In this document: one piece after another, positions 1 through 64,000 of the stretch
Layout of the letters: each line of letters starts with the position of its first letter
How positions within the stretch are numbered: position 1 is the stretch's first letter
Assembly: GCA_965248925.1 (NCBI GenBank)
Contig: CBDFLE010000006.1
Coordinates: forward strand, 1,664,001 to 1,728,000
Direction of reading: 5' to 3'
DNA from: Candidatus Multivoradales bacterium
GTDB lineage: Bacteria; Acidobacteriota; Thermoanaerobaculia; Multivoradales; J023
DNA: 64,000 nucleotides
Notes under the pieces: generated by a model
What the model was told of the DNA's origin: nothing
What the model saw: only the letters and a program-made list of their open reading frames with translations
Databases searched by the model: none
Translations under genes and position numbers: made by a program

Positions 1-1081
1 CTGGGTAGACTTCAGGATGCATCCACACATCGCCCTCGACTCCGAGGTCGCTGCTGGGTAGAAGCAGTCGCAGTGCCCGCAGCAACCCCGGCTCGATGTT
101 GGAAGCAAAGGCCAGCAAGGTCAGCAAGTCCTCTGCACGCTGCTCGCGCAGGTCGGGGTTTTCGCTTTCGACCCGCCGCGAAGCAGCGGACGGGCGCGCC
201 CAATCCACCGGCTGCCAGACCGCCATCGCCTTGAAGTCCCAGCGGCGTGCGGGACAGGGGACCAGGGCGGTACAGCGCACGCCGCGCCGCGCCAGGCGAT
301 GGCCAATCGCCGCCCACTCGCCACGTTGCCGGGCGCCAGCCAAGCAGCCGAGGTCACCCAGCACCAGGAGTGGCACTCCGGCCAAGGCCGGCGGCCTGGC
401 ACTGCGTTCTTCACCCCACTGCCAAGGCCGCTGCTCGTCTTCGTAGAAAACAACCTGCTCAATCCGCCGCCGGCCAAGCAGCGCTCGCAGCATCCTCAGC
501 ACGCGATCCTGATCCTCCCAAAAAGGCAGTAAGCGGAGGCTGCGGTCGACCATCAGCATAACTCTGGGGGACCAGGCGCGCAGAGTGCGGTAAGGCAGGC
601 GGTCGGGAAGCCCACCCCGGCTGGTGTGCTCGATGTAGGCGTCGACATCCAGCTCGCGACTGACCAGAGTGGTGGCGAGCGCGCGTTGCAAGCGCGGCCA
701 CAGGCGGGCATCCGAGACGATCGGCGGAGCGGCTGGTGCCTCGCCCTGCCTGCGGCCCAGGCCCTCCCAACCGATCGGCTCTGCCTGCGCGCGGGGCTCG
801 GCTTCGTCACTCGGATCGAGATCTCGGTAGGCGATCGATTCGAGTCGCCAGAAGGGGATCGCGGCAAGTGGCAGCTTCGCTGTGGACTCGTCAAGCTCTG
901 GACGTTGCGAAAAATCTTGGCGAGCGGCGGACAGGCGATCCGGCAGATCAGCGTCGGCCGCAAACGTGACCGCGCGCCCGTAGCCAAGTCGCTTTGCCAT
1001 CATACTGAGGGCTTCATCGCCCTGCGCGTGGAAAGCTCTGAGTAGATCAGCCCGGCCGGTCCCGGCCGCCGGTATCGTCAT
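1..1081 (-). CDS. vWA-domain component of a MoxR-vWA ternary conflict system (5' part; runs off the window edge)
   Basis: Not in the ORF track because it has no stop in the window. Manual translation from ATG 1081 (MTIPAAGTGRADLLRAF...) is open to base 1 and contains vWA-like motifs VMLMVDRSLRLLPFWEDQ, LLVLGDLGCL and ALVPCPARRW. It lies directly downstream of the MoxR gene. Confidence 0.75.
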   Translation of the reverse strand, partial: MTIPAAGTGRADLLRAFHAQGDEALSMMAKRLGYGRAVTFAADADLPDRLSAARQDFSQRPELDESTAKLPLAAIPFWRLESIAYRDLDPSDEAEPRAQAEPIGWEGLGRRQGEAPAAPPIVSDARLWPRLQRALATTLVSRELDVDAYIEHTSRGGLPDRLPYRTLRAWSPRVMLMVDRSLRLLPFWEDQDRVLRMLRALLGRRRIEQVVFYEDEQRPWQWGEERSARPPALAGVPLLVLGDLGCLAGARQRGEWAAIGHRLARRGVRCTALVPCPARRWDFKAMAVWQPVDWARPSAASRRVESENPDLREQRAEDLLTLLAFASNIEPGLLRALRLLLPSSDLGVEGDVWMHPEVYP

Positions 1082-1112
1082 CGGCGAACCAAGCCGAGGA
1101 CCTCTCCCCGCC

Positions 1113-2081
1113 CTACCACCCGACTTCCTCATCCGGGTGCTTACGCAGGGCAAATGCCCTGATCTTGCCTAATGCCAGCTTCTGTGCCGCTGCGTCTCCC
1201 GCCCACCGGCTGGCGACCACTCGCAAGAGATCCAGATACTCAGCGCCTCCCGGTGGGCAAAGCCCGCGGCCCTCTACTGCCTCGCGGTCGTCAGCCACCA
1301 TCTCCGCAGCGCTCTGCAACACCTCTTCTGCGAGGTCACCAAAATGCGCCCGGCCACGGGCGACAAGACGCTCGATGAGTTCGAACCGCTTCTTGGGCCA
1401 CCTGAGCTGCAGCACCAGGCAGCGGCGGATGAAGGCATCGGGTAGGGTACGCTCCTCGTTGGTGGTGACCACCACCAACGGCGCCAGCGCCTCTACTGGC
1501 CTTGAGACCACCCTGCCATCCGGTAGCCGAAACTGGCCTTGTCCCAGGGCCTCCAGCAGGCCATTGGGCACCGCCGGATCGGCTTTGTCGATCTCGTCGA
1601 CCAACAGCACAGCACCATCGGCCCCCGTCCAACCTTCAGGAGTCCAGGGTTCGAGCCCACCGCCAAGGGTGGCCTGCTCCTTGGCACCCTCCCAGTCGAA
1701 AACCCACCACAAGGGACCTGGGGTGGTGAACCGCTTGGGGTCGAGCTGCGCCCGCGCCTCTTGCACCTCTCCCAGGTGGCTGATGATCTGCGCTTCGGCG
1801 AGCCTGGCCACCGCGTCGACGGAGTAGAGCAGATCGCGAGACTCAGTCCGCGCATCGACGGTGAAAGGGAGGAATGCCCGACCGAGCATTGCCGCGGCGG
1901 CGCGGGCCAGCTGGCTCTTGCCGACTCCCGGCTCGCCGCGCACCAAGAGCGGCCGCTGACAAGCCAAGGCCGCGTTGACAGCCTCGACCTGATCCGCCTC
2001 AAAGACATGCGCGGTCTGCGGCCAAGTATCGTAGGCGGCGATGGTCTCGGTGTGGGGTGGCTCGCATTCGAGATACTTCAC
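1113..2081 (-). CDS. MoxR-family AAA+ ATPase
   Basis: Walker A GEPGVGKS, Walker B LLVDEIDKA, TTNEERTLPDAFIRRC. Confidence 0.9.
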   Translation of the reverse strand: MKYLECEPPHTETIAAYDTWPQTAHVFEADQVEAVNAALACQRPLLVRGEPGVGKSQLARAAAAMLGRAFLPFTVDARTESRDLLYSVDAVARLAEAQIISHLGEVQEARAQLDPKRFTTPGPLWWVFDWEGAKEQATLGGGLEPWTPEGWTGADGAVLLVDEIDKADPAVPNGLLEALGQGQFRLPDGRVVSRPVEALAPLVVVTTNEERTLPDAFIRRCLVLQLRWPKKRFELIERLVARGRAHFGDLAEEVLQSAAEMVADDREAVEGRGLCPPGGAEYLDLLRVVASRWAGDAAAQKLALGKIRAFALRKHPDEEVGW

Positions 2082-3568
2082 TTCTTTTTCTTCCTCGCGT
2101 TGTAAGAGCGGAAGAGAATCGCCTGCAAGGACTCACAGGCGTCTCGTTCGGAGATCCGACTCTTCCCCGTCAGGTGGGTCAAACCAAGACTTGGCAAGCC
2201 AACTTCGACCCTCTTCAGAAATCCACGGCGCTGGTGGGCGAAGTCGTCGGTGAAGAGGAAGTAGCGCCGTGGCAGCTTGTAGCGCCCTACCTCCTTGGCC
2301 AGGCGCTGGTCCACATGTGGCAGAAGCTCCTCGAACCGCTCTGCCCGAGAAAGCTCTTCCAAATCCGCCGTGTCGATTTTCATCCATCGAGCCAACATGA
2401 GAACCCAGCGGAAGAACGCTTCTTGAGATCCGAAATCAAATCCAACCTCGCCCTTCCGCTGCGAGCGGGTGTCACCTTTTTGGAACTTGGCGGTAGGTTC
2501 GGGATAGTCATGCATCCCTACCACTGCTTTGAAGCTGTAAGACCGATTCTCAAGCGCTGCCATGGCGATCTCAGCCAAAGTGCTGGTCTCGACCGGTAGA
2601 CTCACCAGCTGTCCGCCGTCATTGCCAGGAAGAACAGACATCGAAGTTGCCCAATAGACTTCTGGCAAAACCCGCGCCAGGATCTGCTCGATAACCGCCG
2701 CCGCATTCTGCTCTTCCGCGTCACCCTCCATCATCCTCTGGTGGGCTCGATCAAACACTTCAAGAATCTCGCGCCAGGAAGGAGCGTCGCAAAGGGTCGC
2801 GGCGAGCTTGCTGTACCCATCCTCGCCGTTGAGCAGCTGTTGCCAGCTCTCGGGACCTTCCGTGGCGATGGCGCGAGCAGCTAAAGCATCTTGCTCCAAG
2901 AGCTTCCTGAGATCGGTCTCGATATCCCGTCGCCGCGACTGCCTATTCTCTTCAACCGTCCGCTCATAGCCGGCCTTGGACCGAAATTCCTCGTCTTGCC
3001 ACAGCAACGCCAAAGGCACAGCCTTCAGGCGACGCCCATCAAACGCCTCGAGGCCATCGGTAAGGATGCCCACCAGACGGCGATCACAGAACACTGGCGC
3101 CCCCGAAACACCGCTCCAATCGGTCACCTTCTGAGGCGCTGCCTCGATTGAGATCTCGAAACGACGGGTGGTGTCCGTATGCGCCATAGCCTTGCCCCAG
3201 AGGCTGACCATATTGTCAACCACACTCGGGCCGTTAGCTTCCGCAACCTCCGCCCAACCGCGAGTGCGCCACGGCCGATCTTCAGCCAGCCGCCCCGTCG
3301 CCACGATCTGTCGGGCCAACCGCTGCCCGGTCTTGACTTCCAAGATGGCTACGTCGAGATCATCCTCGCCACGCCAAACCACTCTGGCGCTCTGCTTCTG
3401 GACCTCACTAGCCGTCACCCTATCGAAACGAACCTCCACCGCCGCCGCACCATCCACGACATGCCGAGCCGTGATCACCCGATCTCCATGCAGCAAATAG
3501 CCCGTTCCCCCACTATGGGCGCCGGACTTGTCCTGGCAAATGATTTGCACGAAGCGGTGCAGGTCCAT
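2078..3568 (-). CDS. Trypsin-like serine peptidase fused to a helical C-terminal region (VMAP-like component)
   Basis: Catalytic triad motifs TARHVV, DVAIL and SGVSGAPV. Likely start MDLHRFVQ; the ORF extends to 3643. The stop overlaps the MoxR start. Confidence 0.8.
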   Translation of the reverse strand: MDLHRFVQIICQDKSGAHSGGTGYLLHGDRVITARHVVDGAAAVEVRFDRVTASEVQKQSARVVWRGEDDLDVAILEVKTGQRLARQIVATGRLAEDRPWRTRGWAEVAEANGPSVVDNMVSLWGKAMAHTDTTRRFEISIEAAPQKVTDWSGVSGAPVFCDRRLVGILTDGLEAFDGRRLKAVPLALLWQDEEFRSKAGYERTVEENRQSRRRDIETDLRKLLEQDALAARAIATEGPESWQQLLNGEDGYSKLAATLCDAPSWREILEVFDRAHQRMMEGDAEEQNAAAVIEQILARVLPEVYWATSMSVLPGNDGGQLVSLPVETSTLAEIAMAALENRSYSFKAVVGMHDYPEPTAKFQKGDTRSQRKGEVGFDFGSQEAFFRWVLMLARWMKIDTADLEELSRAERFEELLPHVDQRLAKEVGRYKLPRRYFLFTDDFAHQRRGFLKRVEVGLPSLGLTHLTGKSRISERDACESLQAILFRSYNARKKKK

Positions 3569-3602
3569 CGCAGAACCGGCGTCGCCCTGCTGCACCGGCA
3601 CC

Positions 3603-3896
3603 TTAGAGTTCCCGTCCAAGCAGGGTCTTACCGCCCTGGGCATCGACCGGCCTTAGCTTGAGCACGATCTTCTGTGTCTGGCTATTCGCCGCCGAGCCGG
3701 CAACACCGGCCTCGGCCAACCAGAACTTGATCCCGGTCTTGCCTTCCACCTCCCGACTCACCGTCACTTGAGCCTCCACCGTGACCTCCAATGGCTCGAA
3801 CCGAATCCCCTGGCCACTGCCTTCGACCTTGGCAAAGGAGAGTTCTTCACGAAGTTGCTCGATCATCTCTGCGAGTGCGATTCGCTTTCCAGACAT
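3603..3896 (-). CDS. Trypco2 (trypsin co-occurring domain 2) protein
   Basis: 97 aa, LAEMIEQLREEL...IRF...VTVEAQVTV...GIKFW...QTQKIVLKLRP, immediately upstream of a trypsin gene. Confidence 0.8.
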   Translation of the reverse strand: MSGKRIALAEMIEQLREELSFAKVEGSGQGIRFEPLEVTVEAQVTVSREVEGKTGIKFWLAEAGVAGSAANSQTQKIVLKLRPVDAQGGKTLLGREL

Positions 3897-4030
3897 ATTC
3901 TAATCTCCCTGAATTTACTCCGCCGGCTACTACCGGACAGAACCGTTGTTGCAAATTCTATTGATCCCTACGGACAGAGAATAGCCTAACCTAGCGCAAG
4001 ACGCTAACCTTCAGTGATGCGATCAAAGAC

Positions 4031-4055
4031 GGGCGCACAGCCGTGCGCCCCTACA
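4031..4055. repeat. GTAG-type REP-like palindrome
   Basis: GGGCGCAC-agcc-GTGCGCCC-CTACA hairpin; related to the element at 18976-19004. Confidence 0.6.
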
Positions 4056-4129
4056 CCGCATCGGTACTACCGAGAGGTGCAATCGCCATCTAGAACATCG
4101 CCGTCTCTTGGAGACAGGACGGTTCTAAC

Positions 4130-4585
4130 TCAGACATCTACGGGATCAATCGCCTTGATGCCAAGATCAGCGAAACGCCGGAAGTCGCTGGTGTTGAAGG
4201 TCAAAATGGTATTAACCTGGTTGCTGAGCATGACCGCGACGAGTCGGGCATCGTGAACCTGTACTCCCGAAACGCCGAAGCGAAGGACGAGATCTCGCCA
4301 GTATTCATAGGTGTCGAGCGTCTCGTGTAGACGGGGGAAGGCAATCTCGAGACGTCGCAGCATCTGGTCCGCGGCGGCAGGTGTTTGCCCAAAGCCATTG
4401 GCTCTTGCCGGTCGTGTCGCTACATTCCAAAACTCGATGAAGTTCTGGCCCGCAGCAAACAAGTCGCTCCCTCGCGAGCCGACTGATTCGATGGCCCGGA
4501 GCGCGGTGCCGTGCAAAGACTCTCGCGGCGCCGCTAGGCGCAACAATACGTTGGTGTCGACGAGGAGAGCCGAAGAGGCCATCAA
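4130..4585 (-). CDS. vapC: PIN-domain (VapC-like) toxin, intact
   Basis: LLVDTNVLLR, EFWNVATRP, VHDARLVA, LTFNTSDF. Confidence 0.85.
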   Translation of the reverse strand: MMASSALLVDTNVLLRLAAPRESLHGTALRAIESVGSRGSDLFAAGQNFIEFWNVATRPARANGFGQTPAAADQMLRRLEIAFPRLHETLDTYEYWRDLVLRFGVSGVQVHDARLVAVMLSNQVNTILTFNTSDFRRFADLGIKAIDPVDV

Positions 4586-4842
4586 GGATGACTGTTGTAG
4601 ATGCCGTCGCGCGAGACAGCATCGTCAGAGAGGGTAGGCGCGTCTGAGAGGCTGGCAGCCAGCTCGCTGAGAATCGCCCGGCGTGCCTCTGGTGTCGGCT
4701 GAACACACCCCTTCAGTAACCTCTCCACCGTAGGCTCAACAGCCTGAACAAGCACTTGGCGCACCAGTGCTGCGTCATGGCGCAGAGCGCCCTCTTCGAG
4801 GCGGCGTTCCTGTTCGTTTGTGAGTTCGATGGTGAAAGTCAT
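4582..4842 (-). CDS. Putative antitoxin of the adjacent PIN toxin
   Basis: 86 aa from MTFTIELTNEQERRL, ending LSDDAVSRDGIY; ATGA overlap with the toxin. Confidence 0.7.
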   Translation of the reverse strand: MTFTIELTNEQERRLEEGALRHDAALVRQVLVQAVEPTVERLLKGCVQPTPEARRAILSELAASLSDAPTLSDDAVSRDGIYNSHP

Positions 4843-4903
4843 GGCGTGATCTCCGGTAGTCGCGCCAGAATACCATACTGACCACCGACCAACACTGCCC
4901 CAC

Positions 4904-6304
4904 CTAAATCTGCGTCGCCCGCCCATCGACCGCCAGCGCTGCCTGCTTGACCACCTCGGCCAAGGTCGGGTGGGCGTGGGCGGAGCGGGCGATGTCTTCG
5001 GCGCTGGCGCCGAACTCGACAGCGATGGCTAACTCGGCGATCAGATCACCGGCGCGGGGGCCGATGATGTGAGCGCCCAAAAGGCGGTCGGTGTCGGCGT
5101 GGGCGAGCAGCTTGACCATGCCACCGGTGTCGGCCAGGGCTCTGGCGCGACCGTTGGCCAGAAAAGGAAAGGTACCTTTGTTGTAGGGCACGCCGGCTGC
5201 TTTGAGTTCTTCTTCGGTCTTGCCCAGGAAGGCGATTTCGGGGTGGGTGTAAACAATGCTGGGGATGGCGTCGTAGTTCAGGTGGCCATGACCGGTGACG
5301 ATTCCTTCGACGCAAGCAACGCCCTCGTCTTCGGCTTTGTGGGCCAACATGGGACCGTGGATCACATCGCCGACGGCGTAGATCCCCTCGACGTTGCTGC
5401 GATAGTGACCGTCGACTTTGACCCGGCCACGCGGGTCGAGTTCGACGCCCGCGGCTTCGAGCCCCAAGCCCTCGGTGTAGGGCCGCCGGCCGATGGCTAG
5501 CAGCACCCGGTCGCAGGCCAGGGGGTCGCGGCCGTCAGCTTCGACGATGCAACCGTCGCCTTCGAGCCGCGCGCTGGTAACCCGGACGCCGAGCTGGAAG
5601 TCCATGCCCTGCTTTTTGAAAACCTTTTGCGCCTGTTTGGCAATCTCGGTATCTACTCCTGGCAAGATGCGGTCGAGATACTCCAACACCGTAACCTTGG
5701 CGCCCAGGCGAGCCCACACAGAGCCCAGTTCGAGACCGATCACGCCGGCTCCGATCACTACCAGGTGTGCTGGCACCTCGGGGTAGGCCAGGGCTTCGGT
5801 GCTGGTGCCGATGCGGTCGCCATCGAGCTCGACACCCGAGAGCGGGGTGACTTCGCTGCCGGTGGCGATCAGGATGTGCTCGGCTTCGAGACGCGCGCTG
5901 TCGGTGCCCTCGACGATCACCACTCCTTTGCCGTCGAGGCGGCCAGCGCCTTGGTAGCGGGTGATGCCGTTCTTTTTCAACAACCCGGCAACACCCTGAG
6001 TGAGGGCCTTCACCGTGCTGTCTTTGTGCCGCAGCATGGCTTTGAGATCGAGTTCGACGCCGCTGACTTTGACCCCGAAGCGCTTGAGATCTTTCTTGGT
6101 GGCGTGGTAACGCTCGCTGGCTTCGAGCAAGGCTTTGGAGGGGATGCAACCGACCCGCAAACAGGTGCCGCCCAACAGGGGTTCCTTTTCGATACAGGCA
6201 ACATCGAGGCCGAGCTGGGCGGCGCGAATGGCCGCCACGTAACCGCCGGGACCAGCGCCGATGACCACCAGGTCGTGGTGGCGACTGTCAACTTTCTCAG
6301 CCAT
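4904..6304 (-). CDS. lpdA: Dihydrolipoamide dehydrogenase (E3)
   Basis: GAGPGGYVAAIRAAQLG, redox disulfide GGTCLRVGCIPSK, HAHPTLAE. Confidence 0.97.
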   Translation of the reverse strand: MAEKVDSRHHDLVVIGAGPGGYVAAIRAAQLGLDVACIEKEPLLGGTCLRVGCIPSKALLEASERYHATKKDLKRFGVKVSGVELDLKAMLRHKDSTVKALTQGVAGLLKKNGITRYQGAGRLDGKGVVIVEGTDSARLEAEHILIATGSEVTPLSGVELDGDRIGTSTEALAYPEVPAHLVVIGAGVIGLELGSVWARLGAKVTVLEYLDRILPGVDTEIAKQAQKVFKKQGMDFQLGVRVTSARLEGDGCIVEADGRDPLACDRVLLAIGRRPYTEGLGLEAAGVELDPRGRVKVDGHYRSNVEGIYAVGDVIHGPMLAHKAEDEGVACVEGIVTGHGHLNYDAIPSIVYTHPEIAFLGKTEEELKAAGVPYNKGTFPFLANGRARALADTGGMVKLLAHADTDRLLGAHIIGPRAGDLIAELAIAVEFGASAEDIARSAHAHPTLAEVVKQAALAVDGRATQI

Positions 6305-6307
6305 GAC

Positions 6308-7534
6308 CTAGACCTCTAGCAGGATACGAGTGGGATCTTCGATGCGCTCTTTGACCCGCACCAAAAAGGTCACCGCCTCACGGCCGTCGACCAGTCGGTG
6401 GTCGTAGGTCAGAGCAAGATACATCATCGGCCGGATCACCACCTCGCCGTTCAAGGCGATCGGTCGATCTTCGATCTTGTGCAAACCCAAGATGCCACTC
6501 TGTGGCGGATTGACGATCGGCGTGGAAAGTAAGGAACCGTAGATGCCGCCGTTGGAGATGGTGAAGGTACCGCCTTGCAGCTCTTCAAGCTTGAGCCGAT
6601 TGGCCCGCGCCCGCTGAGCCAGCTCGCCAATGGTCTGCTCGACCTCGGCAAAGCTCAGCCGCTCGGCGTTGCGGATGATCGGCACCACCAGCCCTTTGCC
6701 ACCACCTACCGCGATGCCGATATCCTGGTAGTTGTGGTAGACGATCTGGTCGCCGCGCAGCTCGGCGTTGACTCCGGGAACCTCTTTCAGGGCCTCGATC
6801 GCCGCTTTGACAAAGAAGGACATGAAGCCTAGCTTGATGCCATATTTCTTGACAAAGGTGTCCTGGTATTGCTTGCGCAATGCCTTGATCGCCGTCATGT
6901 CGACTTCGTTGAAGGTGGTCAGCAGCGCCGCCTGCTGCTGGGCCTCGACCAAGCGACGAGCCACGGTGCGGCGTAGCGGGGTGAGCTTGACCACTTCTTG
7001 CTGGCGCGGGCCGGCGGGGGCCGGCTGAGCGGTGGCGATCGAGGGCGGCGCTGGAGTGGCTGCTGGGGTCGGAGTAGGCGGAGTAGGCGGAGCGCTGGCG
7101 GCGGCTCGCTGTACGTCTTCTTTCAGGATGCGACCGCCTCTGCCGGTACCTTCGACCTGGGAGGCATCGAGTCCAGCGTCGGCCAAGGCGCGTTGCGCCG
7201 CCGGGCTGACCGGCACGGTTTCAGCGGTCTTGGCAGTAGCCGGCGCGGGTGCAGCTTCAGCGGCAGCGGCAGGAGGTTTAGCGCCAGCCGGCGCGGCACC
7301 GGGCTCGAAGAGGCCCACCACGTCACCCACTTCGGCGCTCTCGCCTTCGCCCAGGATGATCTTCTGCACCACGCCAGCTTCGGGGGCCGGTAGGTCCATG
7401 TTGACTTTGTCGGTCTCGATGATCACCACTGGATCGTCCTGCGCCACCCACTGGCCGGGCTGGACGTACCACTCGCCGATCACCACTTCGGTGATCGATT
7501 CGCCAACCGTCGGAATCTTGAGTTCGATCGCCAT
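6308..7534 (-). CDS. sucB: 2-oxoglutarate dehydrogenase E2 (dihydrolipoyl succinyltransferase)
   Basis: Lipoyl domain IETDKV, E3-binding [12 protein letters not shown], catalytic [14 protein letters not shown]. Confidence 0.96.
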
Positions 7535-7561
7535 GTCCCTTTCCCCTGTACCTGTCAGGCG

Positions 7562-10807
<3,246 letters not shown>

Positions 10808-10849
10808 TTGACTCCTGAGACCTTGGGAACCAGGGCATCATCTCACGAT

Positions 10850-11641
10850 TCAGCCCTCGCAACTCACCTCTCGATAGCGGGCAGGCGGTTCGAGCGTGGC
10901 CACCGCGCCGACCAGAGGCTCGACCACGACTTGTTGCCAACGCAGCTGTTGCTGGCCGCGCCGGTCGGAGAAAACTCCCTGGCCCGGCTCGCCCCGCCAC
11001 CAGACGGCGGGCTCACCTGCCAATTCCAACGACCACCATTCGAGCGCGCCGTCGCCAGCCGGAGCAAAGCCGGCGCTCCACTTTTGGCCCTGGCGATCGC
11101 GGAAACTCAGGTGGTTGGCATTGCGGGCCAACTCACTCGCTGGGGTGGTCGGCAAGCGGCCGAGCAAGAGCATTGGCAGACTGGCTAGCGGCAGCTTGGC
11201 CACCGGCACGATCACCAGTCGGCCGGCTTCACCCGCGTGGCAGAAGGTCTTCTCGCGATGATCCACCCACAGCACCCGATCGCCGGCATCGATATCCAGA
11301 TCCCACAGCTTGCGCCCCAATCCAAAGACCGCTTGCAGGCGATACTGGGTGGGACTGGTCAAGTAGAGGGTCAGCTTGAAATCCAGATTGCCCTCCGGCC
11401 CATCGTAGTTCAGCCGGAAGAGCCGCTGGGTGGGGAAACTCTCGGCCGGCAACTGCCAAGGCTCGACGCCAGCGCCGCTGGGAACTACCACCGGCTTGCT
11501 GGCCGGGCGCAGCGATGAGGCGGTCGAGGCACAGCCGGAGCTGCCGAGCAAGAGCAGGGCCAAAGTCAGTGCAACGCCAAGTAGCGCCGGAAAAGAGGGA
11601 TGGGTCGCCGTTGAGCGACAAGGGGCGATTGGAAGAATCAT
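10850..11641 (-). CDS. Hypothetical lipoprotein
   Basis: Hydrophobic signal ending LLLGSSG-C (lipobox-like); upstream of sucA in the same orientation. Confidence 0.6.
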   Translation of the reverse strand: MILPIAPCRSTATHPSFPALLGVALTLALLLLGSSGCASTASSLRPASKPVVVPSGAGVEPWQLPAESFPTQRLFRLNYDGPEGNLDFKLTLYLTSPTQYRLQAVFGLGRKLWDLDIDAGDRVLWVDHREKTFCHAGEAGRLVIVPVAKLPLASLPMLLLGRLPTTPASELARNANHLSFRDRQGQKWSAGFAPAGDGALEWWSLELAGEPAVWWRGEPGQGVFSDRRGQQQLRWQQVVVEPLVGAVATLEPPARYREVSCEG

Positions 11642-11711
11642 CGAAAATGCCCGCCGCCAACCCCGGACTCAAAGGCCCCGTGCGGCGTTGGCAGTTTAGC
11701 AGATCGCCGCC

Positions 11712-14024
11712 CTACTGCCGACCAAAGGCGATCGGCGCCGCCAGCGCTTGGTCGGGGATGGCGAAGGCGTCGACCAGGCCCAGGGCGTGGGGGCGGAGCT
11801 CGCCACAGAGCTTGTTGACCTGGGCCCGGATCGCCTTTGCCTTCACCCCTTCGAAATAGCCGGTCTCGAGAAAATAGCCGCGGTCGGCTTCGAGACGTGA
11901 CAGGGCGTAGAGATCGGCCAGGCGTTCGAGCACCGGTCGCAACTCCTCGTCTTCGATCGGCGCGATGGCAGCGGCGAATTGCTCGATGACCAAGCTCTCG
12001 ACATGGGCATGAGCGGTCGCTAGAGCATGGTCTTGGCACTCGATCAGGGCTTGGGAGGTCGCCATACCGGCGTCGATGCGCTTCTTCAGCCGCTTGGCCA
12101 AGCCTTGCAGCAGATGGCGCTCGCGCCAGGTGAAGGCGGCGAGGTGAAACTCGCGGTCGCGCAAGTGCTCTTCCGCGGCGCGCCGCACCACCGCCGGGTT
12201 GAGTTCGGCCAGCTGAGTCATCGCGGCGCTGGCGACATAGCGCACCAGGCCAGCTAGATTCATGTTGTTGAACTGGCGTTTGAAACCACTCAGCAGACTC
12301 TTGACCACCAGCTGCAAGAGCACGGTGTTGTCGCCCTCGAAGGTGGTGAAGATATCGGCATCGGCCTTCAACGCGGCGAAGCGGTTTTCCGCCAGGTAGC
12401 CCTTACCGCCACAGGCCTCGCGGCAAGCCTGAATGGTGTCGGTGGCATGCCGTGTAGCCAGCGCCTTGAGCCCAGCGGCCAGGGTCTCGATCTGACGCCC
12501 GTCCTCGCCGGAGTCGGCGCTGAAGCGAGCAGCGAGATGTTCGAGGGCAAAGTGCAGGGCGTAGCCCTCGGCCAAACGTGGCAGCAAGCGCCGCTGGTGG
12601 CTGAGGTAGTCGAGCAGGCGGATCTCGGGCTCGCCCGGCGGGCCGAACTGGCGCCGCTGGGCGGCGTAACGCAGAGCGATGGTCAGCGCCGACTTGGCGG
12701 CCGACAACCCAGCCTTGGCCACCGAAACGCGGCCAGCGACCAAGGTACCTAACATGGTGAAGAAACGCTTCGAAGGACTTGCAATGGGGCTTGTATAACC
12801 GCCCTTGGCATCGATCTGGGCGAAGCGATCGAGCAAGTTCTGCCGCGGCACTCGGACCTGGTCGAAACTCAGACGACCGTTGTCAACGCCGTTCAAGCCA
12901 AGTTTTTCGCCGCAATCCTCGATTTTGACGCCGGCCGCCGGAGTGCCATCGGGCTCGCGAATCGGCACCAGCACGGCATGCACGCCATAGGATTCGCCGT
13001 CGATCTCGAGTTGAGCGAAAACAGTCGCCAACCGCCCGTGGGCGGCGGCGTTGCCGATGTAGTCTTTGCTCGCCGACCGACTCGGCGTATGCACCACCAA
13101 TTCGCCGCTGGCGTGATCGAAGGTCAGGGTGGTCTCGATATCGTAAACATTCGAACCATGGCCGGTCTCGGTCATGGCGAAGCAGCCCGGCAGTTCGAGC
13201 CGACCGATGGCGCCGAGGTAGCGCCGGTGATGGGTTTCACTACCAAGGTTGAGAATACTGCCGCCGAAAAGGCCGAATTGCACCCCGAACTTGATCAACA
13301 TGCTGAGATCGCCGTGACCCAGGGCCTCGAACACCGCCACGCTGGCGCCGCGATCCGCCTCGCCACCACAGGACACCGGGTAGCTCAATGAACCCAAGCC
13401 GCGGTCAGCGAGTACCTTGCACCAATCGAGCACCTGCTCACGATACTCACGCTTGCCCAGACCGTAGCGATAGGCGAAGGCCGGCTCGGCGAGCACCGCC
13501 CGCACCCGCTGCTTGAGCTGATGGTGGGCACCATCTAGCAGGCGGGTCAGCACAGCTGTTTCGAAAGCCGGCGGCGGCTCGGCGGCGGCCTCGGGTCGCT
13601 GCCAGAAAACCAACTGCCGCGCGGCTTCACCGCTGGCAATGCCCAAGGCTCCGGCGAGTTCGACCAAGGCCTGGCGCTCAGTGGCGGCGATGTCGCGCCC
13701 CTTTGAGCGGGCCAGCGCCAGCCCCAGGCTCGACAGATCGAGGCGCTCCGGCAGCTCCAGGCTGCGCGCCCCACGGCGAATGATGGTCAGCATCCGCCGC
13801 AGGTCGAGGGCGGTGGGCGGCCGGCGGGTATCGAGCCAGCGGCCGAGCGCCGCGTGACAGCCGCCGTCGGGTTCCTCGCCCGAGGTGAACCGTTGGCAGA
13901 TATCGTCGATCTCGGCCTCGTCGAGTTCACCGTCCGCCCAGGCAACATAGAGCATCGGCAAATAGGGCAGTAGCTGGGGATCGTCGAGGGGCAGCTCCAC
14001 GGCCACCTTCTGGTTCTCGGTCAT
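11712..14024 (-). CDS. Acyl-CoA oxidase/dehydrogenase with an N-terminal TerB-like helical extension
   Basis: GCFAMTETGHGSNV, KLGLNGVDNG, CREACGGKGY, TFEGDNTVL; N-terminal YVAWADGELDEAE. Confidence 0.85.
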   Translation of the reverse strand: MTENQKVAVELPLDDPQLLPYLPMLYVAWADGELDEAEIDDICQRFTSGEEPDGGCHAALGRWLDTRRPPTALDLRRMLTIIRRGARSLELPERLDLSSLGLALARSKGRDIAATERQALVELAGALGIASGEAARQLVFWQRPEAAAEPPPAFETAVLTRLLDGAHHQLKQRVRAVLAEPAFAYRYGLGKREYREQVLDWCKVLADRGLGSLSYPVSCGGEADRGASVAVFEALGHGDLSMLIKFGVQFGLFGGSILNLGSETHHRRYLGAIGRLELPGCFAMTETGHGSNVYDIETTLTFDHASGELVVHTPSRSASKDYIGNAAAHGRLATVFAQLEIDGESYGVHAVLVPIREPDGTPAAGVKIEDCGEKLGLNGVDNGRLSFDQVRVPRQNLLDRFAQIDAKGGYTSPIASPSKRFFTMLGTLVAGRVSVAKAGLSAAKSALTIALRYAAQRRQFGPPGEPEIRLLDYLSHQRRLLPRLAEGYALHFALEHLAARFSADSGEDGRQIETLAAGLKALATRHATDTIQACREACGGKGYLAENRFAALKADADIFTTFEGDNTVLLQLVVKSLLSGFKRQFNNMNLAGLVRYVASAAMTQLAELNPAVVRRAAEEHLRDREFHLAAFTWRERHLLQGLAKRLKKRIDAGMATSQALIECQDHALATAHAHVESLVIEQFAAAIAPIEDEELRPVLERLADLYALSRLEADRGYFLETGYFEGVKAKAIRAQVNKLCGELRPHALGLVDAFAIPDQALAAPIAFGRQ

Positions 14025-14115
14025 CGGCTCACCTCCGGGGTCAGAGCGACGGAGTTAGAAATTTCAGCAGTAGCTTCTAGACTAGCAAGATCACCAAGGA
14101 TTGCGCTGGGCCGAC

Positions 14116-14145
14116 TTGACAGCCGCCCGGAGCAAGTATAAAACT
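14116..14145 (+). promoter_or_regulatory. Sigma-70-type promoter of the met leader/operon
   Basis: Perfect TTGACA followed 15-17 bp later by TATAAAACT. The predicted start site falls close to the leader ATG at 14154. Confidence 0.6.
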
Positions 14146-14153
14146 CTCCCACC

Positions 14154-14327
14154 ATGGTCGCCGACCCCACATCTTCACCCCTGAGTTCCGCCTACCCTGC
14201 GGCAGCCGCTGCGCCGTGCCACCGCGGCCAGCCAGAGAAGCAGATGTGGATGGGTATGTGCAGCTGCGCTTGTATGCGCAGGCAAGATGCCGGACGGTGG
14301 ACTCCTGAGGAGTCGGGCAAGAGTTAA
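14154..14327 (+). CDS. Putative Met/Cys-rich attenuator leader peptide (57 aa)
   Basis: MVADPTSSPLSSAYPAAAAAPCHRGQPEKQMWMGMCSCACMRRQDAGRWTPEESGKS*; 4 Met + 3 Cys in codons 31-41 (14244-14276); below the ORF-track size cutoff. Confidence 0.75.
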   Translation: MVADPTSSPLSSAYPAAAAAPCHRGQPEKQMWMGMCSCACMRRQDAGRWTPEESGKS

Positions 14328-16795
<2,468 letters not shown>

Positions 16796-16805
16796 AGAGG
16801 GTGCC

Positions 16806-18206
16806 ATGCAGATTCTCAAATTCGGTGGCAGCTCGCTAGCCAACGCCGAGCGCCAGCTGCGAGCCGCCGAGATCGTCCAGCGGGCCGCCGCCAAGGAGCC
16901 CACCTGGGTGGTGGTCTCGGCCCTGGCCGGGGTCACCGACCAGTTGGTGCGGGCTTTCGAGCGCTCCGCGGTCGGTGATCGCGCAGCCTTGGCGGTGGCT
17001 CCCCAACTCGCCCGCCAACACTTCGCATGCTTGGCGCAGATGCCTCCGGGAGATGCCCGCGACCGCGCCAGACGGAGCTTGGTGGTACAACTCGATCGGC
17101 TGCAAAGCCGCCTGGCCAGTGTTCGCGGGACCGCTGGCCACCGACGGGCCGCCAGCCGCCGAGCCGGGATCCTCGCCACCGGCGAACGGTTGGCGGTAGC
17201 GCTGATGATCGCTCACCTCGCTTCCCTGGGTGTCGACTCCAGAAGCGCCGCAGACGGCAGCCTGATGGCCACCGACAGCAGCTCCGACCACAGCTCCGAT
17301 GATGCCCGCGTTCGCCGGCTTGAGAGCCGAGTCCGGGCGCGCGCCTGGCTCAGCCAGCAGCCACCCCAGGCGGCGACCGTGGTGCCTGGCTTCATTGGCC
17401 GCGATAGGGACAACCGGACCACCAACTTGGGCCGCAACGGCTCGGATCTGACCGCGACCCACCTGGCCGACGCCCTCGACGCACGGCAGGTACAGATCTG
17501 GAGCGATGTCGACGGGGTGCTCAGCGGCGACCCGCGGCGGATCGACAGCCCGCAGACCCTGGAGCACCTGAGCTTCGCCGAAGCCACTCTCCTGGCCCGT
17601 TTCGGTGCGCGCGTGCTGCACCCCCGCGCCCTATCCCCGGTAATGCCATCGCCTGCCCGACCGCGAGGCATTCCAGTGGAGATCCGCAACACGCTGCGAC
17701 CGCAAGGGCCCTACACTCGGATCGACACCGCGCCGCCCACCCGGCCCGGCGACCACCCCTTGGCCCGAGCCATCAGCGGCCACCGCAAAGTCCAGCGACT
17801 GCGCCTTGAGCGACCGGAGGCGGAACTAGAGGCTTGGCTGAAGGGACTCGACCCACCACCCCTGCGATGCTGCCCGGGCCAGGCTCCGAGTCTCGAACTG
17901 TGGCTGACGGCAAGCCAAGCCAGGGAACTCACCAGCATCCAGCCGCGGCTGGCCGGCCAGCTGGACGACGATCTCACCGCCATCGCTCTAGCCGGGGTGG
18001 AGGGTGATCAAGAGCTAACAGAACGCCTCGCCCGACAGACTGCTGAAGCGGTTGGCGGGCGCCCCTTGGCGATCGCTTGCGGACCGATCGCGGGTAGTTT
18101 CTTGCTGCTGGTGGCCGGCGTCGAATTCGCTCCGTTGCTGAGCGCCTTGCATCAACGGTTGGTCGGTTCTCGGCTGGCTACGAACTCAGTGGCGGTAGCT
18201 AGCTGA
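16806..18206 (+). CDS. Aspartate kinase with a divergent C-terminal regulatory region
   Basis: ILKFGGSS, VVVSALAGVTD, GERL, LGRNGSDLTA, WSDVDGV, GARVLHP. Confidence 0.85.
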   Translation: MQILKFGGSSLANAERQLRAAEIVQRAAAKEPTWVVVSALAGVTDQLVRAFERSAVGDRAALAVAPQLARQHFACLAQMPPGDARDRARRSLVVQLDRLQSRLASVRGTAGHRRAASRRAGILATGERLAVALMIAHLASLGVDSRSAADGSLMATDSSSDHSSDDARVRRLESRVRARAWLSQQPPQAATVVPGFIGRDRDNRTTNLGRNGSDLTATHLADALDARQVQIWSDVDGVLSGDPRRIDSPQTLEHLSFAEATLLARFGARVLHPRALSPVMPSPARPRGIPVEIRNTLRPQGPYTRIDTAPPTRPGDHPLARAISGHRKVQRLRLERPEAELEAWLKGLDPPPLRCCPGQAPSLELWLTASQARELTSIQPRLAGQLDDDLTAIALAGVEGDQELTERLARQTAEAVGGRPLAIACGPIAGSFLLLVAGVEFAPLLSALHQRLVGSRLATNSVAVAS

Positions 18207-18281
18207 GCAGCGGGATTGCCCAGCATCCGCGTCGGCAGCCTGTCACGGGTTCCGCGCTACACTGAACCCGCGGAAGCAAAT

Positions 18282-18512
18282 ATGCGAAATCTCACTCTCA
18301 CCATCGAAGACGACATTCTGCACCAGGCTCGCAAGCTCGCTCGCGATCAGAATACGACCGTCAACCAGCTAGTACGTCGATTCTTGAGCCAGCTGATCGC
18401 CAAAGCAGACAAGAAGCGGCTGGCCCGACAGCGGCTGCGGCGAATGATGAGCGAGAAACCGCTCGTCGTGGGTGAGAAGACCTGGACCCGTGAAGAACTC
18501 TATGAGCGCTGA
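18282..18512 (+). CDS. RHH/CopG-like antitoxin (DUF6364-like)
   Basis: MRNLTLTIEDDILHQARK...TVNQLVRRFL...WTREELYER; overlaps the PIN gene start. Confidence 0.75.
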   Translation: MRNLTLTIEDDILHQARKLARDQNTTVNQLVRRFLSQLIAKADKKRLARQRLRRMMSEKPLVVGEKTWTREELYER

Positions 18513-18927
18513 GGCCCCGGCCTTCGTCGACACCAATGTGCTGGTCTACGCCTGCGGTGGCGAAGATCCCAAGCAAGCGGTCGGCGCCAAGCTTTTGGCT
18601 CATTTGATCGATACCGATCGGCTGCGGCTCAGCACCCAGGTTTTTCAGGAGTTCTACGTTACGGTGACGCGGAAGATCAAACGTCCGCTGAGCCCCCGCC
18701 AGGCACTAGATATCATGGACGATCTGTCGATCTGGCCAGTCGTCCGCCCCGACTACCCGCTGATTCGCCAAGCCGTATCGACTTCCAACGACAGCCAGAT
18801 ATCCTTCTGGGACGCACTGCTGATCGCCGCCGCGAGTTAGTCAGGCGCAAAGACCCTTTACACCGAAGATCTCAATCATGGTCAGACGATCCTCGGGGTC
18901 AAGATCGTCAATCCGTTTGGCAACTGA
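18502..18927 (+). pseudogene. PIN toxin interrupted by an in-frame TAG (18838-18840)
   Basis: AFVDTNVLVY...SFWDALLIAAAS*SGAKTLYTEDLNHGQTILGVKIVNPF; the conserved C-terminus continues in frame. Confidence 0.85.
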
Positions 18928-18975
18928 GCTTGTCTTCGATCGTGCGATACAAATCATTGGAAATACGAGCCTTCT

Positions 18976-19004
18976 TGTAGGGGCGCATGCCATGCGCCCC
19001 TACA
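18976..19004. repeat. GTAG-type REP-like palindrome
   Basis: TGTAGGGGCGCATG-c-CATGCGCCCCTACA, a perfect 14-bp inverted repeat. Confidence 0.7.
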
Positions 19005-19077
19005 CAATCCTCGAGGCTACGATTTCGCCAGCGGGACGAGTTCGTCGCGTCAAGCCGCCCGCTGCCGAACACAGCGA

Positions 19078-19227
19078 CTAAAACAGCGTGTAGATGAACG
19101 GCGCGATCGCCGAGCCCTGGGTCAACACCAGCAGCAAGCCGAGCAGCAGCAGCATTCCCACAATCGGTCCGAGCCACCACTTTTTGCGGACTCTGAGAAA
19201 CTGCCAGAACTGTTTTAGGAACTCCAT
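19078..19227 (-). CDS. DUF5989/SxtK-like small membrane protein (49 aa)
   Basis: Manual translation MEFLKQFWQFLRVRKKWWLGPIVGMLLLLGLLLVLTQGSAIAPFIYTLF*. Confidence 0.9.
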   Translation of the reverse strand: MEFLKQFWQFLRVRKKWWLGPIVGMLLLLGLLLVLTQGSAIAPFIYTLF

Positions 19228-19275
19228 TGCGCCATCTCCAACGGCCGCTTGCAGCGGCCTTCTCGGGGTGAGGGT

Positions 19276-19713
19276 CTAGAAGAACTTTTCAAAGCGCGAG
19301 CGGTCTTTGATCAGGTATTCCTTGTCGATCCAGTAGGTCGCCGCTTGGCGGTTGAGCTTGCGGTGCAGGGCGTCGCGACCGATCAATTTGAAGACCAACC
19401 CCACCGGCGTGATCACCAGGAAGAAGAAGATCGTCAGGATCACCCGAGACATGAAGAAACCCATCACCACCGCGAACCCCATCCACCCCCAGTAGAAGGG
19501 TCGCAGCAGCTTAGGCGCCACCATCGCCAAGACCACCAGCAGGGCGCCTAGCCCCACTAGCAGCGGTTGTAGGTGGATCTCTTCGCCGCGTCGCCATTGC
19601 ATCACCACGATCACCGCGGCGATCGCCAGCAGCACGCCACCGACGGTCCAACCGGTCTTGCGAAAATCGCTGACGGTGGGATTTAGCTCATTGATTTCGG
19701 CTCGGATCGACAT
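19276..19713 (-). CDS. SxtJ-family membrane protein
   Basis: LRPFYWGWM...ILTIFFFLVITPVGL...GRDAL...TYW; typical position after a carbamoyltransferase. Confidence 0.85.
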   Translation of the reverse strand: MSIRAEINELNPTVSDFRKTGWTVGGVLLAIAAVIVVMQWRRGEEIHLQPLLVGLGALLVVLAMVAPKLLRPFYWGWMGFAVVMGFFMSRVILTIFFFLVITPVGLVFKLIGRDALHRKLNRQAATYWIDKEYLIKDRSRFEKFF

Positions 19714-19734
19714 CTTTGCTTTCTCGCTAGGCGG

Positions 19735-21552
19735 TCAATCGAGCTGGAACTCGTCGCGCCAGTCGCCTTCTTCGTTCCACTCCGGCTGCTCTTGCTTGGC
19801 CAGCAGGTAGGGGCCGACCACCAGGTAGTCCATGTTGGTGCGCATGAAGCAGGTGTAGGCGTCCGCCGGCTGGCAGACGATCGGCTCGCCGCGAACGTTG
19901 AACGAGGTGTTGATGATCACCGGGCAGCCGGTGAGTTTTTTGAAGTGGCGAATCACCTGGTAGTACATCGGGTTGTCGTCGGGATGTACGCTCTGCACCC
20001 GCGCCGAGTAGTCGACGTGGGTGATCGCTGGCACGGTAGAACGCGGCACGTTGAGCTTGTCGATGCCGAAGAGCTGCGACTCTTTGTCATCGGTCAAGGT
20101 GTGGTGCTCTGCCCTCACTTGAGCCACCAACAACATGTAGGGGCTCTCGCGATCAAGGTCGAACCACTCGCCAATATCGTCCACCAAGACGGTCGGGGCG
20201 AAGGGGCGGAACGACTCACGGAACTTGATCTTCAAGTTCATCGTGGTCTGCATCTCGGAGGAGCGCGCGTCGCCGATGATGCTGCGCCCGCCGAGGGCCC
20301 GCGGGCCGAATTCCATGCGTCCTTGGAACCAACCGACCACTTTCTCCGCCGCGATCAGCTCGGCAACTCGCTCGGGGATCGCGTCGAGACCGACTTTCTC
20401 GAAGTGGGCGCCGAAGCGCGAGAGTGTGTGCTCGATATGCTGATCGTCGAAACTTGGTCCAAGGTAAGAACCTCGCTGGCTGCCACGCGGCTGCGCCGTG
20501 CGTGGCTGATCGAGATACTCGTGCCACACCGCCAACGCCGCACCGAGGGCACCCCCCGCGTCGCCGGCCGCCGGCTGAATCCAGATGTCGTCGAACGGTC
20601 CCTCGCGCAGCAGCTTGCCGTTGGCAACACAGTTGAGGGCCACGCCGCCGGCCATCACCAGGTTTTTCTGGCCGGTCTCGCGATGGACATGTCGCCCCAT
20701 GCGCATCACCGCTTCCTCTGTGACTACTTGCACTGAGCGCGCCAGGTCCATTTGCTTCTGGGTCAACTCCGTCTCGGGCTGCCGTGGTGGGCCACCGAAC
20801 AAGTCGTGGAACTTGCCGTTGGTCATCCGCAAGCCGGCGCAGTAGTCGAAGTAGCTTTGATCGAGACGGAACGAGCCGTCTTCCTTGAGGTCCACCACAT
20901 GGTCGAGGATCAGGTCGACGTATTTGGGCTCGCCATAGGGCGCCAACCCCATCACCTTGTACTCGCCGGAGTTGACCCGGAAGCCGGTGTAGTAGGTGAA
21001 GGCCGAGTAGAGCAGGCCCAAGGAGTGGGGGAAGTGCAGCTCCTTCCAGATCTTCAATCGATGATCTTTGCCCACCCCCCAACTGGTGGTGGCCCACTCC
21101 CCAACTCCGTCGATGGTCAAGAAAGCGGCTTGCTGAAAGGGCGACGGATAGAAGGCCGAGGCAGCATGCGACTCGTGATGCTCAGGGAAGAGTAGCTTGC
21201 CGTCAAAACCAGCGAGGGATTTGCGAATCAGGTCGGGAATGAACAGCTTCTTCTTGATCCACAGCGGTATCGCCTTCAGAAACGACGACAAACCCCGCGG
21301 CGCCGAGGCAATGTAGGTCTCGAGGATGCGCTCAAATTTAAGGAAAGGCTTGTCGTAGAAGGTCACGTAGTCGAGGTCGGAGTGGCTTAGACCGGCCTCT
21401 TCGAGGCAGTAGGCGATCGCCCGGCGCGGGAACTCGGAGTCCTGCTTGATGCGCGAGAAACGCTCCTCAGAGGCCGCGGCAACGATCTCGCCATCGCGCA
21501 CTAAACAGGCGGCGGCGTCGTGGTAGTAGCAGGAGATGCCGAGGATATTCAA
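19735..21552 (-). CDS. NodU/CmcH-family carbamoyltransferase
   Basis: ILGISCYYHDAAA, HHESHAASAFY, EYKVMGLAPYG, GRMEFGPRALG, NTSFNVRGEP; probable TTG start at 21552. Confidence 0.93.
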   Translation of the reverse strand: MNILGISCYYHDAAACLVRDGEIVAAASEERFSRIKQDSEFPRRAIAYCLEEAGLSHSDLDYVTFYDKPFLKFERILETYIASAPRGLSSFLKAIPLWIKKKLFIPDLIRKSLAGFDGKLLFPEHHESHAASAFYPSPFQQAAFLTIDGVGEWATTSWGVGKDHRLKIWKELHFPHSLGLLYSAFTYYTGFRVNSGEYKVMGLAPYGEPKYVDLILDHVVDLKEDGSFRLDQSYFDYCAGLRMTNGKFHDLFGGPPRQPETELTQKQMDLARSVQVVTEEAVMRMGRHVHRETGQKNLVMAGGVALNCVANGKLLREGPFDDIWIQPAAGDAGGALGAALAVWHEYLDQPRTAQPRGSQRGSYLGPSFDDQHIEHTLSRFGAHFEKVGLDAIPERVAELIAAEKVVGWFQGRMEFGPRALGGRSIIGDARSSEMQTTMNLKIKFRESFRPFAPTVLVDDIGEWFDLDRESPYMLLVAQVRAEHHTLTDDKESQLFGIDKLNVPRSTVPAITHVDYSARVQSVHPDDNPMYYQVIRHFKKLTGCPVIINTSFNVRGEPIVCQPADAYTCFMRTNMDYLVVGPYLLAKQEQPEWNEEGDWRDEFQLD

Positions 21553-21717
21553 AAGTCTGGACCTGAGCTGTCGCGGGCCGGCTAGAGAGCTGAACTGTTG
21601 GGGTTCCGACGGATCGATGCCTGCTTGAACATTGGCCTGAAGCCGCCGCAAGTTCTACCACAAGACGCTCAGCGTGTCGATTCTAGCCCAGCCGGCAGAG
21701 GCCGGCAGCCCCGCACT

Positions 21718-21785
21718 GGGTCACAGCGGGTCACAGCGGGTCACAGCGGGTCACAGCGAGGCACAGCGGGTCACAGCGAGGCACG
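21718..21785. repeat. 10-bp tandem repeat (GGGTCACAGC / GAGGCACAGC, about 6.5 copies)
   Basis: Read directly; intergenic, upstream of the carbamoyltransferase. Confidence 0.9.
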
Positions 21786-21824
21786 CGAGCCGGACAGCAT
21801 CTGGCTCCCGGCCCCGCTCACCGC

Positions 21825-23006
21825 TCAGGCTTCAGCGGCGGCCTGCTCGCGACCGCGGCGATAGAAGGTCAGGATCTGATCCTCGAATTCGACTTCAACC
21901 ACATCGCCAGTACCGATCTCGCCGGCGGCGAGGAGCCGCGACAAAGGCGCCACCAACTCACGCTCGACGGTGCGGCGCAGCGGTCGGGCGCCGTACCGCG
22001 GATCGGTACCGCGTTCCAGGATCCAACCTTCGGCGGCCGAGCTGATGTCGAGCAGCAAAGGGGTGTCGGCGGCAAGAGCGCGACCGTGGATGTCGCCAAC
22101 GAACTTGGCGAAGATCCCAGCCAGGGCCTCCTCGCTGAGTGTCGAGTAGACCAGCACCTCGTCGAAGCGGTTGAGGAACTCCTGCGGGAAGTTCTTGCGC
22201 GCCGCTGCCAGGGCAGTCTCGTGGAGGGCTTCGGGATCGCTCACTCCGAGCGGTACGTCGACGGCAAAACCCATGTGCTGGGGATCGAGCAAGGAACCCA
22301 TCTCGGCACTGCCAACATTCGATGTCATCAGGATCACCGTGTTGCGGAAATCGGTGGTGGAATTATCACCCAGGGTCAGCTGGCCCTCTTCGAGCACGCC
22401 GAGCAGCGCGTTCCACACCCGCGGGTGGGCTTTTTCGATCTCATCGAAAAGCACCACCGAGATCCGCCGCTCCGGGTCGCCGGCGCAGAGCTTGGCCAGC
22501 AGGGCGGCGGCAGGGGCCTGGTTGCCACTCTCCAGCAAGCGCTCGTGACCGCTGTCCAAATTCGCTTGCGAGAATAGCGGCTCGACCTGGTGGCCGACGT
22601 AGCCCGGCGGCGAACCGAGCAACTTGGCAACTTCGTGACCGTGGCCATACTCCTCACAGTTGATCCGCACCATGGCTTCGTCGTTGCCCAGCAACGCTTC
22701 GCCAATCGCCCGCACGGTCTCGGTCTTGCCCACTCCAGTGGGGCCTAGCAAGAGACCGGTCAAGAGTGGCCGCTGCGGGTCATGCAAGCCCGAAAGCAAA
22801 CGGGTGAAAGCGTCGACCAAAGGCGCCAGGGCTTGACTCTGGCCCATCACTCGGCGCTCAAGATTGTCGATAAGGGAACGCAAATCGACCACCTCGGGGG
22901 TGGTCTCCATACGCTGCCGCTGGGTCGCAGTGGAGGTCTTGAGGGGGGCGGGCTGCCGAGCAGGAGCAGCCGTGACTTCGGGGTGGACCGTCTCTGTTGC
23001 GGTCAT
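21825..23006 (-). CDS. Single-module Clp/Hsp100 AAA+ ATPase (ClpB D2-like only)
   Basis: GPTGVGKTE, LLGSPPGYVGH, VLFDEIEKAH, MTSNVG, EFLNRFD, YGARPLRR; no D1 or N domain. Confidence 0.85.
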   Translation of the reverse strand: MTATETVHPEVTAAPARQPAPLKTSTATQRQRMETTPEVVDLRSLIDNLERRVMGQSQALAPLVDAFTRLLSGLHDPQRPLLTGLLLGPTGVGKTETVRAIGEALLGNDEAMVRINCEEYGHGHEVAKLLGSPPGYVGHQVEPLFSQANLDSGHERLLESGNQAPAAALLAKLCAGDPERRISVVLFDEIEKAHPRVWNALLGVLEEGQLTLGDNSTTDFRNTVILMTSNVGSAEMGSLLDPQHMGFAVDVPLGVSDPEALHETALAAARKNFPQEFLNRFDEVLVYSTLSEEALAGIFAKFVGDIHGRALAADTPLLLDISSAAEGWILERGTDPRYGARPLRRTVERELVAPLSRLLAAGEIGTGDVVEVEFEDQILTFYRRGREQAAAEA

Positions 23007-23155
23007 GACTGAGGCCTCCTTTCCGTTTCCTAGGGAGGAAACAGTATCCATCCTCAACTCACCGTCAGTCTTCTCCGAGCAAGGTATCCAGCCTTGCCCT
23101 TATCCCCTTCTTACGAGTGCCGGGAGTAAAAGTACTCAACCGACACCAACCAAGT

Positions 23156-23473
23156 TCACCCCGCACCGGCTTCATCGCCAGGCCCCCCTGAGCATCGCCT
23201 GCCGCGTCCAGCTGGCCGGCAAAAGCGCTGTCGCGGTGCGGGTTGCGCTCGATCGCCGCTTCGAGACGCTGCACGGCGCGGAGCAGCAACCGGCGACCCT
23301 CGACCGACGGCGCCCCGGGCCTCATCTTCGAAACCCACCTCCGGCCGCAGGGCCTTGATCGCCACCGGGCGCCGCAAATGCTGGTCGAAACCACGGTAAA
23401 CGGTGCCCATGCCACCTTCGCCTAGAAGGGTCTCGATTCGCAGATGAGCAATCTGCCTGCCAGCCAGGGTCAC
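23156..23473 (-). pseudogene. Fragment of a Hanks-type Ser/Thr kinase (N-lobe start only)
   Basis: LLGEGGMGTVYRGFDQHLRRPVAIKAL; kinase similarity is lost after about 53 aa. Confidence 0.7.
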
Positions 23474-23665
23474 TACGGGCCAAACCTCGGCGCGAGCCTA
23501 GATTTTACCGCTGAATCGTAGCACTGCACCGCCCGCGATCCGCTCCTGCAACCCCGCCGCCGACACTTGATATCCTGTCCTCCGTTTCCCAGGCAACAAA
23601 TCCGACCGCTTTCCGCGCGGCTGGTGGCCTGCCACCCGCAACAAACTACCGTGAAGGATCTCCAG

Positions 23666-24199
23666 ATGACCTCAGACAACTCCGCCGGGCGCCGGTGGGC
23701 ACTGGTCGCCGGCATCGTCGTCATCACCCTGGCATTGTGGCTCTTGCTCGACTCGATGGGAGTGGCAGTGCCATCACTGGGCCGTTTCTGGCCTATCTTC
23801 CCGCTGCTCGGCGGCCTGGCCTCGATCGCCGACTTCTTCGTTGGCAGTCGCCGACCCAGCTCCCTAGGCCGCGGTATTGTCGCCGCCGGCCTAGCTCTGC
23901 TGATGTTCGCCTTCGTCTACCAGGTGCTCGACTGGCGCCGGGTCGGGCAGTGGTGGTCGGCGGTGCCACTGATCGCTGGTATCGCTTTCTTCAGCAGTTG
24001 GCTGGTGGGCGGGCGCAAGAAGCCCCCCTTGCTGGTGCTCGGCGCCAGCGGCATGGGCCTTGGCCTGACCGGCCTGGCACCCCATCTCGCCTGGCTCGAG
24101 CGCCTGCTGCCGCCGGTGGCAGTGTTCTGGGGTATCTTGCTGCTGATGGTGGGAATCTACCTACTCTGGCGCGCGTTTGCTAAGCGCGACGCCAACTGA
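23666..24199 (+). CDS. Membrane protein (LiaF/DUF5668-like repeats)
   Basis: About 6 hydrophobic segments with repeated (F/W)WP motifs. Confidence 0.6.
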   Translation: MTSDNSAGRRWALVAGIVVITLALWLLLDSMGVAVPSLGRFWPIFPLLGGLASIADFFVGSRRPSSLGRGIVAAGLALLMFAFVYQVLDWRRVGQWWSAVPLIAGIAFFSSWLVGGRKKPPLLVLGASGMGLGLTGLAPHLAWLERLLPPVAVFWGILLLMVGIYLLWRAFAKRDAN

Positions 24200-24277
24200 G
24201 CCCACGGCCTGGCCAGCCAATCTGGCTCAACCAAGCCCCTTGAAGAGCAGCGGCACAAGGGGCAGAATCGACTTCTA

Positions 24278-26488
24278 GTGATCGTCTCCGAGCGGTACCC
24301 CCCAGTGATCCGAAAGCCAAGCAACCGCCGAACCTCCGCTGCTCGCCGACTCACCGCTGCCCGGCTAGCGGTCCTGCTCGCCGCCGCCACGGTGGCCCTA
24401 TTTCTAGCCCAGGTGCCCTGGCGCGCACCGCTGACGCTAGTGTGGGCTGACGAAGGCACTTATTTGGCGATGGCCGAGAGCTTGAGCCAGGATTTCGATC
24501 TCTGGTTCAACGAGGACGACGCAGCTCGCTTGCAAGATGCCGAAAGCGGCCGCTCAACGGTGATCTTGCAACGCACGCCTGCCGGCATCTCGTACTCCAA
24601 ACCGGTCCTGTTCGCGCTGCTGGCGGCACCGTTCTTCGCCCTCGCCGACGCCTGGGGGCTGGTGCTGCTCAATGCGCTGGCACTGGCACTCGCCGTCGCC
24701 CTGGCAGCGGCCTATCTACGGCGGGTGGCCCCTGGCGGGCAGGCGGCGTTGATCCTGGTGACCTTCCTCGGCGCCTCGGTGTTGCTGCCCTACGTCTTCT
24801 GGCGGATGAGCGACATCTTGCAGGCGAGCCTGTCGCTGGCCGGGCTGGTGCTGGTATTCGCCAGCGGGCGAGGCCGCACTCCAGAATTTGCTAACCACCT
24901 CGACCGGTGGCTAGTTTGGCGCGGCGCTCCTTGGCTGGGGGCGGCACTGCTGGGACTGGTCGCTAGCCAGCGGCTGTCGAATGTGCTGCTGGCGATGCTA
25001 CCGGCCGCCGCCGCCCTGCTCGAGCGGCGCTGGCGACGGGCCCTCGGCATGGGCATGGCGGCGCTGGCCCCCTTCTTTGTTGTCGCCGCCCTCGGCCAAG
25101 CGCTGACTGGCACCAGCAACCCCTACCGCGCCGAGCGCACCACCTTCAGCGCCCGCAGCGGCTACCCCTCCGGAGCCGGCGCCAGCGAGGTGGGAAAGCA
25201 GTTCGTCGAGCGCGCCGCCACCCATCGCACCGGGCTCAAACCGCAGCTCGGCGGCCGGCGCACGGCGTTGGCGACGCTCTACTTCTTTGTCGGTCGCCAT
25301 ACCGGGCTGCTGTTCTATTTTCCCGCTGCCCTGGCCCTCGGCTTGGCGGCCTTGCGCGGTACCGATCGCAACGGCCTCTTGCTACTAGCGGGCTTCGCCG
25401 GCAGCACCGCTTTCTATTTGATCTGGATGCCATGGAACTATTTCGGCGGCGAGACTTTCCTCGGCAACCGCTACCTGCTGGCCGCCTACCCGGCCTTGCT
25501 CCTGGCACCGAAGCGACTGCCCGGAGCGCGGTTGTTGGCAGCCAGCTGGCTGCTGGCGCTGCTCGCTCAGAGTTCGGCGCTGACCTCGGTGGTCAGGTAC
25601 CACGAGTTCGACCGTTCGAGCCAAAGCCACGCTCGCAGCGGTGTTTTCCGCCTGCTGCCCTACGAGTCCACCGCGCAAGGACTGTCAGGGCGGCGTGACA
25701 AGTATTGGTCGCAACACTTCGTGCGTTTCGTCGACCCCTTCAGCACGGTGAAGAAAAACCACTTCGAACTCCGGGCCGGCGACCCACCCGCCGAGCTGAT
25801 GACCGCGGATTGGCGTCCACCGGGGAAGATCCGCCTGCTGGTGACCACCGACGCACCCCGGGCAACACTGCGCTTTACCGACTATGGCGGCGGGCAGCTT
25901 TTCGCCCTGGGTATCGCCCGCGGCCCGCGCAGCGTGCGCGTGGACCTCGAGCCCTCGACCTCCTGGCGCCAACATCAGTTCTGGTGGATTGCCGACGTCG
26001 CCTACCACATTCGCAGCTTTCGCTTGCAGCTCTTCACTCCCAACGGCGAGCCGGCCAGCGCCCGCCTACGCTATCTCGGTGACCCGGTCGCCAATGAGGG
26101 TAGCTTCGGCTACCGCCGTCTAGACTTTCGTCTTCATGGAGCCGCCAGAGCGGGTGCAACTTCCACTTTGGAGATCCAGCTGCTCAACACTAGCGAAATG
26201 ATCTGGCAAGCTGGAAATGTGATGCCGGTGCGACTGCGGCTGAGCTTTTTCACCCAGCGCAAAGGGGGTGCCCCAGTTTTCACCAGCGAACCCTTCAAGC
26301 TGCCAAATGACATCTACCCAGGCAAAGAGTTGCGCTTGGAAGTTCCCCTCACCTGGCCCGAGGTGGCCGGCCAATATCGACTCGAGGGCGACCTCGAACT
26401 CTACCGTGTCGGCACCTTTGCCAGCCGCCTGGGACGCCCTCTGGTGAGCCGTTGGCTGACCGTCGAGCCAGCGATAGACGAGCCGTGA
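24278..26488 (+). CDS. Polytopic membrane protein, GT-C glycosyltransferase-like, with a C-terminal soluble beta domain
   Basis: WADEGTYLAMAESL after TM1, many TM segments, GNRYLL motif. Confidence 0.55.
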   Translation: MIVSERYPPVIRKPSNRRTSAARRLTAARLAVLLAAATVALFLAQVPWRAPLTLVWADEGTYLAMAESLSQDFDLWFNEDDAARLQDAESGRSTVILQRTPAGISYSKPVLFALLAAPFFALADAWGLVLLNALALALAVALAAAYLRRVAPGGQAALILVTFLGASVLLPYVFWRMSDILQASLSLAGLVLVFASGRGRTPEFANHLDRWLVWRGAPWLGAALLGLVASQRLSNVLLAMLPAAAALLERRWRRALGMGMAALAPFFVVAALGQALTGTSNPYRAERTTFSARSGYPSGAGASEVGKQFVERAATHRTGLKPQLGGRRTALATLYFFVGRHTGLLFYFPAALALGLAALRGTDRNGLLLLAGFAGSTAFYLIWMPWNYFGGETFLGNRYLLAAYPALLLAPKRLPGARLLAASWLLALLAQSSALTSVVRYHEFDRSSQSHARSGVFRLLPYESTAQGLSGRRDKYWSQHFVRFVDPFSTVKKNHFELRAGDPPAELMTADWRPPGKIRLLVTTDAPRATLRFTDYGGGQLFALGIARGPRSVRVDLEPSTSWRQHQFWWIADVAYHIRSFRLQLFTPNGEPASARLRYLGDPVANEGSFGYRRLDFRLHGAARAGATSTLEIQLLNTSEMIWQAGNVMPVRLRLSFFTQRKGGAPVFTSEPFKLPNDIYPGKELRLEVPLTWPEVAGQYRLEGDLELYRVGTFASRLGRPLVSRWLTVEPAIDEP

Positions 26489-26566
26489 TGTTCACCGTCG
26501 ATCTGCCACCTAACCAGGTGCCAGCCGTTTCGCCGTAGCGACGACCAGACGGGGTGGCCCAATTCG

Positions 26567-27067
26567 TCAGGTGTGCTTCTTGAGCGTCGGACAGACCCGA
26601 TGGCTGGGGTCCCACCAAAGGACGCGGAAAGTACCTCTGTCGAGAATGCCAAAGACTCGGGTCCGAGCGTTGACCCGGAGGGATAGCAGCTCTTCCGCCT
26701 CATCTTGGCCGATCACAGCAAGCCGGTCTTTAGCGAGCTTCGAGAAGCTACCGGTCTCGATTGCGTGGTTGTGACTCTTGCCCTGGATGAGGATCTCAGA
26801 CCACTTCATGGTCTCCCACCGACGAACGCGCTCAAGCTACTCTTCGAATTCTCCTGGCTTCAGCTGCTTCCAGCCAAATGGTCCGCTTGTATCCAAGAGA
26901 GCGAAGCTCCAAACTGGCGAAGATCGCAAATAGTCCTCGCCGGCCACTGATCTGGGGTTCTTGCCCGGACGCAAAACGCCACCGGCTTCCCTGGGGATTT
27001 TGCCGGTGGCGAAGGGCATCCGCTTGACAGCTGGGCGCTTCGACTTTCGCCTCTTATTCCGTGCCAC
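26567..27067 (-). pseudogene. Putative RelE-like toxin split by an in-frame TAG (26837-26839)
   Basis: The two track ORFs are in one frame: ...PGEFEE*LERVRRWETMKWSEI...LLSLRVNARTRVFGILDRGTFRVLWWDPSHRV. Confidence 0.75.
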
Positions 27068-27494
27068 TCAGCCCGCCGTAGTACTCGGCCAGTGCCGCGG
27101 GGGAGATCAGGCTGTTACCGCGGGTACTTGCCGGCAGACCGGCGCGGGCGTCCTGCCAAGGCGACTCGCTGTGGGTGAGATCGCTCAACCACTGAGAATT
27201 CCGGTCTCCGTAGTACTTCAGAACGGCATCCACGGTCTCACGCTCGAGCTGCGATAGCTTGCTCGTCTGGCCCCCATGCCACGAGTCCACCTTGAACCGC
27301 CCCCGGTGGCGGTCGTAGAGTTCGGGAATCACCGGGCCGTTGGCCCAAGCTTCAATGGGCTCTTCGAACAATGGCCTTTCATCCCAGACCAGGGACCACG
27401 CCTGGCTGTAGTAGACGAGCTTCTGAAGCTTCATCGTCGTCATCGCCCCAGCCTGCTCCAATATATAAGCCGCTACGTCATGAGCGTTCGCCAT
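27054..27494 (-). CDS. Panacea (SocA/DUF4065) antitoxin
   Basis: DVAAYIL, MKLQKLVYYSQAW, IEAWANGPV, LSDLTHSESPW. Confidence 0.9.
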   Translation of the reverse strand: MANAHDVAAYILEQAGAMTTMKLQKLVYYSQAWSLVWDERPLFEEPIEAWANGPVIPELYDRHRGRFKVDSWHGGQTSKLSQLERETVDAVLKYYGDRNSQWLSDLTHSESPWQDARAGLPASTRGNSLISPAALAEYYGGLSGTE

Positions 27495-27688
27495 TTCAGC
27501 CTCCGCTTTCGACCCTAGTTGCAGTCAAGAATCCTTCGCCTCGCTTGGCTGGGCACCTCTCCTGGCCCCATCCAACACCGCCAGCCGTGACCCGGATCGA
27601 CCAGCTCTTGCACCCTAGCCCTACTTATTCTACGCCCAATCGGGAGCCCCGGCAAAGAACCCAATCTCCGCCTGCTACCATCGCGCCA

Positions 27689-28423
27689 ATGGCCGAGAAA
27701 GAACTGCCCTTGCTCTGCGCCGACCCGGACGATATCGCCAGCCGGGTGCTGGTGGTGGGTGATCCCGACCGCGCCGCCGATGCCGCCCGCTTGTTGCAGC
27801 AGCCGCGCCGGGTGGGGGCCAACCGCGAGTACCTGACATTCACCGGCGAATTCGCCGGCCGGCGGGTGAGCATCGCCTCCCACGGCGTCGGCGCGGCCGG
27901 TGCTGGACTATGTTTCGAGGAGCTGGCACGGGCCGGCGCCACCACCTTGATCCGCGCCGGCACCTGCGGCGCCATCGACGACCGCCTCCAGGACGGCGCC
28001 CTGGTGATCGCCACCGGCGCGGTGCGCGAGGAAGGTCTGACTCCCAAGCTGATCCCCTTGAGCTATCCAGCGATCGCCCACCACGAGCTGATCGCCGCGC
28101 TGCAACAAGCCGCCGAGCGGGCGGCGGTCGAGGTCAGCTGTGGGCTGGTGCTGACTGAAGATCGCTTCTACCCCTCAGCCGCCCTCGGCCAGGATTGGCG
28201 GGTGTGGAAGGCAAGCCAGCTACAGGTGGTCGAGATGGAGACTTCGGCCCTCTTTATCATTGCCCAACTGCACGGCCTGCGGGCTGGCGCCATCTTCACC
28301 GTCGACGGGAATCCGACCCGCGCCGCCGAAGACATGAGCGAGTACGACCCCCACCGCCGGGTGGTCAAAGACGGCAAGCAGCAGATGTTAATCCTGGCCC
28401 TCGACGCCCTGACCCGTGCCTGA
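27689..28423 (+). CDS. Nucleoside phosphorylase (PNP/UDP family)
   Basis: VVGDPDRA, NREY, HGVGAAG, IRAGTCG, VEMETSA. Confidence 0.9.
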   Translation: MAEKELPLLCADPDDIASRVLVVGDPDRAADAARLLQQPRRVGANREYLTFTGEFAGRRVSIASHGVGAAGAGLCFEELARAGATTLIRAGTCGAIDDRLQDGALVIATGAVREEGLTPKLIPLSYPAIAHHELIAALQQAAERAAVEVSCGLVLTEDRFYPSAALGQDWRVWKASQLQVVEMETSALFIIAQLHGLRAGAIFTVDGNPTRAAEDMSEYDPHRRVVKDGKQQMLILALDALTRA

Positions 28424-29774
28424 AAGCAGGCCGCCCAAGATGCAGCCGATCGACACCTTGATCCACGGCGGCCCAGTGCTGAGCATGGATAGCGCCGGCA
28501 GCCAATATCCAGCCGGTGCCATCGCCATCCGCCAAGGCGAAATCATCGCCATCGGCAGCGCCGCCGAGCTGCTGCCGCGCTGGCGCGACCAAGCCTTCGA
28601 GGTTATCAACGCTAGCAGCAAGCTGACCATGCCTGGGCTGATCAACGCCCACACCCACCTGGCAGACGTACTTTTTCGCGGTCTCTATGACGACCTGGCG
28701 TTGGAACCCTGGCTTGAGCGCCTATGGGCTTCAGAGCGAGCCTTCGTGCGTCCCGACACGGTGCGTCTGGGCACTCGGCTAGCGTTGGCGGAGATGATTC
28801 GCAGCGGTACGACCACCGCCCTCGACATGTTCTTCTACCCCGAGGTCTCGACCACTATTGCCGCCGAAGCGGGCTTCCGCCTGCTCGCCGGCCAGCCCCT
28901 GTTCAGCGGCGCGGCCGCCGACAACCTGAGCTGGGAAGAGCGCATCGAGCGCAGCCGACAGCTCTTTGCTTGCTGGCATGGCCACCCCTTGATCGTCCCT
29001 TGGGTGATGCCGCACGCCACTTACACCGTCACCCCCGAGCACCTGGCGCAGGTCCGCGATCTGGTGCAGGAACTCGACGCCCCCTTCACCACCCATCTGT
29101 CGGAAACCGCTTTCGAGGTGTCGAGCGTCCGTACCAGCTGCGGCCACCGGCCACCGGCCCATCTCGAACAGCTCGGCCTGTTGGCGGGGCGCACCGTGCT
29201 GGCCCATCTGATCCACCTCGACGACGGCGAGATCGATCTGTTAGCCCGCAACCGCGCCGCCATCGCCCACTGTCCGATGTCGAATCTCAAGTTGGGTTCA
29301 GGCATCGCCCGCCTCAGCGACTTACAGGCCAGCGGCGTGGCGATCACCCTGGGCACCGACGGGCCGGTGTCCTCGAATGACCTCGACCTGTGGGCCACCC
29401 TGCGCTTGGCGGCGGTGCTGCACAAGGGCGCACGGCAAGATCCTTCCCTGTTCAACGCCCGTCAGGTGGTCGAATGGGTAACCCGCGAGGGCGCCGAGCA
29501 CCTCGGCATCGGTCAACTCTGCGGCAGTCTAGAGGTGGGCAAACGCGCCGATCTGATCCTCCTCGATCTCGACCGCCCGCACCTCACCCCGCGCTTCGAT
29601 CTCCACTCCCTGCTGGTCTACGCCGTCGGCCGCGACGACGTCAGCCACACCATGGTCGACGGCCGCTGGCTGCTGCGCGATCGCCAGCTGACCACCCTCG
29701 ACGAAGCCAGCGCCCGCGACGATGTCGCCACCCTGGCGGCCGACATCGCCGCCCACGCCGCCGCTCGCCGCTAA
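28416..29774 (+). CDS. Amidohydrolase, MTA/SAH/nucleoside deaminase-like
   Basis: PGLINAHTH, HLSET, HCPMSNLKLGSG, LGTDG, GSLEVGKRAD. Confidence 0.85.
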   Translation: MPESRPPKMQPIDTLIHGGPVLSMDSAGSQYPAGAIAIRQGEIIAIGSAAELLPRWRDQAFEVINASSKLTMPGLINAHTHLADVLFRGLYDDLALEPWLERLWASERAFVRPDTVRLGTRLALAEMIRSGTTTALDMFFYPEVSTTIAAEAGFRLLAGQPLFSGAAADNLSWEERIERSRQLFACWHGHPLIVPWVMPHATYTVTPEHLAQVRDLVQELDAPFTTHLSETAFEVSSVRTSCGHRPPAHLEQLGLLAGRTVLAHLIHLDDGEIDLLARNRAAIAHCPMSNLKLGSGIARLSDLQASGVAITLGTDGPVSSNDLDLWATLRLAAVLHKGARQDPSLFNARQVVEWVTREGAEHLGIGQLCGSLEVGKRADLILLDLDRPHLTPRFDLHSLLVYAVGRDDVSHTMVDGRWLLRDRQLTTLDEASARDDVATLAADIAAHAAARR

Positions 29775-29789
29775 CCACCCGAGGCAGGC

Positions 29790-30857
29790 TCAGTCGCCGT
29801 CCCAATCCCAGAAGTAGTCTTTGTTGGTGAGTTCGACCGGGTCGGCGGAGGGGGCCGCGACGCTGGCGGTAGATCCCGCGTCGGCAGCGACGCTCTCGCC
29901 CCGCACCACAGCCAGCTGCTCTTCGAGGTCTTCGGTCTCCTGGCGCCAGTATTCATCGCTGCCGAAATGCGGCCAGGCGGTCTGGAAAGCGGGATCATGC
30001 CAGCGCCGGGCCAGCCAACCAGCGTAGCGCACCATGCGCAGGCCGCGCAGGGGCTCGATCAAGCGCAGAGTGCTGCGATCGAAACCGCGCAACTGCTCGT
30101 AGGCATCGAGAAAGAGTTCCCTCTGGCGCTCGGCCTCGACGTCGCGACCGGGCAGAGCCAGCCACATATCCTGCACCGGTGGACCCTCGACGAAGTCGTC
30201 AAAATCGAGCAGCCGCAGCACCCCGTCGCGCAACAGCACGTTGCCCAGGTGCAAATCGGCATGGATGCGCTGGATGGCGACTCCCGCGAGCAGCCGGTCG
30301 GCGTGCTCGGCAATCTCCACGGCAGCCTCGACATAACGACGCTCGAACGGTTCAGGCAAAGTGTCGTGGGCGGCGAAAAATTGCAGCACGCGGCGGATGT
30401 AGCGTTCCGCATCGAGCCGCGGCCTCAACTCAGCCGAACCGCGCGCACCGACGTTGTGCATTCGCGCCACCAGCATGCCCAGGCGGCGCACATCGGTATC
30501 GCTGAGCTCATCTGGAGCGCGACCACCGCGGCGTTCTGACAGGCTGTAGTAGATGTGGTCGATCTTCTTCAGCGTGCTGCCATCGGGAAAGGGCATCACT
30601 GTGCAAACTTCGATTTCTTCCGCCGCCAGCTCGCCCAGGAAAGCATGCTCGGCGAGGATTTGCTCTTCACTCCAGCGCTCTGGGCGGTAGAACTTGGCCA
30701 CCAACCGGCTGCGATCTTCGAGTTCGACTTCGTAGACTCGGTTCTCGAACGAATTCAGTGGATAGCAGACCGGCCGGCAAGCCAAGCCACCCGCCTCAAC
30801 GGCGGCCAGCACTTTCTCCGGGGTCAGCGACAAAAAAAGGTCAGTGGCGGCGTCCAT
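29790..30857 (-). CDS. srkA: Stress-response Ser/Thr kinase SrkA/RdoA
   Basis: LNSFENRVY, VAKFYRPERW, HADLHLGN, DFDD, RRWHDPAF. Confidence 0.88.
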   Translation of the reverse strand: MDAATDLFLSLTPEKVLAAVEAGGLACRPVCYPLNSFENRVYEVELEDRSRLVAKFYRPERWSEEQILAEHAFLGELAAEEIEVCTVMPFPDGSTLKKIDHIYYSLSERRGGRAPDELSDTDVRRLGMLVARMHNVGARGSAELRPRLDAERYIRRVLQFFAAHDTLPEPFERRYVEAAVEIAEHADRLLAGVAIQRIHADLHLGNVLLRDGVLRLLDFDDFVEGPPVQDMWLALPGRDVEAERQRELFLDAYEQLRGFDRSTLRLIEPLRGLRMVRYAGWLARRWHDPAFQTAWPHFGSDEYWRQETEDLEEQLAVVRGESVAADAGSTASVAAPSADPVELTNKDYFWDWDGD

Positions 30858-31036
30858 CCATCCACTCTACCGCTGCCGATGGCAGCACATCCACCTCAGC
30901 CGCCGCGAATCTGGGCCGACTTCAGATTCACCACCAAGAAAGCAGCACACCGCAGAGACATCCGCCTAGCCGAATGCCTTCTCAGGCTGGCCGCGGATAG
31001 CTATCATGGGAGTTCTTCAGACGCTCGGCAGCACCA

Positions 31037-33253
31037 ATGAACAGTTTGCACTCACAGCGGTGGCCCGCGAGGCCACGGACTCACCATGCCTGCGCCAGGT
31101 TGGCGCGCGGGGTGCTAGGCGCAGCCCTGTTGGCCAGCGTCGCCGGCTGCGCCGCACCGGCCGATCCAGTGCTCCCCCTGCCGCCTGCCGATCACCGCTT
31201 GCGGCTCGATCAACTCGACGGCCGGTTGCTCACCGACCAGCCCCTCTTGGTGCTGCCCAACCGTGCCTGGCGCCGCCACGCCGACCGCGACATCTGGTTT
31301 ATGGCGCGGGCAGCGTCGATGCTCTGCCACCTAGACACACCGCTCGAACAACCTTTGAGCCTGGGCTTCTTGCTCGAAGAGGGAGCCGAGCGCCCCTGCT
31401 TAGAGGTGGCGTGGAATGGCCACGACGCCAGCGACCGCAGTAGCTGGGAAGAGCGCGAACTGCGGATCACCTTCGCGCCGGGTGAGCTGCGGCCCGGCAC
31501 CCACCTGGTGTCGCTACAACAATGCGGCGACCGACCCGCGCAGACGGCGGTGAGCTTCCAGCACATCGGCTACCGCCGCCCCGACTCGGTACATATCTTG
31601 CCGCCCGAGAAGTTCGAAGATTTTCTCTTCCTGGCCGACCTGCTGAGCTTCGGTGTCACTGGTTCTTTCGGTCGCGAGAAACTCGGCGGCATGGTCTTCC
31701 AGGGCCTGCACACGGTGGCCGTGGAGCTGCCCTCGGCTGGCGGCGGCAAGTTTTCCCTGCGCTTGCAGAATGCTTCCTTTGGCGCCGCCTCCTTCCGCGC
31801 CAGCGCTGGCGAGCAGCGAGCGGTGCTAGAGCTTGGCTCCCACCAGCGAGAGACCTTCGAAATCGAGGTGCCAGCCAATTCGGGAGAGCTCATCCTCAGT
31901 GTCGAAGGCGACCCCAATGGCTTCTTCCTCTGGGGTGCGCCAACCTTCGTCCCAGCCGGCGGCAGCGAGTTGCCGTCGCTGGTGCTGATCACCCTCGACA
32001 CTACCCGCCGCGACGTACTCGGGGCCTACGGTGGAGCGCCGGGCCTGACCCCGGCCTTGGACGCCCTGGCCGCCGAGGCGACGGTCTTCGAGCGCGCCTA
32101 TGCCCCCTCCTCCTGGACCCTGCCCTCGCACGCTTCGATCTTCACCGGCCTCTACCCCTCGCGCCACGGTGCTGGGGTCGCTGGCGATCATCTCGAAGGA
32201 CGCTTCACCACCGTCGCCGAGCTGCTGCGGCAGCGGGGCTATCTGACCGCCGGATTCGCAGGCGGCTTGCTTTCCTCCTACCGCTTCGGCGTTGCCCAAG
32301 GGTTCTCCCTATTCCGCGACCCGACCGGTTTCGAGTCCTCGGCCGACGAGATCAACAGCCATGCCCGCAGCCTGTTGGCCGACAGCGGTGAGCAGCCCTT
32401 GTTCTTGTTCATCAACTACTTCGACCCCCACTTCCCTTACGCCGCCCCGAAGGGATTCCGCGCCGCCCAGCAAGTCGATCAGAAGATCGCCAGCGTCCAA
32501 GGTCCCGAGCTGTGGCTTGCAGCCCTGGCCGGCTCCAGCGAAGCCTGGTTGCGAGTCACCGCCGGTGAGGTCGCCCACAGCGCCGAGGCCCTCGACGCCT
32601 TGGGCGCCGCCTACCGCGCCGAAATCGCCTTCACCGACCAACAGCTCGGCAAGCTCTTCGACGACCTGCGGCGCAACAATCGTTGGCAAGACAGCCTGAT
32701 CATCGTCACCGCCGACCACGGCGAATTGTTGGGGGAAGGAGGGCACGTCTCCCACGCTGCCCGTCTCGATCCTGAGTTGGTCGAGGTGCCGCTGATTATC
32801 AAATGGCCCGGCCAGCAGCACGGCACTCGGCGCGACCAACTAGTCTCTCTGGTCGACCTCTTCCCCACCCTGCTACGCGCCGCCGGAATCGAGCTACCCG
32901 AGAACATCGACGGCCTGCCCCTACAAGCCGCAAAAGCCCTCGAAAAGCGCTCCGCCGTGTGGATGGAAGAGCACGACAGCGACTTCCACCGCTTGCCCGA
33001 GCGCATGCGCCACGGCGCCGACGCCTACGGCCGCCAAGAAAAAGCCTTCCGCCAAATCGCCTGGGAAGACGGCACCCTCTGCGCCCGCGGCGGCACCGGC
33101 GCCTGGCGCCCCACCCCCTGCCCGCCCACGGACCCCGAGGGTCGCCAGCTCTTCGACCAGGCCGGCGCCGACGCCTGGCGCGCCCAGGCCACCCGCATCG
33201 GCCTCAGCGATGAAGAACGCAGCAAGCTGCGGGCGTTGGGTTATTTGCAGTAG
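31037..33253 (+). CDS. Sulfatase-like hydrolase/transferase lipoprotein
   Basis: Lipobox VAGC, LITLDTTRRD, WTLPSHASIFTG, DPHFPY, TADHGE, C-terminal LRALGYL. Confidence 0.88.
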   Translation: MNSLHSQRWPARPRTHHACARLARGVLGAALLASVAGCAAPADPVLPLPPADHRLRLDQLDGRLLTDQPLLVLPNRAWRRHADRDIWFMARAASMLCHLDTPLEQPLSLGFLLEEGAERPCLEVAWNGHDASDRSSWEERELRITFAPGELRPGTHLVSLQQCGDRPAQTAVSFQHIGYRRPDSVHILPPEKFEDFLFLADLLSFGVTGSFGREKLGGMVFQGLHTVAVELPSAGGGKFSLRLQNASFGAASFRASAGEQRAVLELGSHQRETFEIEVPANSGELILSVEGDPNGFFLWGAPTFVPAGGSELPSLVLITLDTTRRDVLGAYGGAPGLTPALDALAAEATVFERAYAPSSWTLPSHASIFTGLYPSRHGAGVAGDHLEGRFTTVAELLRQRGYLTAGFAGGLLSSYRFGVAQGFSLFRDPTGFESSADEINSHARSLLADSGEQPLFLFINYFDPHFPYAAPKGFRAAQQVDQKIASVQGPELWLAALAGSSEAWLRVTAGEVAHSAEALDALGAAYRAEIAFTDQQLGKLFDDLRRNNRWQDSLIIVTADHGELLGEGGHVSHAARLDPELVEVPLIIKWPGQQHGTRRDQLVSLVDLFPTLLRAAGIELPENIDGLPLQAAKALEKRSAVWMEEHDSDFHRLPERMRHGADAYGRQEKAFRQIAWEDGTLCARGGTGAWRPTPCPPTDPEGRQLFDQAGADAWRAQATRIGLSDEERSKLRALGYLQ
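31839..33253 (+). repeat. Copy 1 of the ~1.4 kb direct repeat
   Basis: Near-identical to 47641-49088; both copies end exactly at the sulfatase stop codon. Confidence 0.92.
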
Positions 33254-33604
33254 GGCAGTTCAGGAGCAACGGCACAAGAGCTACCGCCTACCTAGCTTTA
33301 GTTTCTGGCGTTGTTGAAGGAGAAAGAGCAAGGCCATCATTACCAGCGCCAAGTGATGGTGCCAAGCCTTCCAACTGCGGGCCTGGTAGTCGGCAATCCC
33401 ACCGCCAGACCATGTCTCGCATCACGTTCAGGTGCCCACTCCCGCTGCCACGCCGACTCCGGCCGTTGTGCCAACCAAACATCCACTCCCTTGCGCCTTT
33501 GCGGCACTCTAAACGCAGCCGTCGGGGCTAGGAGAGGAAGGCCAGCCCTTCTGATAAGATGGGTGACGTATCCGGAGAGCTTTCGAATTCAGGGGAGGAG
33601 CACT

Positions 33605-34264
33605 ATGGGACTCGACCGAGACCACGCCTTGCTCGCGGAGGCCTCGCAGACCAGCTTGGCGAAGACTCGGCGGGACCAGATTGAGGTCAACCGCAAACTC
33701 AAAATTTCTGGTACACATGGAAGACCACCTCTTCGAACTGGGCTTGAATGTCAAACAGTTGCGACTAGCCTGCGGCATCCACGATCCTTCGGTGACCACT
33801 GAATTTCGGCGCGAGTTGGTTCTGAGTCTGAAGGTCTACCTGGACGATCGGCGCATGGAGCCTGCCGCTTTCCTACTGCGTCGCTAAGATTTGCGGGTGC
33901 GCAAGATTGGCGAGCTATTGGGCTACTCCCGCCTGTCGACCTTTCATGCCACCTTCGAACGACGCTTCAGCGTGACGCCGCGGAAGTATCGCCGGCAAAA
34001 ACACCAGGAAGCCCCGCCGGTAGAGGAGCGGAACGATGAGCATCTCTCCCTCCCCTTCTGGCGCCGAGCACTGCTCGGCGAAGCGGACCCGAAGAAGGTC
34101 GCACGCTTGCATCGGGTTCTACAAGAACGCTGCCCCGATATTTTCCTTTCAGCCAGCGACACCGAGTCGCCCGCCTATAGTCGTCCCTGGAAGGTGGTGG
34201 TGGATGGGCGTGAGTTTGAGCGCATCAAGGCCGACTAGACCTGGCGTCAGCTCCAAGACTTGAC
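33605..34264 (+). pseudogene. AraC-family HTH regulator remnant truncated by an IS
   Basis: RRMEPAAFLLRR*DLRVRKIGELLGYSRLSTFHATFERRFSVTPRKYR; in-frame stops at 33885 and 34236; probable 5' frameshift. Confidence 0.75.
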
Positions 34265-35084
34265 CCCTCCGTGCCAATGTAAGTGAGACACTCAAGTAAC
34301 GAGAAATTAGTGAGGGCGTGGAGAGCAAACACCATGGCGAGTCCAAGCCACGAGCTGCGAGATATGAGCGCTGACCGACCAGATCCCGAGGTAACTGAGA
34401 AGGCGAAGCGGCGGCGGTACAGCGCTTCGTACAAGCTGGGCATCGTCCAGGCCGCCGACGCCTGTAGCAAGCCCGGCGAGATTGGCGCCCTGCTTCGCCG
34501 GGAGGGTCTGTATTCCTCACTCCTATCGAAGTGGCGTCAGCAACGCGATGCCAGTGCTCTGGCCGGTTTGTCGAAGAAGCGCGGTCGCAAGCATCGACCG
34601 AAATCTGCTGAGGCCCGCCGCGTCGCGGAGCTGGAGCGTGAGAATGCTCGGCTCAAGCATCAGCTGTACAAAGCCGAGACGATGTATCGAGTCCTGGAGT
34701 CTGAGGGCGAGCTGCGCGAGCGACGCCGTCAGCGGCGCCATCCCAACTACACCAAGCCCGAGCTGTTGGCCACCGGGCCGAACGAGGTGTGGTCGTGGGA
34801 TATCAGCAAGCTCAAAGGCCCGGTGAAGTGGACCTATTACTATCTTCACCTGATCCTGGATGTCTTCAGCCGCTACATCGTCGGCTGGATGCTCGCCGAC
34901 AGTGTTGAGAGGCAAGGTGTTGAGCGAGATCGACTTACCTTGCACTCGGACCGCGGTTCGAGCATGACATCCAAGCCAGTGGCCCTACTACTGGCCGATC
35001 TCGGGATGACACGGTCGCTGAACCGGCCCTACACGAGCAACGACAATCCGTTCTCTGAGGCCCAGTTCAAGACGCTCAAGTACC
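34265..35084 (+). mobile_element. Degenerate IS3-family copy (two internal deletions, 3' truncated)
   Basis: Nearly identical to 45671-46867 but lacks the orfA end/orfB start and CRESGGLAKRLIA; similarity stops after AAGTACC. Confidence 0.88.
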
Positions 35085-35128
35085 CACGAGCCTAAGCCAT
35101 CGGCGTTACCACCTCGAACTATCGACTG

Positions 35129-37528
35129 ATGTTGAACGATCTCTTGGTCGCCGCACGGCGGCTCCGCCACCGTCCGCGGTTTTGCTTTGCAGTCGTTTCC
35201 ATGCTCGCCCTGGTGATCGCCCTCGGTACGCTGGTGGTCGCCTGGGCCAGAGGCATGATTCTCGCGCCGCTGAACTTCGACGATCCCGGACGGCTCGTGC
35301 GCGTCTTTGGCACCGAACGCAACACGGATCGATCACGGTTGCGGTTGTCCCAAGCAACTATCATGGCCATTCGCGATGACGCTGGCGCTTTTGTGGTGTC
35401 GGGCTCCGCCCGCAACATGGGTCTGGCAATTACCGAGCTGGATCGTCCGACCAATCCGCTGATGCGAGAGGTTTCCAGGGGTTGGTTCGAAACCCTGGGC
35501 GTGCGAACCCTTCTCGGTCGCACGTTCGACGATGCTGATCACTTCCAGTGTAAGCGGGTGGTGGTTCTCAAACACAGCTTCTGGCGTAGCTACTACGGCG
35601 GCGATCCTCAGGTAATCGGTAAGAGCATCGAGCTCGCCGAAGACCCCTATGTGATCATCGGCGTTCTCGGGCCGGAATTCCGGAACCCCATCTTCCCGCT
35701 CTTGCCTGCGCTTTGGCTTCCCCTTTCTGAAGCTGGTCCCCATCCAGAAGCCCCTGAGAACTTCGTCTTCATCGGAAGGATGGGCAGGGACACCAATCTG
35801 GCCACCGCCAGCCACGCGCTCAGCCGGCTGGCTACCAATCTCGAGAACCGGTATCCCCAAAGTCATGCCGGACGGAGCCTCGAGGCGATCCCCTTGGAGG
35901 AGTCTGTGGTTGAGGCCTTCCGCCCGGCACTGGCACCCTTGCTGGGAGCTTCCCTGTTGATCCTCTTGATCGCCTTCAGCAACGTGGGTAACCTGTGGAT
36001 GACCCGCGCCACGGATCTCCGCCAGGAAGCTGCGGTCCGCTTTGCGCTGGGTGCCCAGCGCTTCCGCCTCTTGCGGATGGCCCTGGCCGAATCCCTGCTG
36101 CTTTGCACCCTGTCGGCAGCCATCGGCCTCGGGGTTGCAGCCGTTGCGCTCGAGCCTTTGAAACGCCTGGCTCCTCTCAGCCAGACCGTGCCCTTGCTCG
36201 ACCAGGTTCGACTGGATGCACTCTCGATCGGTACCGGCCTTGCCATCGCGGCCACCGGTGCGATTCTCCTTGCCCTGCTAGCCCTAGGCGCCCTTTCTGA
36301 CCGGCAGGAAGGCCTTGGCGGCCGGTCTCATCGCCAGTTGCAAAGCACGCGAGGCTTCGCCCAAGGCTGTCTCGTGGTTTCCGAGATTGCGCTCTCCATG
36401 ATCCTGATCTTCGCCGCCGGCCTGACCATACAGGCACTCGCGGATCTGCGCCGATTGGACCTCGGTTTCGAACCGATCTCGGCAATTGGCGGGCGTACCG
36501 GCGCACGCGGACCGAAATTCGAGGACGCCGAAGGGATTGCCAGGTTTCACCAGCGGATTCTCGAAACACTCGTCGGCCTGCCCGGGGTGAGCGCGGCGGG
36601 ATCGTGCGAGATCCTTCCGATGTTTGCCAAGGGCTTCGGTACCGCCACTCGCCTCGGCACAGGACGGTCGGACGGGCCCCGCGAGACCTGGCCCGCAGCG
36701 TCAACCCTACGGGCCACGCCAGGATTCTTCGCGGCATTCGGAACCGGGCTCGTACGAGGTCGCGGTTTCCAACGGACCGACGTCGCCGGCGGGCAGCAGG
36801 TCGCGATCCTCACCCGGTCCCTGGCGCGAGTCCTTTGGGGGGATTCGGATCCCCTCGGGCAAAGCGTGATCGCAGACCAAGGTGGTCAACGCAAGTCGCT
36901 AACAGTGGTGGGTATCGTCGACGATCAGCGGGGCCTGCCGGAAGACCCGATCCCGCAGCCTTTGCTCTTCGTGCCGCACGCCCAGGATCCGACCACCTAC
37001 ATGTCGTTCGTTTTACGGGTCGATGGCCCATTCCCCAGCATCGCTGCGATCGAAGACGTGATCTGGACCGTCAGCGCTGAAGCCCCCGTATACAGCGTTG
37101 CGACGCTATCGCAGCTGCTTCGAGATCTGGAATGGCGACCGCGGATGCTGACCCAGATGCTGGCGGTAGTCGGACTTCTCGCGCTGATCCTGGCCATGAC
37201 CGGGGTTGCTTCTGTGCTGGCGTACCAAGTCGCCGAATCGAGAGCCGAAATCGCTGTTCGAATGGCGATCGGCGCCAATCGCGCCCAGGTTCTACTCGCT
37301 GTCTTGACACGAATCACACACCTAGTGACCCTAGGGCTTATCCTGGGAATCTTCGCTGCGGTCGCGGGGGGGCGTTTTCTCGCCAGCTGCCTTCACGGCG
37401 TCCCATCCTTCGACTGGCGGATCTTTCTGGCCTCCGGGGCTCTGCTGACCGTGACCGCGATGATATCCGGTTTAATCCCCGCCCGCCGAGCGACCTTGAT
37501 CGATCCCGCAAGAGCGCTCAGGCGCTAG
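35129..37528 (+). CDS. MacB/FtsX-type ABC permease (ADOP-like duplicated permease)
   Basis: Two MacB-PCD + FtsX halves: EAAVRFALGA, EIAVRMAIGA, IPARRATLIDPARALR; no ATPase gene adjacent. Confidence 0.88.
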   Translation: MLNDLLVAARRLRHRPRFCFAVVSMLALVIALGTLVVAWARGMILAPLNFDDPGRLVRVFGTERNTDRSRLRLSQATIMAIRDDAGAFVVSGSARNMGLAITELDRPTNPLMREVSRGWFETLGVRTLLGRTFDDADHFQCKRVVVLKHSFWRSYYGGDPQVIGKSIELAEDPYVIIGVLGPEFRNPIFPLLPALWLPLSEAGPHPEAPENFVFIGRMGRDTNLATASHALSRLATNLENRYPQSHAGRSLEAIPLEESVVEAFRPALAPLLGASLLILLIAFSNVGNLWMTRATDLRQEAAVRFALGAQRFRLLRMALAESLLLCTLSAAIGLGVAAVALEPLKRLAPLSQTVPLLDQVRLDALSIGTGLAIAATGAILLALLALGALSDRQEGLGGRSHRQLQSTRGFAQGCLVVSEIALSMILIFAAGLTIQALADLRRLDLGFEPISAIGGRTGARGPKFEDAEGIARFHQRILETLVGLPGVSAAGSCEILPMFAKGFGTATRLGTGRSDGPRETWPAASTLRATPGFFAAFGTGLVRGRGFQRTDVAGGQQVAILTRSLARVLWGDSDPLGQSVIADQGGQRKSLTVVGIVDDQRGLPEDPIPQPLLFVPHAQDPTTYMSFVLRVDGPFPSIAAIEDVIWTVSAEAPVYSVATLSQLLRDLEWRPRMLTQMLAVVGLLALILAMTGVASVLAYQVAESRAEIAVRMAIGANRAQVLLAVLTRITHLVTLGLILGIFAAVAGGRFLASCLHGVPSFDWRIFLASGALLTVTAMISGLIPARRATLIDPARALRR

Positions 37529-37543
37529 CTATAGCTAGCTCAT

Positions 37544-37975
37544 TCACTCGTCCCAGCCGAAAGTCTGAAACCAATCCCCACCCTCGAGAAAGCTGATCGA
37601 GCGAGCAACGTAAGGCACCGTCGGTCGTGGCAGGTCATCGAACGGCGCCCATCGAAGATCGTCGCACTTGTGGGGCTCACAATTCGAAATCACCCCGCTC
37701 CAGCGATCGATAGAGGCGAAGAAGTCAATGCGCTCCTCGCCGTATAGTCGATGCATGACTCCGACCATTTGCAGATCCTTCTCTTGGATCTCAACACCGA
37801 CCTCCTCTCGCGATTCGCGGACAGCTGCCGCCAAGACCGTCTCCCCGCCATCGATATGGCCGGCGACCACGGAATACTTCCCGTCCTCGAAGCCGGTGTT
37901 GTACCGGCGGAGCATCAGTACCTCTCGATCTCGGACAAAGAAGATGTGAATCGCCACTGGCACCTGGAATCGCAT
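37544..37975 (-). CDS. NUDIX hydrolase
   Basis: Nudix box GHIDGGETVLAAAVRESREEVGV; NCEPHKC. Confidence 0.92.
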   Translation of the reverse strand: MRFQVPVAIHIFFVRDREVLMLRRYNTGFEDGKYSVVAGHIDGGETVLAAAVRESREEVGVEIQEKDLQMVGVMHRLYGEERIDFFASIDRWSGVISNCEPHKCDDLRWAPFDDLPRPTVPYVARSISFLEGGDWFQTFGWDE

Positions 37976-38069
37976 GTTCGCTACCCGTCGCTACTTGAGA
38001 AAATGGTTCGCATTGTGAATTCCCTTACGAAGGCATCGTTTTGCAACTCGCCGGCGCGCTGACGCCGCT

Positions 38070-40385
38070 TCAACCCGCTGCTGCCTCAGTCGGACCATTG
38101 ATCAGCTCCCACACACTAGAGCGCTCATTCCACCGGTCGAGTGCCCGGGCGAGTTGCCGATCCTTGCTGTCGCGGAGCTTGCCTGTCGCCAATCGATGGC
38201 TCAAGACTTGGTTCTCCTCGCACACCCAATCTTCGAAGAACGAAAGGCAGGCGAACAACGTACTGATTCGGCGGGAACTGGAGCGGTTCGGCCCCCGGCT
38301 CCGCAGGCGCTCGAGCTCCAAACTGAGCCCTCTTTCGACGGATCCCGTAGGCTGCGCCTCGACCGAGGTAGATACATCTAAAACGAAGATGATGGCCTTG
38401 ATCAGCTCCAAGCTGATCTTCCGATAGGCAACCATCCAGGAGAGGAGATCGCGCCGCTCAGCATCGCTAGCAACCTTGTAGAGGCTCTTAGTTGTGTAGG
38501 CAAGTCCAAAATTCCGATCGATCCAACGTTGGGAGAATTCGCTGATATCCCCGATTCGTTCATCGAGGTACCTGACCCGTTGTCGGCCCATGTTGACGTC
38601 CGGAACCCCGTCATCCAGGAACAAGCGCAGTCCGTACTTTCGTTCCGCACCTTCCACCATCCTCGCGTAGGGACTGTCAATCAGCACCTCCAGGCTCGCC
38701 AGCATGTATGAGACGCTCGAATGAATCGGCTTGTCCGCTTTGTTCTCTTCGACAAAGTCCCGGTCCCGGCAAAGCTTGTCGAAGAGATCGGCATAGCCGA
38801 TCTCTTCGACATCCAAAGGTTTCATGAAAGCATCTGTGCGCTCGAGAAAACGAATGTTCTCTCTCAGGTCCTCGAAGCTCGCCATCAGCGGGTCGAAGGT
38901 GATGAATCCAAAGCGGAGCGGAATCCCCAGCGCGCTGAGAATGCGAATGGCGCGCACGCTGTCCTCCGGCTTGATCCCCTTCCCCAATCGGCGCAGCTGC
39001 GACTCACTGCCCGATTCCAGACCCATGAAGAGTCGATCGAGCCCGGCCTGCCTGCTCAGATGCCACATTTCCACACGGCCGAGGTGCCATTGAGTGTCCA
39101 TCCGGGGGGAGAAGACTTGATCGACTCTTGCCGCAGCGTCGAACTTCATCCCCATCTCCGCCGCCAGAAGCCCACGGGCCATTCCTGTGATGCGGGCGGT
39201 TTCGCGACCGCCGTCGATTCCGCCGACAAACTCCTCGTCAGCCAAGAAGACATGCTTGCGAACACCGAAGTGTTCTGCTGCACGCTTCAGGAGCGCGAAT
39301 TGCGAGACGATCTGATCGGGGGCGAATGTCTTCCAGTCCGCGGCCTTGTGGTGACGCGGGCAGAAAGTGCACTTGTTCCACTGGCAACCTCGGCTCAGCT
39401 CGAGGGTCAGGGCGCCCCGTTGGTCGGCGATCGCGGGCAGAGTATCCAGGGCCGGGAGCGGAATCGTCGACACGTCGACGGGCCGCTGGGGATTTCGCCG
39501 CGTCTCCCTGCTCGAGCCAGAGCGATAGGCCAGTCCTGGAATCTCGGAGCGTTGACAACGGCCTTGCAGCGAATCGACGAGCAGGGCGATCGAATGCTCA
39601 CCTTCACCGGTGGCGACCACGAGATTGTCGTAGCGATCGAGGAACAGATCGGGCCAGGAAGCCGGAATGATATTGCCCAACACAAAGGTGGTACCCCGGA
39701 GAGAGTCATCGACGTGCCTATAGAGATCCTGGAGAATTGTCTCGGCGATGCTTTTCTGCCCGTACGAAATCGATATCCCGATCAAGTCGGGTCGGAGCTG
39801 AACCGCTGTGTCGGTAATTTCATCTACAGTCGTGCCCACCTGCATGTCGCAGATGCGCACGTCAGCTTTCTGCAAGAGACGCAAGTGGCTGGCCAGCAAG
39901 CCGATGCTGAGGCAGAGCCTCGGAATCGGAAAATTCTCCAGGACACACGGATTGACCAGGAGCACCTTTGGCAGCTGCAGCCGGTCGACCAAGGCTTGAC
40001 TCCGCGGTATCAATGCCACGCCCACGAGATCTGGAACCGGCGACGGGCTGATCCCCAGCTCGCTCAGTAGCGGATTCGATTCGATCGTCGTCCCGGGACA
40101 AATTAGCAGGATGCCGTCGGACCCGAGCAGGTAGAAGCTCAGGTTGGACGTTTCGCCCGAGACAACCAGGTTAACCCGCTCGGGGCCGCCGGTCTCTTCC
40201 AGAACGGACGCGAGGCGCCGGACCATTTCATGAGGAGGCTGCCAGAATTCCTGCACGATCTCTTCGACCATCAAACGCAGACGCGGGCCGGCCAGCGCCT
40301 CGACGCGGCCATCTCGTCTCTTGATTTCGAACATCGATGCACCTCCAGGGGACTCGATAGGCTTGGGTGTTTCACGGGTTGCCAT
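38070..40385 (-). CDS. oxsB: Cobalamin-dependent radical SAM enzyme, OxsB/AlsB-like (oxetane nucleoside ring contraction)
   Basis: CX4CX2C in RGALTLELSRGCQWNKCTFCPR. Segments VSGET, ENFPIPRL, DMQVGTT, ADEEF, FLERTDA.MKP.D, SYMLAS.E, NMGR, WID.NFG..YT.KSL.KVA and W.LIN match my recollection of B. megaterium OxsB end to end; not verified by search. Confidence 0.85.
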   Translation of the reverse strand: MATRETPKPIESPGGASMFEIKRRDGRVEALAGPRLRLMVEEIVQEFWQPPHEMVRRLASVLEETGGPERVNLVVSGETSNLSFYLLGSDGILLICPGTTIESNPLLSELGISPSPVPDLVGVALIPRSQALVDRLQLPKVLLVNPCVLENFPIPRLCLSIGLLASHLRLLQKADVRICDMQVGTTVDEITDTAVQLRPDLIGISISYGQKSIAETILQDLYRHVDDSLRGTTFVLGNIIPASWPDLFLDRYDNLVVATGEGEHSIALLVDSLQGRCQRSEIPGLAYRSGSSRETRRNPQRPVDVSTIPLPALDTLPAIADQRGALTLELSRGCQWNKCTFCPRHHKAADWKTFAPDQIVSQFALLKRAAEHFGVRKHVFLADEEFVGGIDGGRETARITGMARGLLAAEMGMKFDAAARVDQVFSPRMDTQWHLGRVEMWHLSRQAGLDRLFMGLESGSESQLRRLGKGIKPEDSVRAIRILSALGIPLRFGFITFDPLMASFEDLRENIRFLERTDAFMKPLDVEEIGYADLFDKLCRDRDFVEENKADKPIHSSVSYMLASLEVLIDSPYARMVEGAERKYGLRLFLDDGVPDVNMGRQRVRYLDERIGDISEFSQRWIDRNFGLAYTTKSLYKVASDAERRDLLSWMVAYRKISLELIKAIIFVLDVSTSVEAQPTGSVERGLSLELERLRSRGPNRSSSRRISTLFACLSFFEDWVCEENQVLSHRLATGKLRDSKDRQLARALDRWNERSSVWELINGPTEAAAG

Positions 40386-40417
40386 GGGAAGGGCTCGGGG
40401 ACTGGAGGCCTAGTAAG

Positions 40418-41578
40418 TCAGTGGAACCAGCCATTAGCGGCTTCGGTATCGAGGGAGTTGCGGCCGCAATCCTGATAGAACGGAACAAAATCGTATTTCT
40501 GATACACCGCTTGGAGATGCTTTCCCATGGCCCGCAGGTCTTCGAGCGATGCCCGCGGGTGATCCGCCAGCCGGACACCCGGATCCGGATGAAAGACGTT
40601 GATCACCGGCGCGACACCCCGCTCGGCCACGTAGTCGAGGCCCTCGGCCAAGGAGTCGACCGGCTCGAGCCCGCCGACGAAAATCGTGTAGATATTGCCC
40701 GCGCCGAGAATCTCGGCCGCCCGCACTTGGGCTTCGATGGCTTTCTCGCGTCCATAGAGATCGTGCTTGCCCGGTGCGATGACCGGGAACAGCGACGGCG
40801 AGAAAACCTCGAGGTTCATCGCCACCTTGACCGGTAACCCCTTCAATTCCGCGAGCAGCTCCAGGTTGTCGGGGGGCATGGTGATCAAGTGCACCTCCAC
40901 CTCGTCTTGGCGGTCCAACTCGTTCACCACCTCTGCCACGCGCCGAACCGTTTCGAGATGGCGGCGGAAACCCATATCGTTGTTTCGGCGATTGCCACCA
41001 TTGAGCATGACCTGACGGATCAGGTCCGGGTCTTGCTCCAGCGCGATCCTCGTCATCTCCGCCGAGTCGTCCGCCTTGATATCCAGGAGATGATCCCCAT
41101 AGATCGACCGGGTCGGCTCGAGGGAACAAAAACCGCATTGTTTCCCTACTGAGAAGTAGTAACAAGTCCCGAGAGCGAAGATGCCCAACGAGCCGCCGCC
41201 GTAGAGCGTTCCAACTTCCCGACAAGGTGTACCGTCTGCGAATGAGGCTTCGTAGAATCTCGGTCGCTTCGGAAAGGTGATAGGAGTGATCGGCTCGCCG
41301 TGCTCCAGCAAGAAATACTCGAGACCGTCCGCCGCCAGCTGATAGGGCGAATTCTCGACAACGTGAATCGGAGCGATTACCTGCGGCAACAAGATCTCCT
41401 GCGGAATCCGCGCCTGAAAGTGCAAAGCGTCGCTGGCACCGTAGGCCCAGCGCTTTTCAATGAACTCGGGCCGGTAGGATTCGAGGAATCCCGGAGCGAA
41501 GCTAATACCGTTTGACAAGATACGTAGCTTGATATCGGTCAGCTCCGCTGGGGAAAGCTCGGTCGATAGGGTCGTCAT
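40418..41578 (-). CDS. Radical SAM protein (CX8CX2C), possible AlsA counterpart
   Basis: GTCYYFSVGKQCGFCSL, NLEVF, APGK, GGLEP; RBS AGGAG before ATG 41578; alternative coupled start at 41695. Confidence 0.8.
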   Translation of the reverse strand: MTTLSTELSPAELTDIKLRILSNGISFAPGFLESYRPEFIEKRWAYGASDALHFQARIPQEILLPQVIAPIHVVENSPYQLAADGLEYFLLEHGEPITPITFPKRPRFYEASFADGTPCREVGTLYGGGSLGIFALGTCYYFSVGKQCGFCSLEPTRSIYGDHLLDIKADDSAEMTRIALEQDPDLIRQVMLNGGNRRNNDMGFRRHLETVRRVAEVVNELDRQDEVEVHLITMPPDNLELLAELKGLPVKVAMNLEVFSPSLFPVIAPGKHDLYGREKAIEAQVRAAEILGAGNIYTIFVGGLEPVDSLAEGLDYVAERGVAPVINVFHPDPGVRLADHPRASLEDLRAMGKHLQAVYQKYDFVPFYQDCGRNSLDTEAANGWFH

Positions 41579-41691
41579 TCCATCTCCTACTTCAACTGGT
41601 TCGTTGCGTTCGTCCGAGGAGCCGTGTTGGTCGAATCGGCCACATCTGGCGGTCAGTAACAGCACCCCGCTGGTTTCGGTAAACAGCGTCG

Positions 41692-42780
41692 TCATCGGCC
41701 ATCCGCAAGCGCTCCGATGGCTGCCGCCGTGGTTGCGCCCGCGTTCACATCTACCCCTGGAGGCAGGTCCAGGCCGAGTATTGAAAGTTCGTCTGCTTTG
41801 AGCGGAGGAAGGTCGTGATACTCCAGTCGCCCCGCATAGGGGCAGCCGAAGTATCGCGCTGTAGTCATGATCTCGTGAAAACTGTGCGCTTTGATCGACA
41901 TCAAATAACCCAAGACCGCGACCCGAACTCTCAACAGCGAGCTCATCCGGAGGATTCGAGCAAACTGCAGGTACTGCATAGTGACGCCCGACAAGCCGGT
42001 GGCCAGCGGCATCGCCGCTGCATTGGAAGCGCGGACGAAAGCGTCCGCTGGATTGGGGCGCCACTGCCGCCGCGGATCCATCCACGGTACGAGGTCGTTA
42101 CCCAACGGATTCATCAACTTGCGTTCACGGCTATCGAATCGGCCGCCTTCCGCGACAAAGTCGGAGCGGGACTGCAGCGACCAGATCATCTCTTCCGCGT
42201 CCGTGGGGCACGCCTGCCGGGAGTTCTCCTGCTGTCGACGGAGGGGGTGCCAGAGCATCTTCCCGAAGTCTTCGTAAGGATCCAGACTCGCGAGTCGAAT
42301 GCTCTGGTGTCGTGAAATCTCGCTCTTTCGTCGCAGCGCCTGATCGAGCATCGAGCGCAACAGCTGGATGTCGTAACCAGCGTCCGCTGCGAGCTTCAAT
42401 CCATCGGCGAGGCGGTCGGGGCCGGCAAGGTCTTCGAAAAGAAGCCTGCAAACGAAGAGCCAGAGGTGTGCCATCGATTCGCGAAGGTTCCCTCGGCCCG
42501 CGAAGACGCAACGCAGCTCCGCTTCGCCGTCCCCGACTCGACCGGCGAAATGGCTTTCGAGCGGAGAAGCACAGCGTCGCATCAGCGCGTAGCGGGATTC
42601 TGCGGCGCGACGCCTGCCGAGAGCCCGGGCCCGGATCTCGATATACCGATTCGCCGCCTGCAGCATGTCTCCCGCCGATCTCGAAGCGATCGGGTGATCG
42701 GCCAGCGCATGCCCCAGACCACGTTCGAACCGTTCCCGAGCCGCCAACGTAGTCTCGGGCCATTGCCCTTTGCCCGTCAT
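41692..42780 (-). CDS. Hypothetical protein with an SG...HxxxE motif (LnaB-like S-HxxxE nucleotidyltransferase candidate)
   Basis: PLATGLSGVT, then AHSFHEI with the His 35 residues after the Ser; ATGA-coupled to the upstream HIT-like gene. Confidence 0.5.
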   Translation of the reverse strand: MTGKGQWPETTLAARERFERGLGHALADHPIASRSAGDMLQAANRYIEIRARALGRRRAAESRYALMRRCASPLESHFAGRVGDGEAELRCVFAGRGNLRESMAHLWLFVCRLLFEDLAGPDRLADGLKLAADAGYDIQLLRSMLDQALRRKSEISRHQSIRLASLDPYEDFGKMLWHPLRRQQENSRQACPTDAEEMIWSLQSRSDFVAEGGRFDSRERKLMNPLGNDLVPWMDPRRQWRPNPADAFVRASNAAAMPLATGLSGVTMQYLQFARILRMSSLLRVRVAVLGYLMSIKAHSFHEIMTTARYFGCPYAGRLEYHDLPPLKADELSILGLDLPPGVDVNAGATTAAAIGALADGR

Positions 42781-43826
42781 GCGACTGTGACTTTCGACAG
42801 CTCGTTCTTAGAAGGGAACAGACGAGACAACGAGCGGCCATGCGGATCGTCGATTGCCGCCCGCACCGCCTCGTCAGCCACCGCGTCGAGCCACGGTGCA
42901 ACCTCGGGAACATAGGAAAGCAACCTGCCCGCGACGCCGGGCGCCGCCATCCAAAGCGTGCCCCTCTCGCCCAATTCGACGGTTGTCGTCCCGCGATGTC
43001 TGGGTACGAAAACAGCGCTCGTGAGAAGGCCTGCAGGAGGGAAAATCAACATGTTCCACAAACCGGGATTGCCGGCTCGACTGTCATGAAACGCGACCAG
43101 CTTTGCCAAACTTCGAGCGACCGCTGAGTCCCGACCTTCCAAGAAAAGGCCCGACAGAGGACCCAAGCGATAGCTCGCGACCTCGATCCCTTCTCCAGAA
43201 AAGACACATCTCAGCTCGGATCGACGCGCGCGAAGCGCCGCTTGCAAGGGCAGCTCGGCACGCATAATCTGCCAATGCCAATGATCCTGGCTATTGCTGA
43301 CAGTACCGTTGAAGAAAGCTACCAATGGCCGATCCGACTGAGCGGCTCGGGTCAAAGCAATCATGTCGGCAATCTCGGACTCGGACAGCCATGCCTGTTC
43401 ACGGTGTTCGGGGGTCACCACGGTGAATTGGACACCGTCTTGACCTTCGTAGGGTTTCGGATGGGGCGGGATCTCGTATCGCCGCCAGGCCAGTCTCCGC
43501 TCCTGAGCCAACGGCGGGTTGCACATTACACAAGTCCGCAGGCCCCGGCTCGGCAGCCGAGGAACATCGAGATTCGGTACGTTCTCTCCGAGGTGCTCGT
43601 TCCAGTGAGTGTAGTTCCATGATTCGAGCAACCCCGAGGTACCGAGGTGGGTCAGGAGCTTGGCGGAAGGCAAGTCCGCGGCGAAGAAGGGAAGCGAGCG
43701 ATGGTAGTCGGCTAGGATGCCCAGCGCCGCCGCCAGCTCCTTGTCAGACACGCGTACAATCGGTTGCTGGTCGAGAGATCCGAATGACTTCGTCTCTCCC
43801 CCAACCTCTACCTCCCAGCTATTCAT
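42777..43826 (-). CDS. HIT/GalT-superfamily nucleotidyl phosphorylase/transferase (DUF4922, GDP-sugar or Ap4A phosphorylase-like)
   Basis: CVMC, HPKPY, FTVVTPEHREQ, FFNG, SQDHWHWQ (HxHxQ). Confidence 0.7.
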   Translation of the reverse strand: MNSWEVEVGGETKSFGSLDQQPIVRVSDKELAAALGILADYHRSLPFFAADLPSAKLLTHLGTSGLLESWNYTHWNEHLGENVPNLDVPRLPSRGLRTCVMCNPPLAQERRLAWRRYEIPPHPKPYEGQDGVQFTVVTPEHREQAWLSESEIADMIALTRAAQSDRPLVAFFNGTVSNSQDHWHWQIMRAELPLQAALRARRSELRCVFSGEGIEVASYRLGPLSGLFLEGRDSAVARSLAKLVAFHDSRAGNPGLWNMLIFPPAGLLTSAVFVPRHRGTTTVELGERGTLWMAAPGVAGRLLSYVPEVAPWLDAVADEAVRAAIDDPHGRSLSRLFPSKNELSKVTVA

Positions 43827-43977
43827 TATCTGCTATTCACTAACTAAGATATTCACTCAAGATGAGCTAATCGGAAGCAATCATGCAGCACCGATATGAG
43901 AGTCTACGCTAGAAGACCTCGGGGCTCAAGGGGTCCCGATCCCGACCACCCTCCTGACTCCCCGCGAGCTGCCGTCT

Positions 43978-45312
43978 ATGGAAACACCCAACAGGCTGGT
44001 AACCCTCCCGATCCCAGTGGCAATCTGGCGGTCTTCTCTACCCCTGCTATTCGGGCTCTTGACCGTGGCCAGCATCCCATTGGTCGACAGCGTCTACGTC
44101 TCGCACTACTCGACTCGAGCCTTCAACTCCCTTGCCATGGCCTTGCCGATCATGACGCTCGTTAGCGCCTTCGCTTCGTCGTTGGCCGCCGCCGCAGGCA
44201 ACGCATACGCAAGGGCCAGTAGACCTGAGAGAGGGAATCTTGAATTCACCTCAGCGGTCACCCTCGCCCTCACCAGTGGGCTGGTCTTGGTGGCAGTCGC
44301 CCTGTTCGGCACTAGCTCGATACTCGCGTGGTATCGCCTCGATTCATCGTCGGAGCTTGCTAGGGGTTTCTCGGCGTATTGGCGATGGATCCTTCCTACC
44401 CTTCCCCTCTACCTGCTTTTCGGCTGCCTGCTGCAAACCCTGGTGGCGAGGGGCGAAACTGCCCGCGCCAATCGGTCCGTTGCCGTTTTGGCCGCGGTCA
44501 ACTTCGCCATCGACCCAGTTCTGATCTTCGGGCTCGACCTCGGAATCACCGGTGCGGCGATCGCCGCGGATATTGCCTATCTGGCCGCGAACCTAGCGGC
44601 GATTCGAGGGCTTCGCGCGATTCCCGGGCTGACCCTCCAGCCGCTGAGTCTCCGACGACTCGGCAAGCCGATATGGCGACAACTGCGTACCGGATTCTTC
44701 ATCGCCGCCGGAACCAGCGCGTTTCTGGTCAGCGACTTTCTTTTTCGCCGCATGGCAGCGCTCGAAGGGCCCGAGGCGATCACCGCCATCGGGATCGCCG
44801 ATCAGCTCGCGCTGGTCTTCATCCAGGTGACCCGAGGGATTGCCGCAGGGATAATCCCGGTGGCCGGGGCCTACTTGGCGCTGAATCGGTGGGGTCGGCT
44901 GGTCATGATCTACTGGAGCGGCACCAGTCTCGTCGGAATCTTTTACGCCGTCGCCGGCCTGCTCTTGATCGGAGCGCCCGCTCTCGCGCTCGGCTTCTTC
45001 GACATTTCCAGGGAAGCCGCGACTGCAGACCAAGTCATATTCTTGCAAGTGACCGGCGCCACCCTATTGATCAACGTACCGGCAAGACTGCTGCCGCCAT
45101 GCGCCGTGGCACTCGGTCGCCCCCAGGTGGGAACCTTCTACAGCGTCACTGCCGTGGCAACTTGCTATCTCCTCGCTGTCTGGCTCGTACCGGAGTACTC
45201 CTATGTCGGCATCGCTTGGGGCCGATTCTTCGGTTTCCTGCTGGTCAACATCGCGGGTATCCCCTATCTCTTTTCCTTGATGAAGGCCGAGCCGAAGCGT
45301 CAGCCGCGCTGA
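43978..45312 (+). CDS. MATE-family efflux transporter
   Basis: 444 aa, about 12 TM segments, SLPL...LVDSVYVSH, NFAIDPVLIFGLDLGITGAAIA. Confidence 0.85.
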   Translation: METPNRLVTLPIPVAIWRSSLPLLFGLLTVASIPLVDSVYVSHYSTRAFNSLAMALPIMTLVSAFASSLAAAAGNAYARASRPERGNLEFTSAVTLALTSGLVLVAVALFGTSSILAWYRLDSSSELARGFSAYWRWILPTLPLYLLFGCLLQTLVARGETARANRSVAVLAAVNFAIDPVLIFGLDLGITGAAIAADIAYLAANLAAIRGLRAIPGLTLQPLSLRRLGKPIWRQLRTGFFIAAGTSAFLVSDFLFRRMAALEGPEAITAIGIADQLALVFIQVTRGIAAGIIPVAGAYLALNRWGRLVMIYWSGTSLVGIFYAVAGLLLIGAPALALGFFDISREAATADQVIFLQVTGATLLINVPARLLPPCAVALGRPQVGTFYSVTAVATCYLLAVWLVPEYSYVGIAWGRFFGFLLVNIAGIPYLFSLMKAEPKRQPR

Positions 45313-45589
45313 GCTCGCCTATGCTCGAATGCTGACCCGCAGGATGCCACTCAGCAGGTCAGGCGACTCTAGCAAGATCCCATCCAGAAACGCTGTTCCG
45401 CCGCTTTTTGGCGGCCGAATCAGCCCTGGTGCTGAGTTCCTACGAGGAGGTGTCAGCGGCAGTTGGAAAGCGTACGTAGTTGGTGTAAAGCGCAGAACAG
45501 CGCCGTCCGCTAGATCCAGCTAACCGGCATCGTCATCCCCGCCGAAGGCGGGCTTCGCGTGAAGTGCATGGCGTATAACGCACGATAGA

Positions 45590-45670
45590 ATGGCGACCAT
45601 GACTGAGCCTGAAAGCCATCGCCTCATTCTTCGGCAACCACTGCGAACGGCGGGTTTCGATCTGCAAGAG
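45590..45670 (+). pseudogene. 5' fragment of a small Cys-rich mobile-element-associated gene interrupted by the IS
   Basis: ...HCERRVSICK| joins across the IS to |SCDRGNRYC. Confidence 0.6.
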
Positions 45671-45739
45671 CCCTCTGTGCCAATGTAGGTGAGACACTCC
45701 CGTACCGATAAATTAGTGAGGGCGTGGAGAGCAAACACC

Positions 45740-46153
45740 ATGGCGAGTCCAAGCCACGAGCTGCGAGATATGAGTGCTGACCGACCAGATCCCGAGGTAA
45801 CTGAGAAGGCGAAGCGGCGGCGGTACAGCGCGTCGTACAAGCTGAGCATCGTCCAGGCCGCCGACGCCTGTAGCAAAGCCGGCGAGATTGGCGCCCTGCT
45901 TCGCCGGGAGGGTCTGTATTCCTCACTCCTATCGAAGTGGCGCCAGCAACGCGATGCCAGTGCTCTGGCCGGTCTGTCGAAGAAGCGCGGTCGCAAGCGT
46001 CGACCGGTCTCTGCCGAGGCCCGCCGCGTCGCGGAGCTTGAGCGTGAGAATGCCCGGCTCAAGCATCAGCTGTACAAAGCCGAGACGATCATCGATGTCC
46101 AAAAAAAACTTTCCCGGCTGCTAGGGATCGAGCCGAGCGAGAGCCAGCCATGA
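45740..46153 (+). CDS. IS3-family OrfA (HTH)
   Basis: KRRRYSASYKL, GALLRREGLYSSLLSKWR; A8 slippery run at 46101-46108 with an open -1 frame into OrfB. Confidence 0.88.
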   Translation: MASPSHELRDMSADRPDPEVTEKAKRRRYSASYKLSIVQAADACSKAGEIGALLRREGLYSSLLSKWRQQRDASALAGLSKKRGRKRRPVSAEARRVAELERENARLKHQLYKAETIIDVQKKLSRLLGIEPSESQP

Positions 46154-47271
46154 GCGCTGTGGCGCCGCTGGCCGAGACGGTGGGGGTGCAAGCAGCCTGC
46201 GTCGCCTTGGCGGTCCCCAGAGCCACTTTCTATCGCCGCCGTCGGCAGCAGAGCGCAGGGCCGCAGCTATCAACGCGGCCTCGACCGCCGCTGGCATTGA
46301 CGCCCGCTGAACGCCAGGAGGTCCTCGATGTGTTGCACTCGGAGCGCTTCGTCGACCGCTCGCCGCGTCAAGTCTGGGCGGCGCTGCTGGACGAGGATCA
46401 GCGCCATATCTGCTCGGTGCGCACCATGTACCGGGTCCTGGAGTCTGAGGGCGAGCTGCGCGAGCGACGCCGTCAGCGGCGTCATCCCAACTACACCAAG
46501 CCCGAACTGCTGGCCACAGGGCCGAACGAGGTGTGGTCGTGGGACATCACCAAGCTCAAGGGCCCGGTGAAGTGGACCCACTACTACCTTTACGTAATTC
46601 TGGACGTCTTCAGCCGCTACATCGTCGGCTGGATGCTCGCCTGCCGCGAGTCCGGAGGGCTCGCGAAGCGGTTGATCGCCGACAGTGTTGAGAAGCAAGG
46701 TGTTGAGCGAGATCGACTTACCTTGCACTCGGACCGCGGTTCGAGCATGACATCCAAGCCAGTGGCTCTACTGCTGGCCGATCTCGGGATGACACGGTCG
46801 CTGAACCGGCCCTACACGAGCAACGACAATCCGTTCTCTGAGGCCCAGTTCAAGACGCTCAAGTACCATCCGAGCTTTCCCGACCGCTTCGGATCACTGG
46901 AAGATGCACGAGCATTCTGCCGCTCGTTCATCGGCTGGTACAACACGCAGCACTACCACACAGGACTCGGCTTGTTGACGCCAGAGACCGTCCACTACGG
47001 CCTCACGGCCTCAGTACTGGAGCAACGTCGAGAAGTCCTCGCCGCCGCCTCAGCCGCTCATCCAAGCCGCTTCAAGCGGCGAGCGCCGGCTTTGCCGGAG
47101 CCCAGTGACAAGGTCTGGATCAACCCGCCGACCACCGCCGCCAGCACTGACCCAGTCGATACCGAGAACGTAGTGACACACCGCGTACACAACGACGCAC
47201 CAGGCGAGACCCCTGGCTGCGCGCCCTCGCTGAAAGCGATGGTGCCGGAGCCACTACCGATTCCGTACTAA
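46150..47271 (+). CDS. IS3-family OrfB DDE transposase
   Basis: WSWDITKL, LDVFSRY, LHSDRG, NDNPFSEAQFKTLK. Confidence 0.93.
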   Translation: MSAVAPLAETVGVQAACVALAVPRATFYRRRRQQSAGPQLSTRPRPPLALTPAERQEVLDVLHSERFVDRSPRQVWAALLDEDQRHICSVRTMYRVLESEGELRERRRQRRHPNYTKPELLATGPNEVWSWDITKLKGPVKWTHYYLYVILDVFSRYIVGWMLACRESGGLAKRLIADSVEKQGVERDRLTLHSDRGSSMTSKPVALLLADLGMTRSLNRPYTSNDNPFSEAQFKTLKYHPSFPDRFGSLEDARAFCRSFIGWYNTQHYHTGLGLLTPETVHYGLTASVLEQRREVLAAASAAHPSRFKRRAPALPEPSDKVWINPPTTAASTDPVDTENVVTHRVHNDAPGETPGCAPSLKAMVPEPLPIPY

Positions 47272-47311
47272 TTCCCAGAAGAAAGTGTCTCACTTTCATT
47301 GACACATTCCG

Positions 47312-47640
47312 GAGCTGCGACAGGGGCAATCGCTATTGCGGCCCTAAGTGCGCTCGTCAGGCTCGCCTCAAGGCCCACCTTGAAGCGAATCGGCAGCACC
47401 AGGCAACCCACCGGGGGCGTAAATTACAGCGGGCACGCCAGGCTCACTACCGCGCGCGCCAGCGTCGCGTGACGGATCACAGTGACAGCTCAATGGACAA
47501 GACGGTGTCCAAGCTACCCCAAGCGCCGAGCAGCTGTCTTGCCACGCAGTTCGGTTGGACCCAAAAGGGCGTGTTTTGTGTGAACGTCGCTTTTCTTACC
47601 CTACCCGTCCAGTCTTCAGGCGACCTTTTGCTGGTCGGCG
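47312..47640 (+). pseudogene. 3' fragment of the Cys-rich gene
   Basis: SCDRGNRYCGPKCARQAR...YRARQRRVTDH; abuts repeat copy 2. Confidence 0.6.
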
Positions 47641-49088
47641 CCCACCAGCGAGAGACCTTCGAAATCGAGGTGCCAGCCAATTCGGGAGAGGTGCCGGGAG
47701 AGGTGCCAGCCAATTCGGGAGAGCTCATCCTCAGTGTCGAAGGCGACCCCAATGGCTTCTTCCTCTGGGGTGCGCCAACCTTCGTCCCAGCCGGCGGCAG
47801 CGAGTTGCCGTCGCTGGTGCTGATCACCCTCGACACTACCCGCCGCGACGTACTCGGGGCCTACGGTGGAGCGCCGGGCCTGACCCCGGCCTTGGACGCC
47901 CTGGCCGCCGAGGCGACGGTCTTCGAGCGCGCCTATGCCCCCTCCTCCTGGACCCTGCCCTCGCACGCTTCGATCTTCACCGGCCTCTACCCCTCGCGCC
48001 ACGGTGCTGGGGTCGCTGGCGATCATCTCGAAGGACGCTTCACCACCGTCGCCGAGCTGCTGCGGCAGCGGGGCTATCTGACCGCCGGATTCGCAGGCGG
48101 CTTGCTTTCCTCCTACCGCTTCGGCGTTGCCCAAGGGTTCTCCCTATTCCGCGACCCGACCGGTTTCGAGTCCTCGGCCGACGAGATCAACAGCCATGCC
48201 CGCAGCCTGTTGGCCGACAGCGGTGAGCAGCCCTTGTTCTTGTTCATCAACTACTTCGACCCCCACTTCCCTTACGCCGCCCCGAAGGGATTCCGCGCCG
48301 CCCAGCAAGTCGATCAGAAGATCGCCAGCGTCCAAGGTCCCGAGCTGTGGCTTGCAGCCCTGGCCGGCTCCAGCGAAGCCTGGTTGCGAGTCACCGCCGG
48401 TGAGGTCGCCCACAGCGCCGAGGCCCTCGACGCCTTGGGCGCCGCCTACCGCGCCGAAATCGCCTTCACCGACCAACAGCTCGGCAAGCTCTTCGACGAC
48501 CTGCGGCGCAACAATCGTTGGCAAGACAGCCTGATCATCGTCACCGCCGACCACGGCGAATTGTTGGGGGAAGGAGGGCACGTCTCCCACGCTGCCCGTC
48601 TCGATCCCGAGTTGGTCGAAGTGCCGCTGATTATCAAATGGCCCGGCCAGCAGCAAGGCGCCCGGCGCGACCAACTAGTCTCTCTGGTCGACCTCTTCCC
48701 CACCCTGCTACGCGCCGCCGGAATCGAGCTACCCGAGAACATCGACGGCCTGCCCCTACAAGCCGCAAAAGCCCTCGAAAAGCGCTCCGCCGTGTGGATG
48801 GAAGAGCACGACAGCGACTTCCACCGCTTGCCCGAGCGCATGCGCCACGGCGCCGACGCCTACGGCCGCCAAGAAAAAGCCTTCCGCCAAATCGCCTGGG
48901 AAGACGGCACCCTCTGCGCCCGCGGCGGCACCGGCGCCTGGCGCCCCACCCCCTGCCCGCCCACGGACCCCGAGGGTCGCCAGCTCTTCGACCAGGCCGG
49001 CGCCGACGCCTGGCGCGCCCAGGCCACCCGCATCGGCCTCAGCGATGAAGAACGCAGCAAGCTGCGGGCGTTGGGTTATTTGCAGTAG
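47641..49088 (+). repeat. Copy 2 of the direct repeat: 5'-truncated sulfatase duplicate
   Basis: Same sequence as 31839-33253 plus a 33-bp local duplication near 47690 and 5 clustered substitutions at about 48608-48663. Confidence 0.92.
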
Positions 49089-49139
49089 CAAATTCAGGCA
49101 CTTCCTGGGGGATCCGCCACTCCACTTGCGCTGTAGTCG

Positions 49140-50882
49140 GTGAACTCACCGAGGAGGTTGCAAGACATGACATTTTGGGCTTTTTTTGGTTCGCGGATCC
49201 GCTGCGGGACGCTGGTCTCCTTCGGTGCCTTCCTTTGTCTGTCAGTCACGGCTTGTGTGCCGCTGGCACAGTATCGCTTGCCGGTTGCGGAGTATCGTCT
49301 GCTCCAAGAGGAGCTGGCGGCGGGAGAAGCTGTGCCCAAGAAGCGAAGGCGAATGCGGCCTGCTCTGGTGACCTGCCCGGCGACGATCGCCGACCACGGT
49401 AAGCTATTCACTCCTCAACAGCGGGGCTGCCTGCCGACGAGCGACTTCAGCAAGGACAGAGCGGCTAACGGCGAGCCGAAACCTTGGCGCTACCACCTGG
49501 CGGTGGTGGAGTTCGACGATCAAGGTGAGTTCTGGAACCGCGACCAGCTGGATCTAGACCTGCAATGCCTGCTCTACCAGCTAACCGGGGAAAAAGATGT
49601 GGAGCGCAACAAGATTTGCCAGAAGCTGGTGATCCCCACCGCGCCCGACAACCTTGGCATCCGGCCAGCCATCGTGATGGTCTACGTCCACGGCTGGAAA
49701 CACAACGCTTCGCCGCGCAACGAGGACCGGGGCGGAAACCTTTCCAGCTTTCACGATGTTCTGGCAAGAACTGCCAGCGCAGAGACTCAACGCGCCAAGA
49801 TCTGCCAAAATAGCAAGGAAAATGGAAGGTGTGAGATTGCGCGGCGAGAGGTCGTCGGAATCTACCTCGGTTGGCGCGGCAAGAGTTTCGTTGGCATTCC
49901 GCTCTTGCAGGAGTTCACAATCTTCAACCGTCGGCAGGCCGCAGAGCGCGTCGGAAGGGTCGCCGCTTCCCACGCAATTCATCGGATCGGCAACTGGACG
50001 AAAGATTTCAACGAGAATTCTCTTTCGGTCTTGGTCGGTCATTCGCTGGGCGCGGTGATCCTCGAGAACATCCTGACTCGCTCCTTGACGGCCGAAAGCG
50101 ACGAGCTTCAGGAACTGCTCCCGGCTGACCTCGCTATTCTGATTAACTCGGCCAACGAGGCCATACTGGCACAGCAGGTGGTCGACACCCTCGGCCCCCC
50201 AGCACCTCGCGCCATCGATGCTTGGAAACAAATGGAGATCCCTCTAATCGTCTCCCTCGCTTCGCCCGGCGACAAGGCCGTGCGCTACTACTTTCCGCTG
50301 AGCCAGAAATTCAAGACCTTATTCAAGCACTTCAGGGATCCGGAGCAGAGATTTCTCTACACCCACACCCCCGGCTTCTCAAAGCTACCTTCTTTGGTCA
50401 GCCACAAGGTGACAGATCATCACGAGGGGCCGCCGTTCGAGCTTCCCGTCTGGAGCACCGCTCCCTTACCAACCGTGCACCTGGCAAAGACTGCCTGCTC
50501 CCCACCCACAGCAGCAGACGTGGAAAGTGCAGCAACGACGTCGAGAAAGAAACTTTTCACGCGCCATGAGAAGTTCTACAAGGATCGACTACAATCTCTC
50601 GAAGAGAGAGTGTCGGACGAGACTACAGAGGATGTCCCTCGATGTATCGAACACATAAACTACACGGACCAGAGCGGCCAAAACTGGATAATCGAACGCA
50701 GCAAGGACACCCTGAACCTATCTCCTTATTGGGTGATGACGGTCGATCATAAAATCGTGCGAAAACACACTGACATCTTCAACGATGAGGTAGTCGCTCT
50801 GATTGGCACCCTGATCAATCTGAAGCGCCTACGGGTCCGCATCGACGACCCAACGACGGTTGCCCAAGGGCTCGACCCTTGA
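49140..50882 (+). CDS. Secreted/lipoprotein alpha/beta hydrolase
   Basis: Lipobox-like VTAC, VVEFDDQG, YVHGWKHNA, YLGWRG, nucleophile GHSLG. Confidence 0.75.
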   Translation: MNSPRRLQDMTFWAFFGSRIRCGTLVSFGAFLCLSVTACVPLAQYRLPVAEYRLLQEELAAGEAVPKKRRRMRPALVTCPATIADHGKLFTPQQRGCLPTSDFSKDRAANGEPKPWRYHLAVVEFDDQGEFWNRDQLDLDLQCLLYQLTGEKDVERNKICQKLVIPTAPDNLGIRPAIVMVYVHGWKHNASPRNEDRGGNLSSFHDVLARTASAETQRAKICQNSKENGRCEIARREVVGIYLGWRGKSFVGIPLLQEFTIFNRRQAAERVGRVAASHAIHRIGNWTKDFNENSLSVLVGHSLGAVILENILTRSLTAESDELQELLPADLAILINSANEAILAQQVVDTLGPPAPRAIDAWKQMEIPLIVSLASPGDKAVRYYFPLSQKFKTLFKHFRDPEQRFLYTHTPGFSKLPSLVSHKVTDHHEGPPFELPVWSTAPLPTVHLAKTACSPPTAADVESAATTSRKKLFTRHEKFYKDRLQSLEERVSDETTEDVPRCIEHINYTDQSGQNWIIERSKDTLNLSPYWVMTVDHKIVRKHTDIFNDEVVALIGTLINLKRLRVRIDDPTTVAQGLDP

Positions 50883-51003
50883 CCCAAGGAGGTGCCAGAG
50901 TGCGCTAAACTGGCGGCACTCGCCAGTCACGCTAGAAATCTCCCCAACCGTGGACGCGGTCTACCAAAGTCGATAGGCTATTGACTCGCTGGGGAGGAAA
51001 ATC

Positions 51004-52478
51004 ATGCGAAACTATCGAGCCACTGGGAAAAGCAATCCTCTAGCTTTGTTCTTCAGCTTCGCCCTGGCACTGCTGACCGGGCAGTCTGGCGCCGAAGATC
51101 CGCCAACGGCCACCCCCGAACTTCCTGCCGCACCAGCTCAGAATATCCACCTGTACCAGCAAGAGTTCGCCGGCTCTTACCCAAGCAAGCACCGCCCTCG
51201 ACCGCCACCAAGTCCTGGTCTATCGTCGCCGCTCCCAGCGAGGTGAAGGTCTTCAACGGTCATGATCTGGCGGTGTGGGCCTACAACGGACAGGTTCCCG
51301 GCCCGACCTTGCGCCTTCGCCTGGGGGAGACGGTCCGGGTCGAGTTCACCAACAAGCTACCGCAGTCTTCGACGATTCACTGGCATGGGGTGCGGGTGCC
51401 CAACGCCATGGATGGGGTTCCCGATGTCACCCAACCGCCGGTGCCTGCCGGCGGCAGCTTTGTCTATGAGTTCACGCCCAAGGACGCCGGCACTTTTTGG
51501 TTTCATCCCCATGTGCGCAGCGCCGAGCAGGTCGAGCGCGGTCTCTACGGAGTGTTGATTGTCGAAGACGCCAAGCCCGCTGCCTACACTCAGGATGTGC
51601 TGTGGGTGCTCGACGACTGGCTGATCACCCGCGACGGTGTGATCGACCCGAATTTCGTCACCCGCCGCGACCTGGCCCACGACGGGCGCTGGGGCAACGT
51701 GGCGACGGTGAATGCACGCACCGACCAGGTCTTGACTGTCAAGGCCGGCGAGAGAATCCGCCTGCGGCTGGTCAACGCTGCCAATGGCAGGGTCTTCAAG
51801 CCGGACTTCTCCCAACTCGATGCCCAGGTCATCGCCGTCGACGGTATGTACGTCGCGGCTCCCTTCGATCCCCAGGAATTCGAACTGGCTCCCGGCAATC
51901 GGCTCGACCTCGACATCCGTTTCACCACAGAGCAGGCTGGAGAGGAATTGGCGATCATCGATCGCTTCACCCGTTCAGCCTTTCGCATCGCGCGCATTCG
52001 GATTCTGCAAGAGCTGGTCGAAACGCCGTCGTTTCCATCCCCGGCCCAGGCATCTATTCCCGCTTGGCAGGGCGCTGAGCTGGCGGAACCTGATTTGCAA
52101 TACCTGCTCAACGCCGAAAGAGGCGGCGAATACGGCCTCCAATGGACGATGAATGGAGAAGCCTACCCCGAAGTCTCACCCGGTCTGCTGAGCACCGATC
52201 GCTGGGCCAAGATCCGTTTCATCAACGCCTCGGCTCGCTTGCACCCGATGCACATCCACGGCCTGTTCTTCAAATTGCTGAGCCGCAACGGCCAAGCGGT
52301 GAACGAGCCCTTCTGGCGCGACACGGTCTTGGTCCACTCCCGCGAGACCATCGAAATCGGCACCGTGCCGATGGACGAGGGCCGCTGGCTGATGCACTGC
52401 CACATCCTCGAACACGCCGCCGCTGGGATGAAGACCCTCCTCGATGTGAAGCCGGCGGTCGCCGATATCCCTCGCTGA
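51004..52478 (+). pseudogene. Multicopper oxidase with an apparent frameshift near 51185-51195
   Basis: Signal peptide in the 51004 frame; IHWHG, WFHPH, HPMHIHG and HCHILEH in the 51243 frame. Confidence 0.75.
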
Positions 52479-52573
52479 TTTCGGACGAAGTCCCACTCGA
52501 TTTGTTGCTGATGGACAGACTGGTAGACTGGATGAGGTTCTAGTCGCGGCTGCCAAGGAAACGGAGGAATGCG

Positions 52574-52825
52574 ATGACCCATGTCAATATTCAGTTTGCC
52601 ACCGACATCTTCGCGGCGCTGCGCAAGTCTCCGGACGAGGTGGCCACCGAGATGCGTCTTGCGGCGGCGCTCCTGTGGTACTCCCGGGGATTGGCCTCCC
52701 AGGGCAAAGCAGCGGAGATCGCTGGATTGAGCAGGTCCGCTTTTATCGATGCGCTGGCAGACAGCGAGATTTCGGCCAACCAAGAAACTGCCGAAGATCT
52801 CGACGAGGCCCTGGCGCGTGCCTAG
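52574..52825 (+). CDS. UPF0175-family putative antitoxin
   Basis: EMRLAAALLWY..G..SQGKAAEIAGLSRSAFIDAL. Confidence 0.85.
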   Translation: MTHVNIQFATDIFAALRKSPDEVATEMRLAAALLWYSRGLASQGKAAEIAGLSRSAFIDALADSEISANQETAEDLDEALARA

Positions 52826-53315
52826 GACGTTTGTCGTCAACGCTTCCCCGCTGATCCTCCTCGCTCGCATTCAACGCCTCGACCTACTCGCTGCTGTCGC
52901 AAGAACTGTGCTTGTACCGGGAGCGGTAATGCGCGAGGTCGAGGCTGGGAATGAGCGCGACGGTGCCGGTACCGCCGTCTGCGGGTTCGGCACCCTCCAG
53001 GTCGTCCCTGACATCGAGCTTCCGGAAGCGATCCAAGTCTGAAACCTCGGTGCCGGCGAGTCTCAGGTGATCGCACGGATACTGAAAATCGAGAAAGGCG
53101 AGGCAATTCTCGATGATCGAGCAGCACGGCACTGCGCCCGCGGTCTTGGAATCTCGGTGCTGGGTACGCTTGGGCTGACCATCACCTGCCGCCGCCTCGG
53201 GCTGATCCCTGCTGCCCGTCCACTTCTCGAGACCTTGAGAAGCGCCGGAATGCGCCTCAAGCCCTCGCTGATGGAAGTTGCTCTGGAAAAAGTTGGAGAG
53301 TCCAGGCGAGACTGA
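52818..53315 (+). pseudogene. DUF3368 PIN-like protein with an in-frame TGA (53040-53042)
   Basis: VVNASPLILLARI...AIQV*NLGAGESQVI...ILDDRAAR...GTLGL. Confidence 0.85.
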
Positions 53316-53331
53316 TGATGGCCAAACCCGC

Positions 53332-53362
53332 CGGGTGCCGCCCGAGCTTCCGGCGGCACCCG
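53332..53362. terminator. GC-rich hairpin between convergent genes
   Basis: CGGGTGCCGCC-9 nt-GGCGGCACCCG; no U-tract. Confidence 0.4.
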
Positions 53363-53369
53363 TCTGACT

Positions 53370-56282
53370 TCAACCGCCGCCGCCCACCGGCGCCGGTACG
53401 AAGCGCTGGAAGGTGCGGCCACCCTGTAGCACCGACTGCGGCGTCAGGTGCAGCGGGTGGTAGCTGTCGCTCAACCACAAGGGCAGCTGGTCGGCATAGT
53501 AGGGACTGCCGAGGACTCCGCTGACCCCACCCGGGGTAACCTGGCGGGCATCTGGACCGGCGGGGGTCATCTCTCCTACAAAACGCCGCGCCGGGCCGGC
53601 GCCAAACATGAACTCGTTGACCCCATCGGCACGGGAACTGTGCGATGAAGCGTCAAGAGCACCGAACCCACCAGCCTTGGCGTAGCCCTGGAGAGCGTCC
53701 GACAGGTTGTCCGGCCCACCGGCCGCCGGTAAGTCGAAGGGACCGCCGAGGGGATGGTCGAAGACGATCCGGTGGAGGTAGCCCCAGCGGTAGTCGTCTT
53801 GCACGGTGGAGTTGGCGTAGGCGTCGGCGAAGGTGTCGCTGGCCAGCAGGTCGAGGGCGTCGCGCAAGGCGCCGAGTAGCGCCAGGTCGCGATTGACCTC
53901 TGGCGGTTGCGGCGGCCCTGGCCCTAGTCGCGGCACGAAGAAGTCGACGCCCGAGGCGCCGACTCCCTGGTTTTCGTCGAAAGTATCGAGCAGGTTGCGC
54001 AGGGCGGTCATCGCCAGCGCACTACCGGGGGCAAACTCATCGAGACCCAGGTTCTCCAGTGGCGGGTCGATCACCTGCTGCACGACTTGGCCGCGCCACA
54101 CCGAGTAGATGGTGGCAGCGACGCTGGCGTCGATCTCGGCCTGGCTCGGCGGCGCCAGGGCGGTCGGATCGTCGCCCGGATCCCAGCCTTCGGTGATCCC
54201 GGTCGGAGTGCTGTAGTCCCAACCACGGAGACGAGCGATCGCCTCAACGATCTTCGGGTCGGCGCCCAGAGCGGCCAATCCTCCCGGTGCGCCCATCACC
54301 CCCGCGTTGGCGGCAGAGGCTAGCAAGAAGGGCACCAGAGCCTCCGCATCGAGCAACTGGTTGTTGCCCTGGAACGCGGCGATTTCATCGACCGACAGAT
54401 CCACCCCCTGGCCGATGCTGCCGTCGATCAGGCGCTGCAAGCGACCCATGCGGAAACCGCTGGCGTAGCCCGGACTGAGGTAATACAAGCCACCACCGGG
54501 ACGTACCTGGTTGAGAGCGTTGTTGTCAAGCGAGGTGCCCAGCGGATCGTTGTTGGCATTCAAGATGTAGTCAGACGAGGGATTGCGCACTTGCGGCATC
54601 TCGGCGTAGGGCAGAATCTCGAAAGGGAGGCTTTGCTGCGGTTGCGGATTAACCACCGGCAACCACTCGTGGGCCAGAGAGTGGGTGCCGTCGCGGATGA
54701 AGTAAGGCGGGATCCCTCCGTCCGGAAAATTCAGGTTCTGCAAATCTTCGCGGATCGGCATCTCGGCGCTGGTGAAGTAGGCGATGTTGCCGTCGATGTC
54801 GGCATAGCCGAAATTCTGCGAACCGACATCGAAATACTGCACCGCGGCGGCGAATTCATCGATGTTGCGGGCCATGCCGAAACCACGGAAAGCATCCAAC
54901 TCGGTGGTCGGCCCCCAGCCGGTGTACTGCACGCTGAGGGCGGTCGGCGCCAGCGGATCGCTGAAATCGACCTGCACGATCGGTCCGTTGTTGCGCCGCG
55001 GCACGACCAAGGTAAGCCCACCGTCCAACGGGCCAAGGCCGGCGTCGACCAGATTGTCGTTGACCGCGTCGCCAACCAGGTTGACGAAGAAGGTCTGCGG
55101 GATCAGCACCAGCGGCTCGGTGTTGCCGTCGAAGATGGTGCCGATCGGCAAGCCGGTGTTGGGATCGACCACCAGCTGCTCTTGATAGACGTCGGTGACA
55201 TCCATCGGGTGCACCGTGGCGCCCCAACAGATCCACGGGTTGCAGCCCAGGACGATCCCTGGAACGCCGGCAAAACCGATGCCGCTGACGTTGATCGGCA
55301 AGCCGTCCTCGGTACGCATCCGCACATGTGATTCGTAGAATGTCGACGGCGTGTCCAGGGCTAAATGAGGATCGTTGGCCAGCACCGGGTAGCCGGATTC
55401 GGTGCGACTGCCACCGAGAATCCACCAATTGCTTCCCTTGGGTGAATCACGCCAATCCAAAGCCTCCTTGAGCAGCGGTATGCTCTCCGCCTTGGCCTTG
55501 AAGCCACGGATCAACCTCAGGGTGCTCTCGCCCAGGTAGTTGGCTACCTTCAGCGGCGGGCTCGGCATCATCGCTGGGGCCGCGGGGCCCGGAGCATCGG
55601 GAATGGAGATCGCGGGATCGAACGGCGCGGTGCGGTAGAGATCTTCTGAGAACAGCGCCGCGCCGTCGAAACCGGCCGCCGCCCCCACCCCTTGGAAGGT
55701 CAGCAGAGCTTGGGTGAAATCGATGTCGTCAAGATCGAACGACAGGCCGAAGGCCAGTCCTTTGACTACCGCCAAGGAGTCAATCGGGCTCCAGGCCGGC
55801 ACCTCGGTGATCTCCAAAGCGGCATACTCCGGCGGCAAAGCAGGAGTCGAGGCGAGCCAGGCATTGACCCCGGCGGCGTAGGCATCCAACCAGGCCCGGC
55901 TGGCATCCGTCAACGCCGGCAAGGAGGCCTCGGCGGCACGGCGCAATCCCAAATTACGCAGTTGGACATCCTGAGCCAACACCGCGTCGCCGAGAAGCTC
56001 AGCCAGGGTGCCACTGAAGGTGCGCCGCAGAGTGTCCATCTGGAAAAAGCGATCCTGCGCGTGGACGAAGCCCACCATGAACTGGCCGTCGGCCTCGGAC
56101 AAGGCAAAAATATGCGGAATGTCGTTGCCATCACGACGCACCCGAGCGGGCCTTTCCAGCCCTGCCACGACGGCCTCGGGCAGCCGTAGCTCGACGTGAG
56201 TTTCCGCATTCGCCAGCGGCGGTGTGATCACCATTGCCGCTGCCATCAGGACGACCATCAGCAACACTCTGCATCGCATCAT
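53370..56282 (-). CDS. Penicillin acylase family Ntn hydrolase (secreted)
   Basis: Signal peptide, IPHIFA, GFVHAQDRFFQMD, autocleavage G-SNWW, LANDPHL, PYYADQLPLW. Confidence 0.92.
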   Translation of the reverse strand: MMRCRVLLMVVLMAAAMVITPPLANAETHVELRLPEAVVAGLERPARVRRDGNDIPHIFALSEADGQFMVGFVHAQDRFFQMDTLRRTFSGTLAELLGDAVLAQDVQLRNLGLRRAAEASLPALTDASRAWLDAYAAGVNAWLASTPALPPEYAALEITEVPAWSPIDSLAVVKGLAFGLSFDLDDIDFTQALLTFQGVGAAAGFDGAALFSEDLYRTAPFDPAISIPDAPGPAAPAMMPSPPLKVANYLGESTLRLIRGFKAKAESIPLLKEALDWRDSPKGSNWWILGGSRTESGYPVLANDPHLALDTPSTFYESHVRMRTEDGLPINVSGIGFAGVPGIVLGCNPWICWGATVHPMDVTDVYQEQLVVDPNTGLPIGTIFDGNTEPLVLIPQTFFVNLVGDAVNDNLVDAGLGPLDGGLTLVVPRRNNGPIVQVDFSDPLAPTALSVQYTGWGPTTELDAFRGFGMARNIDEFAAAVQYFDVGSQNFGYADIDGNIAYFTSAEMPIREDLQNLNFPDGGIPPYFIRDGTHSLAHEWLPVVNPQPQQSLPFEILPYAEMPQVRNPSSDYILNANNDPLGTSLDNNALNQVRPGGGLYYLSPGYASGFRMGRLQRLIDGSIGQGVDLSVDEIAAFQGNNQLLDAEALVPFLLASAANAGVMGAPGGLAALGADPKIVEAIARLRGWDYSTPTGITEGWDPGDDPTALAPPSQAEIDASVAATIYSVWRGQVVQQVIDPPLENLGLDEFAPGSALAMTALRNLLDTFDENQGVGASGVDFFVPRLGPGPPQPPEVNRDLALLGALRDALDLLASDTFADAYANSTVQDDYRWGYLHRIVFDHPLGGPFDLPAAGGPDNLSDALQGYAKAGGFGALDASSHSSRADGVNEFMFGAGPARRFVGEMTPAGPDARQVTPGGVSGVLGSPYYADQLPLWLSDSYHPLHLTPQSVLQGGRTFQRFVPAPVGGGG

Positions 56283-56449
56283 TAGGCTCCTTGCTCAATA
56301 GGCTGGTTGTCGACGGGCGAACTCTCCCCATGCTTACCCGCAAAAGTCCGCGCTCGCCTGACTGTTGTTGCAAACTGCCAAATCATAGCATCCGCCAACC
56401 GCGCTCTTGCGGCGCTATACTGCCGGCCCATCGCCCCGAGGTCGCCAAC

Positions 56450-57253
56450 ATGCCCAGCGTGGAAGAGAATCGCCAGTACTGGAATCAGGATTACGATTGG
56501 TCGCAAGGCGGCGAAGAGTGGTCGTGGCGCTGGGGCGAAAGCACGGTGCAGTGGCATGGAGTGCTGATGCCTCGCTTGGCCGCTTTTCTGCCCGCCGCCA
56601 GAGTGCTCGAGATCGGCCCCGGCTTTGGCCGCTGGACGGCCTTTCTCAAACAGCAATGCCAGCACCTCGCCCTGGTCGATCTGTCGCAGAAGTGCATCGA
56701 TGCTTGCGCTCTGCGCTTCGCTAGCGACCCTCATCTGCAATACCACGTCAACGACGGCCGCAGCCTGAGCATGCTGGCGGACGGTTCGATCGACCTGGCC
56801 TTCAGTTTTGATTCTCTGGTCCACGCCGAGGCCGACGCCATCGGCGGCTATCTGGTGGATCTCGGCCGGGTGCTAGCTGCGGACGGAGTGGGCTTATTTC
56901 ACCATTCCAACCTCGGCCAGTACCGGCGCTATTTCGCCCTGCTCGACCGGCTACCGGTCGACAAAATGAAGCTCTACCAAACTGGCCTGGTGGATCTGGA
57001 TCATTGGCGCGCCCGCAGCCTGACCGCCGATCGCTTTGCCGAGTTGTGCCGCGCGGCTGGCCTGGTCTGCATCCGCCAAGAGCTGATCAATTGGGGCAAG
57101 AATCGCCGGCTGATCGACTGCATATCGCTGTTCACTCTTCCCGGTTCACGGTTTGATCAGCCACTACGGCGGATCCGCAACCGAGCCTTCATGCGGACGG
57201 CGGACCGGCTGGCGCTGAGCGCCGAGCACTATCGCCCGGCGACCAGCGGCTGA
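56450..57253 (+). CDS. Class I SAM-dependent methyltransferase
   Basis: VLEIGPGFGRW, LVDLS, FSFDSLVH. Confidence 0.85.
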   Translation: MPSVEENRQYWNQDYDWSQGGEEWSWRWGESTVQWHGVLMPRLAAFLPAARVLEIGPGFGRWTAFLKQQCQHLALVDLSQKCIDACALRFASDPHLQYHVNDGRSLSMLADGSIDLAFSFDSLVHAEADAIGGYLVDLGRVLAADGVGLFHHSNLGQYRRYFALLDRLPVDKMKLYQTGLVDLDHWRARSLTADRFAELCRAAGLVCIRQELINWGKNRRLIDCISLFTLPGSRFDQPLRRIRNRAFMRTADRLALSAEHYRPATSG

Positions 57254-57266
57254 GCCGACAGCAGGC

Positions 57267-60200
57267 TCAACGAGTCATGTCAGGGGGGGTCGGCGGCGGC
57301 GGATCGCCGTAAGAACCCTGTTCGAGCTGTTCTAACAACACCTCGACCGCTTTCTCCAAGCTGGGATCACCGCCCTCGATCAGCCGCTCGGGCAAATCGA
57401 TCACCTCGATATCCGGGCTCACCCCCTCGTTCTCGACCACCCATTTGCCTTCGCGATCATAAAAGCGAAAAGTCGGCGGGAGCACCGTCCCGCCATCGGC
57501 CAGCGAGGGCGCTCCCGAAATACCGATCAAGCCACCCCAGGTGCGGGTGCCGATCAAGGTCCCCAGGCCCGCCTGGCGGAAGTAGTAGGGCAAGGCATCG
57601 CCACCGGAGGAGGAATAACCATTGATCAACATCGCTTTCGGCCCATCGTGAGCAAAGTTGGGAGTGCGCATAGCTTTGACGTCGCGCCGTGCCCACAGGG
57701 ACATGGTGCGCCGCGTGAGGTACTCGATCATCCGATCGGGAATGAAACCGCCACCGTTGTAGCGATCGTCGATGATCAGGGCTTCTTTCCGCGCCTGGGC
57801 GTAGAACAGCTTCTGCAGCATGCGATTGCCGTCGAAGGCGGTATTGGGTAGGTGGATGTAACCGATGCGGCCACCAGAGAGGCGGTCGGTCATCGCCATC
57901 CGCTCCTGGACCCAATTCAGATAGCGCAAGTCACCTTCAAAACTGATCGGTTCGACGTCGACCTGCCGTGCATCGGCGGTCGTCGGGGCGGCCGACAGCG
58001 ACAGACGGATCAGCTGATCGGCCTTGCCCTCCAACAAGCGGTAGGGATTGTCGGCGGTGGTCAGGGGCTGGCCATCGATGGCCAACAAGTAGTCGCCGAC
58101 CTTGGCATCCACCCCCGGCTCGGTGAGCGGTGAACGGTAGCGGCTGTCCCAGTTTTCACCGGCGTAGATGTGGGAGATGCGGTAAAAGCCGCTGTCGTCG
58201 GCTTCCAACTCGCAGCCCAGCATGGCCCCTGGGACGCGATCCACCGAGGGTTCGTCGCCGCTCTGGACGTAGGAGTGACCAGATTCGAGTTCACCGATCA
58301 ACTCGCCAAAAATGAAGTCGAGTTCACCGCGATGCGACACATGGGGCAGCAGCTCGGCGTAGTGCTCGCCCATCGCCGGCCAATCGAGGCCATGCATTTT
58401 GGCGTCGTAGAACAGGTCCCGCACCACCCGCCAGCCATCGCGGTAGAGCTGCCGCCACTCGCGAACCGGATCAAGCTTGACCGTTAGCGGCGATAGATCG
58501 AGCTGCCCATCACCTGATTTGGCGCCTGCTTTGGCGGCCACCAGGAAGATCTTGCCGCCACTTTGGTAGGCCAGCTTTTTGCCATCAGCCGACACGTCGT
58601 AAGAGCTGATCCCTTGCACAACGCTCGCCGCCTTCTTTTCTTTCAAGTCATAGCGCATCAAGTTGGGCGGTCCCGAACCAGCGAGAGCGACGAAGTAAAG
58701 GGCGCCCTCGCGGGCCAACAAACCGCCGTAGCCACCGGCTTCAATTCCAGGCAGGGCGATGGTGCGGGCAACGAAACCCTCGGGCTCGATACGCAAAGCC
58801 TCCGCGGCCATTTCCACTGAGTCTTTGTCTTTCTTGCCCTTGCCTTTCTTCTCTTTGTCAGCCGGTTCCCCCCCTTCCTCTTCTTGCTCTTCCGCCGGTT
58901 CCTCTTCGTCGCTCTCACGGGGAAAGAGGGGCGGCGCCTGGGGATCGAGAGCGGCGGCGTAGACTCGCGTGGCGCGGTCGTAGATGAAGTTGAATTCGAA
59001 GGCGCTGAAGCTCAGGTTGTAGTCTCGACTACTGAGAAAGAACAGGTGTTTGCCATCGGCGCTCCACACCGGCTCACGGTCGGTGGTCATGCCGTCGCCT
59101 AACTGCATGCTCTCGCCACTGTCGAGCGAGTAGACGGCCAAGCCGCCGAGCAAGGACTTGGGGTGCTCTTGCTCGTAGGCCAACCAGTGGCTGTCCGGCG
59201 ACCATTCGTAGCTGCCGATGTTGCCCACCCGGCCGCGGGCGACGTTTGCGACCTGCCCTTCTTCGACCGCGACCGTGCGCAGCCAGCGCTCACTGTCACT
59301 AAAGGCGAGGTGTTTTGAGTCCGGGCTCCACAGTAGGCCATCGGGCCACCCCTCCAGGCCGTCGGTCAGTTGCCGTGGCTCGCCACTGCCGTCCTGCGCC
59401 AGCAGGTAGATCTCGTACTCGCCGCTGGCGTCTGAGAAGTAGGCCAGCAGGAGGCCGTCGGGCGACCAGGCAATGTTGCGCTCACGATGATCGGGGCTGT
59501 GGGTCAAACGGCGAGTGGGGCCGTTCTCGGCCGGTACCGAGAACAGCTCGCCGCGAGCACTCACCGCCACCCGAGCACCGGATGGCGAAACGCTGAAGTC
59601 CTCGAGGTTCGCGCTCAAGTCGACAAAGCGCGGCGCGGTATGCGGCAAAGCGGCCTGCAAGTGAATTTCGAGCTGCCGGCTGTCACCGCTGGCGAAATCC
59701 AAACGGTGCAAGTAGCCACCGTTCATGAAGACGATGCTCTCCGGTCCCTGGCTCGGCCAAAGCACGTCCCAAGCCTCGAAATGGGTCTCTTGCTCAAGCG
59801 CCCGGCTGCCGAGATCGAAGGAGTAGAGATTGAGCTTATCGGCCCGATCCGAGGTGAAATAGATCTTCCCGCCGGCCCACATCGGGAAGTTGTCGGTACC
59901 CCGGTCTGAGGTCAAGCGGGTCGAGGAATTAGCCTCGAAGTCGTAGATCCAAACATCTTGAGCACGCCCTCCGCGGGTGCGTTTCCAAGTGCGGAACTCG
60001 CGACTGATCGGGGTGTAGGCGAGGCGCTTGCCGTCGGCCGAGAAGGATGCCGAGCCACCTTCCAAAAGCGGCAGCGGGGTCTCCAGGCCGCCCGCGGGAT
60101 CGACCAGGAAGTAGCGCCCCACCCGACGACCGAAGGGTGTGCGGTTCATGCGCACCAAGATCTTGCCTTCGGGGGTCCAGCCTTGAATCCAATTGTCCCA

Positions 60201-60581
60201 ACCACCCCGTGGCGGCATCTGCCCAACATCGGTGTAGAAGGTCAGCTGGTGGGCCGCACCGCCAGCCGCCGGCATCACCCACACCTGCCGCGATCCACTG
60301 TGCTCGGCGGTGAAGGCAATCCACTGACCATCGTCAGAGATCTTTGGGAACAGCTCTTGGCCGACGTAGGAGGTCAACTGACGAGCCACCCCGCCAGCCA
60401 CCGGGGCGCGCCACAAATCACCGCTGTAGACGAACACCACGAAATCCCGGTGGATGTCCGGAAAACGCAGTAGACGAGCCTCGGTAGAGACCTCCTCCGT
60501 AGCTGCGGCTGGGGCAAGCGCCGCCGGCCAGGCGAGCAGGACGATGACGAGCAGGGCCCGGAGCTGGTTTCTTCTCAACAT
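57267..60581 (-). CDS. Tricorn protease (peptidase S41)
   Basis: LLRFPDI, PD40/beta-propeller repeats, PDZ, GYIHLP, IDDRYNGGG, SSSGGD, GTRTWGG. Confidence 0.93.
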   Translation of the reverse strand: MLRRNQLRALLVIVLLAWPAALAPAAATEEVSTEARLLRFPDIHRDFVVFVYSGDLWRAPVAGGVARQLTSYVGQELFPKISDDGQWIAFTAEHSGSRQVWVMPAAGGAAHQLTFYTDVGQMPPRGGWDNWIQGWTPEGKILVRMNRTPFGRRVGRYFLVDPAGGLETPLPLLEGGSASFSADGKRLAYTPISREFRTWKRTRGGRAQDVWIYDFEANSSTRLTSDRGTDNFPMWAGGKIYFTSDRADKLNLYSFDLGSRALEQETHFEAWDVLWPSQGPESIVFMNGGYLHRLDFASGDSRQLEIHLQAALPHTAPRFVDLSANLEDFSVSPSGARVAVSARGELFSVPAENGPTRRLTHSPDHRERNIAWSPDGLLLAYFSDASGEYEIYLLAQDGSGEPRQLTDGLEGWPDGLLWSPDSKHLAFSDSERWLRTVAVEEGQVANVARGRVGNIGSYEWSPDSHWLAYEQEHPKSLLGGLAVYSLDSGESMQLGDGMTTDREPVWSADGKHLFFLSSRDYNLSFSAFEFNFIYDRATRVYAAALDPQAPPLFPRESDEEEPAEEQEEEGGEPADKEKKGKGKKDKDSVEMAAEALRIEPEGFVARTIALPGIEAGGYGGLLAREGALYFVALAGSGPPNLMRYDLKEKKAASVVQGISSYDVSADGKKLAYQSGGKIFLVAAKAGAKSGDGQLDLSPLTVKLDPVREWRQLYRDGWRVVRDLFYDAKMHGLDWPAMGEHYAELLPHVSHRGELDFIFGELIGELESGHSYVQSGDEPSVDRVPGAMLGCELEADDSGFYRISHIYAGENWDSRYRSPLTEPGVDAKVGDYLLAIDGQPLTTADNPYRLLEGKADQLIRLSLSAAPTTADARQVDVEPISFEGDLRYLNWVQERMAMTDRLSGGRIGYIHLPNTAFDGNRMLQKLFYAQARKEALIIDDRYNGGGFIPDRMIEYLTRRTMSLWARRDVKAMRTPNFAHDGPKAMLINGYSSSGGDALPYYFRQAGLGTLIGTRTWGGLIGISGAPSLADGGTVLPPTFRFYDREGKWVVENEGVSPDIEVIDLPERLIEGGDPSLEKAVEVLLEQLEQGSYGDPPPPTPPDMTR

Positions 60582-60854
60582 GAAATCCCCTTGACGCTTC
60601 GCACAGGCCGCCCAAAAGGGCCTCTAGATGTTCGATGATTTGTCACAGTGCGGACACCTCAGAAACGCACAGCGCCGGCCAAGGTTGCACTGAGGTGGTC
60701 GCTAACAGTCGAAAAATCTCACACCGGCGAGGCGAAAACAACCGGCAGCGGCATCAAAGGCGCGACCAGCAGCGATCTAGGTCTGAATCGATGGCTGCAA
60801 CCCCTGCGCTTACATACACTTGCGGCCCCGCCGAGAGACGAGGCCGCAGATACA

Positions 60855-60884
60855 GTGAAACTAGGTGAAACTAGGTGAAACTAG
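60855..60884. repeat. 10-bp tandem repeat GTGAAACTAG x3
   Basis: Read directly; just downstream of the PKD gene stop. Confidence 0.85.
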
Positions 60885-60892
60885 ACCGATGA

Positions 60893-61987
60893 TCAAGGAG
60901 CGAAATCGACCCCATACTGATCCGAGACCGATCGCTCGGCCATGAAATGGTCGAACACCACCTGCCCGCTACCGGTCTGAATGAAGAAACTCTGGAACAT
61001 CCCCAACTGCCAGTAGTCGAACATCTCGCTGGAGTTGTCGAGGTTGTAGATCGAAGTCAGGGTCGAGGTCGATTCGCTGGTGATCATACTACCGTTGCTG
61101 AGTTTGGCATGGAACTGCCCCAAGCCCGAGGTGGTGAGCGAGCCCGATACCCAACTGATCTCGAGAAACTGCGGACTGGTCGCATCGAATGGCACCAGTG
61201 AAGAAACCACCGCACCACCCGTCTGGCTGACTACGTATTGAAGAAGAAACTCGCCACCGACCTTGTTGACCACGACATCGACCAGCGAGGGGCCGGTCGC
61301 GTAACCCTCGCTGAGCCGGAAGATGTGGAAATCAGAGCCGCCGCCAGCGACCACACCACCAAGGTCGATGTAGAAGGAGAAGGTACCGTAGCTCTCGGCG
61401 ATGATGTCGTCGCGACAATTGAGCGGCGGGATCGGGCAGCCAGAACCACTACCACCACCCGCGACCACGATACCGTCATCGCCCTGCATCTCCGCATGGC
61501 CACCCATGGTGTGGATATCGACCGCCATCGAGCCGCTACCAACTAGCGCCGGGGAGTTGGTCCAGTGCACCGGCCCACTCGGCACCCAGAACAGGTCATA
61601 GAACAGGGGATCTTCGAAGTCGGCAAACATGAAAATGGTATGCGCTTCGACCGCATCCGCCTGAGTCTTTGCATGTACTTCATGGCTAGAAGTGACCGTC
61701 AATGACACGTCGAAAGTTCCAGGCGTTTCATAGACGTGGATCGGATGTTCCTCGCTGCTGGTCTGCCCATCACCAAAGTTCCACAGATAGACCAGCCCCG
61801 AGCCACTGACCGTCGACTCGTTGGTGAACTCCACGCTCAAGGGCGCCAGGCCCATGTTGTTCTCTACTGAGAAGTTGACCAGGCGACTCTGCTGCTCACC
61901 CTTGACTGCCGCGGCCGATGGCACCGACAGCAAGACCCAAAAACTTAACCCTAAAGCGCCCATGCGCAAAGCTTGCTTAGCTCTCAT
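60893..61987 (-). CDS. Secreted PKD-domain protein (paralogue 2)
   Basis: Signal peptide; GLAPLSVEF, YLWNFGDG, PIHVYETPGTFDVSLTV; RBS AGGAG before ATG 61987. Confidence 0.8.
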   Translation of the reverse strand: MRAKQALRMGALGLSFWVLLSVPSAAAVKGEQQSRLVNFSVENNMGLAPLSVEFTNESTVSGSGLVYLWNFGDGQTSSEEHPIHVYETPGTFDVSLTVTSSHEVHAKTQADAVEAHTIFMFADFEDPLFYDLFWVPSGPVHWTNSPALVGSGSMAVDIHTMGGHAEMQGDDGIVVAGGGSGSGCPIPPLNCRDDIIAESYGTFSFYIDLGGVVAGGGSDFHIFRLSEGYATGPSLVDVVVNKVGGEFLLQYVVSQTGGAVVSSLVPFDATSPQFLEISWVSGSLTTSGLGQFHAKLSNGSMITSESTSTLTSIYNLDNSSEMFDYWQLGMFQSFFIQTGSGQVVFDHFMAERSVSDQYGVDFAP

Positions 61988-62050
61988 AGTAAATCTCCTG
62001 CTCTCTACTATCGACACAGTGATTCGAACCGACAACCAATGTCTGGTTCA

Positions 62051-63175
62051 TCACGGATTGATCAAGTCGTTCTGGAACTGTGCGGGCACTGTACGGCGGA
62101 CGGTGAATTGGTCGAGAAACAGTCGACCGCCACCGTGCAATGGAAAGAAGCTATCGAACATACCTAGGCGCCAGATATCGAAGCCTTGGTCGTGGTTGTC
62201 GATGTTGAAGACTGAGACCATTTGCCCAGCGTTGTTGCTCAGTATGCCAGTCCCCACAACCTGCAATTCAGCATGGAATTGGCCACTGGCGCTCTGCATC
62301 GCACGGCCGGCCATCCAAGACAGTTCGAGTTCATAGGTCGTGTTGGCAGAGATCGTCCCGGTGGTCGCCGCTAGCGCCTGCCCGTTCTGGTCGACAACGT
62401 ATTCGAGGTAGAAATTGCCGGAGGCCTTATGCACCAGAACTTCGACCAACGAAGCCCCGCTTTCGTCGCCCTCGAAAAGCTGGAAGATCCGAAACCAGGC
62501 TCCATCTTCAGCTTCGACCTCGGCCAGAGAGAATCTAAACGAGAAGATGCCATAGGGCTCATCCTGATTGAAGACAAAGCAAGGAATGGTGGGAATTGGG
62601 CAGCCGCTGCCACTGCCACCCCCGGCAACTACCATGCCGTCATCGCCTTGCATACGCTCTGGAAACCAGAGTCCGTTAGCGAACTCGATAGCGACCGCGA
62701 GGCCACCCACACCTAACAACGCCGGGCTGTCGGTCCAGTGCAATGGACCTCTGACATCGTCCCAAAGGTCGGCGTAGGTATTTTCGTCCTCGAAATCGGC
62801 CAGCATGATGAGGTTCTGGGTCTGGACAAAGCCGCGGCGGGTACCCGAGAACGAACCGCCGGCGGCGCTGGTAATAGTCAGGGTGACATCGAACATGCCC
62901 ACCGAGGTGTAGGTATGAACTGGGTTCTCTTCGCTACTGACCGCACCGTCACCAAAGTCCCAGCGATAAGTCAGCCCAACAGCTTGCAGAATCGTGTTGT
63001 TCTGGAAAGCCACCGCCAACGGAATCGAACCCGAGGAGTTGGTGGCCGAGAACTGCACCCAGGTGTTACTGGAAAAGCCAACCGCCGAAACCGCGGCGAC
63101 CAGAAAAGTCCAAATTGAGAACCCCAGTAGTAGTGTGCGGAAGACTTGTTGTTTCTTCATCATCGTAATCTCCAT
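62051..63175 (-). CDS. Secreted PKD-domain protein (paralogue 1)
   Basis: Signal peptide; YRWDFGDG, NPVHTY, FDVTLTI; colinear with the downstream paralogue. Confidence 0.8.
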   Translation of the reverse strand: MEITMMKKQQVFRTLLLGFSIWTFLVAAVSAVGFSSNTWVQFSATNSSGSIPLAVAFQNNTILQAVGLTYRWDFGDGAVSSEENPVHTYTSVGMFDVTLTITSAAGGSFSGTRRGFVQTQNLIMLADFEDENTYADLWDDVRGPLHWTDSPALLGVGGLAVAIEFANGLWFPERMQGDDGMVVAGGGSGSGCPIPTIPCFVFNQDEPYGIFSFRFSLAEVEAEDGAWFRIFQLFEGDESGASLVEVLVHKASGNFYLEYVVDQNGQALAATTGTISANTTYELELSWMAGRAMQSASGQFHAELQVVGTGILSNNAGQMVSVFNIDNHDQGFDIWRLGMFDSFFPLHGGGRLFLDQFTVRRTVPAQFQNDLINP

Positions 63176-63240
63176 GTCTCCGTCTATCGAAAAGCCCTAT
63201 CGGCATATCTCCCTTGCAAAAACATGCTGCTCTAACATAC

Positions 63241-63257
63241 TGCAAGGCGCGCGCCAA
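63241..63257 (-). promoter_or_regulatory. Sigma-54 (-24/-12) promoter for the PKD genes
   Basis: TTGGCGC-GCGCC-TTGCA with exact GG-N10-GC spacing, 66 bp upstream of the start. Confidence 0.75.
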
Positions 63258-63353
63258 CCTATCCCTATCTAGCTACGGAAGAGCAACTGCCATTATTCTC
63301 AGCGTTTGCGAGTCTATTTAGAAGGCTGCGGCCAGTACATTAGTGAAAAAAGG

Positions 63354-63392
63354 GCGCGATTTCGCGCCTTCGAAGCGCGATTTCGCGCCTTC
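63354..63392. promoter_or_regulatory. Tandem palindromic sites (putative enhancer/UAS)
   Basis: GCGCGATTTCGCGCCTTC twice at a 21-bp period, about 125-160 bp upstream of the predicted start site. Confidence 0.65.
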
Positions 63393-63419
63393 CCTCGATT
63401 TTCACCCAGATGACTTTAG

Positions 63420-64000
63420 TCACTCACTCTGAACCGCGAGCCCATGGCGGTCGATCCGCCGTCGCAGAGCATCGCGGGAGATGCCCAACAAGCGTGCCGC
63501 GGCCACCAACTTACCGCTACTGCTGGCCAGCGCCCGCTCGATGGCGTGGCGCTCGATGCCAGCTAGATTGAAGTCGCCGCGTTGATTCTCCGCCTGCTGC
63601 TGCGCGCTCTGCTGGCGCGGACTGCTGCTCAGCAAATAGGGAGGTGCCCCCGAAATGGTCGGCGATAGAAGAGAGGAGTCAAGCGGCTGAGATTCATGGC
63701 AAGCGTAGACCAACCGCCTGATCTCGTGCTCGAGTTCGCGCACGTTGCCCGGCCAGTCGTAGTCCATCAGCTTGCGCAGCAGTTTGACCGTGACCCCGCG
63801 AATCGGCTTGCCGATTTCGCCGGCGAAGCGCCGAATAAAGTGCTCCACCAACACCGGCACATCGTCGCGGCGCTCCCGCAATGGCGGTACGCACAGGGTG
63901 AAACCCGCCAGGCGATAGTAGAGGTCGGTGCGGAAGGTACCCTCCGCGGTCCGAGCTTGGAGCTTGGTGTTGGTGCAGGAGACCAGGCGAACGTCGGTCT
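63420..64000 (-). CDS. Sigma-54-dependent enhancer-binding protein, Fis-HTH (3' part)
   Basis: DVRLVSCTN, FRTDLYYRL, PPLRERRDDV, YDWPGNVRELE, AARLLGISR. Confidence 0.92.
   Translation of the reverse strand, partial: TDVRLVSCTNTKLQARTAEGTFRTDLYYRLAGFTLCVPPLRERRDDVPVLVEHFIRRFAGEIGKPIRGVTVKLLRKLMDYDWPGNVRELEHEIRRLVYACHESQPLDSSLLSPTISGAPPYLLSSSPRQQSAQQQAENQRGDFNLAGIERHAIERALASSSGKLVAAARLLGISRDALRRRIDRHGLAVQSE

What the first reader, a model, noticed from the sequence alone, without database searches (positions are those of the whole stretch)
35129..45312. Candidate new oxetane-nucleoside/nucleotide pathway: OxsB-like enzyme, second radical SAM, HIT phosphorylase, S-HxxxE protein, NUDIX and two transporters
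Seen: a five-gene minus-strand run (HxHxQ HIT-like > SG...HxxxE protein > CX8CX2C radical SAM > B12-radical SAM > NUDIX) with overlapping or short junctions, a divergent MATE exporter and a convergent ABC permease, all inside an IS-bearing island. Established: OxsB (oxetanocin A, Bacillus megaterium) and AlsB (albucidin, Streptomyces) ring-contract deoxyadenosine nucleotides to oxetanes. Oxetanocin uses the HD phosphohydrolase OxsA; albucidin uses a second radical SAM enzyme, AlsA. Inference: there is no HD-domain OxsA here, but three predicted nucleotide-phosphate-handling enzymes. The product could be an albucidin-like nucleoside with new tailoring, a nucleotidylated/dinucleotide pro-drug, or an intracellular chain-terminating antiviral nucleotide (viperin-like logic). 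I know of no described cluster with this composition.
Basis: partly seen in the sequence, partly recalled or inferred. Interest (0 to 1): 0.93.

Follow-up and report, generated by a model that had tools for sequence, protein, structure and literature searches.

The report
Albucidin-type oxetane nucleoside gene cluster
This island carries close relatives of the two radical-SAM enzymes that make the oxetane nucleoside herbicide albucidin, joined to a NUDIX hydrolase, an exporter and two genes found beside no other such cluster examined, so it is probably a new variant of a rare known pathway.

Summary
Five intact minus-strand genes lie at 37544-43826, with a divergent MATE gene and a convergent permease, on an island flanked by IS copies and a duplication.

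The B12-radical SAM protein is a full-length OxsB homologue (PDB 5UL2, E 2e-174). The CX8CX2C radical SAM protein is a homologue of AlsA (41% identity, E 4e-94, to the gene directly upstream of AlsB in the albucidin producer). The core is therefore the known albucidin-type alsA/alsB pair, not a new pathway type.

I compared 160 loci that hold an OxsB-like gene:
- 34 of 160 have an AlsA-like neighbour.
- 25 of 160 have a NUDIX match.
- 0 of 160 have the HIT-like gene, the helical ORFan, the permease or the MATE gene.

The HIT-like protein is a remote member of the DUF4922/Ap4A-phosphorylase branch, with its HxHxQ motif intact. The ORFan has one known homologue and no recognisable fold. The permease belongs to a large native gene family and is probably unrelated.

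In a sample of the phylum, 1 of 401 genomes has the OxsB-like gene, which points to horizontal acquisition.

Verdict: a new variant of a known kind, of moderate interest. No product, activity or expression has been shown.

The parts
38070..40334 (-). OxsB/AlsB-type cobalamin-dependent radical SAM enzyme (754 aa; an alternative start at 40385 gives 771 aa)
   Evidence: PDB OxsB 5UL2: E 2.2e-174, residues 40-764 aligned to 17-740. PF04055 and PF02310 match. The cysteines C317/C322/C325 (CX4CX2C) are invariant in 26 of 26 aligned homologues. GGAGG lies upstream of 40334.
40418..41581 (-). AlsA-type variant radical SAM enzyme (387 aa; the open frame extends to 42085)
   Evidence: NF045502 variant_rSAM scores 246.8 bits against a cut-off of 125. 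It is 41% identical over 424 aa, E 3.6e-94, to the gene directly upstream of AlsB in S. albus subsp. chlorinus, L072. CX8CX2C is conserved in 32 of 32 family members. AGGAG lies before 41581.
37544..37975 (-). NUDIX hydrolase (143 aa) of a subfamily that recurs beside OxsB-like genes
   Evidence: PF00293 scores 68.9 bits. It is 39-58% identical to NUDIX genes next to OxsB-like genes, for example L005 and L006 at 58% and L147 at 45%. Its blastp cluster 10 covers 12 loci.
41692..42780 (-). ORFan of 362 aa, predicted all-helical, with conserved SG...HSxxE; function unknown
   Evidence: There is one homologue, P0060 (38% identity, E 2.4e-49), in 5.8 billion clusters. It has no Pfam, NCBIfam, PADLOC, PHROGs or PDB match. 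The AF2 model has pLDDT 40. Its start overlaps the HIT-like stop by 4 nt.
42777..43826 (-). HIT-superfamily protein of 349 aa with HxHxQ, a remote relative of DUF4922 / Ap4A phosphorylase / GDP-hexose phosphorylase
   Evidence: There are 44 remote relatives, the best at 30% identity and E 5.5e-25. Of 31 aligned family members, 16 match PF16269 DUF4922. The family profile hits yeast Apa2, PDB 4I5T, at E 0.014 with the HxHxQ in register. The ESM Atlas top hits are DUF4922/GDPGP1 at 0.96. hhalign gives 91.7% to the HIT domain of cluster c44. The protein itself has no Pfam hit.
43827..43977 (.). Divergent intergenic region between the HIT-like and MATE genes, presumed to hold the promoters; contains the near-repeat GAGTGAATA / TAGTGAATA
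   Evidence: Read directly from the sequence. The consensus scan found no sigma-70-like site here.
43978..45312 (+). MATE efflux transporter (444 aa), the probable exporter of the product
   Evidence: PF01554 scores 40.1 bits. TIGR00797 scores 80.9 bits, under its cut-off. It is single-copy in the genome and divergent from the operon.
35129..37528 (+). ADOP-family duplicated MacB/FtsX permease; adjacent and convergent, and probably not part of the pathway
   Evidence: TIGR03434 scores 596 bits against a cut-off of 622. There are 33 tblastn matches in the same genome. It is the only part of the region with matches of more than 55 nt in related genomes.
34262..35084 (+). Degraded copy of the genome's abundant IS element
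   Evidence: It is 86-94% identical to the full copy, with an internal deletion. It carries rve and HTH_Tnp_1 domains.
45671..47312 (+). Full copy of the IS element (about 1.64 kb, rve-type transposase)
   Evidence: It carries rve, rve_3 and HTH_32 domains. The genome holds 25 near-full copies (at least 1596 bp, 96.9-100% identical), this one included.
31865..33253 (+). Left copy of a 1389-bp direct duplication (3' part of a sulfatase gene) that bounds the island
   Evidence: It is 99.64% identical to 47700-49088. Both copies carry the Sulfatase domain.
47700..49088 (+). Right copy of the same duplication

Best explanation
This is a horizontally acquired biosynthetic cluster for an albucidin-type oxetane nucleoside.

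Inferred from homology to characterised enzymes:
- The OxsB/AlsB-like cobalamin radical SAM enzyme ring-contracts a 2'-deoxyadenosine nucleotide.
- The AlsA-like CX8CX2C radical SAM enzyme removes the one-carbon unit, giving phosphorylated albucidin or a close analogue.

Inferred from family, synteny and position only:
- The NUDIX enzyme cuts pyrophosphate from di- or triphosphate forms. It either supplies 2'-dAMP from dATP or keeps the oxetane nucleotide out of the triphosphate pool. The second role is the one the HD enzyme OxsA plays for oxetanocin.
- The MATE pump exports the dephosphorylated product.
- The HxHxQ HIT-like enzyme, whose stop codon overlaps the start of the helical ORFan, most likely works through a nucleotidyl-histidine intermediate on a phosphoanhydride-linked form of the substrate or product. 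I rate self-protection or salvage as more likely than tailoring.
- The permease is probably a bystander.
For: - OxsB homology is full-length: E 2.2e-174.
- AlsA homology: 41% identity over 424 aa, E 3.6e-94, to the gene abutting AlsB in the albucidin producer. NF045502 scores above its cut-off.
- CX8CX2C is present in 32 of 32 family members.
- The pair recurs: 34 of 160 OxsB-like loci have an AlsA-like neighbour.
- In a FastTree of 132 proteins, the window's protein sits in a 3-row clade (SH-like support 100) with L001, which has AlsA next door, and with L081, a short contig with no context.
- The review PMC13331322 states that AlsB and AlsA produce albucidin from 2'-dAMP with a non-specific phosphatase, and that OxsB and AlsB are interchangeable given the right substrate (passages read).
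- The same NUDIX subfamily lies beside OxsB-like genes in both HD-type and AlsA-type loci.
- Other HIT-family genes occur in the nearest AlsA-type clusters, L001 and L007, and in L062, L114 and L148.
- Relatives of the HIT-like protein are fused to calcineurin-like phosphoesterase and to cytidylate kinase.
- The MATE gene is single-copy and divergent.
- The genome has a cobalamin riboswitch, so it uses B12.
- All five ORFs are intact.
- Acquisition: 1 of 401 sampled genomes of the phylum has an OxsB-like gene at E <= 1e-30. IS copies and a duplication flank the island. The GC content is 0.597 against 0.6245 for the genome.
Against: - No product, activity or transcript is shown. No RNA run is on record.
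- Identity to the characterised enzymes is only about 33-41%. On the tree the AlsA association is scattered (at least 9-12 changes), so the substrate and product could differ.
- S. albus AlsB itself is not in that tree. My crude ORF picking lost it.
- The HIT-like gene and the ORFan co-occur with OxsB-like genes nowhere else (0 of 160), so their link to the pathway rests on the operon layout alone.
- The HIT-like protein matches no Pfam model itself, and the PDB hit is marginal (E 0.014).
- Neither protein could be folded with confidence (pLDDT 33 and 40).
- The genome lacks DUF2797. [quoted passage not shown]
- The GC deviation is only about 1.3 SD.
Confidence: 0.62

Rival explanations
1. The two radical SAM enzymes act on a different nucleotide or make a different, non-oxetane or differently trimmed product. 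On this reading the cluster is a functionally distinct branch of the OxsB/AlsA superfamily.
For: Identity to OxsB and AlsB is only about 33-40% and to AlsA 41%. OxsB-like genes sit in many different neighbourhoods: AKR in 53 loci, EEP in 43, thymidylate-kinase-like in 34, formyltransferase in 18, HD in 15 and CYTH in 15. That spread suggests chemical diversity. The review says the way AlsA removes the carbon is unknown.
Against: OxsB and AlsB share about the same low similarity with each other (44% by the review), yet both make the same bicyclic intermediate. The AlsA-plus-OxsB-like pairing is exactly the albucidin arrangement.
Confidence: 0.15
2. It is an intracellular, viperin-like antiviral system. 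The oxetane nucleotide is kept inside the cell as a chain terminator against phage, and NUDIX and the HIT-like enzyme control its level.
For: Oxetane nucleoside triphosphates are polymerase poisons (established knowledge, recalled). Kinases are frequent in AlsA-type loci (16 of 26 distinct loci). One relative of the HIT-like protein is fused to a TPR-S sensor domain. The NUDIX protein hits the PADLOC candidate PDC-S07 weakly, E 3e-8.
Against: The other four proteins have no PADLOC match. A dedicated MATE exporter is divergently placed. The characterised homologues make secreted compounds. Only 1 true OxsB-like gene was found in 2.9 million viral contigs, and it is of the actinomycete AKR/EEP type.
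Confidence: 0.08
3. It is a silent or decaying passenger island. The genes are intact but not expressed, or they lack a required partner, so nothing is made in this organism.
For: The island sits among IS copies, 25 of them in the genome. One flanking IS copy is degraded. No DUF2797 gene is present. No RNA data exist.
Against: All five ORFs and the MATE gene are full-length with no stops or frameshifts. Good Shine-Dalgarno sites precede the two radical SAM genes.
Confidence: 0.1

Closest known systems
[quoted passage not shown]
   Same: It has the same two-enzyme core: an AlsA-type variant radical SAM gene directly beside an OxsB-like B12-radical SAM gene (L072). It has no HD-domain OxsA (passages).
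   Different: The gene order is the same (AlsA-like gene upstream of the OxsB-like gene). The window's B12 enzyme is nearer to OxsB-type proteins: the match to L072 covers only query residues 118-753 at 33-37% identity. S. albus has, nearby, a class II ribonucleotide reductase, a PPDK-like gene, DUF2797 and a nucleotidyltransferase-like gene. The window has none of these. It has instead NUDIX, the HxHxQ HIT-like gene, the ORFan and MATE.
Oxetanocin A cluster oxsA/oxsB of Bacillus megaterium (OxsB structure, PDB 5UL2-5UL4)
   Same: The B12-radical SAM enzyme aligns over all four domains at E 2e-174. The related Bacillota loci L003, L005 and L006 carry the same NUDIX subfamily at 47-58% identity.
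   Different: There is no HD phosphohydrolase in the cluster. The genome's one YfbR-like gene lies about 760 kb away. No aldo-keto reductase is present. A second radical SAM gene is present.
Uncharacterised AlsA-type clusters in a Methanosarcina MAG (L001) and an Anaerolineales MAG (L007)
   Same: These are the nearest relatives with genomic context: OxsB-like 46% and 40% identical, AlsA-like 50% and 57%. Both have the OxsB-AlsA pair plus a HIT-superfamily gene.
   Different: Their HIT genes are of the HxHxH type (c28, and the PEP-mobile-domain fusion c44), not HxHxQ. They carry DUF2797 and lack NUDIX. The window's HIT-like family aligns to c44 only at profile level (91.7%) and to c28 weakly (20.6%).
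Ap4A phosphorylase / ATP adenylyltransferase (yeast Apa2), GDP-L-galactose phosphorylase and DUF4922 (GalT branch of the HIT superfamily)
   Same: It has the HxHxQ motif, an upstream CxxC and a conserved H...Q. The family profile hits Apa2 and DUF4922, and the ESM Atlas neighbours are of these families.
   Different: The protein itself scores under every Pfam threshold. The best relative is 30% identical. No substrate is known for DUF4922. None of these families is known from a nucleoside antibiotic cluster; that statement is from recall and was not searched.

Membership tests
OxsB/AlsB-type cobalamin-dependent radical SAM ring-contraction enzymes | Full-length similarity to OxsB across the N-terminal, B12-binding, radical SAM and C-terminal helical domains | tested here: met
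   phmmer against the PDB: 5UL2 at E 2.2e-174, query 40-764 aligned to chain 17-740. The next hit is a 450-aa chain named only as a radical SAM core domain protein (9CCB), at E 5e-14.
OxsB/AlsB-type cobalamin-dependent radical SAM ring-contraction enzymes | Radical SAM cluster cysteines and a B12-binding domain | tested here: met
   C317/C322/C325 are invariant in 26 of 26 sequences. PF04055 scores 46 bits. PF02310 scores 31.0 bits, just under its cut-off of 32.1.
   The best NCBIfam methyltransferase model scores 63 bits against a cut-off of 360, compared with 585 bits to OxsB.
OxsB/AlsB-type cobalamin-dependent radical SAM ring-contraction enzymes | Ring contraction of a 2'-deoxyadenosine nucleotide | not testable with these tools
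   This needs an enzyme assay.
AlsA-type variant radical SAM enzymes | Homology to AlsA of the albucidin producer and adjacency to the AlsB/OxsB homologue | tested here: met
   41% identity over 424 aa, E 3.6e-94, to L072 8304-9551, with AlsB at 10001 onward. In the window the two genes are 83 nt apart.
AlsA-type variant radical SAM enzymes | CX8CX2C cluster motif and the NF045502 model | tested here: met
   C308/C317/C320 are present in 32 of 32 members. NF045502 scores 246.8 bits against a cut-off of 125.
Oxetanocin-type (OxsA/OxsB) cluster | HD-domain phosphohydrolase OxsA encoded beside OxsB | tested here: not met
   None of the seven proteins has an HD or YfbR-like domain. The HD cluster c7 is absent from the window's gene row. 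The genome's only YfbR-like match is at C6:2467383, and the cluster is at about C6:1.70 Mb.
HIT superfamily, GalT/Apa2/DUF4922 branch | HxHxQ nucleotidyl-histidine motif | tested here: met
   H182-W-H184-W-Q186 is present. H184 is invariant and H182 nearly invariant in the alignment of 31 family members.
HIT superfamily, GalT/Apa2/DUF4922 branch | Significant match to a curated family model or a solved member | tested here: inconclusive
   The protein itself has no Pfam hit. Of 31 relatives, 16 match DUF4922, best E 2.2e-9. The profile against Apa2 (4I5T) gives E 0.014. hhalign to the HIT domain of c44 gives 91.7%. The structure model is unusable, pLDDT 33.
NUDIX hydrolases | NUDIX domain and an intact Nudix box | tested here: met
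   PF00293 scores 68.9 bits against a cut-off of 21.1. GHIDGGETVLAAAVRESREEVGV can be read in the translation. That this fits the Nudix-box consensus is from recall.
Known anti-phage defence systems (PADLOC) | A match of the cluster's proteins to defence-system models | tested here: not met
   Four of five proteins have no hit. The NUDIX protein hits the candidate PDC-S07 weakly, E 3.2e-8.

The most novel reading that the evidence does not exclude
The HxHxQ nucleotidyl-transfer enzyme and its overlapping helical ORFan convert the albucidin-type nucleotide into a new phosphate-linked conjugate, such as a dinucleoside polyphosphate or a nucleotidylated pro-drug. The ORFan would then be a new protein family that acts on oxetane nucleotides. 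This would give a third class of natural oxetane nucleoside, from a phylum not known for them.
Probability: 0.18. Interest if true: 0.8.

Novelty: new variant of a known kind. Interest (0 to 1): 0.52.

Why it matters
According to the 2025 review, only two natural oxetane nucleosides are known: oxetanocin A and albucidin. This cluster puts the albucidin-type enzyme pair in a distant phylum, with accessory genes not seen in either described cluster. It is therefore a concrete, small target (about 7.8 kb, six genes) for finding a new oxetane nucleoside, or a new way in which producers handle toxic nucleotides.

The survey made along the way is of wider use. OxsB-like genes occur in 202 candidate stretches across a collection of 185,579 species genomes. 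They fall into distinct neighbourhood types, all rich in nucleotide-phosphate enzymes and almost all uncharacterised.

Tried and rejected
- Structure prediction of the HIT-like protein (single sequence, pLDDT 32.7) and of the ORFan (two-row alignment, pLDDT 39.9) was too poor for fold searches, so none was run.
- Complex prediction on the HIT-like protein plus the ORFan gave no answer, score 0.00.
- The ESM Atlas gave no usable hit for the ORFan.
- PDB searches found nothing meaningful for the ORFan alone, for its profile (best E 2.1), or for the HIT-like protein alone.
- PHROGs found nothing.
- A metagenome scan for the ORFan family matched 426 pattern stretches, none confirmed. The context of its only homologue, P0060, is therefore unknown. 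No OxsB-like hit lists a longest contig of P0060's length (7413 bp), which is weak evidence against co-location.
- hhalign of the ORFan against the 44 commonest neighbour families of OxsB-like genes gave under 20% for all of them, including DUF2797 at 0.3%. It is not a diverged copy of a known partner.
- The look-up of sequencing runs listed no RNA holder. Four runs of one study hold the DNA, probably the source sample.
- The primary AlsA/AlsB papers, PMC9561071 and PMC12379298, are not held. Their content is taken only from the review.
- I considered a composite transposon and rejected it as unproven. The IS has 25 copies genome-wide, so two nearby copies are not special. The 1389-bp duplication fits single-crossover integration or a local duplication equally well.

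Full report
OBSERVATION

- On the minus strand lie a 349-aa ORF with DHWHWQ (42777-43826), a 362-aa ORF (41692-42780), a variant radical SAM gene, a B12-radical SAM gene and a NUDIX gene (37544-37975).
- A MATE gene (43978-45312) diverges from the operon across 151 nt.
- A MacB/FtsX 'ADOP' permease (35129-37528) converges on the NUDIX gene with a 15-nt gap.
- The HIT-like stop and the ORFan start share ATGA.

I revise two starts.
- The B12 enzyme most likely begins at 40334. GGAGG lies upstream, and this start gives the 754-aa form held in the protein collection.
- The variant radical SAM gene most likely begins at 41581. AGGAG lies upstream, and the resulting 387 aa fits a family norm of about 385-390 aa.

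With these starts the other junctions are 110, 83 and 94 nt.

THE CORE ENZYMES

The B12-radical SAM protein matches the OxsB crystal-structure sequence (PDB 5UL2) at E 2.2e-174 over residues 40-764 against 17-740. The next PDB hit is at E 5e-14. All NCBIfam methyltransferase-type models score far below their cut-offs.

The second radical SAM protein passes NCBIfam NF045502 'variant_rSAM' (246.8 bits against a cut-off of 125). [quoted passage not shown] That gene is AlsA/AlbA of the albucidin cluster (PMC7074753, passages read). In 32 family members the three cysteines of CX8CX2C are invariant.

What these enzymes do is taken from passages of the review PMC13331322:
- AlsB acts on 2'-dAMP and OxsB prefers 2'-dATP.
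- Both form an unstable [2.1.0] bicyclic intermediate, and they are interchangeable given the right substrate.
- AlsA, by unknown radical chemistry, removes a one-carbon unit.
- A non-specific phosphatase finishes albucidin.
- OxsA is an HD phosphohydrolase that strips phosphates from oxetanocin triphosphate.

I could not read the primary papers. Supplementary files were not consulted.

RELATED LOCI

A word-indexed search of 5.8 billion protein clusters found 57 OxsB-like proteins at E <= 1e-20. The best non-self hit is 51% identical.

With an alignment of 26 of these, I scanned two collections.
- The species-genome collection gave 202 confirmed relatives, of which the best 80 were kept.
- The metagenome collection gave 90 confirmed relatives, of which 80 were kept.

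Some loci are the same DNA filed twice, for example L009 and L086, or L017 and L103.

tblastn of the window's seven proteins against all 160 loci (E <= 1e-4) gave:

| Query | Loci with a match (of 160) |
|---|---|
| OxsB-like | 160 |
| AlsA-like | 34 (12 genome, 22 metagenome) |
| NUDIX | 25 |
| HIT-like | 0 |
| ORFan | 0 |
| Permease | 0 |
| MATE | 0 |

The trio of OxsB-like, AlsA-like and NUDIX recurs in L115, L117 and L147.

I then clustered crude ORF calls within 5 kb of each OxsB-like gene (1274 ORFs) and named the clusters by Pfam. The recurrent neighbours are:

| Neighbour family | Loci |
|---|---|
| Aldo-keto reductase | 53 |
| Endonuclease/exonuclease/phosphatase | 43 |
| Thymidylate-kinase-like | 34 |
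| AlsA-like | 32 |
| Unnamed family c5 | 29 |
| Formyltransferase | 18 |
| YfbR-like HD (OxsA-type) | 15 |
| CYTH | 15 |
| PfkB kinase | 15 |
| The window's NUDIX subfamily | 12 |
| DUF2797 | 10 |
| A second NUDIX family | 8 |

These counts are lower bounds. The greedy ORF picking loses genes in GC-rich DNA: it lost AlsB of L072, AlsA of L114 and the window's own ORFan.

The Bacillota loci L003, L005 and L006 read HD-OxsB-AKR-NUDIX. Their NUDIX proteins are 47-58% identical to the window's, which is higher than the 39-40% identity of the OxsB-like proteins themselves.

A FastTree of the 132 OxsB-like ORFs of at least 620 aa dropped 34 shorter rows, and S. albus AlsB is absent from it. It puts the window's protein in a 3-row clade (SH-like support 100) with L001 and the short contig L081. 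L001 is a Methanosarcina MAG whose gene row reads OxsB-AlsA-HIT-DUF2797. That clade sits inside a 27-row clade that also holds the HD-type Bacillota proteins. The AlsA association is scattered over the tree, needing 12 changes, at least 9 of them on starred branches.

THE TWO UNNAMED GENES

The HIT-like protein has no Pfam or NCBIfam hit and no relative in the word-indexed search. An exhaustive phmmer search of 1.84 billion representatives found 44 relatives at E <= 1e-3, the best at E 5.5e-25 and 30% identity. In an alignment of 31 family members:
- W114, R115, P125, Y126, Q144 and H184 are invariant.
- C99, C102, H141, H182 and W185 are nearly so.
- 16 of 31 members match PF16269 DUF4922.
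- The profile hits yeast Ap4A phosphorylase Apa2 (4I5T) at E 0.014, with the histidine motif in register.
- The ESM Atlas neighbours are DUF4922 and GDP-hexose phosphorylase clusters at 0.96.

Three longer relatives carry a calcineurin-like phosphoesterase domain (two of them) or a cytidylate kinase domain. A fourth carries a TPR-S domain.

Profile comparison with the neighbour families of OxsB-like genes gave 91.7% probability to cluster c44 and 20.6% to cluster c28.
- c44 is a fusion of a PEP-utilizer mobile domain with a HIT domain, found in L007, L114 and L148.
- c28 is a HIT/CwfJ-like family, found in L001, L007, L062 and L114.

So HIT-superfamily enzymes recur in AlsA-type clusters, but the window's is of another branch. 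No other locus examined combines a HIT gene with a NUDIX gene.

The ORFan has a single homologue, P0060 (38% identity, E 2.4e-49, from a 7.4-kb metagenome contig). The homologue conserves SG and HSxxE. The ORFan is predicted to be all-helical at low confidence. It matches nothing in Pfam, NCBIfam, PADLOC, PHROGs, the PDB or the ESM Atlas, and it matches none of the recurrent neighbour families. Its function is open.

THE ISLAND AND ITS ORIGIN

- A 1389-bp stretch, the 3' part of a sulfatase gene, is repeated at 99.64% identity at 31865-33253 and 47700-49088.
- Inside this frame lie a degraded IS copy (34262-35084), the permease, the cluster and a full IS copy (about 45671-47312).
- The IS has 25 near-full copies in the genome, so its presence alone says little.
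- The five biosynthetic genes and the MATE gene are single-copy. The permease family gives 33 tblastn matches.
- In 30 related genomes, DNA matches were at most 398 nt. All matches longer than 55 nt fall in the permease gene.
- An OxsB-like gene at E <= 1e-30 was found in 1 of 401 sampled genomes of the phylum, the window's own.
- The HIT-like family was found in 6 of 401 genomes. The other five score at most E 2.8e-14.
- The cluster's GC content is 0.597. The genome's is 0.6245, with an SD of 0.020 over 5-kb windows.

Together these results favour horizontal acquisition. The donor is unknown.

FEASIBILITY

- The genome has a cobalamin riboswitch.
- It has no DUF2797 gene (genome 96.9% complete).
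- In S. albus, the gene order TMPK-like, PPDK-like, DUF2797, nucleotidyltransferase-like, one further ORF, AlsA, AlsB, RNR matches the paper's table. By inference, DUF2797 is therefore 'gene 12', whose deletion abolished albucidin production.

MECHANISM

Homology to characterised enzymes supports ring contraction followed by one-carbon excision on a 2'-deoxyadenosine nucleotide. Everything after that is inferred.
- NUDIX acts as a pyrophosphatase, either feeding dAMP or de-toxifying the oxetane di- and triphosphates.
- MATE exports the product.
- The HIT-like enzyme acts through a nucleotidyl-histidine intermediate on a phosphoanhydride-linked species, with the ORFan as partner or immunity factor.

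I put the core reading at about 0.62. The rivals are:
- a different product, 0.15;
- a silent island, 0.10;
- a viperin-like defence system, 0.08. PADLOC gave only a weak NUDIX hit, and one true OxsB-like gene was found in viral contigs, of the actinomycete type.

NOVELTY

Two full-text searches found no paper that describes genome neighbourhoods of OxsB/AlsB homologues or a cluster of this composition.
- OxsB or albucidin, 55 papers, 25 listed.
- six terms, 20 of 402 papers listed.

The library lacks most subscription journals, so this is weak evidence of absence.

Noticed in passing
L003, L005, L006 (Nanhaiella, Shimazuella); also L087, L095: The Bacillota OxsB-type loci read HD-OxsB-aldo/keto reductase-NUDIX. 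The reductase could be the 'missing' aldehyde reductase of the oxetanocin pathway, which the papers say is not encoded in the B. megaterium cluster.
   Followed up: partly
L020-L080 (mostly actinomycete loci) and L178: The largest group of OxsB-like genes has no AlsA or HD neighbour. It has instead aldo/keto reductase (53 loci), EEP phosphatase (43), thymidylate-kinase-like (34), formyltransferase (18) and an unnamed family c5 (29). These look like uncharacterised nucleoside clusters.
   Followed up: partly
L072 5427-6551 (-), S. albus subsp. chlorinus: A DUF2797 gene lies where the paper's essential but unexplained 'gene 12' should be. DUF2797 recurs in 7 of 26 distinct AlsA-type loci (10 loci in all) but is not found in the window's genome.
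   Followed up: partly
window 31865-33253 and 47700-49088: There is a 1389-bp direct duplication (99.64% identical) of the 3' part of a sulfatase gene. The two sulfatase ORFs differ in their N-termini (738 and 539 aa). This fits single-crossover integration or a local duplication.
   Followed up: partly
window 45671-47312 and 24 other places in the genome: A 1.64-kb rve-type IS element has 25 near-full copies at 96.9-100% identity, so it is recently active.
   Followed up: yes
window about 33301-33400: A repeat of about 94-100 nt is found at five other sites of the genome at 91-94% identity. It may be a small mobile or regulatory element.
   Followed up: no
window 27371-29774: Outside the island lie a nucleoside-phosphorylase-family gene with a 120-aa N-terminal extension and an overlapping TRZ/ATZ amidohydrolase. 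The latter's partial matches include a 5'-deoxyadenosine deaminase model, below its cut-off. This may be nucleoside salvage. No link to the cluster is shown.
   Followed up: partly
window 43840-43875 (minus-strand reading): In the AT-richer HIT-like/MATE intergenic region there is a near-repeat, GAGTGAATA ... TAGTGAATA. It may be an operator.
   Followed up: no
P0066, P0088, P0090, P0097: Relatives of the HIT-like protein occur fused to calcineurin-like phosphoesterase, cytidylate kinase or a TPR-S sensor domain. This suggests a wider uncharacterised family that processes nucleotides.
   Followed up: partly
L015-L017, L098-L103 (Ktedonobacteria-type loci): There is a conserved row AlsA-OxsB-PfkB kinase-NUDIX (second family)-STAND NB-ARC/TPR protein. 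It is another distinct AlsA-type cluster class.
   Followed up: partly
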